Source of the DNA: Escherichia coli
GTDB taxonomy: Bacteria; Pseudomonadota; Gammaproteobacteria; Enterobacterales; Enterobacteriaceae
Assembly (NCBI RefSeq): GCF_030013595.1
Contig: NZ_CP122768.1
Direction: 5' to 3' (one strand)
DNA: 64,000 nt
Program-made: the position numbers and the translations under genes
The notes under the pieces: generated by a model
The model's input: only the letters and a program-made list of their open reading frames with translations
What the model was told of the DNA's origin: nothing
Database searches by the model: none
In this document: piece by piece, positions 1-64,000 of the stretch
Numbering within the stretch: the stretch's first letter is position 1
Layout of the letters: each line of letters opens with the position of its first letter

Positions 1-958
1 TTCTCTGCGCATTAGTCGCGGGGAGATTTTCCTTGCTTTGCGCGATCTGAGCAGCAAACTGGTAGTGGAGGAGTTGCAGGAACTGGCGTTAAAAGATGAC
101 TCGCCATTGCTGGATCGTATCATTTCCCATATCGATCAGTTTTTTATCCGCCACCAGAAAAAACTTGAGCGTCTGACTTCGATTGCCATTACCTTGCCGG
201 GAATTATTGATACGGAAAATGGTATTGTACATCGCATGCCGTTCTACGAGGATGTAAAAGAGATGCCGCTCGGCGAGGCGCTGGAGCAGCATACCGGCGT
301 ACCGGTTTATATTCAGCATGATATCAGCGCATGGACGATGGCAGAGGCCTTGTTTGGTGCCTCACGCGGGGCGCGCGATGTGATTCAGGTGGTTATCGAT
401 CACAACGTGGGGGCGGGCGTCATTACCGATGGTCATCTGCTACACGCAGGCAGCAGTAGCCTCGTGGAAATAGGTCACACGCAGGTCGACCCGTATGGGA
501 AACGCTGTTATTGCGGGAATCACGGCTGCCTCGAAACCATCGCCAGTGTGGACAGTATTCTTGAGCTGGCACAGCTGCGTCTCAATCAATCCATGAGCTC
601 GATGTTACATGGACAGCCGTTAACCGTGGATTCATTGTGTCAGGCGGCATTGCGCGGCGATCTGCTGGCAAAAGACATCATTACCGGGGTGGGCGCGCAT
701 GTCGGGCGCATTCTTGCCATCATGGTGAATTTATTTAACCCACAAAAAATACTGATTGGCTCACCGTTAAGTAAAGCGGCAGATATCCTCTTCCCGGTCA
801 TCTCAGATAGCATCCGTCAGCAGGCCCTTCCTGCGTATAGTCAGCACATTAGCGTTGAGAGTACTCAGTTTTCTAACCAGGGCACGATGGCAGGCGCTGC
901 GCTGGTAAAAGACGCGATGTATAACGGTTCTTTGTTGATTCGTCTGTTGCAGGGTTAA
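1..958 (+). CDS. mlc: Mlc (DgsA) ROK-family repressor, 5' end outside window
   Basis: Reading frame open from window start (ORF track 38..958); ROK-type C-terminal sequence with CYCGNHGC zinc motif; synteny with ynfK/clcB. Confidence 0.85.
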   Translation, partial: SLRISRGEIFLALRDLSSKLVVEELQELALKDDSPLLDRIISHIDQFFIRHQKKLERLTSIAITLPGIIDTENGIVHRMPFYEDVKEMPLGEALEQHTGVPVYIQHDISAWTMAEALFGASRGARDVIQVVIDHNVGAGVITDGHLLHAGSSSLVEIGHTQVDPYGKRCYCGNHGCLETIASVDSILELAQLRLNQSMSSMLHGQPLTVDSLCQAALRGDLLAKDIITGVGAHVGRILAIMVNLFNPQKILIGSPLSKAADILFPVISDSIRQQALPAYSQHISVESTQFSNQGTMAGAALVKDAMYNGSLLIRLLQG

Positions 959-1082
959 CATTTTTTAACTGTTCTACCAAAATTTGCGCTATCTCAATTT
1001 GGGCCAGGAAAGCATAACTTAGACTTTCAAGGTTAATTATTTTCCTGGTTTATATTTGTGAAGCATAACGGTGGAGTTAGTG

Positions 1083-1778
1083 ATGCTGAAGCGTTTCTTT
1101 ATTACCGGTACAGACACTTCTGTAGGGAAAACGGTGGTTTCCCGCGCATTGCTACAAGCGTTAGCCTCCCAGGGAAAAACGGTTGCGGGATATAAACCCG
1201 TAGCAAAGGGGAGCAAAGAGACACCCGAAGGGCTGCGTAATAAAGATGCCCTGGTGTTGCAGAGTGTTTCAACCATCGAACTGCCTTATGAAGCAGTTAA
1301 TCCTATCGCGTTAAGCGAAGAAGAAAGTAGCGTGGCGCACAGTTGCCCAATCAATTACACCCTCATTTCAAACGGCCTGGCAAACCTGACCGATAAAGTC
1401 GATCATGTCGTGGTAGAAGGGACTGGCGGCTGGCGCAGTCTGATGAATGATTTACGTCCGCTCTCTGAATGGGTGGTGCAGGAACAACTGCCGGTGTTGA
1501 TGGTTGTCGGTATTCAGGAAGGTTGCATTAATCATGCACTACTAACAGCTCAGGCGATTGCCAACGACGGGCTGCCGCTCATTGGCTGGGTGGCTAACCG
1601 AATCAATCCAGGACTTGCGCATTATGCGGAAATCATTGATGTGCTGGGTAAAAAACTTCCGGCACCGCTCATTGGTGAACTGCCTTATCTGCCGCGCGCC
1701 GAACAGCGTGAACTGGGGCAATACATCCGCCTAGCTATGCTGCGCAGTGTGCTGGCGGTAGATAGAGTCACGGTGTAA
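1083..1778 (+). CDS. ynfK: dethiobiotin synthetase paralog (BioD-like)
   Basis: 231 aa from ATG 1083; N-terminal P-loop GTDTSVGKT; position between mlc and clcB. Confidence 0.85.
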
Positions 1779-2987
1779 CGTCCGCGAAATTACCGACGCA
1801 ATTACGCAGGCAATCAATAAACCGGGGAGTAGCTGATACTCCCCGGTCATTTCACATATCATCAACGTCGACATAATCGGCGCGTGCGTGGTCGCCGCCA
1901 ACAGTGTCGCCATTCCGGTTAATCCGAGTAAAAGCGTAATTTCTTCGCCATCAGGGAACCATAATCCCAGGCTACGACCATACAACATGCCAATGGCAAG
2001 ACCGATAAATAGCGTCGGTGTAAAGACACCACCGGGCGCGCCAGAACCACTACTCGCCAGCACGGCAAACAGTTTACAGAGGAAGATCCCGGCAATGATC
2101 ATTAACAGTGGCGGAGCGGTTAAAAAGGATTGTACGGTGCTATAGCCGTTGCCCCACACTGCAGGTGTGAACAGGGAAAGCAGACCCACGATCAACCCGC
2201 CCAGTGCCAGTTGCCAGGGCGGCGCAAGCTTGAGACTTACAAATTCACGATGACAGGCGTTCATCAACGTTAACAACAGTGGTCCGCACAGACCTGCCAG
2301 CACACCTGTACTGATAATCAGCGCATAGTCACGAGCCTGAACCGTCACTGAGAGTTGTACACTGTAGAGTAACGCGTCGCTATGATTAATCAGATTGCTA
2401 ACCAGCAACGCCACGACGGCGGAAATAATCACCGGGCCGAGAGAGGCCAACATCATAGTGCCAAACAGCACTTCGGCTATAAATAAACTGCCAGCAAGCG
2501 GGGCGCGATAGGCCGCAGCCATTCCCGCCGCAGCTCCACAGGCGATCCATAATTTCCACTCCTGGCGTGGCGTAAAACGTTGGGCAAAACAGGAGGCGGC
2601 AAGGGCAGCTAAAAGAATCATCGCACCTTCGCGACCAATTGCACTGCCGCTGGTTACTACCAGCAGAGAGGCAAGGGATTTAACCAGGCTTGCTGCGTAA
2701 TCAAACTGCCCATCGGTTTGCAACGCTTCCATGTAATCGGTCGGCGCATGAGGGCGTTGCTGGGTAAATTTCTGCCAGCCCATCAGCAACAAACCCGCCG
2801 CCAGTCCGCCGAGCGCCGGAGTTAGCAGCCGTCGCCAGGGGGAAAGATTTGTCGCTGCATTGACCAGACTGCCCGAGTCATTATTGAGGAACAACCACTC
2901 CAGTAGCAGCATCGCATGACGAAACCCGGCAACGGCAAAGGCCGCAAGAATACCGACGACTGTTGCGATAAGCAGACGGCGGAACAT
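1731..2987 (-). CDS. clcB: ClC-type voltage-gated chloride channel
   Basis: 418 aa from MFRRLL (ORF track 1731..3023 has an in-frame upstream extension); polytopic membrane protein with GREG and GVFTP ClC motifs; 3' end overlaps ynfK convergently. Confidence 0.85.
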
Positions 2988-3180
2988 AGTGCGCAGATCC
3001 GGATAGATGTGTAGATGATGCATGAGCAGAAATGGGCAATGAAATACGGGCGACTATTTTGCGGCAAAAGAAGCCAGACGCAAAAGCAGTGCGTGCTTTA
3101 AGAGATAAAAAACGTGACACTGTAACCTATTATTGCCGAATTGCGCCTAATCGACACCATCCGGCAATATTACGGTGATC

Positions 3181-3795
3181 CTATCGAAAGAGTGGTTTAA
3201 CCGCGACAGGAATTAACAGTTGTGATTGCCATTGCGCCAGCGTTAAGCGAGCCAGTTCACCCAGTGCACGGTAGAAAGGGTGTTCTGCTTTTTCGATAAA
3301 AACGTCAAGAAAACGTGTTGACCACGGAAAAAGGTGCCATGCCAGCAATTCTTCGCATTCTGTCTGGCGACCATTCTCCGCCAACCACGCAGCCATCAAC
3401 AGCAGTGAACCAAAATGATCTTCCGGTTCGTTTTGCTTCATTTCAAACTGAATGCCTTTCTCGCGCATCCACTGACGAAGTGCCAATGTTGAATCGCCAA
3501 ACAGCACAGATTCGCGATCCAGCCAGACCGACCCCCACGGCGGTGATGGCAGAGCCCACGGACCGACAAACAAACGCTGCCAGGCCTGGGCGCGAGTCTC
3601 TTCACTCTGTGCCTGAAAAGCCGTCACCAGCGGCGCTAATGACGCTTCTGGTAGAGGCCACTGAGTTTCCCAGCCGTCACGGGTGAGTACCGCAACCAGA
3701 GGTGCGGCTTCCGCACTCTCTGGAGCGTAATAAAACAGCGCGCCCAACACGCGCGCCGCGACAGAAAAATTATCTTGCTGTGAAAAATGGGTCAT
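3181..3795 (-). CDS. dmsD: Tat proofreading chaperone DmsD
   Basis: 204 aa from MTHFSQQDNF; matches recalled DmsD sequence; synteny downstream of ynfH. Confidence 0.85.
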   Translation of the reverse strand: MTHFSQQDNFSVAARVLGALFYYAPESAEAAPLVAVLTRDGWETQWPLPEASLAPLVTAFQAQSEETRAQAWQRLFVGPWALPSPPWGSVWLDRESVLFGDSTLALRQWMREKGIQFEMKQNEPEDHFGSLLLMAAWLAENGRQTECEELLAWHLFPWSTRFLDVFIEKAEHPFYRALGELARLTLAQWQSQLLIPVAVKPLFR

Positions 3796-3837
3796 TCCTA
3801 ACATCCTGAAATGTGCGGGTTGCCCCGCACCAATTTG

Positions 3838-4692
3838 TTAACCTGCAATAGCCATTCCTACCGTCATGTGCAGGCCATAAAAGAGCACACGCCCGATCAT
3901 CTCACCGCCAAGTATGAGGATTAGCCCCAGAACAAGTCCGGCAACGTGAGGTTCACGGCGACGAATGAGCGGACAAAGCCAGCATCCTAGACCTGCGCAT
4001 AACAATACCACACGCCAGACCTGTAAGGAGGCGTAATCTGGTACCAGTGCGCTGGCTTGTTGTACGGATGAGTGAATAGACGCCAGAGACAAACCTTGCA
4101 GCACAATCACCCCGGCACAAGCGATCAGCGCCAGAACGCTAATGATGGCAAAGGGTGTGGTATTAAATGTAATGCGGGCTGCCCGCAGAATTGCGGCAGC
4201 AAGTATTGGACCGCTCAACAATACTGTCAGGAAGAAAGCCAGCGTAGTGTAACCGTTATGCCAGGTTGGCACTGTGTCGATTTGATACACGCAGGTCATC
4301 ATCCAGACGAAAATGACGCCGAGCGCCATGCTGACAAGTAACCAGAGTTTCCCCAACGCTTGCGGCATTTTACCGATGATCGCCACCAGCCACCATAATC
4401 CGCCAACGGCAAAAAATATGGAACCGGCAGCAATCTCGTTACTCAGACCAGAAGCTCCGATTCGATTCAGCGAGTTAAACGCTCGCAGTGGCGATCCCAG
4501 GTGCATGACAGAGGCAATAAACCCGATGCCCATCAACAGCCAGAGGAAAAACATGCCACGGACAATACGCTGACGGTCTGCGTCATTATTGGCGGCGAAC
4601 CAGCCAATTCCGCTAACAATCAGCGCGCCTACTACGCATTGACCCAATACGGTAAAGATAACCAGTGGCCATTCATGCCATCCATTTCCCAT
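3838..4692 (-). CDS. ynfH: DMSO-reductase-type membrane anchor subunit
   Basis: 284 aa from MGNGWHEW (ORF track extends upstream to 4932); start overlaps ynfG stop (ATGA); multi-TM. Confidence 0.85.
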   Translation of the reverse strand: MGNGWHEWPLVIFTVLGQCVVGALIVSGIGWFAANNDADRQRIVRGMFFLWLLMGIGFIASVMHLGSPLRAFNSLNRIGASGLSNEIAAGSIFFAVGGLWWLVAIIGKMPQALGKLWLLVSMALGVIFVWMMTCVYQIDTVPTWHNGYTTLAFFLTVLLSGPILAAAILRAARITFNTTPFAIISVLALIACAGVIVLQGLSLASIHSSVQQASALVPDYASLQVWRVVLLCAGLGCWLCPLIRRREPHVAGLVLGLILILGGEMIGRVLFYGLHMTVGMAIAG

Positions 4693-4693
4693 T

Positions 4694-5290
4694 TTACACT
4701 TCCTCCGGATTAGCCAGATAACCAGTGGTATCGCCGGTCGGGCGGCTGTTGGCGTTAGGTTTGATAACGATATTGGGTTTTGTGAAATGCGCGCGCGGTA
4801 GTGGCGCGACGGCAGCCAGAGTGCCGTGCTTCTGGCGCAGCTCTTCAATTGGACCGAACTCAAGTGCACGCAGCGGGCAGGATTCGACACATATGGGTTG
4901 TTTCCCCTCGGCGACGCGCGAATAACAACCATCGCACTTCGTCATGTGTCCTTTTTCAGCATTGTACTGTGGCGCGCCGTACGGACAAGCCATGTGGCAG
5001 TAGCGGCAGCCGATACAAACATCTTCATCAACCACCACAAAGCCATCTTCACGCTTATGCATTGCGCCGCTGGGGCAGACTTTTGTACATGCGGGGTCAT
5101 CGCAATGGTTACAGGAGATGGAGAGATAATAAGCGAACACGTTCTGGTGCCAGACGCCGCCAGCATATTCATAAATACGGCGGAAACTGACTTCCGGGCC
5201 AAGATCTTTAAAATCTTTGCACGCCAGTTCGCAGGTTTTACAGCCAGTACAGCGGCTGGAATCGATAAAAAATCCATATTGTGTGGTCAT
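4694..5290 (-). CDS. ynfG: DMSO-reductase-type 4Fe-4S ferredoxin subunit
   Basis: 198 aa; four CxxCxxCxxxCP-type cysteine clusters; between ynfF and ynfH. Confidence 0.85.
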   Translation of the reverse strand: MTTQYGFFIDSSRCTGCKTCELACKDFKDLGPEVSFRRIYEYAGGVWHQNVFAYYLSISCNHCDDPACTKVCPSGAMHKREDGFVVVDEDVCIGCRYCHMACPYGAPQYNAEKGHMTKCDGCYSRVAEGKQPICVESCPLRALEFGPIEELRQKHGTLAAVAPLPRAHFTKPNIVIKPNANSRPTGDTTGYLANPEEV

Positions 5291-5300
5291 GGGCTACTCC

Positions 5301-7727
5301 TTAAACCTTTTCGATCTGGACAAGATTGCTGTGCGACGGGTTTCCCTTTGCCAGCGGTGAAGGGCGGTGAGAGGTCAGAATATTGATACTGCCGCCGTGA
5401 TCGACCCGGTCACCAAACATATCCGCTTTAAGCCACGCACCTTGCCCGATGGCGGTAACGCCAGGCAGAATACGCGGAGTCACTTTTGCGGCAATCAGCA
5501 TTTCTCCATTATTGTTAAATACCCGCACGGTATCGCCATGACGGATACCGCGTGCCTGAGCATCAATAGGGTTGATCCACACCTCTTGTGGGCAGGCCTG
5601 CTGTAACACATCAATATTGCCGTAGCTGGAGTGGGTACGCGCTTTGTAGTGGAAGCCCGTTAACTGCAGTGGATAGGTTTTCCGCAGGGGATCGTCCCAG
5701 CCATCAAAACCTGGGGTATACGCAGGAAGGGGATGAATAATTTCATCTTTTTTCAATTCCCAGGTATCCGCAATCGTCGCCAGTCGTTCAGAATAAATTT
5801 CGATTTTCCCCGAAGGTGTTTTCAACGGGTTTGCCTGTGGATCTTCACGGAATGCGCGGAAAGCGACGTAGTGTTCTTCCGGGCATTTTTTCTTAAAGAT
5901 CCCGGTCGTTTTCATCTCCTCGTAGTCGGGCATCTCAGGGTTACGTTCCTTCGTTTTCGCATGGAGATATTTGATCCATTCATGCTGACTGCGACCTTCA
6001 GTAAAGGTTTGATAAACGTCTGGTCCTAAGCGTTTGGCAACTTCACTCAGCATCCAGTAGATGGGTTTGCGTTCAAATTTTGCTGAGGTTGCGGGTTGGG
6101 CGAGGATCACATAGCCCATATTCCCGGCAGATTCGTGAGAGATAAGGTCTTCTTGCTCTGTTGGCATCAGGTCGGGCAACAGGATATCGCAATACTTAGC
6201 CGAGGCAGTCATGAAGTGGTCAATGCCAACAATCATCTCGCACTTGCTGTCATCCTGAAGCACCTCATGGGTGTGATTGATGTCGCCATGTTGATTGATC
6301 AATGTGTTACTGGCGTAGCACCATAAAAACTTGATGGGGACATCCAGTTTTTCTTTTCCACGAACACCATCACGGGTCGCGGTCATTTCCGTACCGTGGT
6401 CGATGGCATCTGTCCATGTAAAGACGGAAATCTGCGTTTTAACAGGATTCTCAAGCATCGGGAACCATTCTACCCCCAGATCCCAGCTACCTTCGCGTAC
6501 ACCTGAGTTGCCGCCGTTTATGCCGACGTTACCGGTGAGAACGGAAAGCATGGCAATAGCGCGGGACGTTTGTTCGCCGTTGGAGTGTCGTTGTGGCCCC
6601 CAACCCTGACAAATATAAGCAGGTTTTGCTGAACCGATCTCTCGTGCCAACTGGATAATTTTTTCTGCCGGGATGCTGGTGATTTTTGCTGCCCATTCCG
6701 GCGTTTTAGCTATGCCGTCAGGCCCTTCGCCCAGAATATAGGCTTTATAATGCGCGTTACGTGGTGCGTTGGCGGGCAGCGTTTTTTCATCGTAACCAAC
6801 ACAATATTTGTCGAGAAATGGCTGATCGACCATGTTTTCAGTAATCAGTACCCAGGCAATCGCACAGGCCAGTGCGCCATCGGTGCCTGGGCGAATTGGC
6901 AGCCATTCATCTTCACGCCCGGCAGCAGTGTCGTTATAACGTGGATCGATGACGATCATGCGTGCGTTTGAACGTTCTCGGGCTTGCTCGACGTAGTAAG
7001 TGACACCACCGCCGCTCATCCGGGTTTCTGCCGGGTTATTTCCGAACATAACGACCAGTTTCGTATTGGCTATATCATCCGGGCTGTTGCCATCATTGGC
7101 ACCGAACATATAACTCATTGCGGCACTGATTTGAGCGGTACTGTAGCTGCCATAGCGACTGAGAAAACCACCGCAAGAGTTCATCAGACGGTACGGGACG
7201 TTCGAGTTGGTGATGTTTCCGCCATCTACGCCTGTTCCGTACAGGACATGTACAGCCTCATTGCCGTAATCTTTAAGGATCCGCCGAAGATTATCACTGA
7301 TGGTATCCAGGGCTTCATCCCAACTTATCCGTTCAAATTTACCTTCACCGCGCTTGCCGACGCGCTTCATGGGATATTTCAACCTGTCAGGATGATTCAT
7401 CCGTCGGCGGATAGAGCGCCCGCGTAAACATGCCCGAACCTGATGATTACCGTAGACGTCGTCACCTGTCGTATCAGACTCCACCCAGTACACGGTGTCA
7501 TCTTTCACATGCAAACGTAACAGACAGCGGCTCCCGCAGTTAACGGTGCAGGAACTCCAGACCGCTTTCTCTTCTACCGGTGTCTCTGCCGCTCGGACCA
7601 TTTGGGAAAATGGCAGAGTGAAAGCACTGCTTGCCAGCGCAAGACTGCCAAGTGCGGAGGTTTTCATCAGACTTCTACGGCTGATTTCAGCCTTCATGAG
7701 CGCCTCTGTGGTATGGATTTTCATCAT
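5301..7727 (-). CDS. ynfF: molybdopterin oxidoreductase catalytic subunit (DmsA paralog) with Tat signal
   Basis: 808 aa; twin-arginine motif SRRSLMK; N-terminal CxxCxxxC cluster; intact paralog of the split ynfE. Confidence 0.9.
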   Translation of the reverse strand: MMKIHTTEALMKAEISRRSLMKTSALGSLALASSAFTLPFSQMVRAAETPVEEKAVWSSCTVNCGSRCLLRLHVKDDTVYWVESDTTGDDVYGNHQVRACLRGRSIRRRMNHPDRLKYPMKRVGKRGEGKFERISWDEALDTISDNLRRILKDYGNEAVHVLYGTGVDGGNITNSNVPYRLMNSCGGFLSRYGSYSTAQISAAMSYMFGANDGNSPDDIANTKLVVMFGNNPAETRMSGGGVTYYVEQARERSNARMIVIDPRYNDTAAGREDEWLPIRPGTDGALACAIAWVLITENMVDQPFLDKYCVGYDEKTLPANAPRNAHYKAYILGEGPDGIAKTPEWAAKITSIPAEKIIQLAREIGSAKPAYICQGWGPQRHSNGEQTSRAIAMLSVLTGNVGINGGNSGVREGSWDLGVEWFPMLENPVKTQISVFTWTDAIDHGTEMTATRDGVRGKEKLDVPIKFLWCYASNTLINQHGDINHTHEVLQDDSKCEMIVGIDHFMTASAKYCDILLPDLMPTEQEDLISHESAGNMGYVILAQPATSAKFERKPIYWMLSEVAKRLGPDVYQTFTEGRSQHEWIKYLHAKTKERNPEMPDYEEMKTTGIFKKKCPEEHYVAFRAFREDPQANPLKTPSGKIEIYSERLATIADTWELKKDEIIHPLPAYTPGFDGWDDPLRKTYPLQLTGFHYKARTHSSYGNIDVLQQACPQEVWINPIDAQARGIRHGDTVRVFNNNGEMLIAAKVTPRILPGVTAIGQGAWLKADMFGDRVDHGGSINILTSHRPSPLAKGNPSHSNLVQIEKV

Positions 7728-7784
7728 TACTCACTTATTGCTTTTCAAACAAAATGTCATGCCAGAATTTATGGTTGTAGTGGG

Positions 7785-8810
7785 TTATATTTTTTCGATC
7801 TCGACCAGATTAGTGTGCTGCGGGTTTCCCTTCGCCAGTGGTGAAGGGCGCAGAGTGGTTAGCGTATTCACACAGCCGCCATGGTCGATTTTATCGCCAG
7901 ACATATTGGCCTCGTGCCAGGCTCCCTGGCCCATAGCGCTAACCCCAGGGAGAATGCGTGGTGTTACTTTGGCTGGTAGCCGAACTTCGCCACGATGGTT
8001 AAACACCCGCACCATATCGCCGTTGGCAATCCCACGTTTCTGTGCATCTATAGGGTTGATCCACACCTCCTGACGGCAGGCTTCCTTCAGGACATCAATA
8101 TTGCCGTAGGTCGAGTGGGTACGGGATTTGTAATGGAAACCAAACAGTTGCAGTGGGAAGGTTCTACGTTCAGGGGAGTCCCAGCCTTCAAAGGTTGAGG
8201 CATAAACTGGCAGTGGGCTTATCACTTCATCTTTTTCCAGTTCCCAGGTACGGGCAATTTCCGCCAGCTTGCTGGAATAAATTTCAATCTTACCGGAAGG
8301 CGTTTTAAGTGGATTTGCCTCGGGGTCGTCACGAAATGCTTTGTAGGCGACAAAATGACCATTGGGATCTTTACGCTTATAGATACCCATTTTTTTCAGT
8401 TCGTCGTAAGACGGTAACGCCGGATCTTTGGCAAGCATTTTGGCGTACAGATGTTGTAACCATTGTTCCTGCGTGCGACCTTCTGTGAACTTTTGATAGA
8501 CGTCAGGTCCAAGACGTTTCGCGACTTCACTCAGGATCCAGTAAATCGGTTTGCGTTCGAATTTTTCGCTGGTGACTGGCTGAAGGAAAATGAGATATCC
8601 CATGTTACCTGCGTAGTCGTTAGGAATAATATCTTCCTGCTCAACGGTCATCAGGTCTGGCAGCAGAATGTCGGCATATTTTGCCGATGAGGTCATAAAG
8701 TTTTCGATGACCACAATCATTTCGCATTTCGATTCGTCCTGCAGAATTTCATGCGTTTTGTTGATGTCAGAATGCTGATTAACCAGGGTATTTCCCGCGT
8801 AGTTCCAGAT
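7785..8810 (-). pseudogene. ynfE: ynfE C-terminal fragment (gene split by insertion at 8811)
   Basis: In-frame ynfE sequence from codons I-W-N-Y (8799-8810) to stop at 7785; ORF track upstream extension 8811-8951 is element DNA read in the wrong context. Confidence 0.85.
8801..8810. repeat. left copy of 10-bp direct repeat AGTTCCAGAT flanking the ynfE insert (att core or target duplication)
   Basis: Identical 10-mer at 18242-18251; both copies encode ynfE residues IWN. Confidence 0.8.
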
Positions 8811-8876
8811 GGACTCCACTGTCAGACGGATGGACGGACTTGAAGTAGTTGACTCAACGCTACTTAAGGTCCTGAT

Positions 8877-10485
8877 ATGACTGACATTAACTATGATAAT
8901 ACTGTATATCCATCCAGCTCTTTCTCTGGGTCTCCCTATCTGTATGGGCAAGTCTACACCTCAAGTCCTGACACAAGGCTGACACAAATCAATCTACTCA
9001 GCGTAGCTAAGCCTCAGTTAGTCCGTAGAGCCAATGGTCGATATACTATCCGCTTCAGACTCAAGGGACAGACCACACCGTTTCTTTCAGTATCGACCCG
9101 AAGCACAGACAGGAGAGTAGCCACAATGCGTCAGAGAGAGCTTGCAGCCACAGCTAAGGCCTTCATGTTGGATAGGCCTGAAGTCTCACTACAGGAGCTT
9201 ACAGAGCATCTCCGGTCTATGGCTGAGCAGTTCCTGACAGACGCTAGTGACGATTACTGGAATGGACTTGAGGTCGCTACTTTGGTGGACGAGAAGTCCA
9301 ACCTGAAGGAGCTAGCCGCTACGCAAGCCTTGAGTCTGGACCAGCAGAAGGGCATAAGGTTAGCGCTTGAAGTCCTGACCGCAGCACAGCAGAGGGTAGA
9401 TACTGGTGATACGTCCAGTCTAATCAAGCTGATTGGTGGTGGCGTAAGCCAGCTTACTGATGGAGATGACAATAACCTTACTAATAACTCAACTATATGC
9501 GACTCTACGTTGATTCTGAGGAACGAGCAGGGGGTCAGCCCGCAAGTATTCACGAGAGAGCGCCAACCATCTGTAGTTTTTTCAAGCCTAGTGTCCTCAC
9601 TGCTGGCTGAGAAGGTCCAGACCCTGAAGTCCTCCAGCTACAAGGACCTGTCGTCCTCACTGAATACCGTCTCTCGGTTTCTGCCTGAAGATATGGACCT
9701 GATGTCCCGCTCTGAGTGGCTGGCAGTGAGGGACGCTATGCTGGCTGCTGAGGTGAGACCATCGACAATCAACAAGCTGCTGACCAAAGCGAAGATGTGT
9801 CTCGATTATGGCCTGATGAATGGGCAACTTGAGGGCCGCAACCCTATTGAACGGATGAAGCTGACCAAGGATACCGACTCCAAGCGCAGAGCGTTCACAG
9901 ACGAGGAGCTGGAGAGACTTCTGGTCCGTGTTGAGGCTGAGTATCAGTTCACACGACACACGGCTCACACGACCTCTGAGGCCCGTAGATGGGCGTCTCT
10001 GGTGTCTGTGGTCACTGGCGCGAGGTCTGCTGAGGTCTGCCACCTGACTAAACGTGACGTTGTAACCTTGGACAATGGACTGGTCTGTATCGACATCAAT
10101 GAAGATGGGGACGGGAAGTCTGTGAAGAACAAACATTCAGTCCGACTTGTGCCGTTAACCGATGGGGCCTGTGGTTTCAGCCTGAAGTCCTTCCTCAAAT
10201 GGGTAGACACTCAGCCTGCTGATGGTCCCCTCTTTGGTATGACTCCGAGTGCCTACTCTAGTTGGTTTAACTCTAGGGTCCTGACTGAGGCCCTAGGAGA
10301 CGCTGAGAACGTTTCTCCACAGTCTGAGACATTGGCTGGCGACCCGAATGAAAGAGCGTGGAGTCAATCTGGTGGACGCTCAAGGCATCTTAGGTCACAG
10401 CAGTCAGTCCATTACGTATGACCTGTACGGGAAAGGACACGCTGTTGGTAGGCTGGCTGAGGTGCTGAAGACAGCTTTACTTTAA
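8877..10485 (+). pseudogene. tyrosine recombinase/integrase, apparently frameshifted near 10297-10330
   Basis: N-terminal arm-binding-like segment (GRYTIRFRLKG...STRSTDRRVA); catalytic domain residues in frame A up to 10421; conserved HSLRHWLATRM...LGHSS...YDLYGKGH C-terminus is in the +1 frame ending at 10485. Confidence 0.65.
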
Positions 10486-10644
10486 GTAGGAAGACCCAAG
10501 GTGGAGACCATATACGGCTTGATGGTTGAGACCTTGGGTCACTGAAGTCTGACTGAAGTTAGGGAGGGTGATAATAATCATAATCCCTCCTGACTATAGG
10601 CCCACTGGTTCGCCTTCGGCTGTCCGACTCTAAGTCTGTCTGTG

Positions 10645-10776
10645 GTCTTATTTAAACTGGTTCCCTAACTCAGGTCCTCCAACTTGGTGTCTTATTTAAA
10701 CTGGTTCCCTAACTCAGGTCCTCCAACTTGGTGTCTTATTTAAACTGGTTCCCTAACTCAGGCCCCTCCAAATTTC
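10645..10776 (+). repeat. 44-bp tandem direct repeat, about 2.7 copies (candidate iterons/origin or regulator binding array)
   Basis: Unit GTCTTATTTAAACTGGTTCCCTAACTCAGGTCCTCCAACTTGGT at 10645-10688 and 10689-10732, third copy diverges after about 30 bp. Confidence 0.8.
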
Positions 10777-10792
10777 GTTGTCTGTCAGCGAC

Positions 10793-10818
10793 TTAAATAT
10801 CCCCTCACCTTAGAAGAG
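10793..10818 (+). promoter_or_regulatory. phage single-subunit-RNAP-type promoter P1 (class A, CCCCTCAC upstream)
   Basis: TTAAATATCCCCTCACCTTAGAAGAG; T7-supergroup -17..+6 architecture, predicted +1 G at 10813. Confidence 0.55.
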
Positions 10819-10833
10819 TTTAGGGTTCAGACC

Positions 10834-10857
10834 CTTAACTATCACCTTAGGAGAGAC
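10834..10857 (+). promoter_or_regulatory. phage single-subunit-RNAP-type promoter P2 (class B, AACTATCAC upstream)
   Basis: CTTAACTATCACCTTAGGAGAGA; predicted +1 G at 10850; 45 bp upstream of ORF 10902. Confidence 0.55.
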
Positions 10858-10901
10858 GGGCCGTCCTCCACCCAATCAAAACCTTAAGAGGAGGACCATA
10901 C

Positions 10902-11402
10902 ATGGCTATTAAAATTCAGTGCTACACCGAGTCCGACAATGCGGCTTTCTTCGGTGACGATTCCGACCTCCAGCACCAGCTACCAGCACCGACATATGAC
11001 GAACCTAAGGCCCGCACAGGTAAGCCTCCTGTGGTCATCGACAACCGGGCTGTCCGTGCGTGGCTGATTGAGACTGGGTGTCTCTCCTATACGCAGCTTG
11101 TTGAGGCGTACCCGTGGGCTGACGATGTGTTCACAGGACTCTCACGGGCTACCAGTGGCGCTGTCGGTGCTGGACTCCCGGTATCTAAGGCGTACCTGTT
11201 CTCTGCCTTATATGGCACCAACGACATCTTCTCCCGTAACACAGCCAAATCCTACGCTGACATCACTGGGCGTTCACCGTCTCCTCGCTACCTGCGCCAC
11301 GTCAATAGCGTGCTTCAGGCTACGGCTGTGAATCTGGCTAAGGTTCTGAAGGACCGAGGGGATTTCACATGGTGGGATTACAACGATCAGTGCCTGTCCT
11401 GA
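10902..11402 (+). CDS. hypothetical protein, first gene downstream of P1/P2
   Basis: 166-aa ORF with strong RBS AAGAGGAGG; no family recognised. Confidence 0.6.
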   Translation: MAIKIQCYTESDNAAFFGDDSDLQHQLPAPTYDEPKARTGKPPVVIDNRAVRAWLIETGCLSYTQLVEAYPWADDVFTGLSRATSGAVGAGLPVSKAYLFSALYGTNDIFSRNTAKSYADITGRSPSPRYLRHVNSVLQATAVNLAKVLKDRGDFTWWDYNDQCLS

Positions 11403-11424
11403 GAGCCGCGCCAGCTCTGGGCTG

Positions 11425-11448
11425 GAATACCCCCTCACTATAGGGACA
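11425..11448 (+). promoter_or_regulatory. phage single-subunit-RNAP-type promoter P3 (class A; T3-like CC at -11/-10)
   Basis: GAATACCCCCTCACTATAGGGACA; 13/13 match to T7 consensus from -9 to +4 (CTCACTATAGGGA). Confidence 0.7.
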
Positions 11449-11451
11449 CCC

Positions 11452-11477
11452 CCTAAACTATCACTATAGGGGGGACC
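11452..11477 (+). promoter_or_regulatory. phage single-subunit-RNAP-type promoter P4 (class B)
   Basis: CTAAACTATCACTATAGGGGGGACC; TCACTATAGGG core. Confidence 0.65.
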
Positions 11478-11712
11478 AACCTTGCCTCTGCTTCTGATGC
11501 GTCAGAACACGCGAGGTCCTCCCGACATTAAGTATTCTCCTAAGTAATCAAGGCCCGTGACCGCCTCTGACAGACCTCCTGTATCGACCTCCAGCTCGTT
11601 AGCGTTCTTTAGTCGTCTCGGTTAGTAGGTAACCGGCTCATTTAAACCGTCTGGTCTGTTTCCTCCGGCTCTACAAAAATAATGTCCATCATTTTTTAAT
11701 GGACACTATCGT

Positions 11713-12360
11713 ATGAAACACCGGACCTGGATCACTGAAGCTTTACGTCTTCACTTTGAAGAACATTTACCCCGGGTTGTGGCCGGGCGTCGCCTGGGTG
11801 TACCAAAATCAACAGTTTGTAGTATGTTCGTGCGCTTTCGGAGAGCTGGCCTTTCGTGGCCTTTGCCCGCAGGCATGTCGGAGCAGGAACTTGATGCCTG
11901 CCTTTACGGACAATTTTCCACGGTACCAGTCGTACGTCCTGAAAGCACCGTTATATCCGAAGCCCCCGTGGTAAAAAAACGTCCCCGGCGGCCCAACTTC
12001 CCTTATGAGTTTAAAATCGCCTTAGTGGAGCAGTCACTGCAGCCCGGAGCCTGTGTGGCGCAGATCGCCCGGGAAAACGGAATCAACGATAACCTGCTCT
12101 TCAACTGGCGCCATCAATACCGGAAAGGTGGCCTGCTGCCTTCCGGAAAAAATATGCCGGCACTGCTTCCCGTGACGTTAACGCCGGAGCCGGATAATAA
12201 AATCCCGGCCCCCGCACAGGAACCAGAGCAGATAAATACACCGTCCGACAGTCTGTGTTGTGAGCTGGTTCTGCCGGCCGGAACTCTCAGGCTTAAAGGT
12301 AAACTGACGCCGGCGTTATTACAGACACTTATCCGCGAAATAAAAGGGAGCAGCCACTGA
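11713..12360 (+). CDS. IS66 accessory protein (orf1/TnpA-like)
   Basis: 215 aa, first ORF of IS66 triad; identical to copy-2 ORF. Confidence 0.8.
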   Translation: MKHRTWITEALRLHFEEHLPRVVAGRRLGVPKSTVCSMFVRFRRAGLSWPLPAGMSEQELDACLYGQFSTVPVVRPESTVISEAPVVKKRPRRPNFPYEFKIALVEQSLQPGACVAQIARENGINDNLLFNWRHQYRKGGLLPSGKNMPALLPVTLTPEPDNKIPAPAQEPEQINTPSDSLCCELVLPAGTLRLKGKLTPALLQTLIREIKGSSH

Positions 12361-12707
12361 TGATATCTCTCCCTGCAGGTTCGCGTATCTGGCTGGTTGC
12401 AGGTATCACCGATATGCGAAATGGCTTTAACGGCCTGGCATCAAAAGTTCAGAACGTCCTGAAGGATGACCCGTTCTCCGGACACCTGTTCATCTTCCGC
12501 GGACGCCGGGGTGACCAGATAAAAGTGTTGTGGGCTGACAGTGACGGACTGTGCCTCTTCACCAAACGCCTGGAGCGGGGCCGCTTCGTCTGGCCAGTCA
12601 CCCGTGACGGCAAGGTGCACCTTACTCCGGCTCAGTTATCCATGCTTCTTGAAGGTATCAACTGGAAGCACCCGAAACGAACGGAACGCGCTGGAATCCG
12701 CATATAA
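12360..12707 (+). CDS. IS66 Orf2 (TnpB-like)
   Basis: 115 aa, overlapping start with preceding stop (ATGA); typical IS66 orf2. Confidence 0.8.
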   Translation: MISLPAGSRIWLVAGITDMRNGFNGLASKVQNVLKDDPFSGHLFIFRGRRGDQIKVLWADSDGLCLFTKRLERGRFVWPVTRDGKVHLTPAQLSMLLEGINWKHPKRTERAGIRI

Positions 12708-12726
12708 CCCGTTGTAAAGTGAGGAT

Positions 12727-14298
12727 ATGGACACCTCACTTGCTCATGAGAACGCCCGCCTGCGGGCACTGTTGCAGACGCAACAGGACACCATCCGCCA
12801 GATGGCTGAATACAACCGCCTGCTCTCACAGCGGGTGGCGGCTTATGCTTCCGAAATCAACCGGCTGAAGGCGCTGGTTGCGAAACTGCAACGTATGCAG
12901 TTCGGTAAAAGCTCAGAAAAACTTCGTGCAAAAACCGAACGGCAGATACAGGAAGCACAGGAGCGAATCAGCGCACTTCAGGAAGAAATGGCGGAAACGC
13001 TGGGTGAGCAATATGACCCGGTACTGCCATCCGCCCTGCGCCAGTCTTCAGCCCGTAAACCGTTACCGGCCTCACTTCCCCGTGAAACCCGGGTTATCCG
13101 GCCGGAAGAGGAATGCTGTCCTGCCTGTGGTGGTGAACTCAGTTCTCTGGGATGTGATGTGTCAGAGCAACTGGAGCTTATCAGCAGCGCCTTTAAGGTT
13201 ATCGAAACACAACGTCCGAAACAGGCCTGTTGCCGGTGCGACCATATCGTACAGGCACCAGTACCTTCAAAACCCATTGCACGCAGTTATGCCGGAGCGG
13301 GGCTTCTGGCCCATGTTGTCACCGGGAAATATGCAGACCATCTGCCGTTATACCGCCAGTCAGAAATATACCGTCGTCAGGGAGTGGAGCTGAGCCGTGC
13401 CACACTGGGGCGCTGGACAGGTGCTGTTGCTGAACTGCTGGAGCCGCTGTATGACGTCCTGCGCCAGTATGTGCTGATGCCCGGTAAAGTCCATGCTGAT
13501 GATATCCCCGTCCCGGTCCAGGAGCCGGGCAGCGGTAAAACCCGGACAGCCCGGCTGTGGGTCTACGTCCGTGATGACCGTAACGCCGGTTCACAGATGC
13601 CCCCGGCGGTCTGGTTCGCGTACAGTCCGGACCGGAAAGGTATCCATCCACAAAATCACCTGGCCGGTTACAGCGGTGTGCTTCAGGCCGATGCTTACGG
13701 TGGTTACCGGGCGTTATACGAATCCGGCAGAATAACGGAAGCCGCGTGTATGGCTCATGCCCGGAGAAAAATCCACGATGTGCATGCAAGAGCGCCCACC
13801 TACATCACCACGGAAGCCCTGCAGCGTATCGGTGAACTGTATGCCATCGAGGCAGAGGTCCGGGGCTGTTCAGCAGAACAGCGTCTGGCGGCAAGAAAAG
13901 CCAGAGCCGCGCCACTGATGCAGTCACTGTATGACTGGATACAGCAACAGATGAAAACACTGTCGCGTCACTCAGATACGGCAAAAGCGTTCGCATACCT
14001 GCTGAAACAGTGGGATGCACTGAACGTGTACTGCAGTAATGGCTGGGTGGAAATCGACAACAACATCGCAGAGAACGCCTTACGGGGAGTGGCCGTAGGC
14101 CGGAAAAACTGGATGTTCGCGGGTTCCGACAGCGGTGGTGAACATGCGGCGGTGTTGTACTCGCTGATCGGCACATGCCGTCTGAACAATGTGGAGCCAG
14201 AAAAGTGGCTGCGTTACGTCATTGAACATATCCAGGACTGGCCGGCAAACCGGGTACGCGATCTGTTGCCCTGGAAAGTTGATCTGAGCTCTCAGTAA
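12727..14298 (+). CDS. IS66-family DDE transposase (Orf3/TnpC)
   Basis: 523 aa with leucine-zipper-like N-terminus, CxxC...CxxC zinc motif and DDE region. Confidence 0.85.
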
Positions 14299-14582
14299 AT
14301 ATCAATACGGTTCTGACGAGTCGCTTACGTTAGTAGCTCGTCTACTCACTACATTGGCTTAAGTCTATCACCGCTCACCATCTGGAGTCCTTACAGCTCG
14401 TCCTGACATGCGGTCTCACCTTATATGCACATGGAGAACATGGCCACTCCAGACCAACACTAATCAACATTAACCCTATTCACTTTCGTTAAGCATTTTT
14501 TGGTGGGTCCGTTTGGATGCATTGAATAGGTGCGGACTCCACGTGGAGACAGAAAGTGCTTTACTAAAGGAGCATCCTTTAT

Positions 14583-14972
14583 ATGACTATTAAATCCATC
14601 GTTATCAACGGTAAGACCATCCTGTCTACACCTAACGCCATCAATGAGGGTGTCTGGTTCGACATGCTTGAGGTCCATCAAGCTGCTGGCTTGCCTGCTA
14701 ACAAGACGTTCTCACAGTGGCGCAGCCGACAGTCTCGTGCATTAGAAGAGGCTGGAGAGGTGTCGTTTGACAGTGTACAGAAGACCCTGTGTGGCAGCTT
14801 TGTGGCAGTGCTGGCCTACCTTATGTGGGCGGACCTTACTCTCTGGCTGGCGGTGGTTCGTTACGTTGCGTCTGAGACTATCGGCGTCCTGCCTGACCGC
14901 TTCAAGTCTATCGACGGTGATAACCCCGAGTTAGAAATGTCAGAGGATAACAGCGAGTGGGAGGACTTCTAA
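14583..14972 (+). CDS. KilA-N domain protein (short)
   Basis: 129 aa; N-terminal motif WFDMLEVHQAAGLPANK...WLAVVRYV resembling KilA-N; strong RBS AAGGAG. Confidence 0.55.
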   Translation: MTIKSIVINGKTILSTPNAINEGVWFDMLEVHQAAGLPANKTFSQWRSRQSRALEEAGEVSFDSVQKTLCGSFVAVLAYLMWADLTLWLAVVRYVASETIGVLPDRFKSIDGDNPELEMSEDNSEWEDF

Positions 14973-14973
14973 G

Positions 14974-15714
14974 ATGACCATGAGCCAGCTTGAAGCATTA
15001 CCTATCGTCATCGAGGGTCATTCATTCATCTGCAACGACCAGCGCATGTGGAACCTGAACGAGATTCACCGAGTGTTAGGTCTTCCAGCAAGCAAGATGC
15101 CGTCTGAGTGGAATAACAAGATTCGCACACAACTTGACCGCTCCGGAAATTTCCGGACCGTGAATGGTGACGGCGGTGGTACATGGGCGACCGAGGCTGG
15201 GACCGTGGCTTATGCTATGTGGGTCTCTACAGATTTCTACCTGATGGTCATCAATGCTTTCATCTTTATGCGTAACGACGCAATCGTCCGAGAGCGTGTA
15301 GCGGTCAAACAGGCTGACGAGGCTAACGCTAACCTCTCCATCGCAGCACCTAAGGCAGACATCTTTGACGGTCGTCTGACCAATGGTGGCTCTGTTCCGT
15401 GGAACTGGGCGTGTAAATCTTTGGGTCTTGCCCCGATGAAACTGAAAGAGGGCTTGAAGCGCTCCGGTAAGTTCGTCCAGAAGTGGAACCCTGACAGTTA
15501 CGCCGACGAGCTTCGACCTCAGGAGAAGGCGTTCAGTATTGGACTATTCGTCACTAAGTCAGTCATGGGTAAAGACACATGGCAGGTGACAGCTAAAGGC
15601 TACGCATGGATGCAGGGGAACGCCCAGAAGTGGAGAGAGCTAATAGCTGATGGTGACCGCTTAAAGGCTGCTGAGCGTCGAGCACAGAAGCGTCTTAACC
15701 GTGGAGGTAAGTAG
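14974..15714 (+). CDS. KilA-N domain protein with C-terminal extension
   Basis: 246 aa; MWNLNEIHRVLGLP...NGDGGGTWATEAGTVAYAMWVSTDFYLMVI typical of KilA-N; start 2 nt after preceding stop. Confidence 0.6.
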   Translation: MTMSQLEALPIVIEGHSFICNDQRMWNLNEIHRVLGLPASKMPSEWNNKIRTQLDRSGNFRTVNGDGGGTWATEAGTVAYAMWVSTDFYLMVINAFIFMRNDAIVRERVAVKQADEANANLSIAAPKADIFDGRLTNGGSVPWNWACKSLGLAPMKLKEGLKRSGKFVQKWNPDSYADELRPQEKAFSIGLFVTKSVMGKDTWQVTAKGYAWMQGNAQKWRELIADGDRLKAAERRAQKRLNRGGK

Positions 15715-15716
15715 TC

Positions 15717-15941
15717 ATGGCTATGATTGACCCTCGTACACCTATCGGCAAAGCGACCCTTCGTTACCGTGGTCTGCCTACACGTCATCTGCTGTCCCTG
15801 CTGAGACTTGGAGTCGAAGACCCCGAACGCCCGTACTACAGTCGAGACGAGCTAATAGCTATGTTGGTGGACCGTGATTTAGACAATCAGTTACGCCGAG
15901 CCTTTGCGAAGTCTAGCGCAGCTAGGGAACTGGAGTCCTGA
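15717..15941 (+). CDS. hypothetical protein
   Basis: 74-aa ORF, start 3 nt after preceding stop, same strand. Confidence 0.45.
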   Translation: MAMIDPRTPIGKATLRYRGLPTRHLLSLLRLGVEDPERPYYSRDELIAMLVDRDLDNQLRRAFAKSSAARELES

Positions 15942-16146
15942 ACCTTATGGGGCAGAAAAACCGCCGCATAAACCTATCGTCTGCTGACCGAAGTTTCGAC
16001 GCATTGAGCCAGACGGAAAAGTTTTCCTGCTGGTAAACCACCTTAATTTAAACACCTTTTGAGAATGACCGATGCGGGGAGACCCGTAGGCATAACTGTG
16101 TCTGCGATACCGATAGTTCTCACCTTCTCAATAGGAGTACTACCTT

Positions 16147-16638
16147 ATGTTATTCAACAACAACGACTGGAAACTATCAGTCACCGACATCAATCCCTAT
16201 GAAAATACTGTGAGTCTGGACGGTCAGTCCTATCCGCTGTCTCTGGCGATTAAGACCCTGATTCCGGGCTACCTGTCAGGCTTACCGTCCACCAGCCGCG
16301 AGGCGATGGAGTTACTGGAAGCTCTGGCTGAAGCTGGCGTGTCCATTGGCAACTTCTTCAGTAATGACCTGATGACCGCCTATGGTCGCCGCCAGCAGAA
16401 CAAGCGAGCCGAAGCTGAGCGTATTGCTAAAGAGCAGCGCATTCAGGCTGAGCGTATGCGTGAAGAGAACATGACTGATGCAGAGTGGCAGAAAGAGCTA
16501 CAGCGCCGTGAACAGGTCAAAGCTGAACGCCGGACCTATGGTGAGCACCTCCGCAGTGCTACCCATTCCGCTGGGCGCTCCCGTGCTTCTATGGTCGCTG
16601 ACATTGAGTCCACGGACAACTGGATGGACAGCCTCTAA
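16147..16638 (+). CDS. hypothetical charged coiled-coil protein (scaffold-like?)
   Basis: 163 aa; RBS AGGAG; C-terminal K/R/E-rich helical segment. Confidence 0.5.
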   Translation: MLFNNNDWKLSVTDINPYENTVSLDGQSYPLSLAIKTLIPGYLSGLPSTSREAMELLEALAEAGVSIGNFFSNDLMTAYGRRQQNKRAEAERIAKEQRIQAERMREENMTDAEWQKELQRREQVKAERRTYGEHLRSATHSAGRSRASMVADIESTDNWMDSL

Positions 16639-16704
16639 GACACAGACACACAAGTGGTCCTGACCTGATGTCGGGACCCACAGTATCCAAACTAATTTAG
16701 GAGA

Positions 16705-17700
16705 TTGATTATTATGACGATTAAAGACGCTTTCCAGTTCGGCATTGAGCCAGTACGTATCAGCGACACCGACAACATTCAGATTAACGAAGGTTTGCCA
16801 ACTAACGCAGACCCGCAGGTCTATGCCCTCCAGTTAGCTAAGACGGTTAAGGCTATGCTGAACGGTGTACTTAAAGACGCTCAAGAGAACATCCCGTTCC
16901 CTGTAGAAGTCCTGCCGACCCGCAATAGCCTGCCTACTCCAATCATTGCTCACACTCTGGCTGATCGCTCTGTGGTCGTTCCTGTCCGTGGTGGTAAGCG
17001 ACCTGAAGTCGTGACCGTTCCGTCTGGACAAGAAATCGTGGTCGAACCAATCGAGCAGGCTATTCTCATCTCTGAGCAGACCAAGCTCTGGGACGCCAAG
17101 TCATCCACCGGATTCACTCAGGGCACACTTCAGCAGGACGCTATGAACATCTGTGAGAATGTGGTCCGTACCATCAACGCTCGCATGGTCGACGTTCTGG
17201 AGTCCTCCAAACTGTTGAAGACCGTAGAGCTGCCAGTCCTGACTGGAAGCCTGACCACTAAGGCAGACGCTATCATGGACGCTCTGTTTGAGAACACCGA
17301 GTCCTCTTTCGGCTCTGAAGTGTCTGATTACGGCATCATCGCCCATGAGTCCCAACTGAAAGCGCTGTCCCGTCTGGCAGCTAAACAGGGCTTCTCTGGT
17401 GGAGACGCTATCGTGGATATGCTGGGTACCGACATCGCCTATTACAACGGTGAAGACAAGGGTGTATTCATGCTGGCTAAACGCTTCACGGCCCTGAGCT
17501 TCGGCTGCTTCCGTCACGACGGTGAGAATATTACGGTCGTCCTTTCACGTGATGGCGACTCTCAGTCCCACGACTTGGAAATCCTCGGTAAAGTGTTCGT
17601 TGTCGCTGAAGCTGCTACGACCATCAAGATGGGCACTGGCTCAGCTACTGCCGTCCTGCCTGTAGTCAAACGCCTGAAGTTCACCAAGACCGAAGCGTAA
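16705..17700 (+). CDS. hypothetical 331-aa protein (possible virion/structural protein; unverified)
   Basis: Long ORF with RBS AGGAG directly downstream of coiled-coil ORF; no motif recognised. Confidence 0.5.
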   Translation: MIIMTIKDAFQFGIEPVRISDTDNIQINEGLPTNADPQVYALQLAKTVKAMLNGVLKDAQENIPFPVEVLPTRNSLPTPIIAHTLADRSVVVPVRGGKRPEVVTVPSGQEIVVEPIEQAILISEQTKLWDAKSSTGFTQGTLQQDAMNICENVVRTINARMVDVLESSKLLKTVELPVLTGSLTTKADAIMDALFENTESSFGSEVSDYGIIAHESQLKALSRLAAKQGFSGGDAIVDMLGTDIAYYNGEDKGVFMLAKRFTALSFGCFRHDGENITVVLSRDGDSQSHDLEILGKVFVVAEAATTIKMGTGSATAVLPVVKRLKFTKTEA

Positions 17701-17844
17701 GACCAATGGGTAAGAGGTAAGTCTGGACTGAATATCAGCAGGACTTCAGGTGGTGGCCTGTCACTGTGATTAACTAACTACGGTCTGGACCAATGGTCTG
17801 GGCCTTATTACTGGTATGGTAGTATACAGGCGAAGGAGGACCCA

Positions 17845-18000
17845 ATGTCTATGACTTCCGCAGACCTAAGGTCCCTCCTGACTCTGGTCTATAAACTCGT
17901 GTTCCTCTCTGTGGGTCTCTACATGGTTCTCTCTGGTCGACTCGGTGTGGATGTGTTCGACACTCTGTCTAAGGCTGTGGGTGGACTTCTAGGTCCTTAG
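17845..18000 (+). CDS. small hydrophobic protein (51 aa, one predicted TM helix)
   Basis: ATG 17845 with RBS GAAGGAGG; LVFLSVGLYMVLSG hydrophobic core; below ORF-track length cutoff. Confidence 0.4.
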   Translation: MSMTSADLRSLLTLVYKLVFLSVGLYMVLSGRLGVDVFDTLSKAVGGLLGP

Positions 18001-18241
18001 GTTTGGACTCACAGTGGGACCGATGATTTCTGACAGAAAAATGTGAATGACCATCTAATACATTAAGCCAGCAGACTTCCCCCCATAGTCCCGCCTCAAG
18101 TCCAGACCGAGGCCACCGGGGGTCCTGACCAGCCGTCTAGACATCCCGTCTAATGACACAAGTCTGGCACAAAGCCTGACACAAAGTCCTTGACTCAATG
18201 CAGGACCTCAGGCCTACTAAGGGTCCGCTTCAAGTCCTTGA

Positions 18242-18251
18242 AGTTCCAGAT
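18242..18251. repeat. right copy of 10-bp direct repeat AGTTCCAGAT
   Basis: Identical to 8801-8810; ynfE sequence resumes here. Confidence 0.8.
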
Positions 18252-19652
18252 GAACTTAATGGGCACATCCAGTTTATCTTTGCCGCGGACGCCGTCGCGG
18301 ATTGCCGTCATTTGCGGGCCATGATCGATAGCATCCGTCCAGCTGAAGCAGGAGATTGACGTTTTGACCGGATTATCCAGCACCGGTAGGCGTTCTATGG
18401 TAATGGTATAGGTCGATTCACGCGCGCCACTATTCCCGCCGCTGATGCCGACATTGCCCGTCAAAATAGGCAACATAGCAATAGCGCGTGCGGTCAGCTC
18501 ACCGTTTGCCTGGCGTTGCGGCCCCCAGCCCTGGCAGATATAAGCGGGTTTTGCTGTGCCAATTTCACGCGCCAGTTTGATGATACGGTCCACCGGGATA
18601 CCGGTAATTTGCGAAGCCCACTGCGGCGTTTTCGCTGTTTTATCGTCACCTTCACCAAGAATATAGGCTTTATAGTGACCATTTTTTGGTGCATCTGCGG
18701 GTAAGGTTTTTTCGTCATAGCCGACGCAGTATTTATCAAGAAAAGGTTGATCAACGAGATTTTCGTTAATCAATACCCAGGCAATACCCGCAACCAGCGC
18801 GGCATCGGTGCCCGGGCGAATAGGAAGCCATTCGTCTTCACGACCGGCAGCCGTATCGGTATATCGCGGATCGATAACAATCATTTTTGCGTTCGATTTC
18901 TCGCGCGCTTTTTCAAGAAGATAAGTGATGCCACCACCGCTCATGCGGGTTTCTGCCGGGTTGTTACCAAACATCACGACCAGCTTGCTGTTTTCAATAT
19001 CCGTGGTGCTGTTGCCATCATTACTGCCGTAGGTGTAGGGCATGGCACAGGAAATTTGCGCGGTGCTGTAGGAGCCATACTGGTTGAGTGAGCCGCCGTA
19101 GCAGTTCATCAGGCGTTTGACCGCCGAGGCGGATGGCGAAGAGCGGGTCATATTGCCGCCAACAATCCCCGAAGAGTACTGAATATATACAGCCTCATTG
19201 TCATATTGTTCGACGGTTTTTTTCAGGCTACTGGCGATAGTATCCAGGGCTTCATCCCAGCTAATCCGTTCGAATTTGCCTTCGCCGCGTTTGCCCACGC
19301 GTTTCATTGGGTAATTCAAGCGGTCGGGATGATTAATACGCCGACGGATGGAGCGACCGCGCAAACAGGCGCGTACTTGATGATTGCCATACTCATCGCT
19401 GCCGGTGTTGTCAGTTTCCACCCAGGTCACTTCATTATCTTTAACATGCAGACGAAGTGCACAGCGGCTACCACAGTTGACGGAACAGGCACCCCAGACC
19501 ACTTTCTCGCTGGCCTGTTGTACTGCTGCCGCTGCACTGCGCAGGGTGAACGGTAAAGAAAAACCGCCTGCAGCCAGCGCCAGAGAACCTATCGCGGTAG
19601 ATTTAACGAGTGTTCTGCGGCTGATGCCCACCATTTGTTCATTTTTGGACAT
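18243..19652 (-). pseudogene. ynfE: ynfE N-terminal fragment (Tat signal, catalytic subunit) ending at insertion junction
   Basis: 470 ynfE codons from MSKNEQMVGISRRTLVKS to IWN at 18243; ORF then runs 16 codons into element DNA to a stop at 18195. Confidence 0.85.
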
Positions 19653-19850
19653 AACTCACTCCCTGTTCTTTATCGTTATATAAAAGTTTATATATTGAAT
19701 ATTTAGCGCGCTAACAATAGAGGGAGTCTACCTATTTTGGGTTAAGAATTATTAATCCATATCAATAGAAGGGTATGAGTAATAAAGTGGGATTATGTTG
19801 TATGTTCAAATCGCCGGATGTGTCGTATCCGGCGTGCTGTCGATAATGTG

Positions 19851-20156
19851 TTACTGCGGTTCGGCAGGCGCGCCATCCTGGGTAGACTGCGCGGGAGCAG
19901 AGACGTTACCGCTGGTGGTGCGGGTGTAGAGAATTTTATGCGTATCATTAGCGCAATGCCCGACGACCTGGGAATCAGGCTGATCAACCTGGTCATTGGG
20001 TACAATACTTAACGTGAAGCTGCTTTCGGGAACGCCATTATTGATAATGCGCTGTGATATATCGCTCTGTATGCGCTCACAGGATCCCGGCGCGGCGAGT
20101 ACCGCGGGTGAGGCGAGGGCGAGCAGAAGCGCGGCACAGCAGGTTGAGAGTTTCAT
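19851..20156 (-). CDS. ynfD: DUF1161 periplasmic protein
   Basis: 101 aa from MKLSTCC with signal peptide; synteny. Confidence 0.8.
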   Translation of the reverse strand: MKLSTCCAALLLALASPAVLAAPGSCERIQSDISQRIINNGVPESSFTLSIVPNDQVDQPDSQVVGHCANDTHKILYTRTTSGNVSAPAQSTQDGAPAEPQ

Positions 20157-20263
20157 CATAAGCTCCTTACGCGAAGATAACTTCTTTAAGCATAGCATTT
20201 AACGTGTAAAGTACTGTATTTGCTACTATGATTGAGAATCATCTCTACTCTCTGGTGACTGTT

Positions 20264-20974
20264 GTGAAATACAAATTACTGCCATGCTTACTCGCGATAT
20301 TCCTCACAGGATGTGACCGCACAGAGGTAACACTTTCATTTACCCCTGAGATGGCCAGTTTCTCTAATGAATTCGATTTTGATCCGCTGCGTGGTCCGGT
20401 AAAAGATTTCACTCAGACATTAATGGATGAGCAAGGTGAAGTGACGAAACGTGTTTCTGGGACTTTGTCGGAAGAAGGCTGTTTTGATTCACTCGAATTA
20501 CTGGATCTGGAAAATAATACCGTGGTCGCTCTGGTACTGGACGCCAATTATTACCGTGATGCCGAGACGCTGGAGAAGAGAGTACGTTTACAGGGAAAAT
20601 GCCAGCTAGCAGAATTACCTTCTGCCGGGGTGAGTTGGGAAACCGATGATAATGGCTTCGTGATTAAAGCCAGCAGCAAACAGATGCAGATGGAATATCG
20701 CTATGATGATCAGGGGTATCCGCTGGGTAAAACCACGAAAAGTAACGACAAAACATTATCTGTCAGCGCCACGCCATCAACGGATCCGATCAAAAAATTA
20801 GATTACACAGCGGTTACTTTACTGAATAATCAACGGGTTGGTAATGTAAAACAGAGCTGTGAATATGACAGTCACGCCAATCCGGTGGACTGTCAGCTAA
20901 TCATTGTTGATGAAGGAGTAAAACCCGCCGTCGAACGGATTTACACCATCAAAAATACTATCGATTATTATTAA
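20264..20974 (+). CDS. ynfC: UPF0257 lipoprotein
   Basis: 236 aa from probable GTG start; lipobox LTGC; synteny. Confidence 0.8.
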   Translation: MKYKLLPCLLAIFLTGCDRTEVTLSFTPEMASFSNEFDFDPLRGPVKDFTQTLMDEQGEVTKRVSGTLSEEGCFDSLELLDLENNTVVALVLDANYYRDAETLEKRVRLQGKCQLAELPSAGVSWETDDNGFVIKASSKQMQMEYRYDDQGYPLGKTTKSNDKTLSVSATPSTDPIKKLDYTAVTLLNNQRVGNVKQSCEYDSHANPVDCQLIIVDEGVKPAVERIYTIKNTIDYY

Positions 20975-20976
20975 TG

Positions 20977-21537
20977 CTATTGTGCGGTCGGCTTCAGGAG
21001 AGTCTGACCCGGTGTTTTGTGCTCTGCCAGATACTGATGCTGGAATATACACATGCGAATAGCATTACGATATTGACCATTAATAAAAAACTCATGCATC
21101 AATTCACCTTCAACCGTAAAGCCAAGCTTGCGGTAAATGTGAATCGCTTTTTCATTCTCTTTATCAACGATCAGATACAGCTTATAGAGATTGAGAACGG
21201 TGAAGCCATAGTCCATTGCTAATTTGGCGGCACGGGTTGCCAGACCTTTCCCTTGATACTCCGGGGAGATAATTATCTGAAATTCTGCGCGGCGATGAAC
21301 ATGGTTAATTTCCACCAGCTCCACCAGACCGGCTTTTTCGCCGTCACATTCCACCACAAAGCGCCGTTCGCTCTGATCGTGAATATGCTTATCGTACAGA
21401 TCAGAGAGTTCAACAAAGGCTTCGTAGGGTTCCTCAAACCAGTAACGCATCACACTGGCGTTATTGTCGAGTTGATGTACATAGCGTAAATCTTCACGCT
21501 CCAGCGGGCGTAGCTTAACACTGTGGGCGCTTGGCAT
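20977..21537 (-). CDS. speG: spermidine N1-acetyltransferase
   Basis: 186 aa GNAT-family sequence matching recalled SpeG. Confidence 0.9.
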
Positions 21538-21571
21538 AACGTGTCCTTACATTCCTTAAATCAATAACAGG

Positions 21572-21913
21572 TTAGGGGGTAATAACGCGGCCAGTTCGAC
21601 GGTCCAGGCAGCGCAAAGTATTTGGCTCCCAGTAGGCATTGATGTTGGCGCTTTGCTCACATTTATCGCGGTTATCAAAAGCGGCGTCGGCTTTATCCCA
21701 CTCTTTTTCAGTGCGTTTATTCACTTTCTGGCGCAGATTGCGCGTGTCATTCCATTGCTCTTTTTCCATAGCGGCGTGCTGGCGGCTTTGTGCACTGTCG
21801 CCAGACTCAATCACCAGTTTGTTAGTTTCGGCATGAACAGTTGTGCTCAATGCCAGTGCGCAAGGCAGCAGAAAAGCGAGCAGGCCAATTCGTTTGCTGA
21901 GAGTAATTTTCAT
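21572..21913 (-). CDS. ynfB: UPF0482 secreted protein
   Basis: 113 aa with signal peptide; synteny. Confidence 0.8.
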
Positions 21914-22047
21914 AATTCATTCCCTGTATGAATGATTAAAGGTGATTCTACACCATCCACTGCGAACGCAAAACGTACCAGGAGGATGTTTATATTGATG
22001 ATATTATGTCGTCCTATAACTATACATGATGTCAATAAGTGACAAAG

Positions 22048-22374
22048 ATGATTAAAACAACGTTACTATTTTTTGCTACTGCGCTGTGTGAAATTATTGG
22101 ATGCTTTCTGCCCTGGTTGTGGTTAAAACGAAACGCCAGTATCTGGCTGTTACTTCCGACGGGGATTTCTCTGGCACTGTTTGTCTGGTTGTTAACGTTG
22201 CATCCTGCGGCGAGTGGGCGTGTTTACGCGGCTTATGGTGGCGTTTATGTCTGCACGGCGTTGATGTGGCTGCGCGTTGTGGATGGCGTGAAACTGAGTC
22301 TTTATGACTGGACGGGGGCATTGATTGCGCTTTGCGGCATGTTGATCATTGTTGCGGGCTGGGGGCGCGCGTAA
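22048..22374 (+). CDS. ynfA: UPF0060 small membrane protein
   Basis: 108 aa from MIKTTLLFF; multi-TM. Confidence 0.8.
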
Positions 22375-22579
22375 GGACATAAATCCATTTTATCAATAAG
22401 ATACAAGGAAGTGTCAGCTGACAAAAGGTATTCTATTTCATCTTTTGTCAACCATTCACGGCGCAAATATACGCCTTTTTTTGTGATCACTCCGGCTTTT
22501 TTCGATCTTCATACTTGTATGGTAGTAGCTCAGTTGCGTAGATTTCATGCATCACGACAAGCGATGCAAGGAATCGAAC

Positions 22580-23794
22580 ATGAAGATCGTAAAGGCTGAA
22601 GTTTTTGTTACCTGTCCGGGGCGTAATTTCGTCACATTAAAAATCACCACTGAGGACGGTATTACGGGCCTTGGGGATGCCACCCTCAATGGACGTGAGC
22701 TTTCCGTGGCCTCTTATTTGCAGGATCACCTTTGTCCGCAGCTTATTGGTCGCGATGCGCACCGTATCGAAGATATCTGGCAGTTTTTCTATAAAGGTGC
22801 TTACTGGCGTCGCGGCCCGGTGACGATGTCGGCCATTTCAGCGGTTGATATGGCGCTGTGGGATATTAAAGCCAAAGCTGCCAACATGCCGCTTTACCAG
22901 TTACTAGGCGGCGCGTCTCGTGAAGGGGTGATGGTTTATTGCCATACCACCGGTCACAGTATTGATGAAGCTCTGGATGATTATGCTCGTCATCAGGAGC
23001 TGGGATTCAAAGCCATCCGCGTGCAGTGCGGAATCCCTGGTATGAAAACCACCTACGGCATGTCGAAAGGTAAAGGTCTGGCTTATGAACCCGCAACTAA
23101 AGGACAGTGGCCGGAAGAGCAGCTGTGGTCGACGGAGAAATACCTCGATTTCATGCCGAAATTGTTTGACGCGGTACGTAACAAGTTTGGTTTTAATGAA
23201 CATTTGCTGCATGACATGCACCATCGCTTAACGCCTATTGAAGCGGCGCGCTTTGGTAAAAGCATTGAAGATTATCGCATGTTCTGGATGGAAGACCCGA
23301 CGCCTGCGGAAAACCAGGAATGCTTCCGTCTCATTCGCCAACATACCGTCACACCCATCGCGGTGGGTGAAGTCTTCAACAGCATCTGGGACTGCAAGCA
23401 ACTGATTGAAGAGCAACTTATCGATTATATCCGCACTACGCTGACCCACGCGGGTGGTATTACCGGTATGCGCCGGATTGCCGATTTTGCTTCGCTGTAT
23501 CAGGTACGTACTGGCTCACACGGTCCTTCCGATTTGTCACCAGTCTGCATGGCTGCGGCGCTGCACTTTGATCTGTGGGTCCCCAATTTCGGTGTCCAGG
23601 AATACATGGGTTATTCCGAACAAATGCTCGAAGTCTTCCCGCACAACTGGACTTTCGATAACGGCTATATGCATCCGGGAGACAAACCGGGTCTTGGCAT
23701 CGAATTCGATGAAAAGCTGGCGGCGAAATATCCCTATGAACCTGCTTATCTGCCAGTCGCACGTCTGGAAGATGGCACGCTGTGGAACTGGTAA
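22580..23794 (+). CDS. rspA: starvation-sensing protein RspA (enolase-superfamily mannonate dehydratase-like)
   Basis: 404 aa from [14 protein letters not shown]. Confidence 0.9.
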
Positions 23795-23805
23795 GGAGTA
23801 AGATA

Positions 23806-24825
23806 ATGAAAAGCATTTTAATTGAAAAACCGAATCAACTGGCAATTATCGAACGCGAAATACCCATCCCGTCAGCGGGTGAAGTACGAGTAAAAGTGAA
23901 ACTTGCCGGAATTTGTGGTTCAGATAGCCATATTTATCGTGGGCATAATCCTTTTGCGAAATATCCGCGCGTCATTGGTCATGAATTCTTTGGCGTCATT
24001 GATGCAGTGGGTGAAGGCGTGGAAAGCGCCAGAGTCGGTGAACGCGTTGCTGTCGATCCGGTGGTCAGCTGTGGGCATTGCTATCCGTGCTCTATAGGTA
24101 AGCCGAACGTTTGTACGACACTGGCTGTATTAGGTGTGCACGCTGACGGTGGTTTCAGTGAATATGCCGTGGTGCCGGCAAAAAATGCGTGGAAAATTCC
24201 TGAAGCAGTGGCCGATCAATATGCGGTGATGATCGAACCTTTTACCATTGCGGCTAACGTTTCCGGTCATGGTCAACCGACTGAAAATGATACCGTTCTG
24301 GTTTACGGTGCCGGTCCAATCGGCCTGACGATCGTTCAGGTATTAAAAGGCGTCTATAACGTTAAAAATGTGATTGTTGCCGATCGCATTGATGAACGAC
24401 TGGAAAAAGCGAAAGAGAGCGGGGCAGACTGGGCGATTAATAACAGCCAGACACCGCTTGGCGAGATTTTCGCTGAAAAAGGCATAAAGCCGACATTAAT
24501 TATCGATGCGGCTTGTCATCCTTCTATCCTGAAAGAGGCTGTAACGCTGGCTTCTCCGGCGGCACGTATTGTATTGATGGGGTTCTCCAGTGAACCGTCT
24601 GAAGTGATTCAGCAAGGAATTACCGGAAAAGAACTCTCTATTTTTTCTTCACGCTTAAATGCAAATAAATTCCCGGTCGTTATCGACTGGTTAAGTAAAG
24701 GGTTAATTAAACCAGAAAAATTAATTACCCATATGTTTGATTTCCAGCATGTTGCTGATGCCATTAGTTTATTTGAACAGGATCAAAAACATTGCTGCAA
24801 AGTCTTACTCACTTTTTCTGAATAA
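23806..24825 (+). CDS. rspB: starvation-sensing protein RspB (zinc-dependent alcohol dehydrogenase family)
   Basis: 339 aa; GHEFFG zinc-ADH motif; overlaps rspA end. Confidence 0.9.
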   Translation: MKSILIEKPNQLAIIEREIPIPSAGEVRVKVKLAGICGSDSHIYRGHNPFAKYPRVIGHEFFGVIDAVGEGVESARVGERVAVDPVVSCGHCYPCSIGKPNVCTTLAVLGVHADGGFSEYAVVPAKNAWKIPEAVADQYAVMIEPFTIAANVSGHGQPTENDTVLVYGAGPIGLTIVQVLKGVYNVKNVIVADRIDERLEKAKESGADWAINNSQTPLGEIFAEKGIKPTLIIDAACHPSILKEAVTLASPAARIVLMGFSSEPSEVIQQGITGKELSIFSSRLNANKFPVVIDWLSKGLIKPEKLITHMFDFQHVADAISLFEQDQKHCCKVLLTFSE

Positions 24826-24882
24826 TACCAATAACGGCGAGTAAGTAGTACGCATCTTACCTCTTTTTTAGAGATAACCATT

Positions 24883-24975
24883 ATGACAATAGAAAAACAC
24901 GAAAGAAGCACTAAGGATTTGGTGAAAGCAGCAGTATCGGGATGGCTGGGCACAGCGCTTGAATTTATGGATTTC
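24883..24975 (+). pseudogene. ydfJ: 5' fragment of MFS transporter gene ydfJ truncated by prophage integration
   Basis: MTIEKHERSTKDLVKAAVSGWLGTALEFMDF then divergence; in E. coli K-12 the Qin prophage occupies this locus. Confidence 0.55.
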
Positions 24976-25012
24976 AAGAGTCATACGTGTCAACTATTTG
25001 ATAAATATTAAA

Positions 25013-25801
25013 TTAATTTTTCATTGCTTCGTTATGGGGCATGGTTGGGGCAAACTCGCTTAACTGTGTATTTAACAAAGCTACCTGTGCATTATTGTTT
25101 TCAGACATCCATTTTCCGTATACCTGAAATACCATTTGCGCATCTGCATGGCCCATCTGGTTTGCTATAAATGCCGGGTTAGCACCAGCTGTCAGCGACC
25201 AGCAGGCATAAGTATGTCTCGACTGATATGATTTTCGATGGCGGAGTCCGGCACGTTTTATCGCTGCGTCCCACATCTGCCTTATTGAGTCAACGGTAAA
25301 ATGGTCACCATAATTTTTTACTCTCGCTGACACTTCAGGTTGAAAAACAAAGGTGCATTTATGTTTTTCTGTTCTGCCATACTCTCTGAGGTGAACATCA
25401 ATGATATGCTCTTTGCTCAGTCTCGTTAATGTCATCTGACTCCGGAGAGCGTCGATTGCTGGCTTAATAAGATGAATGACCCGATTGGTTCCCGCCTGTG
25501 TTTTTGGTACCGTGAAACGGTCTTTTGCTAAATTTCTCCTGATCATCATTGTTCCATTTTTCAGATCTATGTCCTCCCATCCAAGTGCACACAGCTCACC
25601 AGGGCGAACGCCAGTATAAACAGAAACACACCATAAATTTTTGGCTTGCTGATTTCTGCACGCATCGATAAGACGGATGAATTCCTCCCGCGAAAGAGGA
25701 TCCGGAATGGTTCTTGATTCCTTTAATGGCGAGATCCCCTTAAACGGGTTATCTGCCAGGTAACCGTTATCAACACCAAACTGGAACACGGCGTTAAGAT
25801 T
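25013..25801 (-). pseudogene. prophage tyrosine integrase, C-terminal catalytic part (gene split by IS66)
   Basis: R...HxxR...Y catalytic domain (LRHRKSYQSRHTYA, MGHADAQM..VYGKW); reading frame continues to the IS junction at 25801. Confidence 0.85.
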
Positions 25802-25831
25802 GTAAGCGACTCGTCAGAACCGTATTGATAT

Positions 25832-27403
25832 TTACTGAGAGCTCAGATCAACTTTCCAGGGCAACAGATCGCGTACCCGGTTTGCCGGCCAGTCCTGGAT
25901 ATGTTCAATGACGTAACGCAGCCACTTTTCTGGCTCCACATTGTTCAGACGGCATGTGCCGATCAGCGAGTACAACACCGCCGCATGTTCACCACCGCTG
26001 TCGGAACCCGCGAACATCCAGTTTTTCCGGCCTACGGCCACTCCCCGTAAGGCGTTCTCTGCGATGTTGTTGTCGATTTCCACCCAGCCATTACTGCAGT
26101 ACACGTTCAGTGCATCCCACTGTTTCAGCAGGTATGCGAACGCTTTTGCCGTATCTGAGTGACGCGACAGTGTTTTCATCTGTTGCTGTATCCAGTCATA
26201 CAGTGACTGCATCAGTGGCGCGGCTCTGGCTTTTCTTGCCGCCAGACGCTGTTCTGCTGAACAGCCCCGGACCTCTGCCTCGATGGCATACAGTTCACCG
26301 ATACGCTGCAGGGCTTCCGTGGTGATGTAGGTGGGCGCTCTTGCATGCACATCGTGGATTTTTCTCCGGGCATGAGCCATACACGCGGCTTCCGTTATTC
26401 TGCCGGATTCGTATAACGCCCGGTAACCACCGTAAGCATCGGCCTGAAGCACACCGCTGTAACCGGCCAGGTGATTTTGTGGATGGATACCTTTCCGGTC
26501 CGGACTGTACGCGAACCAGACCGCCGGGGGCATCTGTGAACCGGCGTTACGGTCATCACGGACGTAGACCCACAGCCGGGCTGTCCGGGTTTTACCGCTG
26601 CCCGGCTCCTGGACCGGGACGGGGATATCATCAGCATGGACTTTACCGGGCATCAGCACATACTGGCGCAGGACGTCATACAGCGGCTCCAGCAGTTCAG
26701 CAACAGCACCTGTCCAGCGCCCCAGTGTGGCACGGCTCAGCTCCACTCCCTGACGACGGTATATTTCTGACTGGCGGTATAACGGCAGATGGTCTGCATA
26801 TTTCCCGGTGACAACATGGGCCAGAAGCCCCGCTCCGGCATAACTGCGTGCAATGGGTTTTGAAGGTACTGGTGCCTGTACGATATGGTCGCACCGGCAA
26901 CAGGCCTGTTTCGGACGTTGTGTTTCGATAACCTTAAAGGCGCTGCTGATAAGCTCCAGTTGCTCTGACACATCACATCCCAGAGAACTGAGTTCACCAC
27001 CACAGGCAGGACAGCATTCCTCTTCCGGCCGGATAACCCGGGTTTCACGGGGAAGTGAGGCCGGTAACGGTTTACGGGCTGAAGACTGGCGCAGGGCGGA
27101 TGGCAGTACCGGGTCATATTGCTCACCCAGCGTTTCCGCCATTTCTTCCTGAAGTGCGCTGATTCGCTCCTGTGCTTCCTGTATCTGCCGTTCGGTTTTT
27201 GCACGAAGTTTTTCTGAGCTTTTACCGAACTGCATACGTTGCAGTTTCGCAACCAGCGCCTTCAGCCGGTTGATTTCGGAAGCATAAGCCGCCACCCGCT
27301 GTGAGAGCAGGCGGTTGTATTCAGCCATCTGGCGGATGGTGTCCTGTTGCGTCTGCAACAGTGCCCGCAGGCGGGCGTTCTCATGAGCAAGTGAGGTGTC
27401 CAT
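25832..27403 (-). CDS. IS66-family DDE transposase (Orf3/TnpC)
   Basis: 523 aa identical to 12727..14298 product. Confidence 0.85.
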
Positions 27404-27422
27404 ATCCTCACTTTACAACGGG

Positions 27423-27770
27423 TTATATGCGGATTCCAGCGCGTTCCGTTCGTTTCGGGTGCTTCCAGTTGATACCTTCAAGAAGCATGGATAACTGAGC
27501 CGGAGTAAGGTGCACCTTGCCGTCACGGGTGACTGGCCAGACGAAGCGGCCCCGCTCCAGGCGTTTGGTGAAGAGGCACAGTCCGTCACTGTCAGCCCAC
27601 AACACTTTTATCTGGTCACCCCGGCGTCCGCGGAAGATGAACAGGTGTCCGGAGAACGGGTCATCCTTCAGGACGTTCTGAACTTTTGATGCCAGGCCGT
27701 TAAAGCCATTTCGCATATCGGTGATACCTGCAACCAGCCAGATACGCGAACCTGCAGGGAGAGATATCAT
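27423..27770 (-). CDS. IS66 Orf2 (TnpB-like)
   Basis: 115 aa identical to copy 1. Confidence 0.8.
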   Translation of the reverse strand: MISLPAGSRIWLVAGITDMRNGFNGLASKVQNVLKDDPFSGHLFIFRGRRGDQIKVLWADSDGLCLFTKRLERGRFVWPVTRDGKVHLTPAQLSMLLEGINWKHPKRTERAGIRI

Positions 27771-28417
27771 CAGTGGCTGCTCCCTTTTATTTCGCGGATA
27801 AGTGTCTGTAATAACGCCGGCGTCAGTTTACCTTTAAGCCTGAGAGTTCCGGCCGGCAGAACCAGCTCACAACACAGACTGTCGGACGGTGTATTTATCT
27901 GCTCTGGTTCCTGTGCGGGGGCCGGGATTTTATTATCCGGCTCCGGCGTTAACGTCACGGGAAGCAGTGCCGGCATATTTTTTCCGGAAGGCAGCAGGCC
28001 ACCTTTCCGGTATTGATGGCGCCAGTTGAAGAGCAGGTTATCGTTGATTCCGTTTTCCCGGGCGATCTGCGCCACACAGGCTCCGGGCTGCAGTGACTGC
28101 TCCACTAAGGCGATTTTAAACTCATAAGGGAAGTTGGGCCGCCGGGGACGTTTTTTTACCACGGGGGCTTCGGATATAACGGTGCTTTCAGGACGTACGA
28201 CTGGTACCGTGGAAAATTGTCCGTAAAGGCAGGCATCAAGTTCCTGCTCCGACATGCCTGCGGGCAAAGGCCACGAAAGGCCAGCTCTCCGAAAGCGCAC
28301 GAACATACTACAAACTGTTGATTTTGGTACACCCAGGCGACGCCCGGCCACAACCCGGGGTAAATGTTCTTCAAAGTGAAGACGTAAAGCTTCAGTGATC
28401 CAGGTCCGGTGTTTCAT
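27770..28417 (-). CDS. IS66 accessory protein (orf1/TnpA-like)
   Basis: 215 aa identical to copy 1. Confidence 0.8.
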   Translation of the reverse strand: MKHRTWITEALRLHFEEHLPRVVAGRRLGVPKSTVCSMFVRFRRAGLSWPLPAGMSEQELDACLYGQFSTVPVVRPESTVISEAPVVKKRPRRPNFPYEFKIALVEQSLQPGACVAQIARENGINDNLLFNWRHQYRKGGLLPSGKNMPALLPVTLTPEPDNKIPAPAQEPEQINTPSDSLCCELVLPAGTLRLKGKLTPALLQTLIREIKGSSH

Positions 28418-28501
28418 ACGATAGTGTCCATTAAAAAATGATGGACATTATTTTTGTAGAGCCGGAGGAAACAGACCAGACGGTTTAAATGAGCCGGTTA
28501 C

Positions 28502-29016
28502 TTAAGATTTGTCATGTAATTATTTACAGTTACAGCCGATCTACCTGGTTGTGTAACAATATAGTTACTTTTGGGGCTCTGGTATCCAGTCAGTAGCTCT
28601 TTACGAACCTCCAGTAATTTTTCTTTATTAATCGATGAGGCAAGATTTTTTTCACCGATTATGCTCAGGATATTTTTGATGACGGCACGGTATGTGTTGA
28701 GTGATGTTTTTGCGACTTCAGTTTCTTTCAGTGCCAGAAATTTTTCAGCCAGTTCTTTTATGGTTAAATCTTGTCGGGTCTCACCAAATTTTTCCAGATT
28801 GCGTGAGGAGGGAAACTGTTTTGCATAGTCGAAAACACCAGTTTTTATTGCGTAACAAACAGAGGCGCGTAGCTCACCTGCAACGCGCCTGTTTTTTGCT
28901 GTGTCAGGAACCCCCAGGTTTTCCCTGACTCTTACGCCTTTATAAACAAACCAGATACGTAATTTCCCTCCATGGTTTTCCACGCCTGTCGGATATTTCA
29001 TTTCAACTTCTCTCAT
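28502..29016 (-). pseudogene. prophage tyrosine integrase, N-terminal part
   Basis: 172-aa N-terminal arm/core-binding region ending at IS66 junction. Confidence 0.8.
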
Positions 29017-29035
29017 TAGTTAGTGTGGCTTTTAG

Positions 29036-29287
29036 TCAAGTAAGATGACGTCTTGGTCTTGCTGATGCCTGGCGCTCAATCCAGCGATCAATTTCTTCCA
29101 GGTTGTAAAAGCATGGACTGTTATCCCATGGCATACCGTCATGAGCGACATGCTTATATTCCCTTCCTTCCATAAACGATTTTTCCCGGGCCTTTTTTAA
29201 CGTACCTTTTTTTATTCCTTTCAGCGCAATTAACTGCTCTTCGGATACCCATTTGCCGGGAGAGACAATCATGATTACTTCGCTCAT
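29036..29287 (-). CDS. excisionase-like protein
   Basis: 83-aa ORF immediately upstream of integrase, same strand. Confidence 0.55.
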   Translation of the reverse strand: MSEVIMIVSPGKWVSEEQLIALKGIKKGTLKKAREKSFMEGREYKHVAHDGMPWDNSPCFYNLEEIDRWIERQASARPRRHLT

Positions 29288-29359
29288 CGATTTCTTTATC
29301 TCTTACATCAGACGAGCGCCGGTTGCAGAATACCAGTCACAACCGGCGACAGTTGAACA

Positions 29360-31831
29360 TTAAGAATCAGCCTGACTCGGGATCAGTTTTTGCCAGATAA
29401 CTGAAACGTATTTTGCTTGGTAACGGGCGTCATCAAGTGCATTATGGCGCTCACCTTCGAATGGAATAGCCGTTCTGGCATCGAAATCTATGGCTTTCCC
29501 CAGCTCAACGATTGTGCGTACATCGCGATCGTTGTAGTAACGCCACGGGCAGGGGATCCCCTGCCGTTCGTATGAACGGCGCAAAATCGTGTTGTCGAAG
29601 TTGGCTCCATTTCCCCAAACCTGAACAAAAAATTCACCGGAGTTTTCGTCGATAAATTCCCGCAATTGTAACAGTGCATCATCTAACGGGATTTCATCGG
29701 TCATAATGGCAGATTGTGCTTCGCGTGATTGCTTAAGCCACCATTTAATGGTGTCCCGATCAATGACTCCGCCAGCAGTTTCCAGATCGATAGTCTTACT
29801 AAATTCCGGTCCTATATCTCCGGTTTGCGGATCGAAAAATATTGCACCTATTGAGATGATCGGTGCATCAGGATTTTTTCCCATGGTTTCAAGGTCGATC
29901 ATTAGATGGTCACACGTCCTGCTGGTGGATGTGATTTTGTGATGACCGTTCACCTTAATTGAGTGATCTGCCGTCTCGCCAGTTTCATTATCGCTATTGT
30001 GATGCTGATTGCCGCCAGTGTTCTCCTTGTGTGGATGTTCAGCGCCTTCCATTTCCTCCGGATCATCTTCCTGAACTTCAACCTGATACTCTTCATCGAA
30101 TGTTTCTTGGTATGTTGCGTCGCCCATCACCGCGCCACAATCAGGGCAGTTGCCGCCGCCGGTCTGACCGCAGGCGGTGCAGACTTTTTCCACTTCCTGT
30201 TGCGCCACTGGTTCAGGCTGTTTCGTTTCTGGCTCGTTTTGTAACGCATTTGGGCTGTTTTGTTCCGCTTTTTGGTAGTTCCGTTCCGATTCATGCTGGT
30301 TCTGGTTCACAGAATCGCGGGTCTGGATCCCCTTAACCCATTTCGGATCATTCGGGTCACTAATCCCTTCAACAAATTCACCATGTGATGCAGCAAGCAA
30401 CTTATCGGCGTCAGGCTGGCTGATATTGGCTGCCTGCATAATTTTGTTTACTTCGTCAGCGGTAACTTTTATCGGCTCTGGTTGTTCTGAATCTTCAGCG
30501 GTATCTACATTTTGCGGTAAGCCCGTGTATGTGCCATTTTTTCGGGCAAAATATTCTTCTTTTGTGATTTCAGTGGCGCCAGCAGCCAGTGCCTTATCTA
30601 GACCAGAAAGTTTGTTTGCGCGACCGTATTTTTCTCCGTCCTTATCTGCGAAGAGGAAATAGAACGGCCCCTCACGCTCTACAGATGGTTCAGCTTCCGG
30701 CGCGGTTTCATTTTTTGGGATATCAGATACCTCAGTTTCCACTGCATCAGTTTGTGTTTCTGATGACTGGAGAACATCAACAGTGCCCAGGTCTGTTTCT
30801 TCATTCTCAAACACGCCCTTTGTCGTCAGGTATTCGCAGATATATTTGTTCAGTGCTACGGGATCTTTGTGAATGTCGATCGGACGCTCACGGACAAGGC
30901 CAAAAATAGTTTGGCGGTCGTAGCGAAGGGCATCAGGCTGTTTGCGCATTGATGCCGAGATACGCTTCCAGTCTTCGCGGTCGTTGTCGATAACTTCTTT
31001 TTTTGCCCAGCGATGGATGCTGCCGTCAATGTTTCCGGCATCCACATCACCAGGCCAGAGAGCGTAGGCCAGTTCGTCATCCAGTGTTTTCCATGTCTGC
31101 TTGTATTCGCGATGAATGGCAGCAATGACCGGGCTGATTTTTCCTGTTGAATTTTCAGTGTACTGTTGATTGGCTCTGGCGCGGGCGAGATCAACAACAG
31201 ACGTGTATTTTCCGGTTTCCTTGCGTTCACCTTCGCGACGTTTTTTCCAGATGCGCATCTCTGCCTGAATTTCGGGCCATTTAGCACCAGGAATACATTT
31301 ATGCTTAACCCACCCAATGGCGTGCAACTTAAGCTCCGGATACATGGCGTTAACTTCTGGCATTTTCATCAACGCTTCAACGATATGTCCGTCGAATGTT
31401 GCCATGTCTTCCTGCAACAATTCCTGTGCGCTAATAACCATATCAACGGTGATGTTTTCACATGTGTCGAACTTAACCATGACAGCGTTCTGTACTTCAG
31501 GGGCCAGCTTGTCAAAAGTGACGTTCATCGGATCGGATTCAGTCTCAACCGGGACAAAAGAAGCAGACTCCTCATCCCAGCGGTTTTCCTGCATATATTC
31601 AGCATCCCATGAATCGAGGGCAGGGCGGGGTATGCCAGGTTTATCCTCGCAGACAATAAATTTATAAGCGCAGTCCTGAGCAGCCGGATAATGTTCCAGG
31701 AACTGCCAGTGAAATTTTGCTCGAGCACGGCGTTCGTCGCCAGCTTCAATGGCTGTGGCTACAGCCACAGCGCCTTCTTCCCTTGTTGCCAGTTCGTCAG
31801 GAATAGCGGCGCAAATAAAGACTTTACTCAT
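29360..31831 (-). CDS. prophage exonuclease-family protein (C-terminal DEDD-type 3'-5' exonuclease fold)
   Basis: 823 aa; C-terminus has DLET...GxNxxFD...H..LDDA exonuclease motifs; acidic central region. Confidence 0.65.
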   Translation of the reverse strand: MSKVFICAAIPDELATREEGAVAVATAIEAGDERRARAKFHWQFLEHYPAAQDCAYKFIVCEDKPGIPRPALDSWDAEYMQENRWDEESASFVPVETESDPMNVTFDKLAPEVQNAVMVKFDTCENITVDMVISAQELLQEDMATFDGHIVEALMKMPEVNAMYPELKLHAIGWVKHKCIPGAKWPEIQAEMRIWKKRREGERKETGKYTSVVDLARARANQQYTENSTGKISPVIAAIHREYKQTWKTLDDELAYALWPGDVDAGNIDGSIHRWAKKEVIDNDREDWKRISASMRKQPDALRYDRQTIFGLVRERPIDIHKDPVALNKYICEYLTTKGVFENEETDLGTVDVLQSSETQTDAVETEVSDIPKNETAPEAEPSVEREGPFYFLFADKDGEKYGRANKLSGLDKALAAGATEITKEEYFARKNGTYTGLPQNVDTAEDSEQPEPIKVTADEVNKIMQAANISQPDADKLLAASHGEFVEGISDPNDPKWVKGIQTRDSVNQNQHESERNYQKAEQNSPNALQNEPETKQPEPVAQQEVEKVCTACGQTGGGNCPDCGAVMGDATYQETFDEEYQVEVQEDDPEEMEGAEHPHKENTGGNQHHNSDNETGETADHSIKVNGHHKITSTSRTCDHLMIDLETMGKNPDAPIISIGAIFFDPQTGDIGPEFSKTIDLETAGGVIDRDTIKWWLKQSREAQSAIMTDEIPLDDALLQLREFIDENSGEFFVQVWGNGANFDNTILRRSYERQGIPCPWRYYNDRDVRTIVELGKAIDFDARTAIPFEGERHNALDDARYQAKYVSVIWQKLIPSQADS

Positions 31832-31924
31832 TTTGTTTTAACCTCATGACAGATTTAAGGATGAACAAATCCCTGCCATTGCTGGCATATAAGAATGAAA
31901 CCGGATATTTATTACGGAACTGTT

Positions 31925-32116
31925 TTAAAGACCTGCCGGGATTTCGATATTATCCTGGTGAATAACTTTATCGACCGGGTAACAGTTACCGGGAATTTTC
32001 TGTTCGGTTGCTGCAGTCATACACTCCTGCATTGTCCTGTGAACACTGTCTGCAATATCAACTGGCTCTCCGGAAACAAGAAAAACTGTCAGAACAAGCG
32101 CAAATGCTGAATTCAT
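31925..32116 (-). CDS. ydfD: YdfD small lysis/toxic peptide
   Basis: 63 aa from MNSAFALVLTVFLVSG matching recalled YdfD; overlaps dicB stop. Confidence 0.7.
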   Translation of the reverse strand: MNSAFALVLTVFLVSGEPVDIADSVHRTMQECMTAATEQKIPGNCYPVDKVIHQDNIEIPAGL

Positions 32117-32301
32117 TGTGTACATCCTTTTGGCATCAGACGTAAACGAGCCAGCATTGAAACAATGCATATTTTATTTAATAGCTCCCGTTCTTGTTTT
32201 CTCTTGTTAATGGCATCTTCAGTAAATACAGGGTTACTGATAGTGACACCAATTTCAAAACAACCTTCAGACGTATTAACGTTTGGTAATAACGTTTTCA
32301 T
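32113..32301 (-). CDS. dicB: cell-division inhibitor DicB
   Basis: 62 aa MKTLLPNVNTSEGCFEIGV... matching recalled DicB. Confidence 0.85.
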   Translation of the reverse strand: MKTLLPNVNTSEGCFEIGVTISNPVFTEDAINKRKQERELLNKICIVSMLARLRLMPKGCTQ

Positions 32302-32470
32302 TATCGCGTCCTCAACAATGAATTTTGTGATGCAGTGCCTGGTGCCTCCAGGTGACGTTAACCAGTTAACAATTAACGCCGGATACAGAGAATCCACCCA
32401 TAACACTGTTTTTGGTTTTAACTGTTCCGCGTGCGCTTAGCCGCATTCACCGCATCACAAAATTCACTTT

Positions 32471-32528
32471 AAAAACGGCGGCAGAGCAGTCACGGAGTAA
32501 AACTGATACCGCCAAACGTCACCAGAAA
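32471..32528 (-). ncRNA. dicF: DicF small regulatory RNA (ftsZ antisense)
   Basis: Minus-strand sequence TTTCTGGTGACGTTTGGCGGTATCAGTTTTACTCCGTGACTGCTCTGCCGCCGTTTTT matches recalled DicF; located upstream of dicB. Confidence 0.8.
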
Positions 32529-32803
32529 ATTGATAACAGAGGGCGTTGCAGCGGGGTTGTCACTTAAGCGTATGGTCAACCTGACAACTCGGTGTCCTCA
32601 ACGGGGAAGGAATAACCCCGCCATACTTACCGCCGCGCCATTTCGCGGGTTGCCACAACCGGAAGCGCACGGTCGAATTAAATTTAACGACACCGTACAG
32701 TGAGACGAACTTCGCCGTGCGCTTTCGTGTTGTGTGCCTGCTTTTAACCACGTCAGGCGAGGTGGTATCCTTCTTATCCCGAATAACCAAGAAGGAAATC
32801 TAT

Positions 32804-33004
32804 ATGACTAAAGAAGAATTTGTCTCTTATATTTTTGATAAAAAGGTTGAAATGTATGCCGCTACTTACGGGTCCTGTAATCCTCTGAATAAACCAGAGG
32901 GGAAAGATGATTTCGACAAAATTTACCGCTTCTTGGAGGACCGCTATATCAAAAGGTTAGAGGACGCAGGGATCAAATCCCCAGTGAAGTCACCATTGTC
33001 CTGA
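32804..33004 (+). CDS. hypothetical 66-aa protein, opposite strand to dicB operon
   Basis: ATG with RBS AAGGA in an AT-rich patch; no family recognised. Confidence 0.4.
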   Translation: MTKEEFVSYIFDKKVEMYAATYGSCNPLNKPEGKDDFDKIYRFLEDRYIKRLEDAGIKSPVKSPLS

Positions 33005-33350
33005 GAACTTGCAGGACGTCATGATCGTAACTTCCATCCAAACCGCGACGGCAAATTGCTTCTCGTATTACCGGAAGCAGTTCGCTGGAAATCTCGGTGC
33101 ATATTTCACCTGATAATACGCCTGGCTCAAGTGAGAATATTGGTGAACTTACGGTCTTGGTCTCGACAGTTTCAGAGTCAGTGCCAACATTATAAAGCTC
33201 AACGAAAGCGGTCTTGATTTTCCGGGCCAGATCTTTTGCTGGCTCGCTTGCAATATCTTTCCCGATTTCTCGCAGCACAGAATGCAATGTATGAGCTGCT
33301 GTTTTCTGTACATCAGACGGTAAATCTTTAAATTCCATCGTCAGCCTCAT
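32973..33350 (-). CDS. hypothetical prophage protein (dicB operon)
   Basis: 125-aa ORF between ydfA-like and dicF. Confidence 0.5.
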   Translation of the reverse strand: MRLTMEFKDLPSDVQKTAAHTLHSVLREIGKDIASEPAKDLARKIKTAFVELYNVGTDSETVETKTVSSPIFSLEPGVLSGEICTEISSELLPVIREAICRRGLDGSYDHDVLQVLRTMVTSLGI

Positions 33351-33502
33351 CAGTCAGTGTTTCTGGCTAACCAGCAACGCGCGCCAGATTCGGTTTTAAA
33401 CGTTTTGCTTTTGGTATACGTCATCGCGGTGAACGTGCCGTCCTGGTTGGGGAACACGCCACATACCAGAGATTCGCTGTTGCCAAGATCGATAGTATCC
33501 AT
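33350..33502 (-). CDS. ydfA: YdfA-like small protein
   Basis: 50 aa from MDTIDLGN..., first gene of dicB operon. Confidence 0.6.
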   Translation of the reverse strand: MDTIDLGNSESLVCGVFPNQDGTFTAMTYTKSKTFKTESGARCWLARNTD

Positions 33503-33615
33503 GCTGACCTCATTTCCCCTTAACGCCGGGGTAGCGGAACTGTTTGCTGAGAACACCGTGCGGTGTCTTGATGGAAAGTAATTTAGAATAACCTAACATA
33601 AGAGGCAAGTGTTTT

Positions 33616-33635
33616 TTGTTAGATTAGTCTAACAA
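33616..33635. promoter_or_regulatory. palindromic operator TTGTTAGA-N4-TCTAACAA (dicB-operon promoter side)
   Basis: Perfect 8-bp inverted halves with 4-bp spacer; second copy at 34128-34146. Confidence 0.6.
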
Positions 33636-33670
33636 AAAGAGTGGGCGCAACTAATCACTTGAAAAGAATG

Positions 33671-34078
33671 TTATTTTATTGATTTATTTTTACGCGCTTT
33701 AAGCATTTCTTCGAAGAGTTTGTTGAAGTTTTCTACTCTTGCGCGCATTTCAGACAGCAAGGCTTCCTGCTCGGAAGATGGAAGAGCATCGAATAATTCG
33801 ATCAATTCTTTGTGGTTGGGAGTTAGCTCTGTTTCCACATGAAGTTCTTGTGCCGGCACTGGTGCCTTGTCTTCGTCACCAAACATTAGCCATGTAGGTG
33901 AGCACTTCAGAGCATCCGCTAAAGCAAACAATCGTTTTCCGACTGGCTGGGTTTCGTCTCTTTCCCATTGTGAAATTGTGACGTGAGCAACCCCAGCGAG
34001 GCGCGCAGCTTCTCGTTGTGTTAAGCGTAATTCTTTTCGTCGCGCCAGAACTCGCTGGCCTAGGGTTCTTGTATCCAT
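33671..34078 (-). CDS. dicA: DicA-like HTH (XRE-family) repressor
   Basis: 135 aa; N-terminal HTH LTQREAARLAGVAHVTISQWERDET; C-terminal part close to recalled DicA. Confidence 0.75.
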   Translation of the reverse strand: MDTRTLGQRVLARRKELRLTQREAARLAGVAHVTISQWERDETQPVGKRLFALADALKCSPTWLMFGDEDKAPVPAQELHVETELTPNHKELIELFDALPSSEQEALLSEMRARVENFNKLFEEMLKARKNKSIK

Positions 34079-34127
34079 AGTTAGGTAATTCTAATTTTTC
34101 TTGACTTAGGTATCCCGCGCACAATAA

Positions 34128-34146
34128 TGTTAGAAAAGTCTAACAA
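34128..34146. promoter_or_regulatory. palindromic operator TGTTAGA-N4-TCTAACA in dicA/dicC divergent promoter region
   Basis: Same half-sites as 33616-33635; lies between divergent regulator genes. Confidence 0.6.
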
Positions 34147-34155
34147 TAGGAGGCT

Positions 34156-34386
34156 TTGATGCTTAAAGCTGACGCAATTACTTTTTTTGGCAGCAAAACA
34201 AAGCTTGCCAATGCCGCAGGAGTGAGACTGGCAAGTGTTGCTGCTTGGGGGATACTGGTTCCTGAAGGTCGCGCGATGCGTCTACAGGAGGCATCTGGCG
34301 GGGAGCTTCAGTATGATCCCAAAGTTTATGACGAATATCGTAAGACGAAGCGGGCGGGGCGGTTGAACAATGAAAATCACTCCTGA
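34156..34386 (+). CDS. dicC: DicC-like Cro-type regulator
   Basis: 76 aa; C-terminal half EGRAMRLQEASGGELQYDPKVYDEYRKTKRAGRLNNENHS matches recalled DicC. Confidence 0.75.
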   Translation: MMLKADAITFFGSKTKLANAAGVRLASVAAWGILVPEGRAMRLQEASGGELQYDPKVYDEYRKTKRAGRLNNENHS

Positions 34387-34891
34387 ACAGGCTCGTGAGG
34401 CTCTGGATGCCTGGATATGTCGACCAGGAATGACACAGGAGCAGGCGACGATATTAATCACTGAAGCATTCTGGGCTTTGAAAGAGCGCCCGAACATCGA
34501 TGTTCAGCGTGTCACAGATGAAGGTGGCGCGGTTGATCAGCGAGCGCTTGGCGTTAATCGAGTGAAGATATTCGAACGCTGGAAGGCTATCGACACTAGG
34601 GATAAGCGTGAAAAGTTCACGGCGCTAGTGCCTGCAATTATGGAGGCTATCCGGATTAATGATTTCAGGTTGTATCGTGAAATTAGTGACGGAAAAAGCA
34701 TCACGTACATGATCGCCGGGTTAAACAAAGAATATGGCGATGTGGTGGAGTCCGGACTGCTTTTTGCTGATCCTGCCGTAGTGGATCGTGAAACTGACGA
34801 ACTTATAGAAAAAGCAATTGCTTTCAAACTTGCGTATCGACTGCAATACCAACAAAAAGCTGGATGGAATTATGAGCCTTCTTTTTGCTGA
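34370..34891 (+). CDS. hypothetical early-region protein (CII/YdaT-position)
   Basis: 173-aa ORF overlapping dicC-like stop. Confidence 0.45.
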   Translation: MKITPEQAREALDAWICRPGMTQEQATILITEAFWALKERPNIDVQRVTDEGGAVDQRALGVNRVKIFERWKAIDTRDKREKFTALVPAIMEAIRINDFRLYREISDGKSITYMIAGLNKEYGDVVESGLLFADPAVVDRETDELIEKAIAFKLAYRLQYQQKAGWNYEPSFC

Positions 34892-35837
34892 ACGCCCACT
34901 GGTTATAAACACACAGCTTGCGATGAAGATTGGCTTAAATGAAGCCATTGTGTTGCAGCAGTTGCATTACTGGTTGAGAGATACCAATTCCGGCATGGAA
35001 TGTGATGGTGTTCGCTGGATTTACAACACAACGGAACAATGGCTGGAACAGTTCCCATTCTGGCCAGAGTCAACGTTAAAGCGCGCGTTTGCAAGTCTGA
35101 AAACGCTGGGGCTTTTGCGTTGTGAAAAGCTCAATAAATCAAAGCGCGATATGACCAATTTCTACACGATCAACTATGGGAGCGAGCTTTTAGATGGTGG
35201 CAAATTGAACGAATCCATCGGTTCAAAATGCGCCGCTCCATCAGGTCAAAATGACACGATGGAAGAGGTCAAAATGAAACGCTCCATTGGTTCAAAACGA
35301 CCCAATGTCATCGGGTCAAAATGGCCTGATGATCTTACAGAGAATACAACAGAGATTACTACAGAGAATAAAAACACTTTTCGTCCGGAAGCTTCGCAAC
35401 CGGACCCGCAGACCGCTGAACAGGATTTTTTAACCCGGAACCCCGACGCGGTTGTGTTTAGTGCGAAAAAACGCCAGTGGGGTAGCAGGGAGGATTTGGC
35501 GTGTGCGCAGTGGATTTGGGGGCGGATCGTGAACCTTTACGAACAGGCTGCCAGCGACGATGGAGAGATCATGCGACCAAAAGAGCCTAACTGGACAGCC
35601 TGGGCCAATGACGTGCGCACAATGCGGATGCTGGATGGCAGAAGCCACAGACAAATTTGCGAAATGTTTGGTCGGGTACAGCGAGATCCATTCTGGGTAA
35701 AAAACATCATGAGCCCGTCAAAACTCCGCGAAAAATGGGACGAACTGGTCATCCGCTTGGGACGTTCACCTGTACAGCGTTGTGTGAATCATATTTCTGA
35801 ACCGGATACAGAAATTCCGCCTGGTTTCAGGGGATAA
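34872..35837 (+). CDS. replication initiation protein (lambda O-like) with internal iterons
   Basis: 321 aa; repeated SIGSK/VIGSK peptide motifs encoded by direct DNA repeats around 35210-35330. Confidence 0.65.
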   Translation: MSLLFAERPLVINTQLAMKIGLNEAIVLQQLHYWLRDTNSGMECDGVRWIYNTTEQWLEQFPFWPESTLKRAFASLKTLGLLRCEKLNKSKRDMTNFYTINYGSELLDGGKLNESIGSKCAAPSGQNDTMEEVKMKRSIGSKRPNVIGSKWPDDLTENTTEITTENKNTFRPEASQPDPQTAEQDFLTRNPDAVVFSAKKRQWGSREDLACAQWIWGRIVNLYEQAASDDGEIMRPKEPNWTAWANDVRTMRMLDGRSHRQICEMFGRVQRDPFWVKNIMSPSKLREKWDELVIRLGRSPVQRCVNHISEPDTEIPPGFRG

Positions 35838-35877
35838 GTGTTGATTTCAGGTCATGAGGTAATTTTAAGGAGGACTT

Positions 35878-36273
35878 GTGGCAAAAGTTTTTACACAGGA
35901 AGAGCGGGAAAAAATTAAAGAGCAGGTGGTCGAACTTGTGCGCCAGAGCGGTCGCGAGACATTACGACAGTTGGAAGCTAAAACAGGTGCGACAAGATAT
36001 CTGATGAGCATTCTTGCCAGAGAGCTGGTTGCCAGTGGTTATGTATACAACTCCGGCTACGGGTTATTCCCGTCTGAACAGGCACGAAAGGACTGGCAAA
36101 ATGCCCGCAAAAAACTCTCTAGGGCGAAGGTGAAGAAACCCGCTGTGGTTGATCCGGACCTTATCTGGTCACTACCTGATGGAGAAATACGTCGCTACGA
36201 CAGTCGTCTAAACATAATCTGTCGCGAGTGCCGGAAGAGCGAAGTTATGCAGCGCATATTGTCGTTTTATTAG
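35878..36273 (+). CDS. hypothetical protein
   Basis: 131-aa ORF with RBS AAGGAGG. Confidence 0.5.
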   Translation: MAKVFTQEEREKIKEQVVELVRQSGRETLRQLEAKTGATRYLMSILARELVASGYVYNSGYGLFPSEQARKDWQNARKKLSRAKVKKPAVVDPDLIWSLPDGEIRRYDSRLNIICRECRKSEVMQRILSFY

Positions 36274-36615
36274 GGAAATGTTCGGTATCTATTTAAGTGA
36301 CGAGATTAAAGTGCATTAGTTAAGATGTAAATTGACATTTTCATGGCATAGGGTAGAGGTAGCGTGGTTGTCTGCTTTGTGCCATGAACTGATGTCGCTT
36401 GTGTGCGTGGCAATTAGTGTATAACGGATATCATCAGACTCCAGCAGTAGCATTGCTTGAGCATACTAACATATGAAATCTTTAGTTAACGTAAGATAAA
36501 TTAGATTTAGTTTTTTTGAGTATGAGCTCATAAATAATCAAAAAAACTTGATACGCCATATGACTTTGATTTATTTTGGGAAAATATAAAGGTAATGTAA
36601 TGTAAAGAGGAAAAT

Positions 36616-38103
36616 GTGGACATTAGAGACTGGCTACCAGAATTTCAAGTTTCAGCAGAAACAGATCGGGACTTACAGACCTATTTTTTTAAGCTACCGG
36701 CGATAAAGGATATTATTGAAAGTAGGGCTTGGTTGGTTCTTGGAAGAAAAGGTACTGGTAAAACAGCCATTTATGAACACCTTAGAAGAGGAAAACCAGC
36801 CAATCTCAACGGGTTTTACTCAGTATGTCTAAATTTTAGTGACTATCCATGGCCAGCCCATCAACTTTACAAGGATGCAATGGCTGGAGAACTTTCCGCT
36901 TATCAAAAAAGTTGGATGTATCTTTTTTATATTAAGGCATTATCTAAACTTATTGAAATAAAAAATGATGCTGGAGAGACTTTAAACAAAGATCTAACGT
37001 GGGCACATAATTATATCAAAACTATCTTTGGTAGTCCCGACCCAACTCTTAGGGAGGTTTTGTTTTCAAAAATAACCAGATTAAAAACCATAAAAGGGCC
37101 CAGTGCTGGTCTTAATGAAGTATCATTGGACGCAGGTGAAATTTCGTTAGAGGAAGTTGCTGAGAATGCTCAGCTAAAGCAAAAGCTAAGAGCTAATGCT
37201 TTCACATTGCTTACGTATTTTGAAAAAATTTTTAAAGATAACATTGGTAATGAAAAAATAATTATCGCCCTTGACCAATTAGACGAAAACTGGCTAGAGG
37301 GGCAAATTGAAGAATATAGTAAGGTTTTAATAAATCTGCTAAATGTCTGTAGAAACATAGCATCTGATGAACGCCTCAATGATAAATTAAAAGTCATTCC
37401 CTTCCTACGAACGGATATTTATCATTCTTTGAAATTCAATGATAAAAACAAATTATTGCAAGATAGTGCTATCATAATCTCATGGAATGAAAATAATCTA
37501 AACGATATGTATTATGAGAGGATAAAGAAATACAAACCTAATGATCTCATATTAGATGACGAAAAGGACAGATCTGGGAAAGTATTTGAGGTTTCATTCG
37601 TTAGGCAGGGGACTCCTCCATTTAAATATATATGTCGCCGTTCTTTCTTTAGGCCTAGGGATATTATTGTCTACTTCAACAAAATTAGGGCATGTCATAA
37701 AAATAATGTCTCAGGTCTTTACACTTCCAATGAGCTTTATGAAGCTGACCGTGAAGCATCTATAAGTGTGTACAATGAGGTGATTGATGAATGGTCCAAC
37801 CAATTCCCTGAAATTGAGAACTTACTAACTGTTCTTCAAACTATCCAAGTAGAAACATTCGATTTTAATGATTTCTCCGAGAAGTGCCGTAATGAATTTG
37901 CAGGTATTTCTGATGGGGTGATACGTCAATATATCAACTTCCTGTTTGATAACTCACTTATCGGACAAAAAAAACAAGGTAGATGGGAATACGTAAGTAG
38001 TTTGCCTAACTTAAAAATTAATCTACAAAATGAGTTTAGGACACATCATGCTTTAAAATACAGGTTGCATTTAATAGAAAGCAGACCGAGCCAAAATATT
38101 TAG
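36616..38103 (+). CDS. uncharacterised P-loop NTPase (candidate defence/abortive-infection moron)
   Basis: 495 aa from GTG with RBS AAGAGG; Walker A GRKGTGKT, Walker B-like IIIALDQLDE; gene and upstream region markedly AT-rich. Confidence 0.6.
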   Translation: MDIRDWLPEFQVSAETDRDLQTYFFKLPAIKDIIESRAWLVLGRKGTGKTAIYEHLRRGKPANLNGFYSVCLNFSDYPWPAHQLYKDAMAGELSAYQKSWMYLFYIKALSKLIEIKNDAGETLNKDLTWAHNYIKTIFGSPDPTLREVLFSKITRLKTIKGPSAGLNEVSLDAGEISLEEVAENAQLKQKLRANAFTLLTYFEKIFKDNIGNEKIIIALDQLDENWLEGQIEEYSKVLINLLNVCRNIASDERLNDKLKVIPFLRTDIYHSLKFNDKNKLLQDSAIIISWNENNLNDMYYERIKKYKPNDLILDDEKDRSGKVFEVSFVRQGTPPFKYICRRSFFRPRDIIVYFNKIRACHKNNVSGLYTSNELYEADREASISVYNEVIDEWSNQFPEIENLLTVLQTIQVETFDFNDFSEKCRNEFAGISDGVIRQYINFLFDNSLIGQKKQGRWEYVSSLPNLKINLQNEFRTHHALKYRLHLIESRPSQNI

Positions 38104-38451
38104 CTTACATCCATCTCCATTAAGAAATCTTGCTATTGTTCTTATGGATCGTCTTTCTGACTGATTTCATATTGGCGAGGTAAAGGTAGTTAAGTAGAAT
38201 GGCTGCGGGTGCTTGAGGCTATCTGCCTCGGGCATGAACACCAAAGGCAGATAGAGAAAAGCCCCAGTTAACATTACGCGTCCTGCAAGACGCTTAACAT
38301 TAATCTGAGGCCAATTTCATGCTAGACACATGTAGGTTAGCCTCTTACGTGCCGAAAGGCAAGGAGAAGCAGGCTAGTGTTAACACCAAGCTGTAATGTC
38401 CCCTTTGAACCATTCTAAAATGTCCCCAGACAATTCTCTGGGGGATTTTTC

Positions 38452-39792
38452 ATGATCAAAGAGACTGTTACGATGAGTCATAAGGAACTCCACCGACTTC
38501 AGATTATTCAGGAGTCAATTAATCGACATATTACTCAGGAACAAGCTGCGGCACGCATTGGCATTTCTATTCGGCAGGTTAAACGTCTGGTGCAACGGTA
38601 TAGAAATGAAGGGCCTTCTGGTCTGGTTTCCCACCGACGTGGAAAGCGTCCTAATAATTCCTTTTCTACTGAATTCAGAGCAACAGTAATTTCACTCCTC
38701 AAAGGCCGTTACGCTGATTTTGGACCTACGTTTGCGTGCGAAAAATTGCGCGAGATACACGGTTTATCTTTATCCGTTGAAACTCTCAGAAAGTGGATGA
38801 TAGAAGAGGGGTTATGGCGTGAACGCCGTCGTAAAATTGCCCGTATATATCAACGCCGCATGCGACGACCATCTTACGGTGAACTGATCCAGATTGATGG
38901 CTCACCTCATGACTGGTTTGAAAATCGAGGCCCCAGATGTACACTGATCGTTTTCATTGATGATGCCACCAGTGCGTTGATGGCGTTGCGTTTTGTGCCT
39001 GCTGAAACAACCCGGGCTTACATGGAAACCCTCCGGGGTTACCTTAATGATCATGGCGTACCGCTCGCTCTCTACTCTGATAGACACAGTATATTCAGGG
39101 TAAATAACCCAGAGCGGGAAGGTGAGCTGACCCAGTTCACTCGTGCGATAAAGACACTGGGCATCGAGCCAATCCATGCCAACAGCCCGCAGGCAAAAGG
39201 GCGGGTAGAGCGCGCCAATCAGACACTACAGGACAGGCTGGTCAAAGAAATGCGGCTTCAGAATATCAGTGATATTGAAACAGCAAATGCATGGTTGCCG
39301 ACCTTTATTGAAGCCTATAACAACCGGTTCGCTACGTCGCCTCGTACTACTGATAATGCTCATCTTGATGAGCACCATTCTGAAGAGGAACTGGGTTATA
39401 TCTTCAGCCTACAGGCGAAGCGCGTTCTGTCTAAAAATCTCACTTTCCAGTACAAAAGCAGTGCGTTTCAGGTACGCAGTGAGGGCCGGGGATATCGACT
39501 TAGGCATTCGGTTGTTACTGTATGCGAGAACTTTGACGGTGAAATTAACGTTCTGTATGACGGGAAAGCGCTGGGCTGGGAAAAGTATGTTGATGGCCCG
39601 GAGCCTATACCACTGGATGATGAAAAGAGTGTCCATGAACGAGTGGATAATGCCCGTATTGATTTACGCTCAAAATACTATGTTAAACCTAAAGCTGACC
39701 ATCCCTGGCTTACGCGCCGAACGCAAAGTCATCAGCAAGTTAAGCCCCCGAAGTTACCTAAAAAGAAGCCTGATCCCGATAAAAAAGATTGA
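38452..39792 (+). CDS. DDE transposase, ISNCY/IS1202-group-like
   Basis: 446 aa; N-terminal HTH and integrase-core (DDE) region; basic C-terminus; element ends not resolved. Confidence 0.65.
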   Translation: MIKETVTMSHKELHRLQIIQESINRHITQEQAAARIGISIRQVKRLVQRYRNEGPSGLVSHRRGKRPNNSFSTEFRATVISLLKGRYADFGPTFACEKLREIHGLSLSVETLRKWMIEEGLWRERRRKIARIYQRRMRRPSYGELIQIDGSPHDWFENRGPRCTLIVFIDDATSALMALRFVPAETTRAYMETLRGYLNDHGVPLALYSDRHSIFRVNNPEREGELTQFTRAIKTLGIEPIHANSPQAKGRVERANQTLQDRLVKEMRLQNISDIETANAWLPTFIEAYNNRFATSPRTTDNAHLDEHHSEEELGYIFSLQAKRVLSKNLTFQYKSSAFQVRSEGRGYRLRHSVVTVCENFDGEINVLYDGKALGWEKYVDGPEPIPLDDEKSVHERVDNARIDLRSKYYVKPKADHPWLTRRTQSHQQVKPPKLPKKKPDPDKKD

Positions 39793-40185
39793 AACCAAGA
39801 TCGATTCGGTTGAGTGCATATCCATTCATAGGGTAGATTCTTAAGTCGCGTTTCTGGTGTTCATTTTCGGGTGGTTTGTTACTTGTTTTACCGGGGATAT
39901 GCCAGAAACGCGCTGAGTCAGTCTGGGCGGTGCGCGTAATGAGGCGTTATGGTAAATAGCCTATGCTAATGTCCGCTAAGAGCAAGAAGCGGAAGTTGGC
40001 AGTTTTGTGGACTGTCCCCACAAAAGTGACTACAGAAATAGTTGCAATTCATAATTGATCATGGGTTGTCAGTTAAACTCGTGGCGATTTAAATAGACTA
40101 ATTGGGAGTGCGTCCATTACTTATATCTTGTAATGTTAACTATCAGAAATGATACAAAGATAATATGTCTTTAAAGAAAAGGCTG

Positions 40186-40214
40186 ATGGCGAAAAGTGGC
40201 CCGATGAGGGCCAC
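40186..40214 (-). terminator. Rho-independent terminator downstream of flxA
   Basis: Minus-strand hairpin GTGGCCCUCAUCGGGCCAC followed by UUUUC. Confidence 0.5.
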
Positions 40215-40228
40215 AATACGGCTGTCAC

Positions 40229-40561
40229 TTAGACGTAAATATCAATGGTGCCAGCGGTATTTGTATCGTCTTTTTTCTCTTCTTTTTTATCAGGCTGAAC
40301 TGTCGCGTCTTCATTCTTTTTCTCTGCCTGCTGCCTTAACAACTGCTCCAGTTGAGCCCAGAGGCTTTCAATTTGCTTCTGTACCAATGCAGCCATTTCT
40401 TTTTTCTGCTGTGTCGTCATCCCCTCTTCCGATGAGATTTTCCCAAGCTTTTCAGTCAGCACCTGAATTTGTCTTGTGATTTTGGCTATTTCTGATGTTC
40501 CTTCCGGGGCGGAGTTGTTTGAAATAACGGTTGAGGTATTTCCCTGAATTGTGACAGACAT
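40229..40561 (-). CDS. flxA: FlxA (FliA-regulated prophage protein)
   Basis: 110 aa MSVTIQGNTSTVISNNSAPEG... matching recalled FlxA. Confidence 0.8.
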   Translation of the reverse strand: MSVTIQGNTSTVISNNSAPEGTSEIAKITRQIQVLTEKLGKISSEEGMTTQQKKEMAALVQKQIESLWAQLEQLLRQQAEKKNEDATVQPDKKEEKKDDTNTAGTIDIYV

Positions 40562-40584
40562 AGATTTCTCCTTTTAAAAAAGCA

Positions 40585-40611
40585 CTATCGGCATGCACAA
40601 AAAAATCTTTA
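40585..40611 (-). promoter_or_regulatory. sigma-28 (FliA) class promoter for flxA
   Basis: Minus strand TAAAGATT-N11-GCCGATAG versus consensus TAAAGTTT-N11-GCCGATAA, 24 nt upstream of flxA start. Confidence 0.7.
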
Positions 40612-41093
40612 ATCGTATTTCTTGTGTCATTAATTGTTTGATGTTCAGATTGTTTTCCTCGCGGGCTGGCGCGCCTCAGAAAGTAAAGCTTGTTGACAGG
40701 GGTAAACGTTCGGCAATAATTTTCTGCCGCATGCGGGTGTTGCATAAAACGTGTTACGTTCCTTTATCGACAGGTCAGGTCACCGCTCACCCGCCGACGA
40801 GAAAGCAACACTGACATGCTAAAGCAAAAAATAGATGAATAAGTTGAGTTGTGCATATGTAGCCTGACCGTCACAAAGTATATGGTGTCTGTACCAGTAA
40901 GATGATGGCCGGACTCTTTAAAAACGAGCTGACCTGCACAATACAGGATGGACTTAGCAATGGCTGCTCCTGGCAGAAAGCGGACAGTGATCACCGTTCT
41001 TACGACTACTTTCTGACTTCCTTCGTGACTTGCCCTAAGCATGTTGTAGTGCGATACTTGTAATGACATTTGTAATTACAAGAGGTGTAAGAC

Positions 41094-41333
41094 ATGGGTA
41101 GCATTAACCTGCGTATTGACGATGAACTTAAAGCGCGTTCTTACGCCGCGCTTGAAAAAATGGGTGTAACTCCTTCTGAAGCGCTTCGTCTCATGCTCGA
41201 GTATATCGCTGACAATGAACGCTTGCCGTTCAAACAGACACTCCTGAGTGATGAAGATGCTGAACTTGTGGAGATAGTGAAAGAACGGCTTCGTAATCCT
41301 AAGCCAGTACGTGTGACGCTGGATGAACTCTGA
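41094..41333 (+). CDS. relB: RelB antitoxin
   Basis: 79 aa MGSINLRIDDELKARSYAALEKMGVTPSEALR... Confidence 0.9.
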   Translation: MGSINLRIDDELKARSYAALEKMGVTPSEALRLMLEYIADNERLPFKQTLLSDEDAELVEIVKERLRNPKPVRVTLDEL

Positions 41334-41620
41334 TGGCGTATTTTCTGGATTTTGACGAGCGGGCACTAAAGGAATGGCGAAAGCTGGGCTCGACGGTACG
41401 TGAACAGTTGAAAAAGAAGCTGGTTGAAGTAATTGAGTCACCCCGGATTGAAGCAAACAAGCTCCGTGGTATGCCTGATTGTTACAAGATTAAGCTCCGG
41501 TCTTCAGGCTATCGCCTTGTATACCAGGTTATAGACGAGAAAGTTGTCGTTTTCGTGATTTCTGTTGGGAAAAGAGAACGCTCGGAAGTATATAGCGAGG
41601 CGGTCAAACGCATTCTCTGA
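41333..41620 (+). CDS. relE: RelE mRNA-interferase toxin
   Basis: 95 aa MAYFLDFDERALKEWRKLG...; start overlaps relB stop. Confidence 0.9.
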   Translation: MAYFLDFDERALKEWRKLGSTVREQLKKKLVEVIESPRIEANKLRGMPDCYKIKLRSSGYRLVYQVIDEKVVVFVISVGKRERSEVYSEAVKRIL

Positions 41621-41691
41621 ACCAAAGCATGACATCTCTGTTTCGCACCGAAGGTGACACTTCTGCTTTGCGTTGACAGGAGAAGCAGGCT

Positions 41692-41847
41692 ATGAAGCAG
41701 CAAAAGGCGATGTTAATCGCCCTGATCGTCATCTGTTTAACCGTCATAGTGACGGCACTGGTAACGAGGAAAGACCTCTGCGAGGTACGAATCCGAACCG
41801 GCCAGACGGAGGTCGCTGTCTTCACAGCTTACGAACCTGAGGAGTAA
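41692..41847 (+). CDS. hokD: Hok-family membrane toxin HokD (RelF)
   Basis: 51 aa MKQQKAMLIALIVICLTVIVTALVTRKDLCEVRIRTGQTEVAVFTAYEPEE; below ORF-track cutoff. Confidence 0.85.
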   Translation: MKQQKAMLIALIVICLTVIVTALVTRKDLCEVRIRTGQTEVAVFTAYEPEE

Positions 41848-42063
41848 GAGACCCGGCGAGGGAGAAATCCCTCGCCACCTCTGATGTGTCAGGCATCCTC
41901 AACGCACCCGCACTTAACCCGCTTCGGCGGGTTTTTGTTTTTATTTTCAACGCGTTTGAAGTTCTGGACGGTGCCGGAATAGAATCAAAAATACTTAAGT
42001 AGCGCGCAGGGATAAGAGGGATGGTCCCTTAAAGGGGAGAGCTAATTATCCGGAAGGATTCTG

Positions 42064-42315
42064 ATGATGAACATCGAAGAACTGCGTAAAATTTTTTGTG
42101 AAGATGGCCTCTATGCTGTGTGCGTTGAAAATGGAAATCTTGTTAGTCATTACCGCATTATGTGTTTGCGAAAGAATGGGGCTGCGTTAATTAATTTTGT
42201 GGATGGTCGAGTGACAGACAGATTTATCTTGCGCGAAGGTGAGTTTGTCACTTCATTACAGGCACTGAAAGAGATCGGAATAAAAGCAGGCTTTTCAGCT
42301 TTTGCAGAAGAATAA
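42064..42315 (+). CDS. rem: Rem protein
   Basis: 83 aa MMNIEELRKIFCEDGLYAVCVENG... matching recalled Rem. Confidence 0.8.
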   Translation: MMNIEELRKIFCEDGLYAVCVENGNLVSHYRIMCLRKNGAALINFVDGRVTDRFILREGEFVTSLQALKEIGIKAGFSAFAEE

Positions 42316-42622
42316 ACTCATCTACAATCTTGCGCGGGGCTGAACTCCCGCTGAGTAACACCGTGCCACCGGAGAAAACCGATGGCACGCAACGTAAAAT
42401 ATTACAATTCTGATAATTCGCCCGTTCTTGCCTGCACGCACGAGCGGTATTCTCACGCATTCAAGTCTGAATGGTTCCAACACCCTCCATGCACTGAAGA
42501 GCAGGCTGAATGGATAATTCAGTGTTACCGCAGGCGCGGATACGAGGTTAAGAAAGCCCTTAGTCTCGACTACCGTCACTGGATAATCTCAGTCAGATTG
42601 CCTTACTCCGAACGCCCACCAC

Positions 42623-43711
42623 GTGCGTCCCGCACTTTCCAGCAACGGATCTGGAGGTAACGTGCGGGTATTACTTAGACCTGTTCTGGTGCCTGAGCTT
42701 GGGCTGGTGGTCCTTAAGCCGGGCCGTGAATCCATACAGATATTTCATAATCCTCGAGTGCTGGTGGAACCGGAACCAAAAAGCATGCGTAATCTGCCAT
42801 CCGGAGTCGTTCCTGCCGTTGGCCAGCCGCTGGCGGAAGACAAAACATTGCTGCCGTTTTTTAGTAACGAACGGGTGATTCGTGCTGCTGGCGGCGTTGG
42901 CTCATTGTCTGACTGGCTATTACGTCATGTTACATCCTGCCAGTGGCCTAATGGCGATTACCATCACACTGAAACAGTCATTCACCGTTATGGTACCGGC
43001 GCAATGGTGTTGTGTTGGCACTGCGACAACCAACTGCGTGACCAGACATCGGAATCACTGGAGCTGCTTGCTCAACAAAATCTGACAGCATGGGTGATTG
43101 ACGTCATCCGTCACGCAATAAGCGGTACGCAGGAGCGGGAATTATCTTTGGCTGAATTATCCTGGTGGGCGGTCTGCAATCAGGTGGTGGATGCACTACC
43201 TGAGGCTGTATCGCGTCGTTCGCTGGGATTACCAGCGGAAAAAATCTGCTCGGTGTACCGCGAAAGCGACATCGTACCGGGAGAGCAGACCGCCACCAGC
43301 ATATTGAAACAACGCACAAAAAATCTTGCACCGTTGCCTTACGCCCACCAGCAACAAAAACTACCACAGGAAAAGACGGTGGTAAGCATCACCGTTGATC
43401 CAGAGTCTCCGGAATCTTTCATGAAGCTGCCTAAACGTCGCCGCTGGGTTAAGGAGAAATACACACGTTGGGTTAAGACACAGCCGTGTGCTTGCTGCGG
43501 TATGCCAGCCGACGATCCGCATCATCTGATTGGTCACGGGCAGGGCGGAATGGGAACAAAAGCACATGATCTCTTTGTGTTGCCTTTGTGCAGAAAGCAT
43601 CACAACGAGCTGCATACGGATACAGTGGCATTTGAAGAGAAGTATGGCTCCCAACTGGAGCTGATATTTCGTTTTATCGATCGCGCGCTGGCAATTGGCG
43701 TACTGGCGTAA
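42623..43711 (+). CDS. ydfU: YdfU-like DUF968 protein (HNH-like C-terminus)
   Basis: 362-aa ORF; C-terminal CACCG...HHLIGHG...CRKHHNELH cysteine/histidine motif; true start uncertain (overlapping ORF 42382..42660). Confidence 0.65.
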   Translation: MRPALSSNGSGGNVRVLLRPVLVPELGLVVLKPGRESIQIFHNPRVLVEPEPKSMRNLPSGVVPAVGQPLAEDKTLLPFFSNERVIRAAGGVGSLSDWLLRHVTSCQWPNGDYHHTETVIHRYGTGAMVLCWHCDNQLRDQTSESLELLAQQNLTAWVIDVIRHAISGTQERELSLAELSWWAVCNQVVDALPEAVSRRSLGLPAEKICSVYRESDIVPGEQTATSILKQRTKNLAPLPYAHQQQKLPQEKTVVSITVDPESPESFMKLPKRRRWVKEKYTRWVKTQPCACCGMPADDPHHLIGHGQGGMGTKAHDLFVLPLCRKHHNELHTDTVAFEEKYGSQLELIFRFIDRALAIGVLA

Positions 43712-43724
43712 GTGGAGAACGAGC

Positions 43725-44477
43725 ATGAACCTTGAAGCCTTACCAAAATATTACTCCCCAAAATCTCCAAAATTGAGCGATGACGCTCCAGCGACAGGCA
43801 CCGGTTGTTTAACAATTACGGATGTAATGGCAGCGCAGGGGATGGTGCAGTCGAAAGCACCACTTGGGTTGGCCTTATTTCTGGCAAAAGTTGGTGTTCA
43901 GGACCCTCAGTTTGCGATTGAAGGCCTGCTAAATTACGCGATGGCACTGGATAACCCGACATTGAACAAATTGAGTGAAGAAATCCGGTTACAGATTATT
44001 CCTTACCTCGTGAGTTTTGCCTTTGCTGATTACTCCAGGTCTGCGGCAAGTAAGGCTCGCTGTGAGCATTGTTCAGGTACGGGATTTTATAATGTATTGC
44101 GCGAAGTGGTGAAACACTACAGACGCGGGGAATCTGTAATCAAGGAAGAATGGGTGAAGGAACTATGTCAGCATTGCCATGGTAAGGGCGAAGCCAGCAC
44201 AGCGTGCAGAGGGTGTAAGGGTAAAGGGATTGTTCTGGATGAAAAAAGAACCCGGTTTCATGGCGTACCGGTATATAAGATTTGTGGGCGTTGTAATGGA
44301 AACCGGTTTAGTCGTTTACCGACCACGCTGGCACGACGTCATGTCCAGAAGCTGGTACCAGACCTGACCGATTATCAGTGGTATAAGGGGTATGCGGACG
44401 TCATTGGTAAACTGGTAACAAAGTGCTGGCAGGAAGAAGCATACGCGGAAGCGCAATTGAGGAAGGTGACGAGATAA
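43725..44477 (+). CDS. quuQ: late-gene antiterminator Q (QuuQ-like)
   Basis: 250 aa from MNLEALPKYY; cysteine-rich zinc-binding region CEHCSGTG...CQHCHGKG...CRGCKGKG. Confidence 0.8.
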   Translation: MNLEALPKYYSPKSPKLSDDAPATGTGCLTITDVMAAQGMVQSKAPLGLALFLAKVGVQDPQFAIEGLLNYAMALDNPTLNKLSEEIRLQIIPYLVSFAFADYSRSAASKARCEHCSGTGFYNVLREVVKHYRRGESVIKEEWVKELCQHCHGKGEASTACRGCKGKGIVLDEKRTRFHGVPVYKICGRCNGNRFSRLPTTLARRHVQKLVPDLTDYQWYKGYADVIGKLVTKCWQEEAYAEAQLRKVTR

Positions 44478-44583
44478 ATGATTTTTGCTGAAGATGGCGA
44501 CATGATGTTTGCATTTTTCAAAAAATATGGATAAAATTTTTTCAACGATGGGCTTTGTATACCCGACGTTAAGAAAAAGTAGA

Positions 44584-44610
44584 AAACCCGCTGATGAGCG
44601 GGTTTTGTGC
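44584..44610 (+). terminator. Rho-independent terminator in late-promoter region downstream of Q
   Basis: CCCGCTGATGAGCGGG hairpin followed by TTTTGTGC. Confidence 0.6.
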
Positions 44611-44898
44611 TTTAAATGGGGCAATGGTAATGTTGAATCTCATCCCGGGACTCATGTCTGTTAACTTATTATTTAGCTGGTGACTTGGTTATTTGCCTGA
44701 TGTTTAAAATGTTTTCTTCCAGTACAATGTCCCTAAACACAATGAGTCTGCTTATTATATTATTAGCAGAGCTATTACGGCCAAAGTACAGCATAAGCTT
44801 TTAAAGCCAATCAACCAGTCATCAAGACAGACGGGGTTATTCATAAAAACTCTCCATGTGTGATCCGATGGGGCCTGAAATTAAAGCTTTAATATAGC

Positions 44899-45111
44899 TC
44901 ATGAAAGGTAAACATTGGCAGCTGAAGGGCCACGCAGACCATTTATCCGGCAAAATTCCACGCGTAATCCGGTGGTAATTTCTTCTGCATCGCGGAGATT
45001 GAGCGCTGAAACATGAAGCTGGACATCGATACGACCATCGGATGGGGTGATAAGACCCTTGCCGCTTTTGCCGTCAAAGGTTTTGACAATTCCTGTCATT
45101 TTACGGGACAA
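44899..45111 (-). CDS. cspF: cold-shock-domain protein (CspF/CspH-like)
   Basis: 70 aa [13 protein letters not shown]... CSD fold. Confidence 0.75.
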
Positions 45112-45411
45112 AAAAATTCCTTAATACTGATAACTTGGCGCACTATACACACGTTCCTGAAGAAAGCTATAGTTTTTTGATGGGGTTGAAGATGGCTGGA
45201 TGTCTAAAATAAACATTGCTTCATATGTTCAACTATGCGTTAATGATTGCGTCGGTTTGAAGAACAGACGATATACGAAGTAGTTTACTAAAGCAGTTCT
45301 CATTTCAGGTGTTATTCACTTATTCCTTCTTTGAGTCTCTCCAATTAAGTACGAAGTCGTTTCTGTTATGCAAACCATTTATGCCGAAAGGCTCAAGTTA
45401 AGGAATGTAGA

Positions 45412-45627
45412 ATGTCAAATAAAATGACTGGTTTAGTAAAATGGTTTAACGCTGATAAAGGTTTCGGCTTTATTTCTCCTGTTGATGGTAGTAAAGATGT
45501 GTTTGTGCATTTTTCTGCGATTCAGAATGATAATTATCGAACCTTATTTGAAGGTCAAAAGGTTACCTTCTCTATAGAGAGTGGTGCTAAAGGTCCTGCA
45601 GCAGCAAATGTCATCATTACTGATTAA
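45412..45627 (+). CDS. cspB: cold-shock protein CspB
   Basis: 71 aa [23 protein letters not shown]... Confidence 0.85.
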
Positions 45628-45990
45628 AATTCATCGCTCGTCTGTATACGATAACGAAGAAGGCTGATGCCTGAGTAGAGATACGGACAGAGTAGTGAAT
45701 ATTGGATTTCTTTAATAAAAATTAAGGAGGTCCAATACATGAAACAATGGTCAGCATATTTGGCAAAATCTTAATCAGGAAAAGTATGCTAACCATTGTG
45801 GTGAAGTGCAGGTTTGCTGCATGAATAGTTTTACAGCAGAAGCTAACTGCTGGCATGGCAAAACAAAGTGCGTAAGTGGATGACTCCCACAAAAAGCACC
45901 ACAATCTCAAACCCGCTCAGGCGGGTTTTTTATTATCTGCTTTAAATATATTATTAAAATATAAAAAATACTTGTTACTAATAAAATCAA

Positions 45991-46212
45991 TCAGGCTACA
46001 GCTTTAAGATTTGTCTGGAATACTTTGTTGCAATGAGGGCAGATCAAAAGGGCACCTTTTTGTACTCTTGAAAAACTGTGTTCTGACTCTTGGGTGCAGT
46101 TTGGGCAGGAACATTTAACGAGATAATTACGGCGTGATTTTGAGTCTTTACGTTCTGACATAGGCTTTTCCTGTATAAATGGCCGTATACAGTACACTAA
46201 ATATGAAAACAT
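45991..46212 (-). CDS. hypothetical zinc-ribbon protein
   Basis: 73-aa ORF with CxxC...CxxC (CSCPNC...CPHC). Confidence 0.45.
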   Translation of the reverse strand: MFSYLVYCIRPFIQEKPMSERKDSKSRRNYLVKCSCPNCTQESEHSFSRVQKGALLICPHCNKVFQTNLKAVA

Positions 46213-46380
46213 TTCTCGTATTATTATTTTATATATGACTTTCTTTCAAAATAATTACTCACATTTTTAATGTGTATGTTTCTTTAGCGCCGTTGAGAAC
46301 AGCGTGTGCTGTCAAAACTACCCCGTAGACTCCGATCTTTTCAAACATATTGCACCATCCGTGTACATCGGGGTGAGGAT

Positions 46381-46596
46381 ATGAAATCAATGGATAAGTT
46401 AACAACAGGTGTTGCCTATGGCACATCGGCGGGTAATGCTGGTTTCTGGGCATTGCAGTTACTCGATAAAGTAACTCCGTCACAGTGGGCTGCAATCGGT
46501 GTGCTGGGTAGCCTGGTTTTTGGCCTGCTGACGTATCTGACAAATCTTTATTTCAAGATTAAAGAAGACAGGCGTAAGGCTGCGAGAGGAGAATAA
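46381..46596 (+). CDS. phage holin (EssQ/EssD-like)
   Basis: 71 aa [26 protein letters not shown]... with TM segments and charged C-terminus; precedes lysozyme. Confidence 0.8.
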
Positions 46597-46600
46597 TCCA

Positions 46601-46907
46601 ATGACTCAAGGCTATGAACTGGTTGTGAAAGGAGTCCGTAATTTTGAGAATAAAGTTACGGTAACTGTAGCCTTACAGGACAAAGAACGCTTTGACGGTG
46701 AAATTTTTGGCCTGGATGTCGCCATGGACCGTGTTGAAGGAGCTACGCTGGAGTTTTATGAGGCAGCAGCCAGAATGAGCGTCCGGCAAGTCTTCCTGGA
46801 AGTAGCAGAAAAATTGTCAGAAAAGTTGAGTCTTATCTGCAGCATCAGTACTCCTTTAAGATTGAAAATCCTGCCAATAAGCACGAGCGTCCTCATCATA
46901 AATATCT

Positions 46908-46911
<4 letters not shown>
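46601..46911 (+). pseudogene. ydfR: YdfR-like (DUF1327) gene with apparent frameshift near 46815-46820
   Basis: N-terminal 80 aa in one frame; conserved C-terminus ...SYLQHQYSFKIENPANKHERPHHKYL is in +1 frame ending at TGA overlapping lysozyme ATG; shift lies in an A-run. Confidence 0.6.
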
Positions 46912-47935
<1,024 letters not shown>

Positions 47936-48296
47936 GGTAATATTAAATCGGAACATTTACATCGCGGAATGTAAAATTTAAATAAAAAGGACTCTTCCAT
48001 GAGCCAAAATTCCTGAAATCTTAAGGGTAAGATAAAAGGTCTTAATCAGAATGACACGTTTTATTAATAAATAAAGCTATTCTTTCATTGCTGTGTTTTT
48101 CTTTACAAAAGTAATCCTTGCTATGGGTGGTTAATCATGCGTTAATGGTGTTCTGGTTTGTTACAAATTTATCTGAAGCAGTCATTGTTATAATTTTATT
48201 ATTTGTACCTCTTGAGATTTCCTTGTTGGTTTTTCTCTCTGATATTTTTTTCGGACCATTCTGCCCAAGGGCTAATTTCTTCAAAAGGTAATAATT

Positions 48297-48509
48297 ATGT
48301 CTAACAAAATGACTGGTTTAGTAAAATGGTTTAACCCTGAAAAAGGTTTTGGTTTCATCACGCCGAAAGATGGCAGCAAAGATGTGTTTGTCCATTTCTC
48401 AGCAATTCAGAGCAACGATTTCAAAACATTAACTGAGAATCAGGAAGTTGAATTTGGTATTGAGAACGGACCTAAAGGTCCTGCCGCTGTTCATGTAGTG
48501 GCGCTTTGA
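48297..48509 (+). CDS. cspI: cold-shock protein CspI-like
   Basis: 70 aa [23 protein letters not shown]... Confidence 0.85.
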
Positions 48510-49179
48510 GGTAGACAATATTACAAACCATATTCACTTTAGATGCCCGTGTTGTCATGGTTCCCAGTATAGAACATCATCTTTTGATGTTTCTGACATG
48601 AATCCTTTCGGGGCAAAATGTATCTTTTGTAAATCAATGATGATTACATTTGATAATATTTCACAATACTTAAATGCCAGCCGTCTGTCGTTGGATTTAA
48701 AAAAGTGAAAATGAAGGCTCCTTCGGGAGCTTTTTGGCTTGGTGTCTATTCGATGGATACTCACATACTACGGTAACATCATGAAAAAAATCATAGTTTT
48801 TTTTAACTCTGAACCAGCAGTGGTAGTGCCAGCGATGACTGGAGTTAACACCATCATGCGTGAATATCCAAATGGCGAAAAAACACACCTTACTGTAATG
48901 GCCGCAGGGTTTCCATCTCTGACCGGAGATCATAAAGTCATTTATGTAGCCGCGGATCGACATGTTACTTCAGAAGAAATTCTGGAAGCAGCAATAAGGC
49001 TCTTGAGTTGATTTGATGCTATTGCATTGATAATTCAGGAAAATTCTCTTTGTCTGTTTGTGTAAAATTTAGACTATCGTATGTTGATTATTGCGATGTT
49101 TCATCTTATCTTTTACACGTTTGCACCATATAATCGACTTACTGTGTAACTGGAAAGTCATAACAGACTAAAAGAGGAA

Positions 49180-49356
49180 ATGATGAATATTGAAAACTTA
49201 AAAACAAAAGCAGAAGCAGATATTTCTGAATATATAACAAAAAAAATTATTGAACTTAAGAAAAAGACCGGGAAAGAAGTTACCAGTATTCAGTTTACCG
49301 CACGGGAAAAAATGACGGGTCTTGAAAGCTATGATGTCAAGATTAATTTAATCTGA
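49180..49356 (+). CDS. gnsB: GnsA/GnsB-family small protein
   Basis: 58 aa MMNIENLKTKAEADISEYITKKI...TGLESYDVKINLI; below ORF-track cutoff. Confidence 0.7.
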   Translation: MMNIENLKTKAEADISEYITKKIIELKKKTGKEVTSIQFTAREKMTGLESYDVKINLI

Positions 49357-49507
49357 TGTATTCAATAATAAAATTTATCCATAAACCTCGTTTTTACGGG
49401 GTTTTGTTATATTTGAATGGTTCCGAATATCTAAATCACAATTGTTGATGGTTTTTATTAAACCAATGCAGTCCGGCTCAGGAGTGAGAGAAGCCGGACG
49501 TTATGGT

Positions 49508-49918
49508 TTAGCGTGGTAAGATCTGTGTAGTTTTCTGGATGCTTTCAGTAAATAGTAATGAATTATCAAAGGTATAGTAATATCTTTTTTGTTCGTGGAT
49601 ATTTGTAACCCACCGAAAAACTCCTGCTTTAGCAAGGTTTCTTCTGTATTCCTGAAATGTGATCTCTCTGGATTTCAGCTTATTAGAGGTCGTTTCTATA
49701 AGATGCCTATCCTTTGAAAATTTGACAGACACAATGTTTTTTAGGCCCTTTAATAACACTGTATTATCATTTTTTAATACAATATGAACATTCTCTGTGG
49801 CTAAATAGTAAATGTAATGTGAGACATTGTGACGTTTTAGCTCAGAATAAAACCATTGATAGTTTAAATCGTTTCGAACTTTATCAAATATTTGTTTAAA
49901 AATGACTACCTGATCCAT
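49508..49918 (-). CDS. ydfO: YdfO (DUF1398) protein
   Basis: 136 aa from [23 protein letters not shown]... Confidence 0.8.
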
Positions 49919-49975
49919 AGATAAACCTTCCATGTGATATGAGGGGGCGTAGTCTGCACGATTATCTAAATTGCT

Positions 49976-50209
49976 TCAATCTGGTCTGACCTGTTTTCTG
50001 AGCAATTCAGTAATGTCACTCTTTTCTTTGTTTGCTTCAGAAGAAACTCTTTTTTCTGAGCACAGTCTCCGGCGGCAGGCTTCAATGACCCAGGCTGAGA
50101 AATTCCCGGACCCTTTTTGCTCAAGAGCGATGTTAATTTGTTCAATCATTTGGTTAGGAAAGCGGATGTTGCGGGTTGTTGTTCTGCGGGTTCTGTTCTT
50201 CGTTGACAT
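49976..50209 (-). CDS. hypothetical small basic protein (possible ribbon-helix-helix)
   Basis: 77-aa ORF just left of cos; RNIRFPNQMIEQINIALE resembles RHH beta-strand/helix. Confidence 0.4.
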   Translation of the reverse strand: MSTKNRTRRTTTRNIRFPNQMIEQINIALEQKGSGNFSAWVIEACRRRLCSEKRVSSEANKEKSDITELLRKQVRPD

Positions 50210-50408
50210 GAGGTTGTCCCGTATTCAGTGTCGCTGATTTGTATTGTCTGAAGTTGTTTTTACGTTAAGTTGATGCAGATCAATTAATACGATATCTGCG
50301 TCATAATTGATTATTTGACGTGGTTTGATGGCGTAGATGCACGTTGTGACATGCAGATGATAATTATTATCATTTTGCGGGTCCTTTCCGGCGATCCGAC
50401 AGGTTACG

Positions 50409-50420
50409 GGGCGGCGACCT
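50409..50420 (+). other. lambda-type cohesive end site cosN (12-nt GGGCGGCGACCT)
   Basis: Surrounding sequence matches recalled lambda left end/cosB (GGGCGGCGACCTCGCGGGTTTTCGCTATTTATGAAAATTTTCCGGTTTAAGGCG...). Confidence 0.85.
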
Positions 50421-50597
50421 CGCGGGTTTTCGCTATTTATGAAAATTTTCCGGTTTAAGGCGTTTCCGTTCTTCTTCGTTGTAACTTAATGTTTTTATTT
50501 AAAATACCCCCTGAAAAGAAAGGAAACGACAGGTGCTGAAAACGAGCTTTTGGGCCTCTGTCGTTTCCTTTCTCTGTTTTTGGCCGTGGAATGAACA

Positions 50598-51117
50598 ATG
50601 GAAGTCAACAAAAAGCAGCTGGCTGACATTTTCGGTGCGAGTATCCGTACCATTCAGAACTGGCAGGAACAGGGAATGCCCGTTCTGCGAGGCGGTGGCA
50701 AGGGTAATGAGGTGCTTTATGACTCTGCCGCCGTCATAAAATGGTATGCCGAAAGGGATGCTGAAATTGAGAACGAAAAGCTGCGCCGGGAAGTTGAAGA
50801 ACTGCGGCTGGCCAGCGAGACAGATCTCCAGCCAGGGACTATTGAGTACGAACGCCATCGACTTACGCGTGCGCAGGCCGACGCACAGGAGCTGAAAAAT
50901 GCCAGAGACTCCGCTGAAGTGGTGGAAACCGCATTCTGTACTTTCGTGCTGTCGCGGATCGCAGGTGAAATTGCCAGTATTCTCGACGGGATCCCCCTGT
51001 CGGTGCAGCGGCGTTTTCCGGAACTGGAAAACCGACATGTTGATTTCCTGAAACGGGATATCATCAAAGCCATGAACAAAGCAGCCGCGCTGGATGAACT
51101 GATACCGGGGTTGCTGA

Positions 51118-51143
<26 letters not shown>
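50598..51143 (+). CDS. nu1: terminase small subunit
   Basis: 181 aa, near-identical to recalled lambda Nu1. Confidence 0.9.
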
Positions 51144-54824
<3,681 letters not shown>

Positions 54825-54844
<20 letters not shown>

Positions 54845-56144
54845 TCTCCCGCATATTGCCAGCATGGCCTTTAATGAGCCGCTGATGCTTGAACCCGCCT
54901 ATGCGCGGGTTTTCTTTTGTGCGCTTGCAGGCCAGCTTGGGATCAGCCGCCTGACGGATGCGGTGTCCGGCGACAGCCTGACTGCCCAGGAGGCACCCGC
55001 GACGCTGGCATTATCCGGTGATGATGACGGACCACGACAGGCCCGCAGTTATCAGGTCATGAACGGCATCGCCGTGCTGCCGGTGTCCGGCACGCTGGTC
55101 AGCCGGACGCGGGCGCTGCAGCCGTACTCGGGGATGACCGGTTACAACGGCATTATCGCCCGTCTGCAACAGGCTGCCAGCGACCCGATGGTGGACGGCA
55201 TTCTGCTCGATATGGACACACCGGGCGGAATGGTGGCGGGAGCATTTGACTGCGCTGACATCATCGCCCGTGTGCGTGACATAAAGCCGGTATGGGCGCT
55301 GGCCAACGACATGAACTGCAGTGCAGGTCAGCTGCTTGCCAGTGCCGCCTCCCGGCGTCTGGTCACGCAGACCGCACGGACAGGCTCCATCGGCGTCATG
55401 ATGGCTCACAGTAATTACGGCGCTGCGCTGGAGAAACAGGGCGTGGAAATCACGCTGATTTACAGCGGCAGCCATAAGGTGGATGGCAACCCCTACAGCC
55501 ATCTTCCGGATGACGTCCGGGAGACACTGCAGTCCCGGATGGATGCAACCCGCCGGATGTTTGCGCAGAAGGTGTCGGCATATACCGGCCTGTCCGTGCA
55601 GGCTGTGCTGGATACCGAGGCTGCAGTGTACAGCGGTCAGGAGGCCATTGATGCCGGACTGGCTGATGAACTTGTCAACAGCACCGATGCGATCACCGTT
55701 ATGCGTGATGCACTGGATGCACGTAAATCCCGTCTCTCAGGAGGGCGAATGACCAAAGAGACTCAATCAACAACTGTTTCAGCCACTGCTTCGCAGGCTG
55801 ACGTTACTGACGTGGTGCCAGCGACGGAGGGCGAAAACGCCAGCGCGGCGCAGCCGGACGTGAACGCGCAGATCACCGCTGCGGTTGCGGCAGAAAACAG
55901 CCGCATTATGGGGATCCTCAACTGTGTGGAGGCTCACGGACGCGAAGAACAGGCCCGCGTGCTGGCAGAAACCCCCGGTATGACCGTGGAAACGGCCCGC
56001 CGCATTCTGGCCGCAGCACCACAGAGTGCACAGGCGCGCAGTGACACTGCGCTGGATCGTCTGATGCAGGGGGCACCGGCACCGCTGGCTGCAGGTAACC
56101 CGGCATCTGATGCCGTTAACGATTTGCTGAACACACCAGTGTAA
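54825..56144 (+). CDS. C: head protease/scaffold C (Nu3 nested in same frame)
   Basis: About 439 aa from probable GTG at 54825 (ORF track 54690..56144 has upstream extension); lambda gpC-like. Confidence 0.8.
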
Positions 56145-56153
56145 GGGATGTTT

Positions 56154-56486
56154 ATGACGAGCAAAGAAACCTTTACCCATTACCAGCCGCTGGGCAACAG
56201 TGACCCGGCTCATACCGCAACCGCGCCCGGCGGATTGAGTGCGAAAGCGCCTGCAATGACCCCGCTGATGCTGGACACCTCCACCCGTAAGCTGGTTGCG
56301 TGGGATGGCACCACCGACGGTGCTGCCGTTGGCATTCTGGCGGTTGCTGCTGACCAGACCAGCACCACACTGATGTTCTACAAGTCCGGCACGTTCCGTT
56401 ATGAGGATGTGCTCTGGCCGGAGGCTGCCAGCGACGAGACGAAAAAACGGACCGCGTTTGCCGGAACGGCAATCAGCATCGTTTAA
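56154..56486 (+). CDS. D: head decoration protein D
   Basis: 110 aa from [14 protein letters not shown]. Confidence 0.9.
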
Positions 56487-56541
56487 CCTTACCCTTCATC
56501 ACTAAAGGCCGCCTGTGCGGCTTTTTTTATGGGATTTTTTT

Positions 56542-57567
56542 ATGTCGATGTACACAACCGCCCAGCTGCTGGCGGCAAATGAGAAGAAATTTAAGTTTGA
56601 TCCGCTGTTTCTGCGTCTCTTTTTCCGTGAGAGCTATCCCTTCACCACGGAGAAAGTCTATCTCTCACAAATTCCGGGACTGGTAAACATGGCGCTGTAC
56701 GTTTCGCCGATTGTTTCCGGTGAGGTTATCCGCTCCCGTGGCGGCTCCACCTCTGAATTTACACCGGGATATGTCAAGCCGAAGCATGAGGTGAATCCGC
56801 AGATGACCCTGCGTCGCCTGCCGGATGAAGATCCGCAGAATCTGGCGGACCCGGCTTACCGCCGCCGTCGCATCATCATGCAGAACATGCGAGACGAAGA
56901 GCTGGCCATTGCTCAGGTCGAAGAGATGCAGGCAGTTTCTGCTGTGCTTAAGGGCAAATACACCATGACCGGTGAAGCCTTCGATCCGGTTGAGGTGGAT
57001 ATGGGCCGCAGTGCGGCGAACAACATCACACAGTCCGGTGGTACGGAGTGGAGCAAGCGTGACAAGTCCACGTATGACCCGACCGACGATATCGAAGCCT
57101 ATGCGCTGAACGCCAGCGGAGTGGTGAATATCATCGTGTTTGATCCGAAAGGCTGGGCGCTGTTCCGTTCCTTCAAAGCCGTCAGGGAGAAGCTGGATAC
57201 CCGTCGCGGCTCTCATTCCGAGCTGGAGACAGCGGTAAAAGACCTGGGCGAAGCGGTGTCCTATAAGGGGATGTATGGCGATACGGCGATCGTCGTGTAT
57301 TCCGGACAGTACGTGGAAAACGACGTCAAAAAGAACTTCCTTCCGGACAACACGATGGTGCTGGGGAACACTCAGGCACGCGGTCTGCGCACCTATGGCT
57401 GCATTCAGGATGCGGACGCACAGCGCGAAGGTATTAACGCCTCTGCCCGCTACCCGAAAAACTGGGTGACCACCGGCGATCCGGCGCGTGAGTTCACCAT
57501 GATTCAGTCAGCACCGCTGATGCTGCTGGCTGACCCTGATGCGTTCGTGTCCGTACAACTGGCGTAA
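56542..57567 (+). CDS. E: major capsid protein E
   Basis: 341 aa from MSMYTTAQLLAANE. Confidence 0.9.
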   Translation: MSMYTTAQLLAANEKKFKFDPLFLRLFFRESYPFTTEKVYLSQIPGLVNMALYVSPIVSGEVIRSRGGSTSEFTPGYVKPKHEVNPQMTLRRLPDEDPQNLADPAYRRRRIIMQNMRDEELAIAQVEEMQAVSAVLKGKYTMTGEAFDPVEVDMGRSAANNITQSGGTEWSKRDKSTYDPTDDIEAYALNASGVVNIIVFDPKGWALFRSFKAVREKLDTRRGSHSELETAVKDLGEAVSYKGMYGDTAIVVYSGQYVENDVKKNFLPDNTMVLGNTQARGLRTYGCIQDADAQREGINASARYPKNWVTTGDPAREFTMIQSAPLMLLADPDAFVSVQLA

Positions 57568-57608
57568 TCATGGCCCTTCGGGGCCATTTTCTCTCTGTGG
57601 AGGAGTCC

Positions 57609-58004
57609 ATGACGAAAGATGAACTGATTGCCCGTCTTCAGGTGCTGGGTGAGCAACTGAACCGTGATGTCAGCCTGACGGGGACGAAAGAAGAACTGGT
57701 GCTCCGTGTGGCAGAGCTGGAAGAGGAGCTTGATGACACGGATGACGCTGCCGGTCAGGACACATCTGTCAGCCCGGAAAATGCGCTGACCGGACATGAA
57801 AATGAGGTGGTATCAGCGCAGCCGGATACCGTGACTGATACGGCTGATCTGGTCACGGTTGTGGCACTGGTGACGCTGCATACTGATGCACTTCACGCCA
57901 CGCGGGATGAGGCTGTGGCATTTGTGCTGCCGGGAACGGCGTTCCGTGTCTCTGCCGGTGTGTCAGCTGAAATGACAGAGCGCGGCCTGGCCAGAATGCA
58001 ATAA
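57609..58004 (+). CDS. FI: DNA-packaging protein FI
   Basis: 131 aa from MTKDELIARLQ. Confidence 0.85.
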   Translation: MTKDELIARLQVLGEQLNRDVSLTGTKEELVLRVAELEEELDDTDDAAGQDTSVSPENALTGHENEVVSAQPDTVTDTADLVTVVALVTLHTDALHATRDEAVAFVLPGTAFRVSAGVSAEMTERGLARMQ

Positions 58005-58015
58005 CGGGAGGCGCT

Positions 58016-58369
58016 GTGGCTGATTTCGATAACCTGTTCGATGCTGCCATTGCCCGCGCCGATGAAACGATACGCGGGTACATGGGAACGTCAGCCACCA
58101 TGACATCCGGTGAGCAGTCCGGTGCTGTGATACGTGGTGTTTTTGATGACCCTGAAAATATCAGCTATGCCGGACAGGGCGTGCGCGTTGAAGGCTCCAG
58201 CCCGTCCCTGTTTGTCCGGACTGATGATGTGCGGCAGCTGCGGCGCGGCGACACGCTGACCATCGGTGAGGAAAACTTCTGGATAGACCGGATTTCGCCG
58301 GATGATGGCGGAAGCTGTCATCTCTGGCTTGGGCGGGGCGTACCGCCTGCCGTTAACCGTCGCCGCTGA
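58016..58369 (+). CDS. FII: head completion protein FII
   Basis: 117 aa MADFDNLFDAAIARADETIRGYMG. Confidence 0.9.
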   Translation: MADFDNLFDAAIARADETIRGYMGTSATMTSGEQSGAVIRGVFDDPENISYAGQGVRVEGSSPSLFVRTDDVRQLRRGDTLTIGEENFWIDRISPDDGGSCHLWLGRGVPPAVNRRR

Positions 58370-58380
58370 AAGGGGGATGT

Positions 58381-58959
58381 ATGGCCATAAAAGGTCTTGA
58401 GCAGGCCGTTGAAAACCTCAGCCGTATCAGCAGAACGGCGGTGCCCGGTGCCGCCGCAATGGCCATTAACCGCGTTGCTTCATCCGCGATATCGCAGTCG
58501 GCGTCACAGGTTGCCCGTGAGACAAAGGTACGCCGGAAACTGGTAAAGGAAAGGGCCAGGCTGAAAAGGGCCACGGTCAAAAATCCGCAGGCCAGAATCA
58601 GGGTTAACCGGGGGGATTTGCCCGTAATAAAGCTGGGTAACGCGCGGATTGTCCTGTCCCGACGCAGGCGTCGTAAAAAGGGGCAGCGTTCAGCCCTGAA
58701 AGGTGGCGGCAGCGTGCTTGTGGTGGGAAACCGTCGTATTCCCGGCGCGTTTATTCAGCAACTGAAAAATGGCCGCTGGCATGTCATGCAGCGTGTGGCC
58801 GGGAAAAATCGTTACCCCATTGATGTGGTGAAAATCCCGATGGCGGTGCCGCTGACCACGGCGTTTAAACAGAATATTGAGCGGATACGGCGTGAGCGTC
58901 TTCCGAAAGAGCTGGGCTATGCGCTGCAGCATCAACTGAGGATGGTAATAAAGCGATGA
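58381..58959 (+). CDS. Z: tail completion protein Z
   Basis: 192 aa lambda gpZ-like. Confidence 0.85.
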   Translation: MAIKGLEQAVENLSRISRTAVPGAAAMAINRVASSAISQSASQVARETKVRRKLVKERARLKRATVKNPQARIRVNRGDLPVIKLGNARIVLSRRRRRKKGQRSALKGGGSVLVVGNRRIPGAFIQQLKNGRWHVMQRVAGKNRYPIDVVKIPMAVPLTTAFKQNIERIRRERLPKELGYALQHQLRMVIKR

Positions 58960-59351
58960 AACATACTGAACTCCGAGCAGCCGTACTGGATGCACTGGAG
59001 AAGCATGACACCGGGGCGACGCTTTTTGATGGTCGCCCCGCTGTTTTTGATGAGGAAGATTTTCCGGCAATTGCCGTTTATCTCACCGGCGCTGAATACA
59101 CGGGCGAAGAGCTGGACAGCGATACCTGGCAGGCGGAGCTGCATATTGAAGTTTTCCTGCCTGCTCAGGTGCCGGATTCAGAGCTGGATGCGTGGATGGA
59201 GTCCCGGATTTATCCGGTGATGAGTGATATCCCGGCACTGTCAGATTTGATCACCAGTATGGTGACCAGCGGCTATGACTATCGGCGCGACGATGATGCG
59301 GGCCTGTGGAGTTCAGCCGATCTGACTTATGTCATTACCTATGAAATGTGA
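58956..59351 (+). CDS. U: tail terminator protein U
   Basis: 131 aa lambda gpU-like. Confidence 0.85.
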
Positions 59352-59358
59352 GGACGCT

Positions 59359-60099
59359 ATGCCTGTACCAAATCCTGTAATGCCGGTGAAAGGGGCCGGG
59401 ACCACCCTGTGGGTTTATAAGGGGAGTGGTGACCCTTATGCGAATCCGCTTTCAGACGTTGACTGGTCGCGTCTGGCAAAAGTTAAAGACCTGACGCCCG
59501 GCGAACTGACCGCTGAGTCTTATGACGACAGCTATCTCGATGATGAAGATGCAGACTGGACTGCGACCGGGCAGGGGCAGAAATCTGCCGGAGATACCAG
59601 CTTCACGCTGGCGTGGATGCCCGGAGAGCAGGGGCAGCAGGCGCTGCTGGCGTGGTTTAATGAAGGCGATACCCGTGCCTATAAAATCCGCTTCCCGAAC
59701 GGCACGGTCGATGTGTTCCGTGGCTGGGTCAGCAGTATCGGTAAGGCGGTGACGGCGAAGGAAGTGATTACCCGCACGGTGAAGGTCACCAATGTGGGAC
59801 GTCCGTCGATGGCAGAAGATCGCAGCACGGTGACGGCGACAACCGGCATGACGGTGACACCCGCCAGTGCTTCCGTAGTGAAAGGGCAGAGCACCACGCT
59901 GACCGTGGCATTCCAGCCGGATGGCGCAACCGACAAGAGCTTCCGTGCGGTGTCTGCGGATAAAACAAAAGCCACCGTGTCGGTCAGTGGTATGACCATC
60001 ACCGTGAAAGGTGTTGCTGCAGGCAAGGTCAACATTCCGGTCGTATCCGGTAATGGTGAGTTTGCTGCGGTTGCAGAAATCAACGTCACCGCCAGTTAA
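59359..60099 (+). CDS. V: major tail tube protein V
   Basis: 246 aa from [14 protein letters not shown]. Confidence 0.9.
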
Positions 60100-60114
60100 T
60101 CCGGAGAGTCAGCG

Positions 60115-60537
60115 ATGTTCCTGAAAACCGAATCATTTGAACATAACGGTGTGACCGTCACGCTTTCTGAACTGTCAGCCCTGCAGCGTATTGAGCATCT
60201 CGCCCTGATGAAACGGCAGGCAGAACAGGCGGAGTCAGACAGCAACCGGAAGTTTACTGTGGAAGACGCCATCAGAACCGGTGCTTTTGTGGTGGCGATG
60301 TCCCTGTGGCATAACCATCCGCAGAAGACAAAGCTGCCTTCCATGAATGAAGCCGTTAAACAGATTGAGCAGGAAGTGCTTACCACCTGGCCCACAGAGG
60401 CAATTTCTCATGCTGAAAACGTGGTGTACCGGCTGTCCGGTATGTATGAGTTTGTGGTGAATGATGCTCCTGAACAGGCAGAGGACGCCGGGCCTGCAGA
60501 GCCTGTTTCTGCGGGAAAGTGTTCGACGGTGAGCTGA
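60115..60537 (+). CDS. G: tail assembly chaperone G
   Basis: 140 aa lambda gpG-like. Confidence 0.85.
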   Translation: MFLKTESFEHNGVTVTLSELSALQRIEHLALMKRQAEQAESDSNRKFTVEDAIRTGAFVVAMSLWHNHPQKTKLPSMNEAVKQIEQEVLTTWPTEAISHAENVVYRLSGMYEFVVNDAPEQAEDAGPAEPVSAGKCSTVS

Positions 60538-60953
60538 GTTTTGCCCTGAAACTGGCGCGTGAGATGGGGCGACCCGACTGGCGCGCCATGCTTGCCGGGA
60601 TGTCATCCACGGAGTATGCCGACTGGCACCGCTTTTACAGTACCCATTATTTTCATGATGTTCTGCTGGATATGCACTTTTCCGGGCTGACGTACACCGT
60701 GCTCAGCCTGTTTTTCAGCGATCCGGAGATGCATCCGCTGGATTTCAGTCTGCTGAACCGGCGCGAGGCTGACGAAGAGCCTGAAGATGATGTGCTGATG
60801 CAGAAAGCGGCAGGGCTTGCCGGAGGCGTTCGTTTTGGCCCGGACGGGAATGAAGTTATCCCCGCTTCCCCGGATGTGGCGGACATGACGGAGGATGACG
60901 TAATGCTGATGACAGTATCAGAAGGGATCGCAGGAGGAGTCCGGTATGGCTGA
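60115..60953 (+). CDS. T: tail assembly chaperone G-T fusion via -1 programmed frameshift at GGGAAAG (60513-60519)
   Basis: Slippery heptamer at end of G; -1 frame continues VFDGELSFALKLARE... to 60953 as in lambda. Confidence 0.75.
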
Positions 60954-63525
60954 ACCGGTAGGCGATCTGGTCGTTGATTTAAGTCTGGATGCGGCCAGAT
61001 TTGACGAGCAGATGGCCAGAGTCAGGCGTCATTTTTCCGGTACGGAAATTGATGCGAAAAAAACAGCGGCAGTCGTTGAACAGTCGCTGAGCCGACAGGC
61101 GCTGGCTGCACAGAAAGCGGGGATTTCCGTCGGGCAGTATAAAGCCGCCATGCGTATGCTGCCTGCACAGTTCACCGACGTGGCCACGCAGCTTGCAGGC
61201 GGGCAAAGCCCGTGGCTGATCCTGCTGCAACAGGGTGGTCAGGTTAAGGACTCCTTCGGCGGGATGATCCCCATGTTCAGGGGGCTTGCCGGTGCGATCA
61301 CCCTGCCGATGGTGGGGGCCACCTCGCTGGCGGTGGCGACCGGTGCGCTGGCGTATGCCTGGTATCAGGGCAACTCAACCCTGTCCGATTTCAACAAAAC
61401 GCTGGTCCTTTCCGGCAATCAGGCGGGACTGACGGCAGATCGTATGCTGGTCCTGTCCAGAGCCGGGCAGGCGGCAGGGCTGACGTTTAACCAGACCAGC
61501 GAGTCACTGACGGCGCTGGTGAATGCCGGTGTGCGTGGTGGTGAGCAGTTTGAGGCGATCAGCCAGAGTGTGGCGCGTTTCTCCTCTGCATCCGGCGTGG
61601 AGGTGGACAAGGTCGCTGAAGCCTTCGGGAAGCTGACCACAGACCCGACGTCGGGACTGACAGCGATGGCACGTCAGTTCCATAACGTGACGGCGGAGCA
61701 GATTGCGTATGTTGCTCAGTTGCAGCGTTCCGGAGATGAAGCCGGGGCATTGCAGGCGGCGAACGAGGCCGCAACGAAAGGGTTTGATGACCAGACCCGC
61801 CGCCTGAAAGAGAACATGGGCACGCTGGAGACCTGGGCAGACAGGACAGCACGGGCATTCAAATCCATGTGGGATTCGGTGCTGGATATTGGTCGCCCGG
61901 ACACTGCCCAGGGAATGCTGGAGAAAGCAGAAAAGGCTTTTGATGAGGCGGACAAAAAATGGCAGTGGTATCAGAGCCGGAGCCACCGGCGCGGTAAAAC
62001 CTCAGCATTTCTTGCCAATCTCCGGGGAGCATGGGAGGACAGAGCGAATGCGCAACTTGGGCTTTCAGCCGCCACGTTGCAGGCCGATCTTGAAAAGGCC
62101 AGAGAGATGGCAGCAAAGGACTGGGCCGAGTCTGAGGCATCACGGCTGAAATATACCGAAGAGGCGCAGAAGGCTTACGAACGCCTGCAGACGCCGCTGG
62201 AGAAATATACCGCCCGTCAGGAAGAACTGAACAAGGCACTGAAGGACGGGAAAATTCTGCAGGCAGATTACAACACGCTGATGGCGGCGGCGAAAAAGGA
62301 CTATGAAGCGACGCTGAAAAAGCCGAAACAGTCCGGCGTGAAGGTGTCTGCGGGCGATCGTCAGGAAGACAGTGCTCATGCTGCCCTGCTGACGCTTCAG
62401 GCAGAACTCCGGACGCTGGAGAAGCATGCCGGAGCAAATGAGAAAATCAGCCAGCAGCGCCGGGATTTGTGGAAGGCGGAGAGTCAGTTCGCGGTACTGG
62501 AGGAGGCGGCGCAACGTCGCCAGCTGTCTGCACAGGAGAAATCCCTGCTGGCGCATAAAGATGAGACGCTGGAGTACAAACGCCAGCTGGCTGCACTTGG
62601 CGACAAGGTTACGTATCAGGAGCGCCTGAACGCGCTGGCGCAGCAGGCGGATAAATTCGCACAGCAGCAACGGGCAAAACGGGCCGCTATTGATGCGAAA
62701 AGCCGGGGGCTGACTGACCGGCAGGCAGAACGGGAAGCCACGGAACAGCGCCTGAAGGAACAGTATGGCGATAATCCTCTGGCGCTGAATAACGTCATGT
62801 CAGAGCAGAAAAAGACCTGGGCGGCTGAAGACCTGCTTCGCGGGAACTGGATGGCAGGCCTCAGGTCCGGCTGGAGCGAGTGGAAAGAGAGTGCCACGGA
62901 CAGTATGTCGCAGGTTAAAAGTGCAGCCACGCAGACCTTTGATGGTATTGCGCAGAATATGGCGGCGATGCTGACCGGCAGTGAACAGAACTGGCGCAGC
63001 TTCACCCGCTCCGTGCTGTCCATGATGACAGAAATTCTGCTTAAGCAGGCAATGGTGGGGATTGTCGGGAGTATCGGCAGCGCTATTGGCGGGGCTGTTG
63101 GTGGCGGCGCATCCGCGTCAGGCGGTACAGCCATTCAGGCCGCTGCGGCGAAATTCCATTTTGCAACCGGAGGATTTACGGGAACCGGCGGCAAATATGA
63201 GCCAGCGGGGATTGTTCACCGTGGTGAATTTGTCTTCACAAAGGAGGCAACCAGCCGGATTGGCGTGGGGAATCTCTACCGGCTGATGCGCGGCTATGCC
63301 ACCGGTGGTTATGTCGGTACACCGGGCAGTCTGGCTGACAGCCGGTCGCAGGCGTCCGGGACGTTTGAGCAGAATAACCATGTGGTGATTAACAACGACG
63401 GCACGAACGGGCAGATAGGTCCGGCTGCTCTGAAGGCGGTGTATGACATGGCCCGCAAGGGTGCCCGTGATGAAATTCAGACACAGATGCGTGATGGTGG
63501 ACTGTTCTCCGGAGGTGGACGATGA
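60946..63525 (+). CDS. H: tail tape-measure protein H
   Basis: 859 aa lambda gpH-like. Confidence 0.9.
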   Translation: MAEPVGDLVVDLSLDAARFDEQMARVRRHFSGTEIDAKKTAAVVEQSLSRQALAAQKAGISVGQYKAAMRMLPAQFTDVATQLAGGQSPWLILLQQGGQVKDSFGGMIPMFRGLAGAITLPMVGATSLAVATGALAYAWYQGNSTLSDFNKTLVLSGNQAGLTADRMLVLSRAGQAAGLTFNQTSESLTALVNAGVRGGEQFEAISQSVARFSSASGVEVDKVAEAFGKLTTDPTSGLTAMARQFHNVTAEQIAYVAQLQRSGDEAGALQAANEAATKGFDDQTRRLKENMGTLETWADRTARAFKSMWDSVLDIGRPDTAQGMLEKAEKAFDEADKKWQWYQSRSHRRGKTSAFLANLRGAWEDRANAQLGLSAATLQADLEKAREMAAKDWAESEASRLKYTEEAQKAYERLQTPLEKYTARQEELNKALKDGKILQADYNTLMAAAKKDYEATLKKPKQSGVKVSAGDRQEDSAHAALLTLQAELRTLEKHAGANEKISQQRRDLWKAESQFAVLEEAAQRRQLSAQEKSLLAHKDETLEYKRQLAALGDKVTYQERLNALAQQADKFAQQQRAKRAAIDAKSRGLTDRQAEREATEQRLKEQYGDNPLALNNVMSEQKKTWAAEDLLRGNWMAGLRSGWSEWKESATDSMSQVKSAATQTFDGIAQNMAAMLTGSEQNWRSFTRSVLSMMTEILLKQAMVGIVGSIGSAIGGAVGGGASASGGTAIQAAAAKFHFATGGFTGTGGKYEPAGIVHRGEFVFTKEATSRIGVGNLYRLMRGYATGGYVGTPGSLADSRSQASGTFEQNNHVVINNDGTNGQIGPAALKAVYDMARKGARDEIQTQMRDGGLFSGGGR

Positions 63526-63851
63526 AAACCTTCCGCTGGAAAGTGAAACCCGGTATGGATGTGGCTTCGGCCCCTTCTGTAAGAAAGGTGCGCTTTGGTG
63601 ATGGCTATTCCCAGCGAGCGCCTGCCGGGCTGAATGCCAACCTGAAAACGTACAGCGTGACGCTTTCTGTCCCCCGTGAGGAGGCCACGGTACTGGAGTC
63701 GTTTCTGGAAGAGCACGGGGGCTGGAAAGCCTTTCTGTGGACGCCGCCTTATGAGTGGCGGCAGATAAAGGTGACCTGCGCAAAATGGTCGTCGCGGGTC
63801 AGTATGCTGCGTGTTGAGTTCAGCGCAGAGTTTGAACAGGTGGTGAACTGA
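63522..63851 (+). CDS. M: tail tip protein M
   Basis: 109 aa lambda gpM-like. Confidence 0.85.
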   Translation: MKTFRWKVKPGMDVASAPSVRKVRFGDGYSQRAPAGLNANLKTYSVTLSVPREEATVLESFLEEHGGWKAFLWTPPYEWRQIKVTCAKWSSRVSMLRVEFSAEFEQVVN

Positions 63852-64000
63852 TGCAGGATATCCGGCAGGAAACACTGAATGAATGCACCCGTGCGGAGCA
63901 GTCGGCCAGCGTGGTGCTCTGGGAAATCGACCTGACAGAGGTCGGTGGAGAACGTTATTTTTTCTGTAATGAGCAGAACGAAAAAGGTGAGCCGGTCACC
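63852..64000 (+). CDS. L: tail tip protein L, 3' end outside window
   Basis: MQDIRQETLNECTRAEQSASVVLWEIDLTEVGGERYFFCNEQNEKGEPVT matches recalled lambda gpL N-terminus. Confidence 0.85.

Follow-up and report, generated by a model that had tools for sequence, protein, structure and literature searches.

The window, the 64-kb stretch of Escherichia coli DNA analysed here, contains a ynfE gene interrupted by a 9,431-bp insert, which is bracketed by a perfect 10-bp direct repeat. As the original prediction stated, this repeat, AGTTCCAGAT, marks both ends of the insert, and it occurs exactly twice in the window. When the flanks are rejoined over a single AGTTCCAGAT, they give a contiguous sequence found at up to 100% identity, and annotated as ynfE, in 5108 of the 5426 complete E. 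coli genomes searched, which supplies the intact single-repeat site that had been proposed as a check.

7785–8810, minus strand: C-terminal fragment of ynfE (ORF translation; same arrangement in the PGAP annotation of strain PM4-5)
8801–8810, no strand: attL core AGTTCCAGAT, direct repeat, one copy only in intact ynfE
8877–10485, plus strand: tyrosine integrase pseudogene (PHROG integrase match, E 6e-24; intact form about 536 aa)
8962–8990, plus strand: CTGACACAA repeats, putative left integrase arm sites (read from the sequence, with matching repeats at the right end)
10645–10771, plus strand: 44-bp tandem repeat, 2.9 copies (TRF score 238)
11629–14328, plus strand: IS66-family insertion of ISCro1 type with tnpA, tnpB and transposase (ORFs; ISCro1 annotation in related genomes)
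18154–18186, plus strand: TGACACAAAGCC repeats, putative right integrase arm sites (TRF)
18242–18251, no strand: attR core AGTTCCAGAT, direct repeat, one copy only in intact ynfE
18242–19652, minus strand: N-terminal fragment of ynfE (ORF translation; same arrangement in the PGAP annotation of strain PM4-5)

While the length of 9.4 kb given for the element is right for the insert, 2,700 bp of this consist of the IS66-family insertion, leaving a native element of about 6.7 kb. The boundaries of the insertion were fixed by alignment with an IS-free copy of the element (L001), and it is flanked by an 8-bp target duplication, GTTAGTAG, at 11621–11628 and 14329–14336. Similarly, the 514-aa reading frame taken to be an integrase does match that family, but is a frameshifted pseudogene: alignment to L001, which is 98% identical, revealed a 2-bp deletion at 10317/10318 that places the HxxR and Tyr motifs (HSLRH...GHSS...Y) out of frame. 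Because of these two lesions, the frameshift and an IS66 insertion that sits between the promoters Pc and Pd (see below) and the downstream operon, the window copy is degenerate and probably no longer mobile. At the position of the 44-bp tandem repeat, L001 has a different triple repeat.

The genes of the insert all lie on one strand and are tightly packed, as had been described, with the integrase placed upstream of all the phage-type promoters.

10902–11402, plus strand: ORF2, 166 aa, variable slot (no family match)
14583–14972, plus strand: ORF4, 129 aa (no family match)
14974–15714, plus strand: ORF5, 246 aa, KilA-N and ANT/KilAC domains, Ant/Rha-like DNA-binding protein (Pfam, PHROG)
15717–15941, plus strand: ORF6, 74 aa (no match)
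16147–16638, plus strand: ORF7, 163 aa, DUF6971 family, always directly upstream of the capsid gene
16705–17700, plus strand: ORF8, HK97-fold major capsid protein (MCP), likely start ATG at 16714
17782–17804, plus strand: hairpin followed by a T-rich tail, 3' of the capsid gene (terminator scan)
17845–18000, plus strand: ORF9, 51 aa, hydrophobic (ORF list; no family match)

None of the insert ORFs matched an RNA polymerase, DNA polymerase, primase-helicase, portal, terminase or tail family, in agreement with the original prediction as regards polymerases, replication and tail genes, and no excisionase was identified in the element. The view that structural genes were not recognisable had to be given up, however, as ORF8 is a major capsid protein. 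ORF5 matches Pfam KilA-N (6e-5) and ANT (5e-4), together with PHROG transcriptional regulator and anti-repressor families. ORF7 has 124 homologues across Enterobacterales, some of which match PF22318, and from its position it is possibly a scaffold; the DUF6971-MCP pair is kept even in a remote relative (L047). The hairpin (folding energy -15 kcal/mol, z -1.9; z -3.9 for its equivalent in sibling element L006) is a weak terminator candidate, placed much as T-phi is in T7. By eye only, the N-terminus of ORF4 is like that of ORF5.

Four T7-type promoters had been proposed in the insert. We derived position-weight matrices from real Kayfunavirus promoters and scored the four sites with them. Genuine promoters reach 29–35 bits, and no other site on either strand of the window exceeds 13 bits.

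10796–10818, plus strand: Pa, weak promoter-like site, AATATCCCCTCACCTTAGAAGAG (11.1 bits only, Ro103-type matrix)
10833–10855, plus strand: Pb, EcoDS1/K1F-type phage RNAP promoter, CCTTAACTATCACCTTAGGAGAG (24.7 bits)
11426–11448, plus strand: Pc, GW1/Ro103C3lw-type phage RNAP promoter, AATACCCCCTCACTATAGGGACA (25.8 bits, Ro103-type matrix)
11452–11474, plus strand: Pd, EcoDS1/K1F/Ro45lw-type phage RNAP promoter, CCTAAACTATCACTATAGGGGGG (29.7 bits)

Three of the four (Pb, Pc and Pd) were upheld by this analysis, whereas Pa scored weakly; Pa is nevertheless kept in sibling copies L020, L029 and L039. Pd falls inside the range of genuine promoters and shares every base from -17 to +3 with annotated EcoDS1 promoters. 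The CACCTTAG variant represented by Pb occurs at 11107 in EcoDS1 as a genuine promoter. A minimal promoter of the EcoDS1/K1F/Ro45lw type, ACTTAACTATCACTATAGGGA, has been validated in vitro (PMC12272871). Pd matches this Ro45lw 21-mer at 18 of 21 positions, with two of the three differences (-17 and -14) being variants found among EcoDS1's own promoters, and the 21-mer is present verbatim in L006. The Pd class has matches in 215 phage records, mostly Escherichia and Salmonella phages and Kayfunavirus, typically at 5–9 places per record, some of them annotated as promoters. In a relative from Citrobacter freundii, a 31/31 match was found to an annotated promoter of Citrobacter phage CR8, which itself has 11 sites of that type. 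Judged by sequence, Pb, Pc and Pd go beyond a T7-like shape and match promoters cognate to a single phage genus, and the CR8 promoter of the Citrobacter relative supports a co-variation of element promoters with the host. Pb, Pc and Pd belong to two specificity classes that stand in tandem; such pairs are seen again in L006, L007, L013 and L047, so that more than one helper lineage could switch the element on. Sigma-70-like sites are few in the element.

Both ends of the element also resemble the boundaries of the terminal repeat of such phages.

8928–8945, plus strand: concatemer-junction (CJ)-like pause motif GGGTCTCCCTATCTGTAT, resembling the phage CJ GAGTCTCTATCTGTAT
18003–18190, plus strand: mimic of the left boundary between the helper's right-unique region and terminal repeat (local alignment; right-end non-coding DNA)

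The phage CJ is annotated at 177–184 in EcoDS1, and its likeness to the element motif runs into the flanks; the left end of the element is the top-scoring genome-wide match to the phage DTR window. L006 reads the 15-mer of this motif in another frame, and in the Serratia element L009 an in-frame stop comes after it, so the motif is conserved at the DNA level, in three reading-frame contexts. At the right end, GACCA^TCTAATAC, near 18053/18054, lines up with the end-cut of the phage (...CCACA^TCTCACAG), and local alignment scores are 63 (EcoDS1) and 80 (Ro103C3lw) against 24 +/- 3.5 for shuffles. The match ranks first among about 780 windows per phage genome (63–64 against a 99th percentile of 35), and its blocks are conserved in elements of E. 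coli, Citrobacter and Serratia. A database-wide BLAST search of the right end against all phages returned four weak matches only (best E 0.01), of which at least three are to T7-like phages. Both boundary mimics are top-ranked genome-wide in two phages and both are in the phage's orientation. Because the two signals face each other across attP, they would be contiguous only after excision, yielding a putative terminal repeat of about 0.33 kb (about 0.7 kb in L006), longer than the 178–190 bp of the helpers.

The HK97 fold is common to encapsulins and phage capsids, and the match of ORF8 does not tell the two apart. The insert could be an integrative element that has nothing to do with phage parasitism, in which ORF8 forms the shell of an encapsulin-like nanocompartment and ORF7 is its cargo. 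We regard this as very unlikely, as it leaves the host-matched phage promoters and the terminal-repeat mimicry unexplained, and ORF7 matches no known cargo family.

To place the window copy among its relatives, we compared it with 18 complete copies in ynfE, 17 of which measure 6.48–6.72 kb and one 7.9 kb. The integrase is full-length (ORFs of 524–549 aa) in 16 of the 18, which provides the intact copies that had been sought in other genomes. ORF7 and the MCP are constant across these copies while the middle genes vary; the ORF2 slot can hold a 122-aa or 155-aa allele, or a DUF4145 protein (in L006 and L051). Relatives at other E. coli sites, in Serratia and in one further host span about 6.2–8 kb with the same layout, and no relative was found to carry polymerase, replication, portal, terminase or tail genes. 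More widely, partial matches to the 3.9-kb right-hand region turned up in 311 of the 5426 complete E. coli genomes, in most of them over the ORF7-MCP stretch.

These comparisons bear on the fallback offered earlier, that the insert is what deletions have left of an integrative T7-like prophage. The promoters, the hairpin after the capsid gene, the single direction of transcription and the terminal-repeat-like ends are all T7-like. A remnant is nonetheless very unlikely, given that one layout, at similar sizes, is common to the 18 ynfE copies and to relatives from elsewhere in E. coli and from other genera, without any trace of the missing phage genes. In addition, ORF7 has no similarity to helper gp9, and the ORF8 capsid protein has neither detectable sequence similarity to helper gp10A nor a homologue among 50,697 phage genomes.

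We therefore consider it probable (roughly 0.74) that the insert is a degenerate copy of an Enterobacterales integrative family of about 6.5–6.7 kb that parasitises virulent T7-like phages; the helpers would be Kayfunavirus in E. coli and CR8-like phages in Citrobacter. The presence of its own capsid protein, together with mimicry of both terminal-repeat boundaries of the helper, supports a satellite, and every in-silico test able to refute this part of the original prediction (on the promoters, on their co-variation with the host and on the remnant alternative) favoured it instead. Speaking against it are the weak right-end BLAST matches, the position of the integrase upstream of all the phage-type promoters, the failure to identify an excisionase or to find an excised-circle junction in metagenomes, the weakness of Pa, a putative terminal repeat longer than that of the helpers and the mutated state of this copy. 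We found no description of such a satellite of T7-like phages, and the family is most likely previously undescribed.

In the cycle we propose, the element would lie silent in ynfE until the single-subunit RNA polymerase of an infecting helper fires its promoters, as their sequence matches suggest. This would express ORF2 and an operon of ORF4–ORF9, including the KilA-N/Ant-like, DUF6971 and capsid proteins. The integrase would excise the element, joining the right-end mimic to the left-end CJ motif across attP and creating a packaging region that is absent when integrated. As the element encodes no replication proteins, it would rely on the helper replisome to copy the circle, with priming from the phage promoters by analogy with T7 origins. 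Unit-length DNA would next be packaged by means of the helper's terminase, portal and tail, perhaps into small capsids of the element's own protein, as gene position and genome size suggest.

The same promoters might instead serve as an infection sensor in a phage-triggered defence or interference island, whose capsid-like and KilA-N/Ant proteins and decoy packaging signals poison assembly, the element itself being neither packaged nor spread. Expression would here too depend on the phage RNA polymerase, the variable slot after the integrase (122-, 155- and 166-aa alleles, DUF4145) resembles a cargo or defence hotspot, and searches of IMG/VR and JGI metagenomes yielded neither a packaged form nor an excised-circle junction, the metagenome contigs of 6.6–6.8 kb being integrated copies with short ynfE flanks. 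We think this unlikely, although less so than the other alternatives: no significant PADLOC defence family match was obtained, and the conserved integrase with precise att sites at several loci, the narrow size range and the placing of terminal-repeat boundaries for joining by excision would all be left unexplained. The two readings overlap, since host defence is a property of known satellites as well.

Among known systems, the phage-inducible chromosomal minimalist islands (PICMI) of Vibrionaceae resemble the proposed satellite family in being very small (about 6 kb), integrative and minimal in gene content, with a virulent helper and almost completely helper-dependent packaging (PMC10803314). 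They differ in encoding AlpA and a primase, in integrating beside fis, and in lacking a capsid gene, being packaged headful as concatemers of about 8 copies in full-size capsids; their helper is a Vibrio phage of about 49 kb that is not described as T7-like (PMC10803314). The present family lacks AlpA and primase, and has instead a capsid protein, promoters for the helper RNA polymerase and site-specific terminal-repeat-like signals. Capsid-forming PICIs (cf-PICIs, such as EcCI2) span about 14–15 kb and encode a full module for head formation and packaging (including portal, protease, terminases and connectors), taking only tails from temperate helpers, whereas the element has only its capsid and DUF6971 proteins. 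The size-redirecting Ccm of SaPIbov5 is a recognisable homologue of the helper capsid protein with which it co-assembles, unlike ORF8. The Vibrio cholerae PLE is likewise silent until one lineage of a strictly virulent helper (ICP1) infects, and needs helper replication and virion proteins, but it is about 18 kb long, with its own replication initiator and an external scaffold, TcaP, acting on the helper coat protein; it is triggered when a protein of the phage acts together with the PLE integrase, and it is not known to use promoters of a helper RNA polymerase. Infecting T7 replicates and packages DNA that bears T7 promoters or origin together with a concatemer junction, and Chung and Hinkle reportedly built T7 transducing plasmids in 1990 from a T7 origin and concatemer junction. 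These plasmids follow the logic proposed here, although they are artificial and use normal T7 heads, whereas the element is natural, integrates and encodes its own capsid protein.

The insert in ynfE is bounded by two copies of the 10-bp sequence AGTTCCAGAT, outside which lie the two halves of the gene, both on the minus strand. A 419-bp query made by joining the flanks across a single copy of the repeat was matched without a break, with identities reaching 100%, by sequence annotated as intact ynfE; this was so in 5108 of 5426 complete E. coli genomes. Because the rejoined flanks match intact ynfE in this way, the insertion is precise and site-specific, as was implied by the original prediction, in which ynfE was described as split by 9,431 bp lying between 10-bp direct repeats. 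The gene, which has previously been listed among those interrupted by an integrative element (PMC7192596), is inactivated in the host. The 9,431-bp insert is more than a single element, as it contains an IS66-family insertion; the native element measures ~6.7 kb.

Boundaries of the insert and the insertion sequence within it
8801-8810, first copy of the 10-bp repeat
11629-14328, IS66-family element (ISCro1 type) with an 8-bp target duplication, GTTAGTAG, between the phage-type promoters Pc/Pd and the ORF4-ORF9 operon
18242-18251, second copy of the 10-bp repeat

The window's copy is damaged by this insertion and by a 2-bp deletion in the integrase gene (10317/10318), which shifts the HxxR and tyrosine motifs into another frame. 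Such damage to single copies seems to be common. A relative in Citrobacter freundii (L007) also has an IS66-family insertion, located in the same intergenic region and in the opposite orientation. In an otherwise 98%-identical copy from E. coli PM4-5 (L001), a nonsense codon at ~3288 falls in the N-terminal arm-binding region of the integrase, which is therefore represented by a shorter 453-aa protein in the PGAP annotation.

Complete copies in ynfE, drawn from genomes and metagenomes (n = 18), span 6,482-6,715 bp, except for a single 7.9-kb copy that has an additional ORF. All 18 encode homologues of ORF7 (163 aa) and ORF8 (328-342 aa), and 16 have a full-length integrase (524-549 aa); the middle genes and the ORF2 slot differ among copies. 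The 3.9-kb right-hand region of the element (14330-18241) was matched, at least partially, in 311 of the 5426 complete E. coli genomes (~6%), in most of which the shared part was the ORF7-ORF8 stretch, sometimes at other chromosomal sites. A search for related loci using an alignment of close homologues returned three provirus calls only. Relatives at other sites are ~6.2-8 kb long and share the layout of the ynfE elements, and homologues of the ORF7-capsid module are also found in Shigella, Salmonella, Enterobacter, Citrobacter, Serratia, Hafnia, Yersinia and other genera.

Related elements in other genomes
L006, E. coli PEC148, adjoining tRNA-Gly
L007, Citrobacter freundii, in ynfE
L009, Serratia marcescens, at the start of a ferritin-family (Dps-like) gene
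L047, a more distant host, with a capsid protein 29% identical and the order integrase ... DUF6971 protein - capsid protein kept

The ends of a further relative, L050, carry the flanking repeat TAGTTCAGATTGAACT, which resembles the ynfE target TAGTTCCAGATGAACT; its site is probably a paralogous or orthologous DMSO-reductase-family gene of another host.

The element encodes an integrase, a KilA-N/Ant protein, a DUF6971 protein (ORF7), a capsid protein (ORF8) and small unknown ORFs. Searches with PHROG, Pfam, NCBIfam and other resources identified no polymerase, primase, replication, portal, terminase or tail genes in the window's copy or in more than 20 relatives, which bears out the earlier statement that RNA polymerase, DNA polymerase, primase-helicase and tail genes are missing. 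The element is thus mobile and without genes for autonomous virion production and replication, as is characteristic of satellites. The alternative raised at the outset, that the insert is a severely reduced T7-like prophage, finds no remnant of a polymerase, portal, tail or terminase gene in any of these copies, and the capsid protein is unrelated in sequence to gp10A, the helper capsid protein. In addition, neither the DNA of the right half of the element nor the capsid protein and a remote homologue (tblastn) had a match among 50,697 phage records, which rules out a piece of any sequenced phage.

The signals through which such a satellite could be switched on are promoters of the T7 group. 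Here, a Studiervirinae promoter was taken to be a 23-bp consensus, from -17 to +6, that matches the cognate promoters of a sequenced phage. The motif class of two of the sites, Pd and Pb, occurs in 215 phage records, usually 5-9 times in each. Escherichia and Salmonella phages and Kayfunavirus make up most of these records, and some of the sites are annotated promoters in EcoDS1 and CR44b. The eleven annotated promoters of EcoDS1 read CCTAAACTATCACTATAGGGAGA or close variants of it, one being a CACCTTAG variant whose core is identical to that of Pb, while a second Kayfunavirus subgroup (Ro103C3lw, GW1) uses ATTAAACCCTCACTATAGGGA, a class that Pc resembles. The polymerase of the Kayfunavirus Ro45lw uses the minimal promoter ACTTAACTATCACTATAGGGA in vitro (PMC12272871), and this 21-mer is present verbatim in the sibling element L006. 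Position-weight matrices built from the two phage promoter sets were scanned over both strands of the window.

Scores of promoter-like sites
10796-10818, Pa, Ro103-type matrix, 11.1 bits
10833-10855, Pb, EcoDS1-type matrix, 24.7 bits
11426-11448, Pc, Ro103-type matrix, 25.8 bits
11452-11474, Pd, EcoDS1-type matrix, 29.7 bits
Genuine phage promoters, own matrix, 29-35 bits
Best other site in the window, either strand and either matrix, 13 bits

By these scores Pb, Pc and Pd are predicted Studiervirinae promoters and Pa is not. Thus, three of the four T7-supergroup promoters originally proposed were retained, and Pa, at 11.1 bits against up to 13 bits elsewhere in the window, is only weakly supported. 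The integrase gene lies upstream of all of the phage promoters. Two further promoter-like sequences are at background level: AATCCCTCCTGACTATAGGCCCA at 10582-10604 (8.5 bits), with a core, GACTATAG, like that of the promoter in the Serratia element, and CCTGAAGTCTCACTACAGGAGCT at 9177-9199 (13 bits).

The promoters of related elements appear to co-vary with the phages of their hosts. In the C. freundii element, TTTAAGGAAGGTACACTATAGGGAGAGACAC agrees at 31/31 positions with the phi10 promoter annotated in Citrobacter phage CR8, all eleven promoters of which read AAGGAAGGTACACTATAGG. L047 has six copies of ...ACTCACTAATGGGAGA or ...ACACCCACTAATGGGAGA, and similar sites occur in records of Yersinia, Escherichia and Salmonella phages. 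The promoter of the Serratia element, TAAACCCCGACTATAGAGAG, was matched by no sequenced phage. Most elements have tandem promoter pairs of two different specificity classes, an arrangement that may allow a response to more than one helper polymerase and that would provide a simple route to a broader helper range. In two copies, at ~2528 in L013 and ~3851 in L018 (element coordinates), the constant K1F-type promoter has as its partner a third upstream promoter class, GGAATAAGCACTCACTATAGGGGA, which is nearer to the CGACTCACTATAGGG of T7 itself, an indication that the first promoter of each pair turns over.

Both ends of the element resemble the genome ends of the candidate helpers. At the right end, non-coding sequence (18003-18190) aligns with the phage junction at which the right unique region meets the terminal repeat, with scores of 63 (EcoDS1) and 80 (Ro103C3lw) compared with 24 +/- 3.5 for shuffled sequences. 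In a genome-wide control of ~780 windows on both strands of each phage, the 99th percentile was 32-36 in all cases, and the junction was the single best window for three elements (63-64 for the window's element, 71 for L006 and 48-52 for the Serratia element). Elements from several genera share conserved blocks in this alignment, which sets the end-cut of the phage, ...CCACA^TCTCACAG, against GACCA^TCTAATAC at ~18053/18054. A database-wide BLAST of the right end against all phages gave four weak hits only, and the homology of the boundary therefore rests on the targeted alignments with their shuffle and genome-wide controls.

At the left end, GGGTCTCCCTATCTGTAT (8928-8945) is similar, together with its flanks, to the concatemer junction (CJ) annotated in the helpers, GAGTCTCTATCTGTAT, and also to the T7 pause site, CCCTATCTGTT; as a match to the phage terminal-repeat window, the left end ranked first (43-44 vs 33-35). 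In the window the CJ-like motif lies within integrase codons, and its retention simply as the residues SPYLY of the integrase was considered and rejected, as L006 has this 15-mer in another frame and in L009 an in-frame stop comes after it. Comparison of these copies points to conservation of the DNA sequence itself. Across attP, the junction formed on excision, the left and right boundaries lie opposite one another in the order and orientation seen in the phage, so that a terminal-repeat-like unit of ~0.33 kb is predicted to form only after excision. Inside the integrase gene, at 9566-9583, a further ATCTGT motif with a T run after it, CCATCTGTAGTTTTTTC, resembles a T7 class II terminator; it is kept in the C. 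freundii element (L007, ~3249), and its position corresponds to that of the CJ-like motif of L006.

The capsid protein, ORF8 (16705-17700), had no PHROG, Pfam or NCBIfam match. An initial structural model based on 14 close homologues was unusable (pLDDT 48), and an AlphaFold2 model that included remote homologues from a representative search was confident (pLDDT 85.5). Foldseek returned 195 PDB matches to this model at E<=1e-3, and all among the matches listed were HK97-fold capsids or encapsulins. ORF8 is accordingly classed as an HK97-fold major capsid protein, the fold being defined by an N-arm, E-loop, spine helix and P and A domains. Profile comparison revealed no sequence similarity between its family and helper gp10A. 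One UniRef entry of its cluster, A0A0F3WG04_ECOLX, is already named 'Phage major capsid protein', while the NCBI records say hypothetical; the 2,495 members of the cluster come from E. coli, Shigella, Salmonella and Enterobacter.

Since the fold match is common to capsids and encapsulins, ORF8 could also be read as an encapsulin, a shell that takes up cargo bearing a targeting peptide and involves no viral packaging signals. ORF7 (DUF6971, PF22318), which always directly precedes the capsid gene, had no match to a known cargo family, and the phage promoters and terminal-repeat mimicry argue against an encapsulin. From its position, ORF7 might be guessed to be a scaffold. BLASTP against the scaffold protein gp9 of two helpers found nothing, and a 16-nt DNA identity between ORF7 and gene 9 was rejected as chance because profile and BLASTP comparisons with helper proteins gave nothing. 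Nor did ORF2, ORF4, ORF6, ORF7 or ORF9 have anything significant in Pfam, PDB, NCBIfam or PADLOC, and an Rfam search identified no RNA family.

The helper-type promoters and the terminal-repeat mimicry are the sequence signals behind the predicted induction and packaging by a helper, in line with the original proposal of a satellite of a T7-like helper. A satellite switched on by the helper polymerase is the best-supported model. In it, the helper RNA polymerase would turn the element on and the helper replisome would replicate it from the phage-type promoters, by analogy with T7 origins, where replication proceeds from phage promoters. The helper terminase would then cut element DNA at the mimic signals, and the DNA would be packaged in capsids of the element's own protein on the helper portal and tail. 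We put at roughly 45%, somewhat short of even odds, the complete reading: a first satellite family of T7-like virulent phages, induced by helper RNA polymerase through tandem promoters whose different specificities would open several helper lineages to it, with a packaging signal split by integration and rebuilt on excision, and with its own HK97-fold capsids for ~6.9 kb of DNA on the helper portal and tail.

The predicted attP junction reads ...CCTTGAAGTTCCAGATGGACTCC...; the exact 23-mer of the excised circle was absent from IMG/VR and JGI metagenomes, and neither an excised nor a packaged form was recovered from public contigs. Contigs of 6.6-6.8 kb from metagenomes and Logan were considered as free element genomes and rejected, being integrated copies with ~40-90 bp of host flank, probably assembly bubbles from mixed strains. 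Many gut and food metagenome contigs (L020, L025, L029, L030, L034 and L039) comprise exactly one element with ~40-130 bp of ynfE on either side; they probably reflect mixed occupied and empty ynfE alleles and do not count as evidence for free DNA of the element.

Several known systems share individual features with this element. PICIs combine an integrase with a master repressor/AlpA, pri-rep and terS/ppi/cpm/rpp, of which PHROG, Pfam and NCBIfam matched the integrase only. cf-PICIs carry a complete head and packaging module (capsid protein, portal, protease, terminases, connectors), whereas the element has the capsid protein alone. It likewise has no PHROG or NCBIfam match to the alpha primase-helicase, sid, psu and delta of P4-like satellites, which also have a cos site. 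PICMIs are nearest in size and helper lifestyle, but have an int-alpA-prim core beside fis, no capsid gene and headful concatemers, whereas the element has a capsid gene, lacks alpA and primase, and occupies other sites. Ccm is a helper-derived capsid homologue, unlike ORF8 with its lack of sequence similarity to gp10A, and PLEs are also parasites of a virulent phage, by different means. In the full-text literature searched, which covers only part of the subscription papers, no description of a satellite of T7-like phages was found. The element would represent a new family among phage satellites.

The helper class would be new for satellites: T7-like phages are textbook 'simple' virulent phages, widely used in phage therapy and biotechnology, and the prevalence of such parasites would change how infections by them are interpreted in terms of yield, resistance and gene transfer. 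The logic of induction would be very direct, with the helper polymerase reading the parasite's promoters, and the elements offer ready predictions of which phage polymerase recognises which promoter. With a 330-aa capsid protein enclosing less than 7 kb, the element may offer a natural example of a minimal tailed capsid, which would interest structural virology and engineering; if this is true, all known tailed-phage heads would be larger. Predicted genome lengths are 1.2-4.4 kb for T=1 heads and 8.1-17.1 kb for T=3 heads (PMC7762592), and the proposed packaged length of ~6.9 kb lies between these ranges, below the 8.1-kb lower bound for T=3. The same study reported nine gut-metagenome 'tailed phage' contigs of 7.3-8.5 kb with a capsid protein as tiny-capsid candidates, the smallest being OLNE01004159.1 (7.4 kb) (PMC7762592, Luque et al. 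2020); these nine might be members of the ynfE-element family with flanks.

In two tRNA-Gly-linked relatives, a DUF4145 protein directly follows the integrase (6425-7084 in L006 and 1765-2418 in L051), where the ynfE elements hold tandem repeats and ORF2; this slot may serve for cargo or defence. The tandem repeats are 44-bp units at 10645-10771 in the window and different ones in L001, and in the helper-type phage CR8 (L049) arrays of tandem repeats are located within the terminal repeat and shortly beyond it (99-224 and 373-411).

Follow-up and report, generated by a model that had tools for sequence, protein, structure and literature searches.

An integrative element in ynfE of Escherichia coli with candidate arm-type integrase sites on both sides of its core

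The window analyzed here, a 64,000-nucleotide stretch of Escherichia coli DNA, contains a small element whose arrival by site-specific integration into ynfE is essentially certain. The segment at 8801-8990 is best explained as the attL of an element of ~6.6 kb that entered ynfE by conservative site-specific recombination, catalyzed by its own lambda-type tyrosine integrase. Five TGRCACAA octamers, two near the left end and three near the right, are predicted from their sequence and arrangement to be arm-type sites for this integrase, and we consider this assignment probable. The element itself is already known and was catalogued by TIGER (2020). Its junctions and the interrupted gene are as follows.

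8801-8811, no strand: attL copy of the core AGTTCCAGATG, common to attP and attB; the one-copy empty site equals intact ynfE
18242-18252, no strand: attR copy of the core AGTTCCAGATG, from the junction repeat and the rebuilt empty site
8812-18241, + strand: integrated element, 9,430 bp here and 6,730 bp without its insertion sequence
11629-14328, + strand: ISCro1 (IS66 family), nested in the element, with an 8-bp duplication GTTAGTAG
7785-8811, - strand: 3' fragment of ynfE, from comparison with intact ynfE
18242-19652, - strand: 5' fragment of ynfE, whose reading frame enters the element for 47 nt and then stops
Predicted attP junction sequence: CAAGTCCTTGAAGTTCCAGATGGACTCC
Predicted restored attB junction sequence: CGCGTAGTTCCAGATGAACTT

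The initial annotation described a 10-bp core repeat at both ends. The repeat is present, but its true length is 11 bp. A match to it is expected 0.02 times per 64 kb, and the window holds no further copy. When the two ynfE junctions are joined through a single core, the empty site thus obtained matches intact ynfE from many genomes with 100% identity across 218 nt, the outcome anticipated for a reconstructed attB. Because this one-copy site matches the intact gene, the junction repeat is the core shared by element and host. In some relatives polymorphism at the flanking positions -1 and +12 lengthens the core to 13-15 bp. In the Kluyvera element both core copies have the host-type base at position 10, which calls for heteroduplex repair or a co-adapted attP.

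Of 5,426 E. coli genomes, 5,117 have an uninterrupted ynfE site and 149 carry the element at the same position. All 15 loci examined, from Escherichia, Leclercia, Citrobacter and Kluyvera, have the identical insertion point and keep the repeats; a tally of same-site loci gives 10 in E. coli, two in Leclercia, one in Citrobacter and one in Kluyvera. Related elements measure 6,471-6,771 bp, and the copy in the window reaches 9.43 kb instead of ~6.6 kb because ISCro1 has inserted into it. The ynfE-type elements are 88-98% identical, with swapped cargo genes and near-identical flanks, a pattern that points to repeated independent integrations. The reading of the initial annotation, site-specific integration rather than transposition, is thus borne out by the rebuilt empty site, by the single position in 15 loci and by the type of the only recombinase, which is described next to the other features of the attachment region.

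8877-10421, + strand: int open reading frame (tyrosine integrase), with a 2-bp deletion between 10317 and 10318 that shifts the frame
8969-8976, + strand: left octamer copy 1, TGACACAA, 158 bp from the core, at int codons 31-34
8980-8987, + strand: left octamer copy 2, TGACACAA, 169 bp from the core
18154-18161, + strand: right octamer copy 1, TGACACAA, 88 bp before the core
18165-18172, + strand: right octamer copy 2, TGGCACAA (the G variant), 77 bp before the core
18177-18184, + strand: right octamer copy 3, TGACACAA, 65 bp before the core
8836-8845, + strand: left arm of a 10-bp inverted repeat, GGACTTGAAG, 24 bp from the core
18228-18237, - strand: right arm of the inverted repeat, GGACTTGAAG, 4 bp from the core, overlapping the putative core-type site AAGTCCTTG
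8849-8860, + strand: TTGACTCAACGC, a second direct repeat common to both arms, followed by CTACTTAAGG; conserved in all loci
18190-18201, + strand: TTGACTCAATGC, the right-hand partner of the motif at 8849

The sole recombinase is of the tyrosine type (PHROG integrase profile, 6e-24; PF00589, 1.2e-13 in the intact relative L003). Residues R387, K421, H486, R489, H512 and Y522 are conserved in an alignment of 29 sequences that includes relatives of only ~30% identity. Homologues of the integrase number 4,342. In the window, the 2-bp deletion removes HxxR, H and the catalytic Y, the last four of these R-K-H-R-H-Y residues; with a frameshifted int and an insertion sequence inside the element, this copy is probably locked in place. 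Intact int alleles include WP_176478112 (strain 47-1826) and WP_172452803 (NCTC11023). The first 43 int codons are poorly conserved. Relatives share the motif RR.G.Y..R.R..G...SL.T in the N-terminal domain (about residues 44-105). An AlphaFold model of this domain (pLDDT 90) has a strand-strand-strand-helix fold with weak resemblance to the arm-binding domain of lambda Int. The integrase gave no match to any Pfam arm-binding family, and a PDB profile search with the N-terminal domain returned nothing meaningful.

The octamers were found where the initial annotation had reported them, two on the left and three on the right in one orientation, at 8969, 8980, 18154, 18165 and 18177 of the + strand. 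They are spaced by 11 bp on the left and by 11 and 12 bp on the right. The total number of TGRCACAA words in the window is unremarkable (eight, compared with 5.8 expected). Their clustering, however, is far beyond chance: 3,000 second-order Markov simulations that reproduced the composition of the element yielded one same-strand pair within 25 bp and no triple within 40 bp. Among ynfE-type relatives, the non-coding octamers of the right arm are conserved whereas the spacers between them vary (GTC, GGC or AGC; AGCC, GGC or AGAA). The left pair lies inside the int open reading frame rather than upstream of it, with its two copies in different reading frames. It is contained in a 31-nt stretch that is invariant even at synonymous positions, whereas codons next to this stretch change freely and 24 variable sites occur elsewhere in the first 117 nt of int.

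The layout is also kept by distant relatives that are integrated at other target sites. Each carries a core that matches its own target, and the words remain arranged as two plus three or three plus two, at conserved distances from that core. In L015, whose integrase is 41% identical, the core is CAGCGACAACGTCAA; the left words TGTCACAA and TGCCACAA lie at +155 and +167, and the right words TGTCACAA, TGACACAT and TGATACAA at -102, -91 and -79. In L023, with an integrase of 35% identity and the core TGTGGTTAAACCAG, GTCACAA-like copies number three on the left and two on the right. In L021 (38% identical) a different word, CTGTTAGAAA, occupies the same places. The proposal that the repeats form an arm-type layout around a core, and should recur in related elements, is supported both by these elements and by the 15 ynfE-site relatives from four genera.

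We favor a lambda-like arrangement for the attachment site. Strand exchange would occur in the left part of the core (approximately AGTTCCA), a stretch enclosed by AAGTCCTTG and GATGGACT, two putative core-type sites that are imperfect inverted copies of each other. The strand-strand-strand-helix domain at the N terminus of Int would bind the five octamers, three of them on the int-distal arm (65-88 bp before the core) and two on the int-proximal arm (158-169 bp after it). Lying in phase with the DNA helix, the octamers together may assemble the intasome and give the reaction its directionality. The left pair, along with a phage-like junction motif, would be overprinted on the first 43 int codons.

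The GGACTTGAAG repeats that the initial annotation had noted in inverted orientation near both ends are indeed present, at 8836-8845 (+) and 18228-18237 (-). Their distances from the core, 24 bp on the left and 4 bp on the right, make them neither terminal nor symmetric. None of the 14 ynfE-type elements for which both ends are available shows any variation in them, and L015 and L023 lack them. The statistics of this repeat are weakened because the whole element is 4- to 10-fold enriched in GTCC and AAGTCC words. Scans for sigma-70 promoters in both arms were uninformative.

It is unlikely, although conceivable, that the octamers bind a different protein of the element, such as a recombination directionality factor, a replication initiator for which they would be iterons, or a repressor of int. 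The element does encode several conserved small proteins of unknown function, the overlap of the left pair with the 5' end of int would be a good location for a regulator, and helically spaced direct repeats are typical of iterons and Xis sites as well. However, the recurrence of one word in both arms, at fixed core distances, is the pattern of arm-type sites, whereas Xis-type sites are usually one-armed. Better candidates for an origin are a separate tandem array of three 44-bp units (10645-10776) and the phage promoters, which lie downstream of int. Moreover, the additional DNA-binding-like domain at the N terminus of the integrase needs a target. Searches of the element's proteins against PHROGs, NCBIfam and Pfam recognized no excisionase or Xis-like gene, and matched no family beyond the integrase and a KilA-N/Rha-type protein.

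Several features, none of them part of the initial annotation, link the element to phages of the T7 group.

8924-8945, + strand: CTCTGGGTCTCCCTATCTGTAT, similar to the right terminal-repeat boundary (concatemer junction) of phages T7, T3 and K1F, inside the int leader codons
11422-11479, + strand: two sites like phage RNA polymerase promoters, CCCTCACTATAGGGAC and CTATCACTATAGGGGGGAC, downstream of int
18008-18016, + strand: CTCACAGTG, a perfect match to nt 2-10 at the terminus of the T7 genome
18081-18108, + strand: CCCCATAGTCCCGCCTCAAGTCCAGACC, 24 of 28 positions identical to nt 27-54 of the K1F terminal repeat

The sequence at 11453-11479 is identical at 25-26 of 27 positions to annotated Kayfunavirus promoters, which are present in four to six copies per Kayfunavirus genome, and relatives carry the exact T3 promoter consensus and a T7-like consensus. 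The matches to the ends of the T7 and K1F terminal repeats are colinear, although short. GATC and CCWGG are nearly absent from the element. The promoters, the motifs resembling terminal repeats and the scarcity of GATC and CCWGG suggest that T7-like (K1F-type) phages serve as helpers of the element, which would be their satellite.

A more specific proposal, to which we assign about an even chance, is that the ynfE element belongs to an undescribed family of ~6.5-kb satellites of virulent T7-group phages, with a K1F-type helper in this case, and that its attP is nested in a sequence mimicking the helper's terminal repeat and concatemer junction. Promoters for the helper RNA polymerase would drive its genes, and its DNA avoids GATC and CCWGG as T7 DNA does. 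Integration would split the packaging signal and excision would restore it, and approximately six head-to-tail copies (6 x 6.6 kb, ~40 kb) would fill the helper capsid. A literature search turned up neither T7-type satellites nor these arm sites. Hallmark genes of PICI, P4-like, PLE and PICMI satellites (alpA, primase-replicase, terS, sid/psu/delta, capsid remodelling) were not matched with PHROG, NCBIfam or Pfam.

Four scans of viral and metagenome contigs found no excised attP junction, and public contigs yielded no excised or virion-derived copy of the element. BLAST searches of 50,697 phage records with the right end and a 331-aa protein gave no match, and the whole element is absent from them too. 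When viral contigs were scanned for the octamer pair, most hits were due to chance; a single one, L138, is the element, and it is in integrated form.

The octamers might instead be short repeats associated with packaging, comparable to the CCTAAAG-type arrays on either side of the terminal repeat in T7-group phages, that are read by the helper-phage machinery and not by the integrase. The excised form of the attachment region is bracketed by T7-group end motifs (CTCACAGTG, CCCCATAG...AAGTCCAGACC with 24 of 28 positions identical to K1F, and CTCTGGGTCTCCCTATCTGTAT where the concatemer junction would be), and the left pair starts 31 bp past the junction-like boundary, the position of the left short-repeat array in the T7 group. 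In addition, the short-repeat arrays of EcoDS1 and CR44b hold one or two AGTCACAAC words. We nevertheless consider this explanation quite unlikely. The helper words CCTAAAG (T7 and T3) and CCWWMAG (K1F) are absent from the satellite arms, and TGNCACAA is absent from the left ends of T7, T3 and K1F. Words similar to TGNCACAA are kept in elements with T7-type, T3-type, K1F-type and other promoters; thus, the word tracks the lineage of the integrase and not the type of helper. The distances of the octamers to the recombination core are conserved, and the right-arm copies lie inside the span that resembles a terminal repeat, not outside it. T7 primase sites (GTGTC, on the opposite strand) were dropped as the identity of the octamers because relatives with TGTCACAA lack such sites.

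That the element is a transposon, with the 11-bp repeat as a target-site duplication and GGACTTGAAG as terminal inverted repeats, is scarcely credible: a direct repeat does flank it, an inverted repeat lies close to both ends and both repeats of the Kluyvera copy are host-type over 15 bp, but no transposase was found in the element except that of ISCro1, which has its own 8-bp duplication, 15 of 15 copies in four genera share one position, the inverted repeats are set back from the ends by 4 and 24 bp, and the cores of relatives match their own targets. There is likewise almost no chance that the octamers are a by-product of skewed oligonucleotide composition or of coding constraint, for although GTCC, AGTCC and TGAC words are strongly over-represented in the element and the left pair is within an open reading frame, such clusters almost never arise in simulations with the same composition, the left copies occupy different frames with invariant synonymous sites, and the right copies are non-coding with variable spacers.

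The arm-type arrangement resembles that of lambda attP and Int, and also those of other systems with heterobivalent tyrosine integrases, namely HP1, P2, Tn916 and the HPI island. The core is shared with attB, words unlike the core are present on both arms as two plus three in tandem, attP spans ~340 bp, and the integrase has an additional N-terminal domain with a predicted strand-strand-strand-helix fold. The lambda arm consensus is C/AAGTCACTAT, which the words AGTCACAAG of relatives resemble. Unlike lambda, the ynfE element hits the middle of a protein-coding gene that is inactivated and not restored, its int-proximal sites lie within the int coding sequence, and no Xis was recognized. Its integrase is also long (526-543 aa, with a long helical insert), and its attP lies within a putative mimic of T7-phage terminal repeats.

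The TIGER elements Eco892.7.ynfE and Sfl13.8.ynfE (7-8 kb; Mageeney et al. 2020, PMC7192596) share the target gene, are similar in size and led to the same conclusion of a tyrosine integrase. According to the searchable text of that report, the element interrupts ynfE within its molybdopterin domain, does not restore the gene and is a candidate for "regulated gene integrity"; arm sites, core-type sites and a link to T7-like phages are not described in that text.

Marine VEIMEs (PMC9618062) and PICMIs (PMC10803314) are small phage satellites that are packaged as concatemers. The ynfE element is similarly minimal (5-10 kb, with an integrase and no recognizable capsid or terminase genes), and its size near one sixth of a T7-type genome would fit concatemer packaging. 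It differs in its Enterobacteriaceae hosts, its promoters for single-subunit phage RNA polymerases and its T7-group terminal-repeat motifs; in contrast to PICMIs, it is without the hallmarks alpA, fis, primase and terS.

The layout of the attachment site is a textbook one, and its value is practical: attL, attR, attP and attB are exact, and candidate arm sites are named. An integrase with a fixed 11-bp site in a dispensable E. coli gene could become an integration tool, and the same att sequences open the proposed on/off control of ynfE to direct testing. Should the element prove to be a satellite of virulent T7-like phages, these would be a new helper group for known satellite families, and the overlap of att with T7-type genome-end motifs would couple excision to packaging. 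One further relative, L147, which has no clear host junctions, carries four promoters of the phage type as well as a gene resembling T7 gp4.

The element is bounded by two direct copies of AGTTCCAGATG, a sequence found exactly twice in the window (chance expectation ~0.02). The initial annotation had described this core as a 10-bp repeat; its presence at both ends is borne out, but its length is 11 bp. The features discussed here are as follows.

Features of the ynfE element (window coordinates)
8801-8811, core copy AGTTCCAGATG at the left junction, attL
8836-8845, + strand, left copy of the inverted repeat GGACTTGAAG
8877-10421, int ORF, sole recombinase of the element (PHROG integrase match, 6e-24)
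8924-8945, CTCTGGGTCTCCCTATCTGTAT, matches the terminal-repeat end annotated in phage EcoDS1 as concatemeric junction
8969 and 8980, + strand, left pair of TGRCACAA octamers, spacing 11 bp
10645-10776, tandem array of three 44-bp units, two identical and the third 80% identical
11422-11479, single-subunit phage RNA polymerase promoter-like sequences
11629-14328, ISCro1 (IS66 family; tnpA, tnpB, tnpC), with 8-bp duplication GTTAGTAG
18008-18016, CTCACAGTG, equal to T7 nt 2-10 (left terminus)
18081-18108, match to the inner terminal repeat of K1F, 24/28 identical to K1F terminal-repeat nt 27-54
18154, 18165 and 18177, + strand, right triple of TGRCACAA octamers, spacings 11 and 12 bp
18228-18237, - strand, right copy of GGACTTGAAG
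18242-18252, core copy AGTTCCAGATG at the right junction, attR

When the flanks are joined with one core copy, the resulting attB aligns over 218 nt, with 100% identity, to annotated and intact ynfE alleles of many E. coli genomes. The uninterrupted site is present in 5,117 of 5,426 genomes. Of the 5,426 complete E. coli genomes, 149 carry the int-proximal 1.7 kb of the element, with identities of 88-98%. Loci were fetched from 10 E. coli (spanning this identity range), two Leclercia, one Citrobacter and one Kluyvera, and all have the identical insertion position in ynfE or its orthologue. Because the empty site rebuilds exactly and a single position is used in all fetched loci, site-specific integration into ynfE, as first proposed, is essentially certain.

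Core-to-core lengths among the elements are 6,471-6,771 bp. Bases next to the core are polymorphic, with attL position +12 being G or the attB base A, and attR position -1 being A or the attB base T; thus, the identity block extends from 11 to 15 bp. Both core copies of the Kluyvera element read AGTTCCAGAAG, as in that host's ynfE. The ynfE flanks are nearly invariant among loci, whereas the middle genes of the elements differ (KilA-N/Rha, AP2, HNH), a pattern that fits repeated independent integrations rather than a single inherited insertion. The reading frame of the ynfE 5' fragment enters the element for 47 nt and then stops, and the element does not rebuild an intact ynfE. A second rearrangement at this locus is seen in E. 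coli 47-1826 (locus positions 1-9100), where a cluster of Mu-like or P2-like tail genes directly left of attL replaces the 3' part of ynfE and ynfF-ynfH.

All five octamers, two on the left and three on the right, share one orientation, in agreement with the initial annotation. TGRCACAA occurs eight times in the 64 kb, which is near expectation, but the copies are clustered beyond expectation: among 3,000 simulated sequences matching the second-order composition of the element, one contained a same-strand pair within 25 bp and none a triple within 40 bp. The right-arm copies are retained among ynfE-type elements with variable spacers (GTC/GGC/AGC; AGCC/GGC/AGAA). One element has a 24-bp insertion that splits the first copy, and in one the third copy carries a 2-bp insertion. 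The Kluyvera right arm is otherwise unalignable, and two degenerate copies remain (aGACACAA ggc TGACACAt). The left pair corresponds to int codons 31-37, with the two copies in different reading frames. Among nucleotides 1-117 of int, 24 sites vary, many non-synonymously, and none of them falls in nt 86-116. This pattern, together with the differing frames, indicates that the constraint on the left pair acts on DNA, not on the peptide. Indels of 6 and 15 nt right after the pair keep the int frame.

A library-wide search with the integrase found 4,342 homologues, and contig positions could be assigned to three distant ones. Locus L015, which lies beside smg with core CAGCGACAACGTCAA and has the same gene order (Int 41% identical), carries TGTCACAA/TGCCACAA at +155/+167 in the left arm and TGTCACAA/TGACACAT/TGATACAA at -102/-91/-79 in the right. 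In L023 (Int 35% identical), whose core is TGTGGTTAAACCAG, the left arm holds three GTCACAA-like copies and the right arm two. The marine L021 (Int 38% identical) uses another word, CTGTTAGAAA, with two copies 11 bp apart at the int start and two further in the distal arm. Thus, relatives with other cores keep the repeat layout, and the word diverges along with the integrase. Since L015 and L023 keep similar words and layout, the proposal that the repeats follow an integrase-arm-type layout appears supported.

Pfam PF00589 matches intact relatives of the int product at 1.2e-13, and relatives down to ~30% identity keep the canonical residues R, K, H, R, H and Y. A block common to these relatives, RR.G.Y..R.R..G...SL.T...A, begins at about residue 47; residues 1-43 are confined to the ynfE lineage. 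PGAP mostly calls a long form of 526-543 aa starting 65 bp inside the element, and the frame is open from this ATG in 14 of 15 loci. Relative to L001 (E. coli PM4-5) and L005, the window int lacks 2 bp between 10317 and 10318, and because the frameshift cuts off the HxLRH box, H and the catalytic Tyr, this copy probably cannot excise by itself. The PM4-5 element, the nearest E. coli copy, has a nonsense mutation in the N-terminal domain (codon 75, CGA to TGA), so PGAP annotates a 453-aa protein from a downstream ATG. Both elements are decaying copies.

The best dyad in the rebuilt attP pairs arms AGTCCTTG and GATGGACT, with either AAGTTCCA or AGTTCC between them; on the right, GATGAACT is common to attB and attP. 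The half-sites are putative core-type sites. The inverted GGACTTGAAG reported at both ends is indeed found there, overlaps the left half-site, and is conserved in the ynfE lineage; no counterpart was found in L015 or L023. In addition, TTGACTCAAYGC followed by CTACTWAAGG recurs in both arms as a further direct repeat.

Several features recall T7-group phages. With the IS excluded, the 6.7-kb window element has two GATC and no CCWGG sites, where the flanks would predict ~20 and ~10. Counts per 6.5 kb are 0-3 GATC (Dam) and 0-1 CCWGG (Dcm) in the window element, L001, L002, L013 and L015, and GTCC and AGTCC words are 4- to 10-fold enriched. GTCC words are four times more common in the window element than in its flanks; enterobacterial relatives share the bias. 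T7 also avoids GATC and CCWGG. The second promoter-like site (11453-11479) is identical at 25-26 of 27 positions to annotated Kayfunavirus (K1F-like) promoters, sequences present four to six times per phage genome. Such sites also occur in L001 (3615, 4044), L013 (10818, 11519; GGTACACTATAGGGAGA), L015 (5518, 6294; TAATGCGACTCACTATAGGGAGA, T7-type consensus) and L020 (downstream of int; AATTAACCCTCACTAAAGGGAGA, exact T3 consensus). Matches of the att region to T7, T3 and K1F genome ends are short and colinear, and L015, L020 and L023 likewise have CCYTATCTGT in the interval from the core to the left repeats. In the excised form, the genome-end motifs would bracket ~371 bp holding the core/attP and the right triple, a span that integration splits. 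The integrase relatives L021 and L022 (marine metagenome) and L147 belong to elements of 9-10 kb. One other than L147 encodes a 1,342-aa SLT-domain protein, similar to T7 gp16 in size and domain; L147 has a T7 gp4-like Pfam match and four ACCACTATAGGGAG promoters. From these sequence features we infer that the element may exploit T7-like phages as a satellite or parasite.

The octamers could then be packaging repeats like those of T7-group helper phages, of which EcoDS1 and CR44b carry one or two AGTCACAAC words. However, the satellite arms lack the helper words CCTAAAG and CCWWMAG, TGNCACAA does not occur at the left ends of T7, T3 and K1F, and the octamer family persists across elements of differing promoter specificity. 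Packaging therefore ranks second, and the best explanation, which we favor with some reserve, is that TGRCACAA has a putative role as the arm-type site of the integrase.

The att site is of a known type, and the element itself is already catalogued. Eco892.7.ynfE and Sfl13.8.ynfE appear in Mageeney et al. 2020 (PMC7192596) as integrative elements disrupting ynfE, and that study names ynfE among new regulated gene integrity candidates; its searched text does not discuss arm sites. No description of satellites of T7-type phages in enterobacteria was found in the literature searched, whose partial coverage makes an earlier account possible; the nearest concepts are the marine VEIMEs and PICMIs. 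The T7-like context of the att region is the part worth pursuing.

The window element measures 9,430 bp because of the ISCro1 insertion, whose empty site is visible in L005. Among the element's proteins, no capsid, terminase or polymerase genes were recognized. Int, a 163-aa protein (DUF6971 in one relative) and a ~330-aa protein are constant. The middle is a swap zone (14583-15941 compared with L002, L004, L007, L009 and L010), with KilA-N/Rha proteins in the window and AP2-domain proteins, HNH endonuclease or other hypotheticals in relatives. The 44-bp tandem repeats lie immediately after int and ahead of the phage-type promoters, and are candidates for an origin or for iteron-like sequences.

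Follow-up and report, generated by a model that had tools for sequence, protein, structure and literature searches.

Elements lodged in ynfE have been described before. Eco892.7.ynfE and Sfl13.8.ynfE, from the TIGER catalogue (Mageeney et al., 2020), pass a domain-disruption test and are listed as candidates for "regulated gene integrity," with a domain-disruption ratio of 1.88 (PMC7192596). The island analyzed here, in a 64-kb stretch of E. coli DNA (the window), shares with them the host gene, a Pfam Molybdopterin domain broken without restoration, a tyrosine integrase, and an occurrence in E. coli and Shigella; its identity with them is inferred from gene, size, and host, not from alignment. 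The catalogued elements measure 7–8 kb, whereas the copy in the window, which carries an IS66, measures 9.4 kb and has a frameshifted integrase. The pairing of island and ynfE site is itself already published; previously unreported are the integrase frameshift of this copy, a near-isogenic island-free genome, and a cargo of HK97 fold without a phage sequence match.

Site-specific integration in mid-gene, where precise excision would rebuild the open reading frame (ORF), is also known from skin in sigK, phi10403S in comK, and the mlrA prophage (PMC7192596). Regulated excision and a physiological role have been demonstrated for these, whereas the ynfE island in the window has lost its integrase frame. 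With respect to cargo, the closest described systems are the capsid-fold proteins of phage satellites, namely Ccm of SaPIbov5, the capsid homologs in PmCI172 and EcCICFT073, and those of the cfPICIs (Dokland, 2019, PMC6893505; bioRxiv 10.1101/2022.09.08.507074), where likewise a small integrase island encodes a regulator of antirepressor type along with a protein of HK97 fold, and the "twilight-zone" mini HK97-fold elements of 5–11.6 kb, which lack portal, terminase, and tail (bioRxiv 10.1101/2025.06.18.659913).

ynfE Is Split at an Attachment Site

The K-12 ynfD-ynfG segment aligns by BLASTN to two blocks of the window, 4602–8815 and 18242–20721, which overlap by 15 bases of K-12. By TBLASTN, YnfE residues 1–471 map to 19652–18240 and residues 465–808 to 8819–7788, both on the minus strand. 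The features at the split are:

18195–19652, minus strand: ynfE N-terminal fragment, 470 native codons followed by 15 island codons and a stop
7785–8815, minus strand: ynfE C-terminal fragment, residues ~471–808 and the stop codon, without native start codon or promoter
8801–8815, no strand: left att repeat AGTTCCAGATGGACT, 15 bp, an attB/attP hybrid with an 11-bp perfect core AGTTCCAGATG
18242–18256, no strand: right att repeat AGTTCCAGATGAACT, 15 bp, same as the K-12 attB sequence

The first-pass annotation had placed the break after codon ~470, and this proved exact. The N-terminal fragment keeps the Tat signal, the FS0 Cys motif, and part of the molybdopterin domain. The C-terminal fragment is 98% identical to K-12 over residues 465–808, with no internal stops or frameshifts (TBLASTN), and in silico excision of the insert rebuilds a stop-free ORF of 808 amino acids with nine substitutions compared with K-12. 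The proposed inactivation of ynfE also held: the molybdopterin domain is cut midway, and nothing encoded by the island makes up for the lost part. The pieces left by integration are predicted to be non-functional, and YnfE-dependent activity would be lost as a consequence of the split.

From repeat to repeat the insert measures 9,441 bp, made up of a native island of ~6.7 kb and an IS66 inside it (2,700 bp plus an 8-bp target duplication). Foreign DNA does separate the operon promoter from ynfF-ynfG-ynfH-dmsD, as had been proposed, but the IS66 is included in the 9.4 kb and does not come on top of it. The 15-bp att sequence, which is single-copy in K-12 and doubled at the island ends, forms an attB within ynfE codons 466–471. 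A tyrosine integrase gene adjoins the left end, separated from the att repeat there by 62 bp, and the left junction occurs in identical form in five other E. coli genomes. An integrase at one end, repeats matching attB, and a recurrent insertion point along with empty sites identify the insert as a tyrosine-integrase island that integrates site-specifically, and not as a piece of random foreign DNA joined to an IS66.

The Island Recurs in E. coli and Related Genera

Among 5,426 complete E. coli genomes, 148 have the same ynfE junction, which rules out a chance resemblance, and 5,105 have an uninterrupted site; the island-and-site pair is present in ~3% of E. coli genomes. All 17 other island-bearing loci examined are broken at YnfE residue 470/471, among them loci of Enterobacter hormaechei and Citrobacter freundii, whose operon has a single catalytic gene and is hit in that gene. 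Integrases are at least 93% identical across Escherichia, Shigella, Enterobacter, Citrobacter, and Leclercia, and numerous genomes from several genera have the island without the IS at precisely this point of ynfE. For a related island, a 6,661-bp contig terminates just beyond that island's own att repeats. A near-isogenic genome without the island (L011) matches the left flank at 7,800 of 7,800 bases and the right flank with two mismatches in 5,744 bases; such near-identity points to a very recent gain or loss of the island.

IS66 and a Frameshifted Integrase in This Copy

Two features of the copy in the window are:

8877–10485, plus strand: island tyrosine integrase, a pseudogene here (alignment to the intact PM4-5 copy; PHROG integrase, E = 6e-24)
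11629–14328, plus strand: IS66-family element, ISCro1-like, with tnpA, tnpB, and tnpC (Pfam; boundaries by comparison with IS-free islands)

The IS66 is flanked by an 8-bp target duplication, GTTAGTAG, at 11621–11628 and 14329–14336 in an intergenic region of the island, and carries the Pfam domains HTH_Tnp_1, TnpB_IS66, and DDE_Tnp_IS66. Its tnpA/tnpB/tnpC set, length of 2.7 kb, and 8-bp target duplication are all shared with the IS66 family (ISCro1-like), with no notable difference. The element is identical at 2,700 of 2,700 bases to a second copy in the window (25802–28501), 11.5 kb away, and is a secondary insertion within the island.

Intact integrase orthologs have 528 amino acids and carry Pfam PF00589. 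In the window, alignment to the PM4-5 copy revealed a 2-bp deletion near 10317, which costs the frame just ahead of HxLRH and the catalytic Tyr (the HxxR/His/Tyr region); the frameshift is also seen as a two-frame TBLASTN match (1–507 and 473–528). The deletion lies outside any homopolymer so that, judged from the assembly, a typical sequencing error is disfavored though possible. The exact truncated integrase of 514 amino acids was not found in a collection of 15 billion proteins. Fourteen of the 17 other copies have a single-frame integrase, and frameshifts have arisen independently in three copies. No excisionase was recognized among the island ORFs with Pfam or PHROG, and the pair that regulated gene integrity calls for within the element, a functional recombinase and a directionality factor, was not found. 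Self-excision is unlikely because the frameshift removes the catalytic motifs of the integrase; this ability has probably been lost in this copy, and the split of ynfE is probably permanent in this strain, fixing the gene as a pseudogene. A related integrase elsewhere in the genome, beyond the 64 kb, could act in trans.

The Downstream Operon Is Structurally Intact

The remainder of the ynfEFGH-dmsD operon and its promoter region comprise:

5301–7727 (5301–7724/7727), minus strand: ynfF, paralogous catalytic subunit, intact (NCBIfam selenate_YnfF, TBLASTN)
4694–5290, minus strand: ynfG, 4x[4Fe-4S] subunit, 198-aa allele (alignment)
3838–4692, minus strand: ynfH, membrane anchor subunit, intact (TBLASTN, 284 of 284 residues, 97.9% versus K-12)
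3181–3795, minus strand: dmsD, Tat chaperone for DmsA/YnfE/YnfF, intact, last gene of the operon (TBLASTN, 204 of 204 residues, 98% versus K-12)
19653–19853, minus strand: ynfD-ynfE intergenic region, containing the operon promoter region (ungapped 98% alignment to K-12)

ynfF is intact, as the first-pass annotation had stated: 807 of 807 residues align to K-12 at 99.75% identity, and the product passes the curated YnfF-specific model NF041884 with 1775.2 bits (cutoff 1650). The other downstream genes are structurally intact as well, but ynfG is not the K-12 allele. It has a 21-bp in-frame deletion that removes GDWQEDN (K-12 residues 45–51) and keeps all Cys residues. This allele is common; the exact 198-aa YnfG occurs on at least 235 contigs, mostly beside intact ynfE and ynfF. 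Comparison by BLASTN and directly with K-12 shows the ynfE promoter region to be conserved. Xu, Busby and Browning reportedly located, in 2009, an FNR-dependent promoter in the ynfD-ynfE intergenic region, and the operon is said by the same authors to be one FNR-dependent transcription unit.

The genes of the island and of the IS66 are all antisense to the operon, so that a transcript from the operon promoter must cross 9.4 kb of untranslated antisense sequence. A polar effect on the downstream genes, whose expression the first-pass annotation had expected to depend on read-through or internal promoters, is plausible. Scans for promoters and terminators yielded chance-level scores only, and in 7600–9300 nothing promoter-like exceeded chance. 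In strain EC958, qRT-PCR showed that the basal expression of ynfF differs from that of ynfE (PMC12096835), which would fit an internal promoter and a milder polar effect.

Proposed Course of Events and Alternatives

We propose that a ~6.7-kb element was integrated at ynfE by its tyrosine recombinase, its attP recombining with the 15-bp attB through the shared 11-bp core, and that ynfE was thereby left in two non-functional pieces. The IS66 would have been gained after integration, by transposition of a copy identical to the one 11.5 kb away, and likewise the 2-bp deletion that took away the HxxR/His/Tyr region. With ynfE fixed as a pseudogene and the downstream ORFs intact, YnfFGH and DmsD would be made in much smaller amounts from the operon promoter, barring internal promoters. 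We put the probability of this reading at roughly 85%. Its anatomy, site specificity, recurrence, integrase frameshift, and intact downstream ORFs are observed, whereas the sequence of steps, the inability to excise, and the polar effect are our deductions.

That the window holds two identical IS66 copies might suggest that the whole insertion was made by IS66 transposition, as a composite transposon or an IS-mediated rearrangement, or that it is an assembly artefact. But within the island the IS66 is bounded by an 8-bp target duplication of its own, the island ends in an att repeat beside an integrase gene and not in IS ends, and IS-free islands with identical junctions refute this origin, to which we assign practically no weight. 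It is improbable, though less remote, that the island is a working reversible switch of the regulated-gene-integrity kind, which excises under some condition, with an integrase supplied in trans or with the frameshift being a sequencing error, and so restores ynfE. A conserved coding region is indeed broken without restoration, neither half of ynfE bears secondary lesions, precise excision in silico rebuilds the ORF, the island-free relative is virtually identical, 14 of 17 other copies keep the integrase in one frame, and the clade has been proposed as a candidate for such regulation (PMC7192596). The 6,661-bp contig is, moreover, what an assembler is expected to produce from a sample in which some sites are occupied and others empty. 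On the other side, the frameshift costs the integrase HxxR, His, and Tyr, the IS66 puts an extra 2.7 kb into a regulatory/intergenic region of the island, and no excisionase was recognized; near-identical flanks fit a very recent acquisition equally well, and independent integrase frameshifts in three copies resemble decay, not maintenance. Literature searches found no report of regulated excision of a ynfE element.

For the polar effect that our proposed course of events includes, there is an alternative that we consider possible but doubtful: ynfF-ynfG-ynfH-dmsD may be expressed at near-normal levels from promoters located in the 3′ half of ynfE, the 60 bp between ynfE and ynfF, or the region preceding dmsD. 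The different behavior of ynfF and ynfE transcript levels in EC958 is in its favor, as are the intact downstream operon ORFs at every island-bearing locus examined, other genera included, although the recency of the insertions also accounts for the latter. DmsD is required for maturation of DmsABC (PMC12096835, PMC10609526), and selection would therefore favor its independent expression. The absence of an above-chance promoter-like site in 7600–9300 speaks against it, as does the description of the ynf operon as a single FNR-dependent transcription unit (PMC5203670).

The consequences of the split are modest: strains carrying the island would be without YnfE. If polarity is true, YnfFGH and DmsD, the chaperone that DmsABC needs, would also be reduced, weakening selenate/tellurate reduction and possibly DMSO respiration in ~3% of E. 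coli, while Enterobacter and Citrobacter carriers would lose their sole Ynf/Srn-type catalytic subunit. This bears on pangenome metabolic models and on the reading of selenate-reduction phenotypes. With two near-isogenic genomes of which only one carries the island, polarity and regulated gene integrity can be tested cleanly.

The Island Carries a Predicted HK97-Fold Capsid-like Protein

Besides the integrase and the IS66, the island contains:

10645–10771, plus strand: 44-bp tandem repeat, 2.9 copies, 3′ of the integrase gene (Tandem Repeats Finder score 238, 97% matches)
10902–11402, plus strand: 166-aa hypothetical ORF, within a variable module (10682–11451)
14583–15714, plus strand: 129-aa hypothetical ORF, then 246-aa KilA-N/ANT antirepressor-like protein (Pfam, PHROG)
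16147–16638, plus strand: 163-aa protein adjoining the capsid-like gene, with homologs in divergent islands
16705–17700, plus strand: HK97-fold major-capsid-like protein, ~328 aa, conserved cargo of the island family

The HK97 fold of the capsid-like protein is a high-confidence prediction. Its AlphaFold2 model (pLDDT 85, pTM 0.80) was compared with PDB and BFVD by Foldseek, and the best 50 matches listed per library were mostly phage capsid proteins or encapsulins (probability 1.00, E ~1e-9 to 1e-10), with a few BFVD entries unnamed or otherwise labeled. The protein had no Pfam or PHROG match and no tblastn match in 50,697 phage genomes, and for the island cargo as a whole no DNA or protein similarity to these genomes was found. 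Encapsulins are among the top structural matches; the genomic setting, an island that has an integrase as well as antirepressor-like genes, speaks for descent from a virus or a satellite. The 246-aa protein matches Pfam KilA-N with 25.1 bits (cutoff 23.8) and PHROG anti-repressor families, and is 27.5% identical to phage P1 KilA. The AlphaFold2 model of the 163-aa protein (pLDDT 75) shows a small N-terminal domain of beta structure, a long hairpin of helices, and a disordered C terminus, and the protein has no enzyme domain; its sole structural match is 5EUR, a hypothetical Shigella protein, and it may be scaffold-like.

Members of the island family encode an integrase, a regulator resembling an antirepressor (KilA-N/ANT or Rha), a conserved ~160-aa helical protein, and a ~330-aa HK97-fold protein. 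This architecture persists even where the capsid-like proteins are no more than 35% identical, and it is found at other integration sites too. We tentatively suggest, while holding it less likely than not to be right, that the island represents an undescribed family of minimal (~5–7 kb) capsid-encoding Enterobacteriaceae elements that act as phage satellites or interference elements, the capsid-like protein building or poisoning small capsids of a helper phage; ynfE would then be a mere landing site, and loss of the selenate reductase a by-product. Unlike the known satellites, the ynfE island has no primase/replicase, terminase small subunit (terS), portal, protease, or recognized packaging site (cos/pac) that Pfam, PHROG, or NCBIfam searches of its ORFs could find, it is much smaller than the cfPICIs (10–17 kb), and it has no sequence similarity to deposited phages (50,697 genomes searched). 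With the twilight-zone elements, to which we liken it by description, it shares the size class, an integrase, transcription regulators, and an HK97-fold protein, and the lack of packaging and tail genes; those are metagenomic contigs with unknown hosts, whereas the ynfE island has a defined att site and resides in Enterobacteriaceae that are in culture. Its capsid-fold cargo provides a culturable, genetically tractable example of very small HK97-fold elements, hitherto mainly metagenomic.

The island also varies in content. The module at 10682–11451 is unlike its PM4-5 counterpart and has a match in the island of OkiPb01717; its 166-aa ORF had no Pfam, PHROG, or PADLOC match. An HNH endonuclease is present only in Citrobacter variants of the island.

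An Integrative Element Splits ynfE at a Fixed Site

The ynfEFGH-dmsD region lies on the minus strand of the window. When the K-12 ynfD-ynfG segment was compared with the window by BLASTN, two collinear blocks were obtained, 4602-8815 and 18242-20721, whose inner ends overlap by 15 bases of K-12 sequence. By TBLASTN, YnfE residues 1-471 map to 19652-18240, and residues 465-808 to 8819-7788. The relevant features are:

4694-5290, minus strand: ynfG, 198 aa, with a 21-bp in-frame deletion (deletion point near 5157/5158)
5301-7727, minus strand: ynfF, 807 of 807 residues aligned, 99.75% identical to K-12
8801-8815: left att repeat AGTTCCAGATGGACT, imperfect 15-bp direct repeat, partner of the right one
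11629-14328: IS66-family element, 2,700 bp, with tnpA, tnpB, and tnpC and an 8-bp target duplication, GTTAGTAG
18195-19652, minus strand: ynfE N-terminal ORF, 470 native residues followed by 15 foreign residues and a stop
18242-18256: right att repeat AGTTCCAGATGAACT, imperfect 15-bp direct repeat, partner of the left one

The first-pass annotation had placed the interruption of ynfE after about codon 470, and this figure turned out to be exact to the codon. The paralog ynfF is intact, as had also been claimed, and clears the cutoff of the YnfF-specific NCBIfam model (1775 bits against 1650); ynfH and dmsD are full length by TBLASTN. K-12 contains a single copy of the att repeat, identical to the right-hand one, and the tyrosine integrase gene of the island begins 62 bp inward of the left repeat. 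The earlier description of 9.4 kb of foreign DNA plus an IS66 gave the right size and erred in treating the IS66 as additional: the distance from repeat to repeat is 9,441 bp with the IS66 counted in, and the native island measures some 6.7 kb. Excision of the island in silico yields an 808-aa ynfE ORF and would rebuild the attB sequence …CGCGTAGTTCCAGATGAACTTAATGG…; both ynfE halves are free of further lesions in the window.

A 500-bp probe for the left junction was fully covered in 148 of 5,426 complete E. coli genomes, and the uninterrupted site was present in 5,105. The break fell at YnfE residue 470/471 in all 17 other island-bearing loci examined. These include a diverged island lineage (capsid-like protein 44% and integrase 89% identical) as well as loci of Enterobacter hormaechei and Citrobacter freundii, where the operon has one catalytic gene and it is therefore this gene that the island splits. 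Integrases at least 93% identical were found in Escherichia, Shigella, E. albertii, Enterobacter, Citrobacter, and Leclercia. Such recurrence marks a site-specific element that is actively spreading, as opposed to random insertion.

The ynfE disruption is an already-known polymorphism. Integrative elements were mapped in 2,168 genomes by Mageeney et al. (2020; PMC7192596), and the supplement of that work contains Eco892.7.ynfE and Sfl13.8.ynfE, elements of 7 and 8 kb that interrupt the Molybdopterin domain and leave it unrestored; the core of the present finding had thus been published before. The literature searched yielded no experiment that addresses excision or phenotype of ynfE elements. 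The interpretation in the first-pass annotation is partly supported: it was right about the gene disruption, its idea of polarity is plausible, and it missed the nature of the element, its recurrence, and its prior publication.

A complete related island (locus L004, ∼80% identity) was also found on a contig of its own, Logan contig SRR29836470_72561 (6,661 bp), which ends about 15 bp beyond a different 16-bp repeat, TAGTTCAGATTGAACT. Since this repeat differs, the L004 island lies in another target, the sequence of which resembles the ynfE attB. With its breaks at the att sites, the contig suggests a sample that contains both occupied and empty sites.

Decay of the Integrase and Secondary IS66 Insertions

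The window integrase has lost 2 bp (TA) near 10317 relative to the intact one of strain PM4-5, which carries a related island. This shifts the frame just ahead of the SLHSLRHW motif, so that a separate 45-codon ORF holds the LGHSS…Y segment; the same two-frame split was seen by TBLASTN. In the assembly sequence, the deletion sits outside any homopolymer. The truncated product was absent from the searched protein collection. Two other island copies, L002 and L030, also have frameshifted integrases, and since these events are independent, decay in situ recurs. In L002, the C-terminal ynfE fragment is frameshifted as well.

Comparison with IS-free island copies identifies the IS66 as a secondary insertion within the island, at a point shared by no complete E. 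coli genome. It is identical over 2700 of 2700 positions to a second copy at 25802-28501 (minus strand), inverted relative to it. This second copy has its own target duplication, TTAAGATT, and is flanked by 25013-25789 and 28498-29016. It interrupts the tyrosine integrase of the neighboring lambdoid prophage, leaving an N-terminal piece with the Arm-DNA-binding domain and a catalytic C-terminal piece. With the prophage integrase split and the island integrase frameshifted, both mobile elements of the region are therefore probably disabled. The inverted IS66 copies, about 11.5 kb apart, would form a substrate for inversion of 14329-25801.

Copies of the island family very often carry IS elements at differing positions: IS66, IS21 (ISEc12, IS100), and IS3. 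The IS-bearing copies are loci L002, L005, L007, L018, L022, and L026 of other genomes or contigs, together with an IS100 in strain EC100. Small as it is, the island seems either to attract IS elements often or to serve as a landing pad where they are tolerated.

The Conserved Cargo Includes a Predicted Capsid-like Protein

Across island variants, the integrase, a ∼160-aa protein, and a ∼330-aa protein are constant. The regulator module differs between variants, with KilA-N/ANT, Rha, or an additional HNH endonuclease, and the cargo across genomes is a mosaic. The variable module at 10682-11451 is unrelated to its counterpart in the PM4-5 island and 99.6% identical to that of OkiPb01717, another strain with a related island.

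The 331-aa capsid-like protein (16705-17700, plus strand) had no Pfam, PHROG, or NCBIfam match; an exhaustive search gave 63 relatives. An AlphaFold2 model built from a 34-sequence alignment reached pLDDT 85 and pTM 0.80. Among the best 50 Foldseek matches listed for each of PDB and BFVD, all were phage major capsid proteins or encapsulins, bar a few unnamed or otherwise labeled BFVD entries, with probability 1.00 and E values of about 1e-9 to 1e-10. TM-scores were low (0.3-0.5), as is usual for the flexible HK97 fold. The conserved island cargo is thus predicted to be an HK97-fold capsid-like protein. Its 163-aa partner (16147-16638, plus strand) had no sequence-family match and none in deposited phage genomes; a model of moderate confidence shows a small beta domain and, after it, a long helical hairpin, and the sole match in the fold search was the uncharacterised Shigella protein 5EUR. 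In a different genome, the same module (integrase, KilA-N/ANT regulator, and 155-aa and 332-aa proteins) sits elsewhere on the chromosome, with 35% identity of the capsid protein.

The search for a helper phage was negative: the capsid-like protein (tblastn) and the 3.9-kb cargo half (blastn) were unmatched in 50,697 phage genomes. Four IMG/VR matches were ruled out as phage genomes, being chromosomal or IS-ridden island copies. The nearest precedents are Ccm of SaPIbov5, a capsid-fold protein (PMC6893505), and metagenomic "twilight" HK97-fold mini-elements (bioRxiv 10.1101/2025.06.18.659913). Known satellite families are defined by replication and packaging genes, which are absent from the island; a satellite or phage-interference role is hypothetical.

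State of the Downstream Operon

The ynfG deletion removes GDWQEDN (K-12 residues 45-51), sits between short GGCG repeats, and costs no Cys ligand. Decay caused by the island was considered and ruled out as its origin: the exact 198-aa YnfG is widespread in E. coli, with at least 235 contigs encoding it, and of the eight carrier loci that were read, six had intact ynfE and ynfF. The 198-aa form is a standing allele and no product of the island. It was seen in Shigella boydii, too.

In the island-free locus L011 (GCA_020301305.1, contig ABCXTN010000001.1), the left flank is identical to that of the window over 7,800 bp, and the right flank has 2 mismatches in 5,744 bp. Gain or loss of the island must therefore be very recent, which by itself explains the absence of downstream decay. 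L011 provides a natural near-isogenic control for the window strain, and this natural pair and the capsid-fold cargo are the parts worth pursuing.

The ynfE promoter region (19653-19853) is conserved, and the plus strand carries every island and IS66 gene. To reach ynfF, transcription started at the operon promoter would need to continue past the premature stop at 18195 through 9.4 kb of antisense, untranslated sequence. Rho-dependent termination would be expected along such a stretch, and a polar effect of the insertion on the downstream genes is plausible. Separate control of ynfF has a single experimental hint: in strain EC958, its basal level and response differ from those of ynfE (PMC12096835). 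When 7600-9300 and 8700-18400 were scanned for promoter and terminator consensus sequences, the counts did not exceed those expected from shuffles, which decides neither way. The last gene of the operon, dmsD, is required not only for YnfE and YnfF but also for DmsA (PMC12096835, PMC10609526), so any polarity could reach DMSO reductase too, a point absent from the first-pass annotation.

Other Features of the Island

No Rfam match was obtained across 7600-20000 at E up to 0.1. PADLOC gave a single weak match to a defence system (candidate PDC-S22, E = 2e-4), which fell on the KilA-N protein. Toward the right end, 17845-18000 holds a conserved ORF of 51 codons, called as a gene in loci L028 and L029 of other genomes or contigs as well; it encodes a hydrophobic peptide that had no family match. 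Just downstream of the integrase gene, 10645-10771 holds a 44-bp tandem repeat (2.9 copies, 97% matches) that looks like iterons or protein-binding sites. Within the 6.7-kb island, the octamer GTCCTGAC has seven copies, all of them plus-strand (8965, 9372, 10278, 14400, 16657, 17236, and 18122), and there is one more in the remaining 54 kb; whole-window shuffles average 1.56. Close island relatives keep it at five to six copies in the same orientation.

Follow-up and report, generated by a model that had tools for sequence, protein, structure and literature searches.

The window, which is the whole stretch of 64,000 nucleotides of Escherichia coli DNA that was analysed, carries an island inserted in the middle of ynfE. 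The island body spans positions 8816–18241 on the plus strand and begins with an integrase gene, followed by an ORF of 166 aa, the element ISCro1, an ORF of 129 aa, a gene for a KilA-N/ANT-like protein and ORFs of 163 aa and 331 aa. The insert amounts to 9.44 kb, of which about 6.7 kb is the island itself and 2.7 kb is ISCro1. The attL core AGTTCCAGATGGACT (8801–8815) marks the border of the island with the 3' part of ynfE, and the attR core AGTTCCAGATGAACT (18242–18256), identical to attL at 14 of 15 positions, marks its border with the 5' part. The corresponding attB, GCGTAGTTCCAGATGAACTTAATGG, was taken from the uninterrupted ynfE of strain HCP5S3_I2. A BLAST comparison of that locus with the window yields homology up to position 8815 and again from position 18242, with a 15-bp overlap.

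The interrupted gene is left as two fragments on the minus strand, a 3' fragment comprising codons 465–808 (7788–8819) and a 5' fragment comprising codons 1–471 (18240–19652). A tblastn search of the island found no ynfE-like sequence that would restore the missing part, and the other matches belonged only to ynfF, the paralogue of ynfE, which is intact (7724–5304, minus strand). The minus-strand ORF that runs from the island into the 3' ynfE fragment adds only unrelated residues. The 58 nt between the integrase gene and the ynfE fragment, with the same junction, recur in seven other E. coli genomes, and an annotated integrase adjoins a truncated molybdopterin-enzyme gene, the ynfE fragment, at all seven loci inspected.

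The cargo genes encode hypothetical proteins of 166 aa (10902–11402), 129 aa (14583–14972), 163 aa (16147–16638) and 331 aa (16705–17700), together with the KilA-N/ANT-like protein (14974–15714). The latter is the only one of the five that could be named; searches of Pfam, PHROGs, PADLOC and NCBIfam returned no family match for the other four. ISCro1, a 2,700-bp member of the IS66 family (11629–14328, plus strand), is flanked by an 8-bp target-site duplication, GTTAGTAG, and its presence in the island is a second sign of decay besides the integrase lesion described below. The cargo of the ynfE island varies by strain, as seen when the window is compared with loci L001–L005 and L008, and the alternative cargo includes hypothetical proteins of 123 or 166 aa, a Rha-family regulator, an AP2-domain protein and insertions of IS100, IS3 and IS66. 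The intergenic region just 3' of the integrase gene contains 2.9 tandem copies of a 44-bp repeat, GTCTTATTTAAACTGGTTCCCTAACTCAGGTCCTCCAACTTGGT (10645–10771), of which OkiPb01717 has two copies, NCTC11023 one and the other island variants none; this repeat might be a candidate protein-binding array. An inverted repeat noticed by eye, AGGGAGGGTGATAATAATCATAATCCCTCCT (10556–10591), about 70 nt past the integrase stop, resembles a hairpin or terminator.

The integrase ORF begins with an ATG at 8877 on the plus strand and stops at 10421, encoding 514 aa that include the motif GARSAEVCHL. The original prediction had placed this motif in the frame of the ORF (frame A) and the conserved C-terminal motifs, beginning with HSLRHWLATRM, in the +1 frame behind a TAG codon, and each of these positions agrees with the translations obtained here. 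The stretch VTGARSAEVCHL lies inside the 514 aa ORF according to the ORF listing, and in a three-frame translation of 10180–10487 frame A reads ...SSWFNSRVLTEALGDAENVSPQSETLAGDPNERAWSQSGGRSRHLRSQQSVHYV up to its stop codon. The +1 frame contains the TAG at 10294–10296 and then reads, from 10297, ETLRTFLHSLRHWLATRMKERGVNLVDAQGILGHSSQSITYDLYGKGHAVGRLAEVLKTALL, ending at the stop codon at 10483–10485. In the +1 frame, the part of the catalytic domain left stranded at the C-terminal end thus extends over 10297–10485 on the plus strand, its authentic part being 10318–10485.

Residues 1–480 of the 514 aa ORF are authentic integrase sequence and comprise the N-terminal region, the core-binding region and the first catalytic arginine, whereas the final 34 (SPQSETLAGD...SVHYV) are nonsense read out of frame. 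In the numbering of the repaired 536 aa protein, which is used for all residues named here, the first arginine (Arg-I) is R383 of GARSAEV, encoded in frame A by AGG at 10023–10025. The other four residues of the R...HxxR...H...Y signature are found in the +1 frame: His482 (CAC, 10318–10320) and Arg485 (AGA, 10327–10329) of HSLRH, His508 of LGH (10396–10398), and Tyr518 of DLYGK (TAC, 10426–10428). The tyrosine of DLYGK was assigned as the nucleophile by alignment to Pyrococcus abyssi XerA (4a8e) and Tn1549 Int (6emy). No single polypeptide encoded at the locus contains the complete signature.

Profile comparisons bear out the assignment of the +1 segment to the same domain. The 514 aa ORF as encoded scores 19.1 bits against PF00589, over profile positions 17–76 and under the gathering cut-off of 27.1, and the 62 codons of the +1 frame taken alone score 32.3 bits (E = 1.1e-7) over positions 130–165 of the 172 in the profile. 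The 56 C-terminal codons of this segment encode a protein sequence 100% identical to that of the intact integrase of E. coli EC100. The distribution of one catalytic domain over two frames is, judged by these comparisons, not due to chance, because the +1 stretch matches PF00589 by itself and equals the C-terminus of the EC100 integrase. Restoration of two bases in silico yields a tyrosine recombinase of 536 aa that scores 53.9 bits against PF00589 over profile positions 17–165, and thus passes the gathering cut-off that the encoded ORF fails, and that matches PHROG 1 (integrase) with E = 2.7e-41. The window is predicted to encode a pseudogene of a tyrosine recombinase family member and not a functional member.

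Like other tyrosine recombinases of the PF00589 family, such as lambda Int, XerC/D and Tn1549 Int, the repaired protein possesses the R...HxxR...H...Y residues, and it aligns across the catalytic motifs with XerA (4a8e), Tn1549 Int (6emy) and XerD (1a0p). It differs from PF00589 members in its unusually long N-terminal half, about 300 residues that have no Pfam match. Identity as a Xer protein was considered and rejected, the score being far under the cut-offs of the Xer equivalog models.

The site of the lesion was located by alignment with homologues, as the original prediction had suggested. The intact relatives use one continuous frame, in which they read ...NVSLHSLRHWLATRM..., and both the DNA and the protein alignments place the window two bases short at this point. 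The deletion falls at 10314–10318 on the plus strand, about 20 nt 3' of the TAG at 10294–10296, and removes one TC unit of (TC)3, its exact place within the repeat being ambiguous. The intact sequence GTTTCTCTCCAC is thereby changed to GTTTCTCCAC in the window, with the gap immediately before the His codon (CAC, 10318–10320) of HSLRH. Protein comparison of the 168-nt stretch that encodes the C-terminus detected no further damage to the +1 frame 3' of the lesion.

Of 5,426 complete E. coli genomes searched by megablast, 149 contain the locus (8800–10600), in each case on the chromosome and with 92–98% identity; the best matches reach 98.2% for the integrase region and 99.7% for the flank. When the 91 nt at 10270–10360 were used as a query against the same 5,426 genomes, all 99 that matched proved to have 93 nt over this interval, and none of the 99 carried the deletion allele. 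The closest allele over the interval is that of strain LR-64-1, which agrees with the window at all 91 positions and has the two extra bases (intact allele AACGTTTCTCTCCACAG; window AACGTTTCTCCACAG). Intact integrases are encoded by EC100 (536 aa), NCTC11023 (542 aa), RM10410 (526 aa), PO06101 (528 aa) and LR-64-1 (524 aa).

A protein search recovered 1,172 members of the integrase family at E ≤ 0.001. The best 120 of these relatives, most of them 525–547 aa in length, belong to E. coli, Enterobacter, Citrobacter and Shigella. Among the 134 related proteins that were retrieved, 133 keep HSLRH, the exception being a partial sequence of 450 aa. The aberrant tail or deletion of the window was not found among these 134 proteins; the sole match to the tail, P0031, reflects another frameshift, in which 1 nt is inserted after HSLRHWLATRM. 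Nor was the exact 514 aa product found in a collection of 15 billion proteins, and searches for the deletion junction gave no match in genome contigs (two exact or degenerate patterns) or in metagenome contigs (one pattern).

The original prediction had offered inactivation of the integrase or a sequencing error as explanations. These are judged to be the right pair, and the indirect evidence favours a real mutation. The integrase gene is probably a genuine pseudogene produced by the 2-bp deletion, a reading to which a probability of about 0.8 is assigned, and the deletion is accordingly expected to be present in the organism and not merely in its assembly. The competing explanation is that the organism has an intact (TC)3 tract, with a working integrase of 536 aa, and that two bases were lost by consensus error. 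It draws on the uniqueness of the allele among all genomes, proteins and contigs searched, on the identity of the surrounding 91 nt to an intact allele save for the two bases, and on the undamaged reading frame downstream. However, a private allele with a perfect downstream C-terminus would fit a very recent mutation and an error alike, and several other observations make a consensus error unlikely.

Firstly, about twenty neighbouring genes align full-length to reference proteins with no frameshift, and indel errors should therefore be at least rare in this assembly; the assembly does not appear to be indel-prone. These genes comprise 15 from the flanking host DNA (mlc, which is cut by the window start, bioD, clcB, dmsD, ynfH, ynfG, ynfF, both ynfE fragments, ynfD, ynfC, speG, ynfB, ynfA, rspA and rspB), five from the island, and xis and exo of the neighbouring prophage. 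The single length difference among them is a 7-codon in-frame deletion in ynfG. Secondly, contraction by a dinucleotide unit is a classic slippage mutation and is atypical of the homopolymer miscalls that are usual on long-read or 454/Ion platforms. Thirdly, other real decay has taken place at the locus, in the form of two IS insertions with target-site duplications, and the same integrase gene has been broken independently in other strains. In OkiPb01717 it is frameshifted near codon 221 (L005, 1905–3486), and in a Logan contig (SRR30234763; L007, 96–1683) it carries a 1-nt insertion in an AAA run after HSLRHWLATRM. The differing positions of these lesions point to recurrent decay of the integrase across lineages.

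On the preferred reading of a genuine deletion, replication slippage is the most plausible cause of the loss of one TC unit of (TC)3, which directly adjoined the HxxR His codon on its 5' side. The event would be a recent one, as judged from the C-terminus encoded by the 168 stranded nt, which shows no difference from the one in intact relatives. Translation from 8877 would then produce a 514 aa protein that has the N-terminal and core-binding regions and Arg-I and that is devoid of three motifs: His-II/Arg-II (HSLRH), His-III (LGH) and the Tyr nucleophile (DLYGK). Strand cleavage and religation by tyrosine recombinases depend on the Tyr nucleophile together with the Arg-His-Arg-His cluster. 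With 34 nonsense residues in place of everything beyond residue 480, the 514 aa protein would be unable to catalyse recombination, and the truncated integrase is predicted neither to cleave nor to rejoin DNA.

The island has presumably lost the ability to excise or integrate itself, and the 64 kb window contains no second intact copy of this integrase family. ynfE would then stay split in this strain, next door to its intact paralogue ynfF, and a permanent absence of YnfE, with YnfF retained, is expected. The proposal that the element is fixed in place is a sound deduction with one reservation: both att cores are intact, and excision by a cognate integrase acting in trans would therefore still be conceivable. 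In having an inactivated integration module and a stranded element, the locus resembles the decayed integrases of cryptic prophages and islets in E. coli and Shigella; it differs from them in that their lesions are IS insertions or nonsense mutations, whereas the lesion here is the contraction of a dinucleotide repeat.

Islands of this kind have been described. Integrative genetic elements were mapped in 2,168 genomes by Mageeney et al. (2020, NAR 48:4052; PMC7192596), who name ynfE as one of 19 newly proposed candidates for 'regulated gene integrity' (RGI), RGI being the splitting of a gene by an element with presumed restoration of the gene on excision. Two such elements are given in the supplement, one of 7 kb in E. 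coli (Eco892.7.ynfE) and one of 8 kb in Shigella flexneri (Sfl13.8.ynfE), each of which disrupts the Molybdopterin domain (PMC7192596). The island in the window shares with these two the ynfE target, the disruption of the Molybdopterin domain without restoration, a tyrosine integrase at one end and, at about 6.7 kb when ISCro1 is subtracted, a size close to their 7–8 kb. It integrates in the Molybdopterin-domain coding region at the shared position, brings no element-borne sequence that restores the gene, and is flanked by att repeats for which an empty-site allele equal to attB exists. By these comparisons the island fits the ynfE-splitting class as regards its target, its position, its size and the type of its integrase. 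Unlike Eco892.7.ynfE and Sfl13.8.ynfE, it has a frameshifted integrase and contains ISCro1, and for these reasons any excision-based restoration of ynfE would be lost in this strain. The system is already known, and what is particular here is solely that this copy is broken.

RGI for ynfE is a bioinformatic proposal of a candidate class. If the idea of regulated integrity is true for ynfE, the switch has been lost in this strain. The decay of the integrase in this strain, in OkiPb01717 and in one Logan contig has a modest bearing on the proposal: it is consistent with a stranded element undergoing ordinary erosion, and less so with a regulatory switch that is maintained in these lineages. The result matters mainly for annotation, in which the CDS should be given as a frameshifted integrase pseudogene and 8816–18241 (9.4 kb) as a decayed island inserted in ynfE.

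Two further explanations would assign a function to the disrupted gene. The truncated protein could have been kept for a non-catalytic role, either as a regulator that binds the att sites or by blocking related integrases in a dominant-negative manner, and the 480 authentic residues with their N-terminal and core-binding regions, the open frame and the original start codon are compatible with such a role. There is, however, no sign of selection, the allele being private and its tail nonsense, and the gene is broken at unrelated positions in other lineages; retention of this kind is considered very unlikely.

Still more improbable is a functional frameshift, either recoding, by a +1 or –2 shift of the ribosome at the TC tract, or a phase-variable (TC)n switch that would control excision and ynfE integrity. 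The position of the lesion in a short repeat and the RGI proposal for ynfE-splitting islands (PMC7192596) could be cited for it. However, one continuous frame with HSLRH in 133 of the 134 related proteins means that the family as such does not rely on recoding, and no slippery heptamer of the form X XXY YYZ is visible when 10300–10320 is read directly; designation as a programmed ribosomal frameshift gene was rejected on these two grounds. The site also shows no variation in length, measuring 93 nt in every one of the complete genomes matched, and a tract of 2–4 TC units is far below known contingency repeats. The related notion, that ynfE islands are true RGI elements in which the (TC)n tract before HxxR acts as a reversible integrase switch, so that slippage would gate restoration of the YnfE selenate/tellurate reductase subunit, is likewise scarcely credible, given that nothing supports reversibility, that the tract has 2–4 units and that the other broken alleles break elsewhere.

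A second copy of ISCro1, inverted with respect to the copy in the island and 100% identical to it, lies at 25802–28501 with an 8-bp target duplication, TTAAGATT. It interrupts the integrase gene of the lambdoid prophage that is inserted beside rspB, leaving parts at 25013–25801 and 28502–29016. Both integrases of the window would thus be inactivated, because one is frameshifted and the other is split by ISCro1. The gene order between the two inverted ISCro1 copies is collinear with that of IS-free strains. The lambdoid prophage integrase of PO06101 carries an internal stop codon. Within the lambdoid prophage of the window, a 115-bp direct repeat with 82.6% identity occurs at 45412–45526 and 48297–48411.

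The length difference in ynfG (4697–5290, minus strand) consists of a 21-bp in-frame deletion at about 5154/5155, by which residues 46–52 (DWQEDNG) are missing relative to E. coli HCP5S3_I2. A near-repeat, GCCAGACGCC/GCCAGTCGCC, borders the deletion, which leaves the Cys motifs of the protein unaffected.

What the first reader, a model, noticed from the sequence alone, without database searches (positions are those of the whole stretch)
10645..10776. 44-bp tandem repeat array between integrase and promoters (candidate origin or binding array)
About 2.7 head-to-tail copies of GTCTTATTTAAACTGGTTCCCTAACTCAGGTCCTCCAACTTGGT, the first two identical and the third diverging after about 30 bp, lie in a non-coding stretch right after the integrase and right before P1. 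Iteron-like arrays next to promoters are typical of replication origins or regulator/helper-protein binding sites in satellites and plasmids. Just upstream (10491-10538) is a 10-bp-stem hairpin GACCCAAGGT...ACCTTGGGTC that may terminate or process the integrase transcript.
Basis: seen in the sequence. Interest (0 to 1): 0.5.

Follow-up and report, generated by a model that had tools for sequence, protein, structure and literature searches.

The report
Variable repeat array in T7-type satellite
The 44-bp repeats are real, but they are a copy-number-variable duplication (1 to about 6 copies) of a conserved non-coding element in a small, apparently undescribed E. coli island that looks like a capsid-encoding parasite of T7/K1F-type phages, not a plasmid-style iteron origin.

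Summary
**Observation:** confirmed. Window 10645-10776 holds two identical 44-bp units and a third that diverges after 30 nt.

**Context:**
- The array lies in a ~6.6-kb island inserted in ynfE.
- The island carries promoters matching the RNA-polymerase promoter consensus of K1F-type phages.
- It has a 28-bp stem-loop identical to one near those phages' right end.
- It has a ~100-nt mimic of their concatemer junction.
- It encodes its own HK97-fold capsid protein.
- No paper describing such a satellite was found.

**The array:**
- Near-identical relatives carry 1, 2, 3 or ~6 copies.
- More distant relatives lack the unit, and one lacks the whole block.
- The unit has no phage homologue, RNA fold, sigma-70 signal or recognisable cognate Rep protein.
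- It evolves about 3.5 times slower than integrase third-codon positions.
- It contains one of the island's most easily melted AT tracts.

**Best reading (about 0.4):** a dispensable, slippage-generated multiplication of a cis-acting DNA element in the helper-driven initiation/control zone beside the first helper-promoter pair.

**Rivals:** a neutral slippage product, or a protein-binding array.

**This copy is defective:** the integrase is frameshifted and an IS66 element is inserted.

The parts
8801..8811 (.). attL core AGTTCCAGATG (left boundary of the island inside ynfE)
   Evidence: 11-bp direct repeat with 18242-18252. The same core flanks the island in L024, L026, L040 and L041.
8877..10485 (+). 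Tyrosine integrase gene, a pseudogene in this copy (2-nt deletion near 10311 frameshifts the catalytic C-terminus)
   Evidence: PHROG integrase hit. Relatives encode 534-540 aa. Alignment to L003 shows the 2-nt gap and the out-of-frame tail.
10493..10540 (+). Two-stem hairpin just after the integrase stop (candidate transcript end or RNase III-type processing site)
   Evidence: Inverted repeat I4. 16 conserved pairs, a variable loop, and one compensatory C-G to A-U change in L007/L023.
10563..10590 (.). SL2: stem-loop GGAGGG-TGATAATAATCATAAT-CCCTCC, identical to an element near the right end of K1F/T7-type phages
   Evidence: 32-nt exact match to phage phiYIO1-1 with the loop inverted. 28-nt exact match in two 40-kb phage contigs, between the rightmost phage promoter and the gene-19.5 homologue. 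Alignment z about 20. Lowest diversity in the block, pi 0.018.
10645..10776 (.). The 44-bp tandem array: units 10645-10688, 10689-10732 (identical) and 10733-10776 (diverged tail)
   Evidence: Copy number is 1-6 in relatives. Diversity 0.060 against 0.214 at integrase third-codon positions. Each unit starts with an AT tract in the least-stable ~1% of island 14-mers.
10796..10818 (+). Class-B promoter-like site AATATCCCCTCACCTTAGAAGAG (T3/T7-like CCCTCAC core); function inferred
   Evidence: Repeat families D13/D7 and pattern scan. The helper phage for this class was not identified.
10836..10858 (+). Class-A phage promoter 'P1', CTTAACTATCACCTTAGGAGAGA (K1F-type phage RNA polymerase)
   Evidence: 25.3 bits against a matrix built from 11 promoters of phage phiYIO1-1. 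Strong matches in the 64-kb window occur only inside the island. Present in every relative.
10902..11402 (+). ORF166, first gene downstream of the array; function unknown
   Evidence: ORF list. No Pfam, PHROG, NCBIfam or PADLOC hit and no tblastn hit in phages.
11426..11474 (+). Second promoter pair: class-B AATACCCCCTCACTATAGGGACA and class-A CTAAACTATCACTATAGGGGGGA ('P2')
   Evidence: (25.5 bits).
11629..14328 (+). IS66-family insertion interrupting the island (tnpA 11713-12360, tnpB 12360-12707, transposase 12727-14298)
   Evidence: Homology to intact relatives stops at about 11608-11628 and resumes at about 14329-14355. NCBIfam IS66 TnpA, TnpB and transposase hits are all above cut-off.
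14583..15714 (+). Variable middle module: ORF129 and a KilA-N/anti-repressor-like ORF246
   Evidence: PHROG hits for ORF246. Relatives carry KilA-N, Rha, AP2 or hypothetical genes at this position.
16147..16638 (+). ORF163, conserved charged and repeat-rich protein directly upstream of the capsid gene (scaffold-like by position; inferred)
   Evidence: Conserved in all relatives. No family hit.
16705..17700 (+). Major capsid protein, HK97 fold
   Evidence: AlphaFold2 model pLDDT 84.8. Foldseek top hits in PDB and BFVD are all phage capsids or encapsulins at probability 1.00. Distant homologues carry C-terminal Ig domains. No sequence hit in 50,697 phages.
17845..18000 (+). 51-aa hydrophobic small ORF at the position that gene 19.5 occupies in the phages (analogy by position only)
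   Evidence: phage layout.
18021..18120 (+). Concatemer-junction mimic: resembles the last ~33 nt of the phage right end plus the first ~65 nt of the terminal repeat; junction-equivalent at 18053|18054
   Evidence: 67-68 of about 103 positions identical to three phages, z 6.9-8.1. Conserved in all relatives examined, including L012 and L026.
18154..18186 (.). 12-bp repeats TGACACAAAGCC, probable integrase arm-type sites
   Evidence: TRF. Equivalent repeats lie next to att in L012 and L026. A related inverted copy lies at 8958-8984.
18242..18252 (.). attR core AGTTCCAGATG (right boundary of the island)

Best explanation
**Shown**
- The array is a copy-number-variable tandem duplication (a minisatellite, 1 to about 6 copies) of a 44-bp piece of a conserved, lineage-specific non-coding block.
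- The block lies between the integrase gene and the first pair of helper-phage RNA-polymerase promoters.
- The host element is a ~6.6-kb island in ynfE with the hallmarks of a satellite of K1F/T7-type phages: helper promoters, a helper right-end stem-loop, a concatemer-junction mimic, and its own HK97 capsid gene.

**Inferred**
- The unit acts at the DNA level as an easily melted AT-rich element (GTCTTATTTAAAC...) in the zone where helper-driven replication of the satellite starts.
- When the helper's RNA polymerase fires the adjacent promoters, negative supercoiling behind the polymerase and read-through transcription on the circular or concatemeric form would open this tract and the neighbouring SL2 loop. 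This would give the helper's T7-type helicase-primase and DNA polymerase entry without any satellite-encoded initiator.
- Extra copies arise by replication slippage or unequal recombination. They are tolerated, or mildly useful as additional melting sites, but are not required.
For: **Duplication and copy-number variation**
-. It is seen in two unit variants (periods 44 and 45). Copies are identical within an array but differ between arrays.

**Constraint**
- Unit diversity is 0.060 and block diversity 0.071, against 0.214 at integrase third-codon positions.

**DNA properties**
- The start of each unit and the SL2 loop are the least stable 14-mers of the region, in the least-stable ~1% island-wide.
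- SL2 occurs in either orientation in phages with its loop sequence preserved, which argues for a DNA-level, orientation-independent role for this block.

**No initiator**
- No satellite replication protein is recognisable, so replication must rely on the helper or host.
- T7-type systems need only a phage promoter, an AT-rich region, pac and a terminal repeat to replicate and package a plasmid (PMC13236587; PMC9860248).

**Position and parallels**
- The array sits immediately upstream of the first tandem helper-promoter pair.
- Other lineages carry different tandem duplications of AT-rich DNA at the same position: ~112 bp in L007/L023 and 26 bp in L011, the latter between two phage promoters.
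Against: - In T7 itself the AT-rich origin segment lies downstream of the promoters and is about 60 bp long (my own background knowledge). Here the tract is upstream and only about 12 nt per unit, and the unit overall is 43% GC.
- T7-type primase sites are not enriched.
- Relatives L012 and L011 lack the unit, and L026 lacks the whole block, yet all keep promoters, the capsid gene and the junction mimic. The element is therefore dispensable for the family's basic design.
- The low diversity could reflect a recent sweep or recombination rather than selection.
- No replication, binding or packaging data exist.
Confidence: 0.4

Rival explanations
1. Neutral or nearly neutral slippage product. The intergenic DNA tolerates length change, and T7-type replication and recombination readily duplicate and delete between short repeats. 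The number of copies has no function, and the unit is conserved only through linkage to the integrase/SL2 block or a recent spread.
For: - Copy number is 1-6 among near-identical islands, with identical copies within arrays.
- The unit is absent in L012, L011 and L026.
- It has no similarity to any phage sequence, no dyad-symmetric motif conserved between variants, and no RNA, promoter or terminator signal.
- Other unrelated tandem duplications occur in the same region in other lineages.
- The array sits at a module boundary where downstream sequence is swapped.
Against: - Unit diversity is about 3.5 times lower than at integrase third-codon positions, similar to positions 1+2.
- Duplications in three lineages all involve the AT-rich tracts, not random segments.
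- It is the only long tandem repeat in the island.
Confidence: 0.3
2. Array of binding sites for a protein: the helper's small terminase or another packaging-specificity factor, a conserved satellite protein, or a host nucleoid protein. It would tune packaging or expression according to the number of sites.
For: - The array lies 55 bp from SL2, a phage right-end element kept identical to the helper's.
- In T7/T3 the small terminase subunit recognises pacB in the concatemer (PMC9860248).
- The unit is constrained.
- A 44-bp period is close to four helical turns, so sites would lie roughly on one face (inference).
Against: - A helper protein should also have its site in the helper genome, yet the unit has no match in phage ends (z about 0) or in 50,697 phages.
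- The unit co-occurs with three different ORF1 types and with KilA-N, Rha, AP2 or hypothetical middle genes, so no variable satellite protein co-varies with it.
- The short palindromes CCAACTTGG and AACTGGTT are not conserved in single-copy or variant units.
Confidence: 0.2
3. Classical iteron origin: directly repeated sites bound by an element-encoded initiator, as in plasmids or lambda.
For: Direct repeats next to an AT-rich tract in a mobile element. ORF166 immediately downstream has unknown function.
Against: - The units are 44 bp, identical, and number 1-6 in close relatives.
- No Rep, primase or helicase is detectable with Pfam, PHROGs, NCBIfam or PADLOC.
- The unit occurs with ORF166, a 155-aa ORF or a 122-aa ORF downstream.
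- It is absent from plasmids.
Confidence: 0.04
4. RNA-level or transcription-level element: a terminator, pause site or insulator for host or phage RNA polymerase reading out of the integrase gene, or a small RNA.
For: It lies between a structured hairpin and the promoters, and read-through from the integrase gene is possible.
Against: - Folding z-scores are -1.0 (plus strand) and -0.2 (minus strand).
- There is no terminator-like or sigma-70-like site in the array.
- There is no Rfam hit even at E of 1 or less.
- By eye, no T7 class-II pause motif (ATCTGTT) is present in the unit.
Confidence: 0.05

Closest known systems
Engineered T7 phagemids / transducing plasmids (Chung & Hinkle 1990; used in PMC13236587 and PMC9860248)
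   Same: Small DNA that relies entirely on a T7-type helper. It carries phage-RNA-polymerase promoters, a region resembling the concatemer junction and terminal repeat, and no replication genes of its own.
   Different: This is a natural, chromosomally integrated element with an integrase and att sites and its own capsid gene. Its promoters match K1F-type rather than T7 consensus. Its AT-rich repeat lies upstream, not downstream, of the promoters. Function is not demonstrated.
Capsid-forming PICIs (cf-PICIs) and other phage satellites (P4, PICI, PLE, PICMI)
   Same: Integrase-bearing small island with helper-specific cis signals and, like cf-PICIs, its own HK97-fold capsid protein.
   Different: - About 6.6 kb with only about 5-6 genes.
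- No recognisable primase/rep, terminase small subunit, portal or master repressor.
- Expression is wired to the RNA polymerase of a virulent T7-like phage.
- The capsid protein has no sequence relative among 50,697 phages.
- Literature searches found no satellite of Autographiviridae.
T7 primary origin (tandem promoters phi1.1A/phi1.1B plus AT-rich region) and secondary origins phiOL/phiOR (textbook T7 biology, my own knowledge)
   Same: Tandem phage promoters next to AT-rich, easily melted DNA, at the first phage promoters after the early (integrase) gene.
   Different: The AT tract is upstream and short. There is no primase-site enrichment and no sequence similarity to phage DNA.
Plasmid/lambda iteron origins
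   Same: Head-to-tail direct repeats adjacent to AT-rich DNA.
   Different: The unit is twice the usual length, copies are identical, the number varies among close relatives, and there is no cognate initiator.
Bacterial VNTR/minisatellite loci in intergenic DNA
   Same: Perfect head-to-tail units, copy-number polymorphism among otherwise near-identical sequences, and concerted evolution within arrays.
   Different: It lies inside a constrained cis-regulatory block of a mobile element.

Membership tests
Iteron-type replication origin | Several short (about 17-22 bp) direct repeats whose number is conserved among relatives | tested here: not met
   The unit is 44-45 bp. Close relatives carry 1, 2, 3 or about 6 copies, and L012, L011 and L026 carry none.
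Iteron-type replication origin | Cognate initiator (Rep) gene in the element that co-varies with the repeats | tested here: not met
   No Rep, primase or helicase found with Pfam, PHROGs, NCBIfam or PADLOC. The unit occurs with three different downstream ORFs. ORF166 remains of unknown function.
Iteron-type replication origin | Adjacent AT-rich unwinding element | tested here: inconclusive
   A 12-nt AT tract inside each unit is in the least-stable ~1% of island 14-mers, but the unit overall is 43% GC.
T7-type origin (phage promoter plus AT-rich region) | Helper-RNA-polymerase promoter(s) at the site | tested here: met
   The class-B/class-A pair at 10796-10858 begins 20 bp after the array ends. 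P1 scores 25.3 bits against the phage matrix.
T7-type origin (phage promoter plus AT-rich region) | Extended AT-rich region downstream of the promoter, with a primase site | tested here: not met
   DNA downstream of P1 and P2 is not AT-rich. The AT tracts lie upstream. Primase pentamers are at background density.
T7-type origin (phage promoter plus AT-rich region) | Supports helper-dependent replication | not testable with these tools
   Needs infection experiments.
T7-type pac / concatemer-junction sequence | Sequence similarity to the helper's right end or terminal repeat | tested here: not met
   The unit against three phage end regions gives z about 0. It is met instead by 18021-18120 (z 7-8) and by SL2 (z about 20).
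VNTR / minisatellite | Head-to-tail near-identical units with copy-number polymorphism among close relatives | tested here: met
   The 6-copy count comes from a metagenome assembly and may be imprecise.
Phage satellite (the island as a whole) | Integrase and att sites; a small genome lacking most virion and replication genes | tested here: met
   6.28-6.83 kb between att cores, with integrase, a capsid gene and a few small ORFs.
Phage satellite (the island as a whole) | Cis signals matching a specific helper phage | tested here: met
   Helper promoters, SL2 and the junction mimic.
Phage satellite (the island as a whole) | Helper-dependent excision, replication, packaging and transfer | not testable with these tools
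   No free or virome-derived copies were found. All contigs examined were integrated.
cf-PICI | Own capsid module including portal, head-tail connectors and small terminase, plus PICI-type regulation and primase-rep | tested here: not met
   Only an HK97 capsid protein and a scaffold-like ORF are present. No other structural, terminase or rep genes were detected.

The most novel reading that the evidence does not exclude
The array, together with SL2, is the working replication-initiation or helper-recognition site of a previously undescribed family of minimalist, capsid-encoding satellites that parasitise virulent T7/K1F-type coliphages. These satellites would use the helper's own RNA-polymerase promoters (possibly for two helper groups) and a copy of its concatemer junction. 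Copy number of the 44-mer would tune how strongly the satellite replicates or competes with its helper.
Probability: 0.3. Interest if true: 0.75.

Novelty: new variant of a known kind. Interest (0 to 1): 0.45.

Why it matters
**The array alone** is modest: a minisatellite in a control region.

**Its setting matters more.** The evidence points to a family of ~6.6-kb E. coli/Enterobacterales islands that appear built to exploit virulent T7-like phages. I found no published description of such satellites.

If that is confirmed:
- It would extend satellite biology to the best-studied lytic coliphage group.
- It would be relevant to phage therapy with K1F/T7-type phages.
- It would offer a natural minimal replicon and packaging substrate for T7-type machinery.

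The array and its natural 1-6 copy series would then be a ready-made allelic series for asking which cis DNA the helper's replication or packaging apparatus uses.

Tried and rejected
1. **Homology of the 44-mer to phages.** BLAST against 50,697 phages, even at E of 10 or less, and Smith-Waterman against three phage end regions found nothing. It is also absent from plasmids. One genome per species gave three chance hits.
2. **T7 primase-site idea** (each unit begins GTGTC or TGGTC). The density equals the island background and is not consistent across relatives, so I rejected it.
3. **RNA structure, sRNA, terminator or sigma-70 promoter in the array.** No signal.
4. **The unit as a degenerate T3-like promoter.** Only about 9 of 23 positions match by eye and the spacing is off by one, so I rejected it.
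5. **Integrase arm-type site.** The arm repeats have a different sequence (CTGACACAAAG) and lie next to the att cores.
6. **Length-compensating stuffer.** Island length (6.28-6.83 kb) shows no relation to copy number.
7. **Free or packaged satellite genomes that would reveal termini.** Island-sized contigs L011, L012, L040 and L041 are all integrated copies. The IMG/VR hits are prophage-region calls from isolate genomes.
8. **Identifying the second helper for the class-B promoters.** A 16-mer scan of viral contigs gave only chance hits, and L027 is unrelated.
9. **First AlphaFold run with a shallow alignment.** It failed (pLDDT 51). A deeper alignment fixed it.
10. **Literature on the exact pacB position in T7/T3.** It was not retrievable.

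Full report
**1. The observation**

Window 10645-10776 holds a 44-bp head-to-tail repeat. TRF reports period 44, 2.9 copies, 97% matches and score 238, the strongest tandem repeat in the window. Units 10645-10688 and 10689-10732 are identical. The third (10733-10776) is 80% identical and diverges after about 30 nt. No ORF of 40 aa or more crosses 10486-10901 on either strand.

**2. Where it lies**

The window is E. coli-like chromosome. The array sits in a small island inserted in ynfE, between ynfF and ynfD.
- The att core is AGTTCCAGATG at 8801 and 18242.
- Relatives occur in 118-149 of 5,426 complete E. coli genomes, always chromosomal. None is on a plasmid.
- Intact relatives measure 6.28-6.83 kb between att cores.
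- They share one layout, all on one strand: integrase, non-coding block, a small ORF, a variable gene (KilA-N, Rha, AP2 or hypothetical), ORF163, ORF~329, then non-coding DNA and attR.
- The TIGER survey listed ynfE among genes interrupted by integrative elements but did not characterise the element (PMC7192596).
- The copy in the window is defective. A 2-nt deletion near 10311 frameshifts the integrase C-terminus. An IS66-family element is inserted between about 11629 and 14328.

**3. What the island is**

*Helper promoters.* The only phage hit for the region was a 32-nt exact match to the 40.5-kb phage phiYIO1-1, which has an endosialidase tailspike and a T7-like gene order. That phage's own promoters (11 copies) give the consensus CT(A/T)AACTATCAC(TA/CT)TAGG(G/A)A.
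- Every relative has such promoters before and after the first ORF, all pointing in the gene direction.
- In window-type islands each is preceded, 26-40 nt upstream, by a second promoter-like site: AATATCCCCTCACCTTAG and AATACCCCCTCACTATAGGGACA. Its CCCT at -11 to -8 resembles the T3 consensus, which I know from background knowledge. A phage using exactly this sequence was not found.

*Stem-loop SL2.* The element GGAGGG-TGATAATAATCATAAT-CCCTCC (10563-10590) is identical in two further ~40-kb phage contigs. There it lies between the rightmost promoter and the gene-19.5 homologue, a few hundred bp before the genome end. In phiYIO1-1 the loop is inverted.

*Concatemer-junction mimic.* Window 18021-18120 aligns with the phage concatemer junction, meaning the last ~33 nt of the right end plus the first ~65 nt of the terminal repeat. 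Identity is 67-68 of about 103 positions, z 6.9-8.1. The segment is conserved in all family members examined.

*Own capsid protein.* ORF331 is an HK97-fold major capsid protein.
- The AlphaFold2 model has pLDDT 84.8.
- All top Foldseek hits in PDB and BFVD are capsids or encapsulins at probability 1.00.
- It has no sequence relative in 50,697 phages. Its homologues are confined to Enterobacterales.

*No replication proteins.* No replication protein is recognisable.

*Engineered analogue.* T7 is known to replicate, package and transduce plasmids that carry a T7 origin, a pac site and a terminal repeat (PMC13236587; PMC9860248). The island looks like a natural, integrating, capsid-encoding counterpart for K1F-type helpers. 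Four literature searches found no description of satellites of T7-like phages. Helper-dependent mobilisation is inferred, not shown.

**4. What the array is**

*Copy number varies.*
- Window, L001, L003: 3 copies.
- L004: 2 copies.
- L005: 1 copy.
- A variant unit (CTGCGTCCTAAAC..., period 45 or 44) occurs as 1 copy (L006), 2 (L021, L022) and 3 (L020).
- L007 has 1.4 copies.
- Metagenome contigs have 2, 2, 3 and 6 copies. The count of 6 comes from a short-read assembly and may be inexact.
- Copies within an array are identical but differ between arrays. That indicates continuing expansion, contraction and homogenisation.

*The unit is lineage-specific.*
- L012 (79% integrase identity) keeps the hairpin and SL2 but lacks the unit.
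- L011, which has a different integrase and sits at a tRNA gene, lacks the unit.
- L026 goes from the integrase stop straight into a promoter pair and lacks the whole block.

*The unit marks a module boundary.* Downstream of it, L007 and L008 carry different sequence and a different first ORF.

*The unit is constrained.* Among 11 E. coli islands its diversity is 0.060 (block 0.071, SL2 0.018). This compares with 0.214 at integrase third-codon positions and 0.059 at positions 1+2.

*Intrinsic features.*
- 43% GC.
- Each unit begins with GTCTTATTTAAACT. Together with the SL2 loop, this is the least stable duplex of the region and falls in the least-stable ~1% of island 14-mers.
- No RNA-fold signal (z -1.0 and -0.2) and no sigma-70 or terminator pattern in the array.
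- No Rfam hit.
- No similarity to phage ends (z about 0) or to any phage.
- No primase-site enrichment.

*Parallel duplications elsewhere.* Other lineages show unrelated tandem duplications of AT-rich DNA at the same position: about 112 bp in L007/L023 and 26 bp in L011, the latter between two phage promoters.

**5. Mechanism**

*Shown.* The array is a minisatellite-type multiplication of a constrained but dispensable cis element. It lies next to the first helper-promoter pair of a T7-type satellite-like island.

*Inferred best reading (about 0.4).* The unit is an unwinding-prone DNA element of the helper-driven initiation and control zone. It would be opened by the intense transcription from the adjacent phage promoters and used by the helper replisome without any satellite initiator. 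Extra copies arise by slippage or unequal recombination and are not required.

*Against this reading.* The AT tract is short and lies upstream of the promoters rather than downstream. The block is absent in L026.

*Rivals.*
- A neutral slippage product (about 0.3).
- A protein-binding array for packaging or regulation (about 0.2). This is weakened because the helper genomes lack the sequence and no satellite gene co-varies with it.
- A classical iteron/Rep origin (about 0.04).
- An RNA or transcription element (about 0.05).

**6.

Sixteen pairs are conserved across eight relatives, the loop sequence drifts, and one pair shows a compensatory C-G to A-U change. A structural role is therefore supported. 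The two-stem shape with an internal loop resembles T7 RNase III sites, which I know from background knowledge; this was not tested. There is no T-run typical of an intrinsic terminator.

**7. Verdict**

The satellite and promoter context is right; the iteron-origin idea is not supported.
- The array itself is of moderate interest.
- The island it belongs to appears to be an undescribed kind of phage satellite and deserves direct experimental testing.

Noticed in passing
window 10796-10858 and 11426-11474: Phage promoters come in pairs. A T3/T7-like 'CCCCTCAC..TAG' site lies 26-40 nt upstream of each K1F-type 'AACTATCAC..TAGG' promoter. This suggests the island can be switched on by two helper groups with different RNA-polymerase specificity. 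L026 has a similar pair in the reverse order.
   Followed up: partly
window 18021-18120 (junction-equivalent at 18053|18054): A ~100-nt mimic of the helper phages' concatemer junction (right end plus the start of the terminal repeat), conserved in all family members. It is a likely terminase cutting and recognition site.
   Followed up: yes
window 16705-17700 and 16147-16638: The island encodes its own HK97-fold major capsid protein, with no sequence relative among sequenced phages. It is preceded by a conserved charged 163-aa ORF that could be a scaffold. Only the structural-gene pair (ORF163 + capsid) is shown to be shared between different integration modules: L011 has a different integrase, sits at a tRNA gene, and carries a DUF4145 gene.
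   Followed up: partly
window 10563-10590; L009 40046-40077; L014 8639-8662; L016 7192-7215: The SL2 stem-loop occurs in phages in both orientations with its 16-nt AT-rich loop preserved. This points to a DNA-level, orientation-independent role, or to a small mobile palindromic element. Its function in the phages is unknown.
   Followed up: partly
window 10311 and 11629-14328; second IS copy at about 25832-28417 (minus strand): This island copy is decayed: the integrase is frameshifted and an IS66-family element is inserted after P2. An inverted second set of ORFs of the same sizes (215, 115 and 523 aa) lies 11.5 kb to the right, so inversion or deletion between the two is possible. The identity of the second copy was not checked.
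   Followed up: partly
window 18186-18240 with 8812-8877: A sigma-70-like TTGACT...TACTAA lies in the right arm next to attR, pointing towards the att core. In the excised or packaged form it would face the integrase gene, so integration may separate the integrase from its promoter. Seen by eye only.
   Followed up: no
L007 about 8270-8480 and L023; L011 2528-2584; L026 7202-7249: Other family members carry their own unrelated tandem repeats. L007/L023 have a ~112-bp duplication of an AT-rich segment. L011 has 26-bp repeats between two phage promoters. L026 has a 14-bp x3.5 array just after the junction mimic, reminiscent of the short repeat arrays that flank T7-type terminal repeats.
   Followed up: partly
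window 17845-18000: A 51-aa hydrophobic ORF sits just upstream of the junction mimic, at the position gene 19.5 holds in the helper phages. I saw no sequence similarity by eye.
   Followed up: no
window 32476-32527, 38207-38373, 45251-45643, 48152-48536: Rfam hits to DicF, sok and two cspA thermoregulators, followed by large head/tail-sized ORFs from about 51 kb. This indicates a Qin-like or lambdoid prophage region to the right of the island, unrelated to the finding.
   Followed up: no
window 9173-9201: A weak match (15 bits) to the K1F-type promoter matrix lies inside the integrase coding sequence and is conserved in L005 and L007. Its significance is unknown.
   Followed up: no
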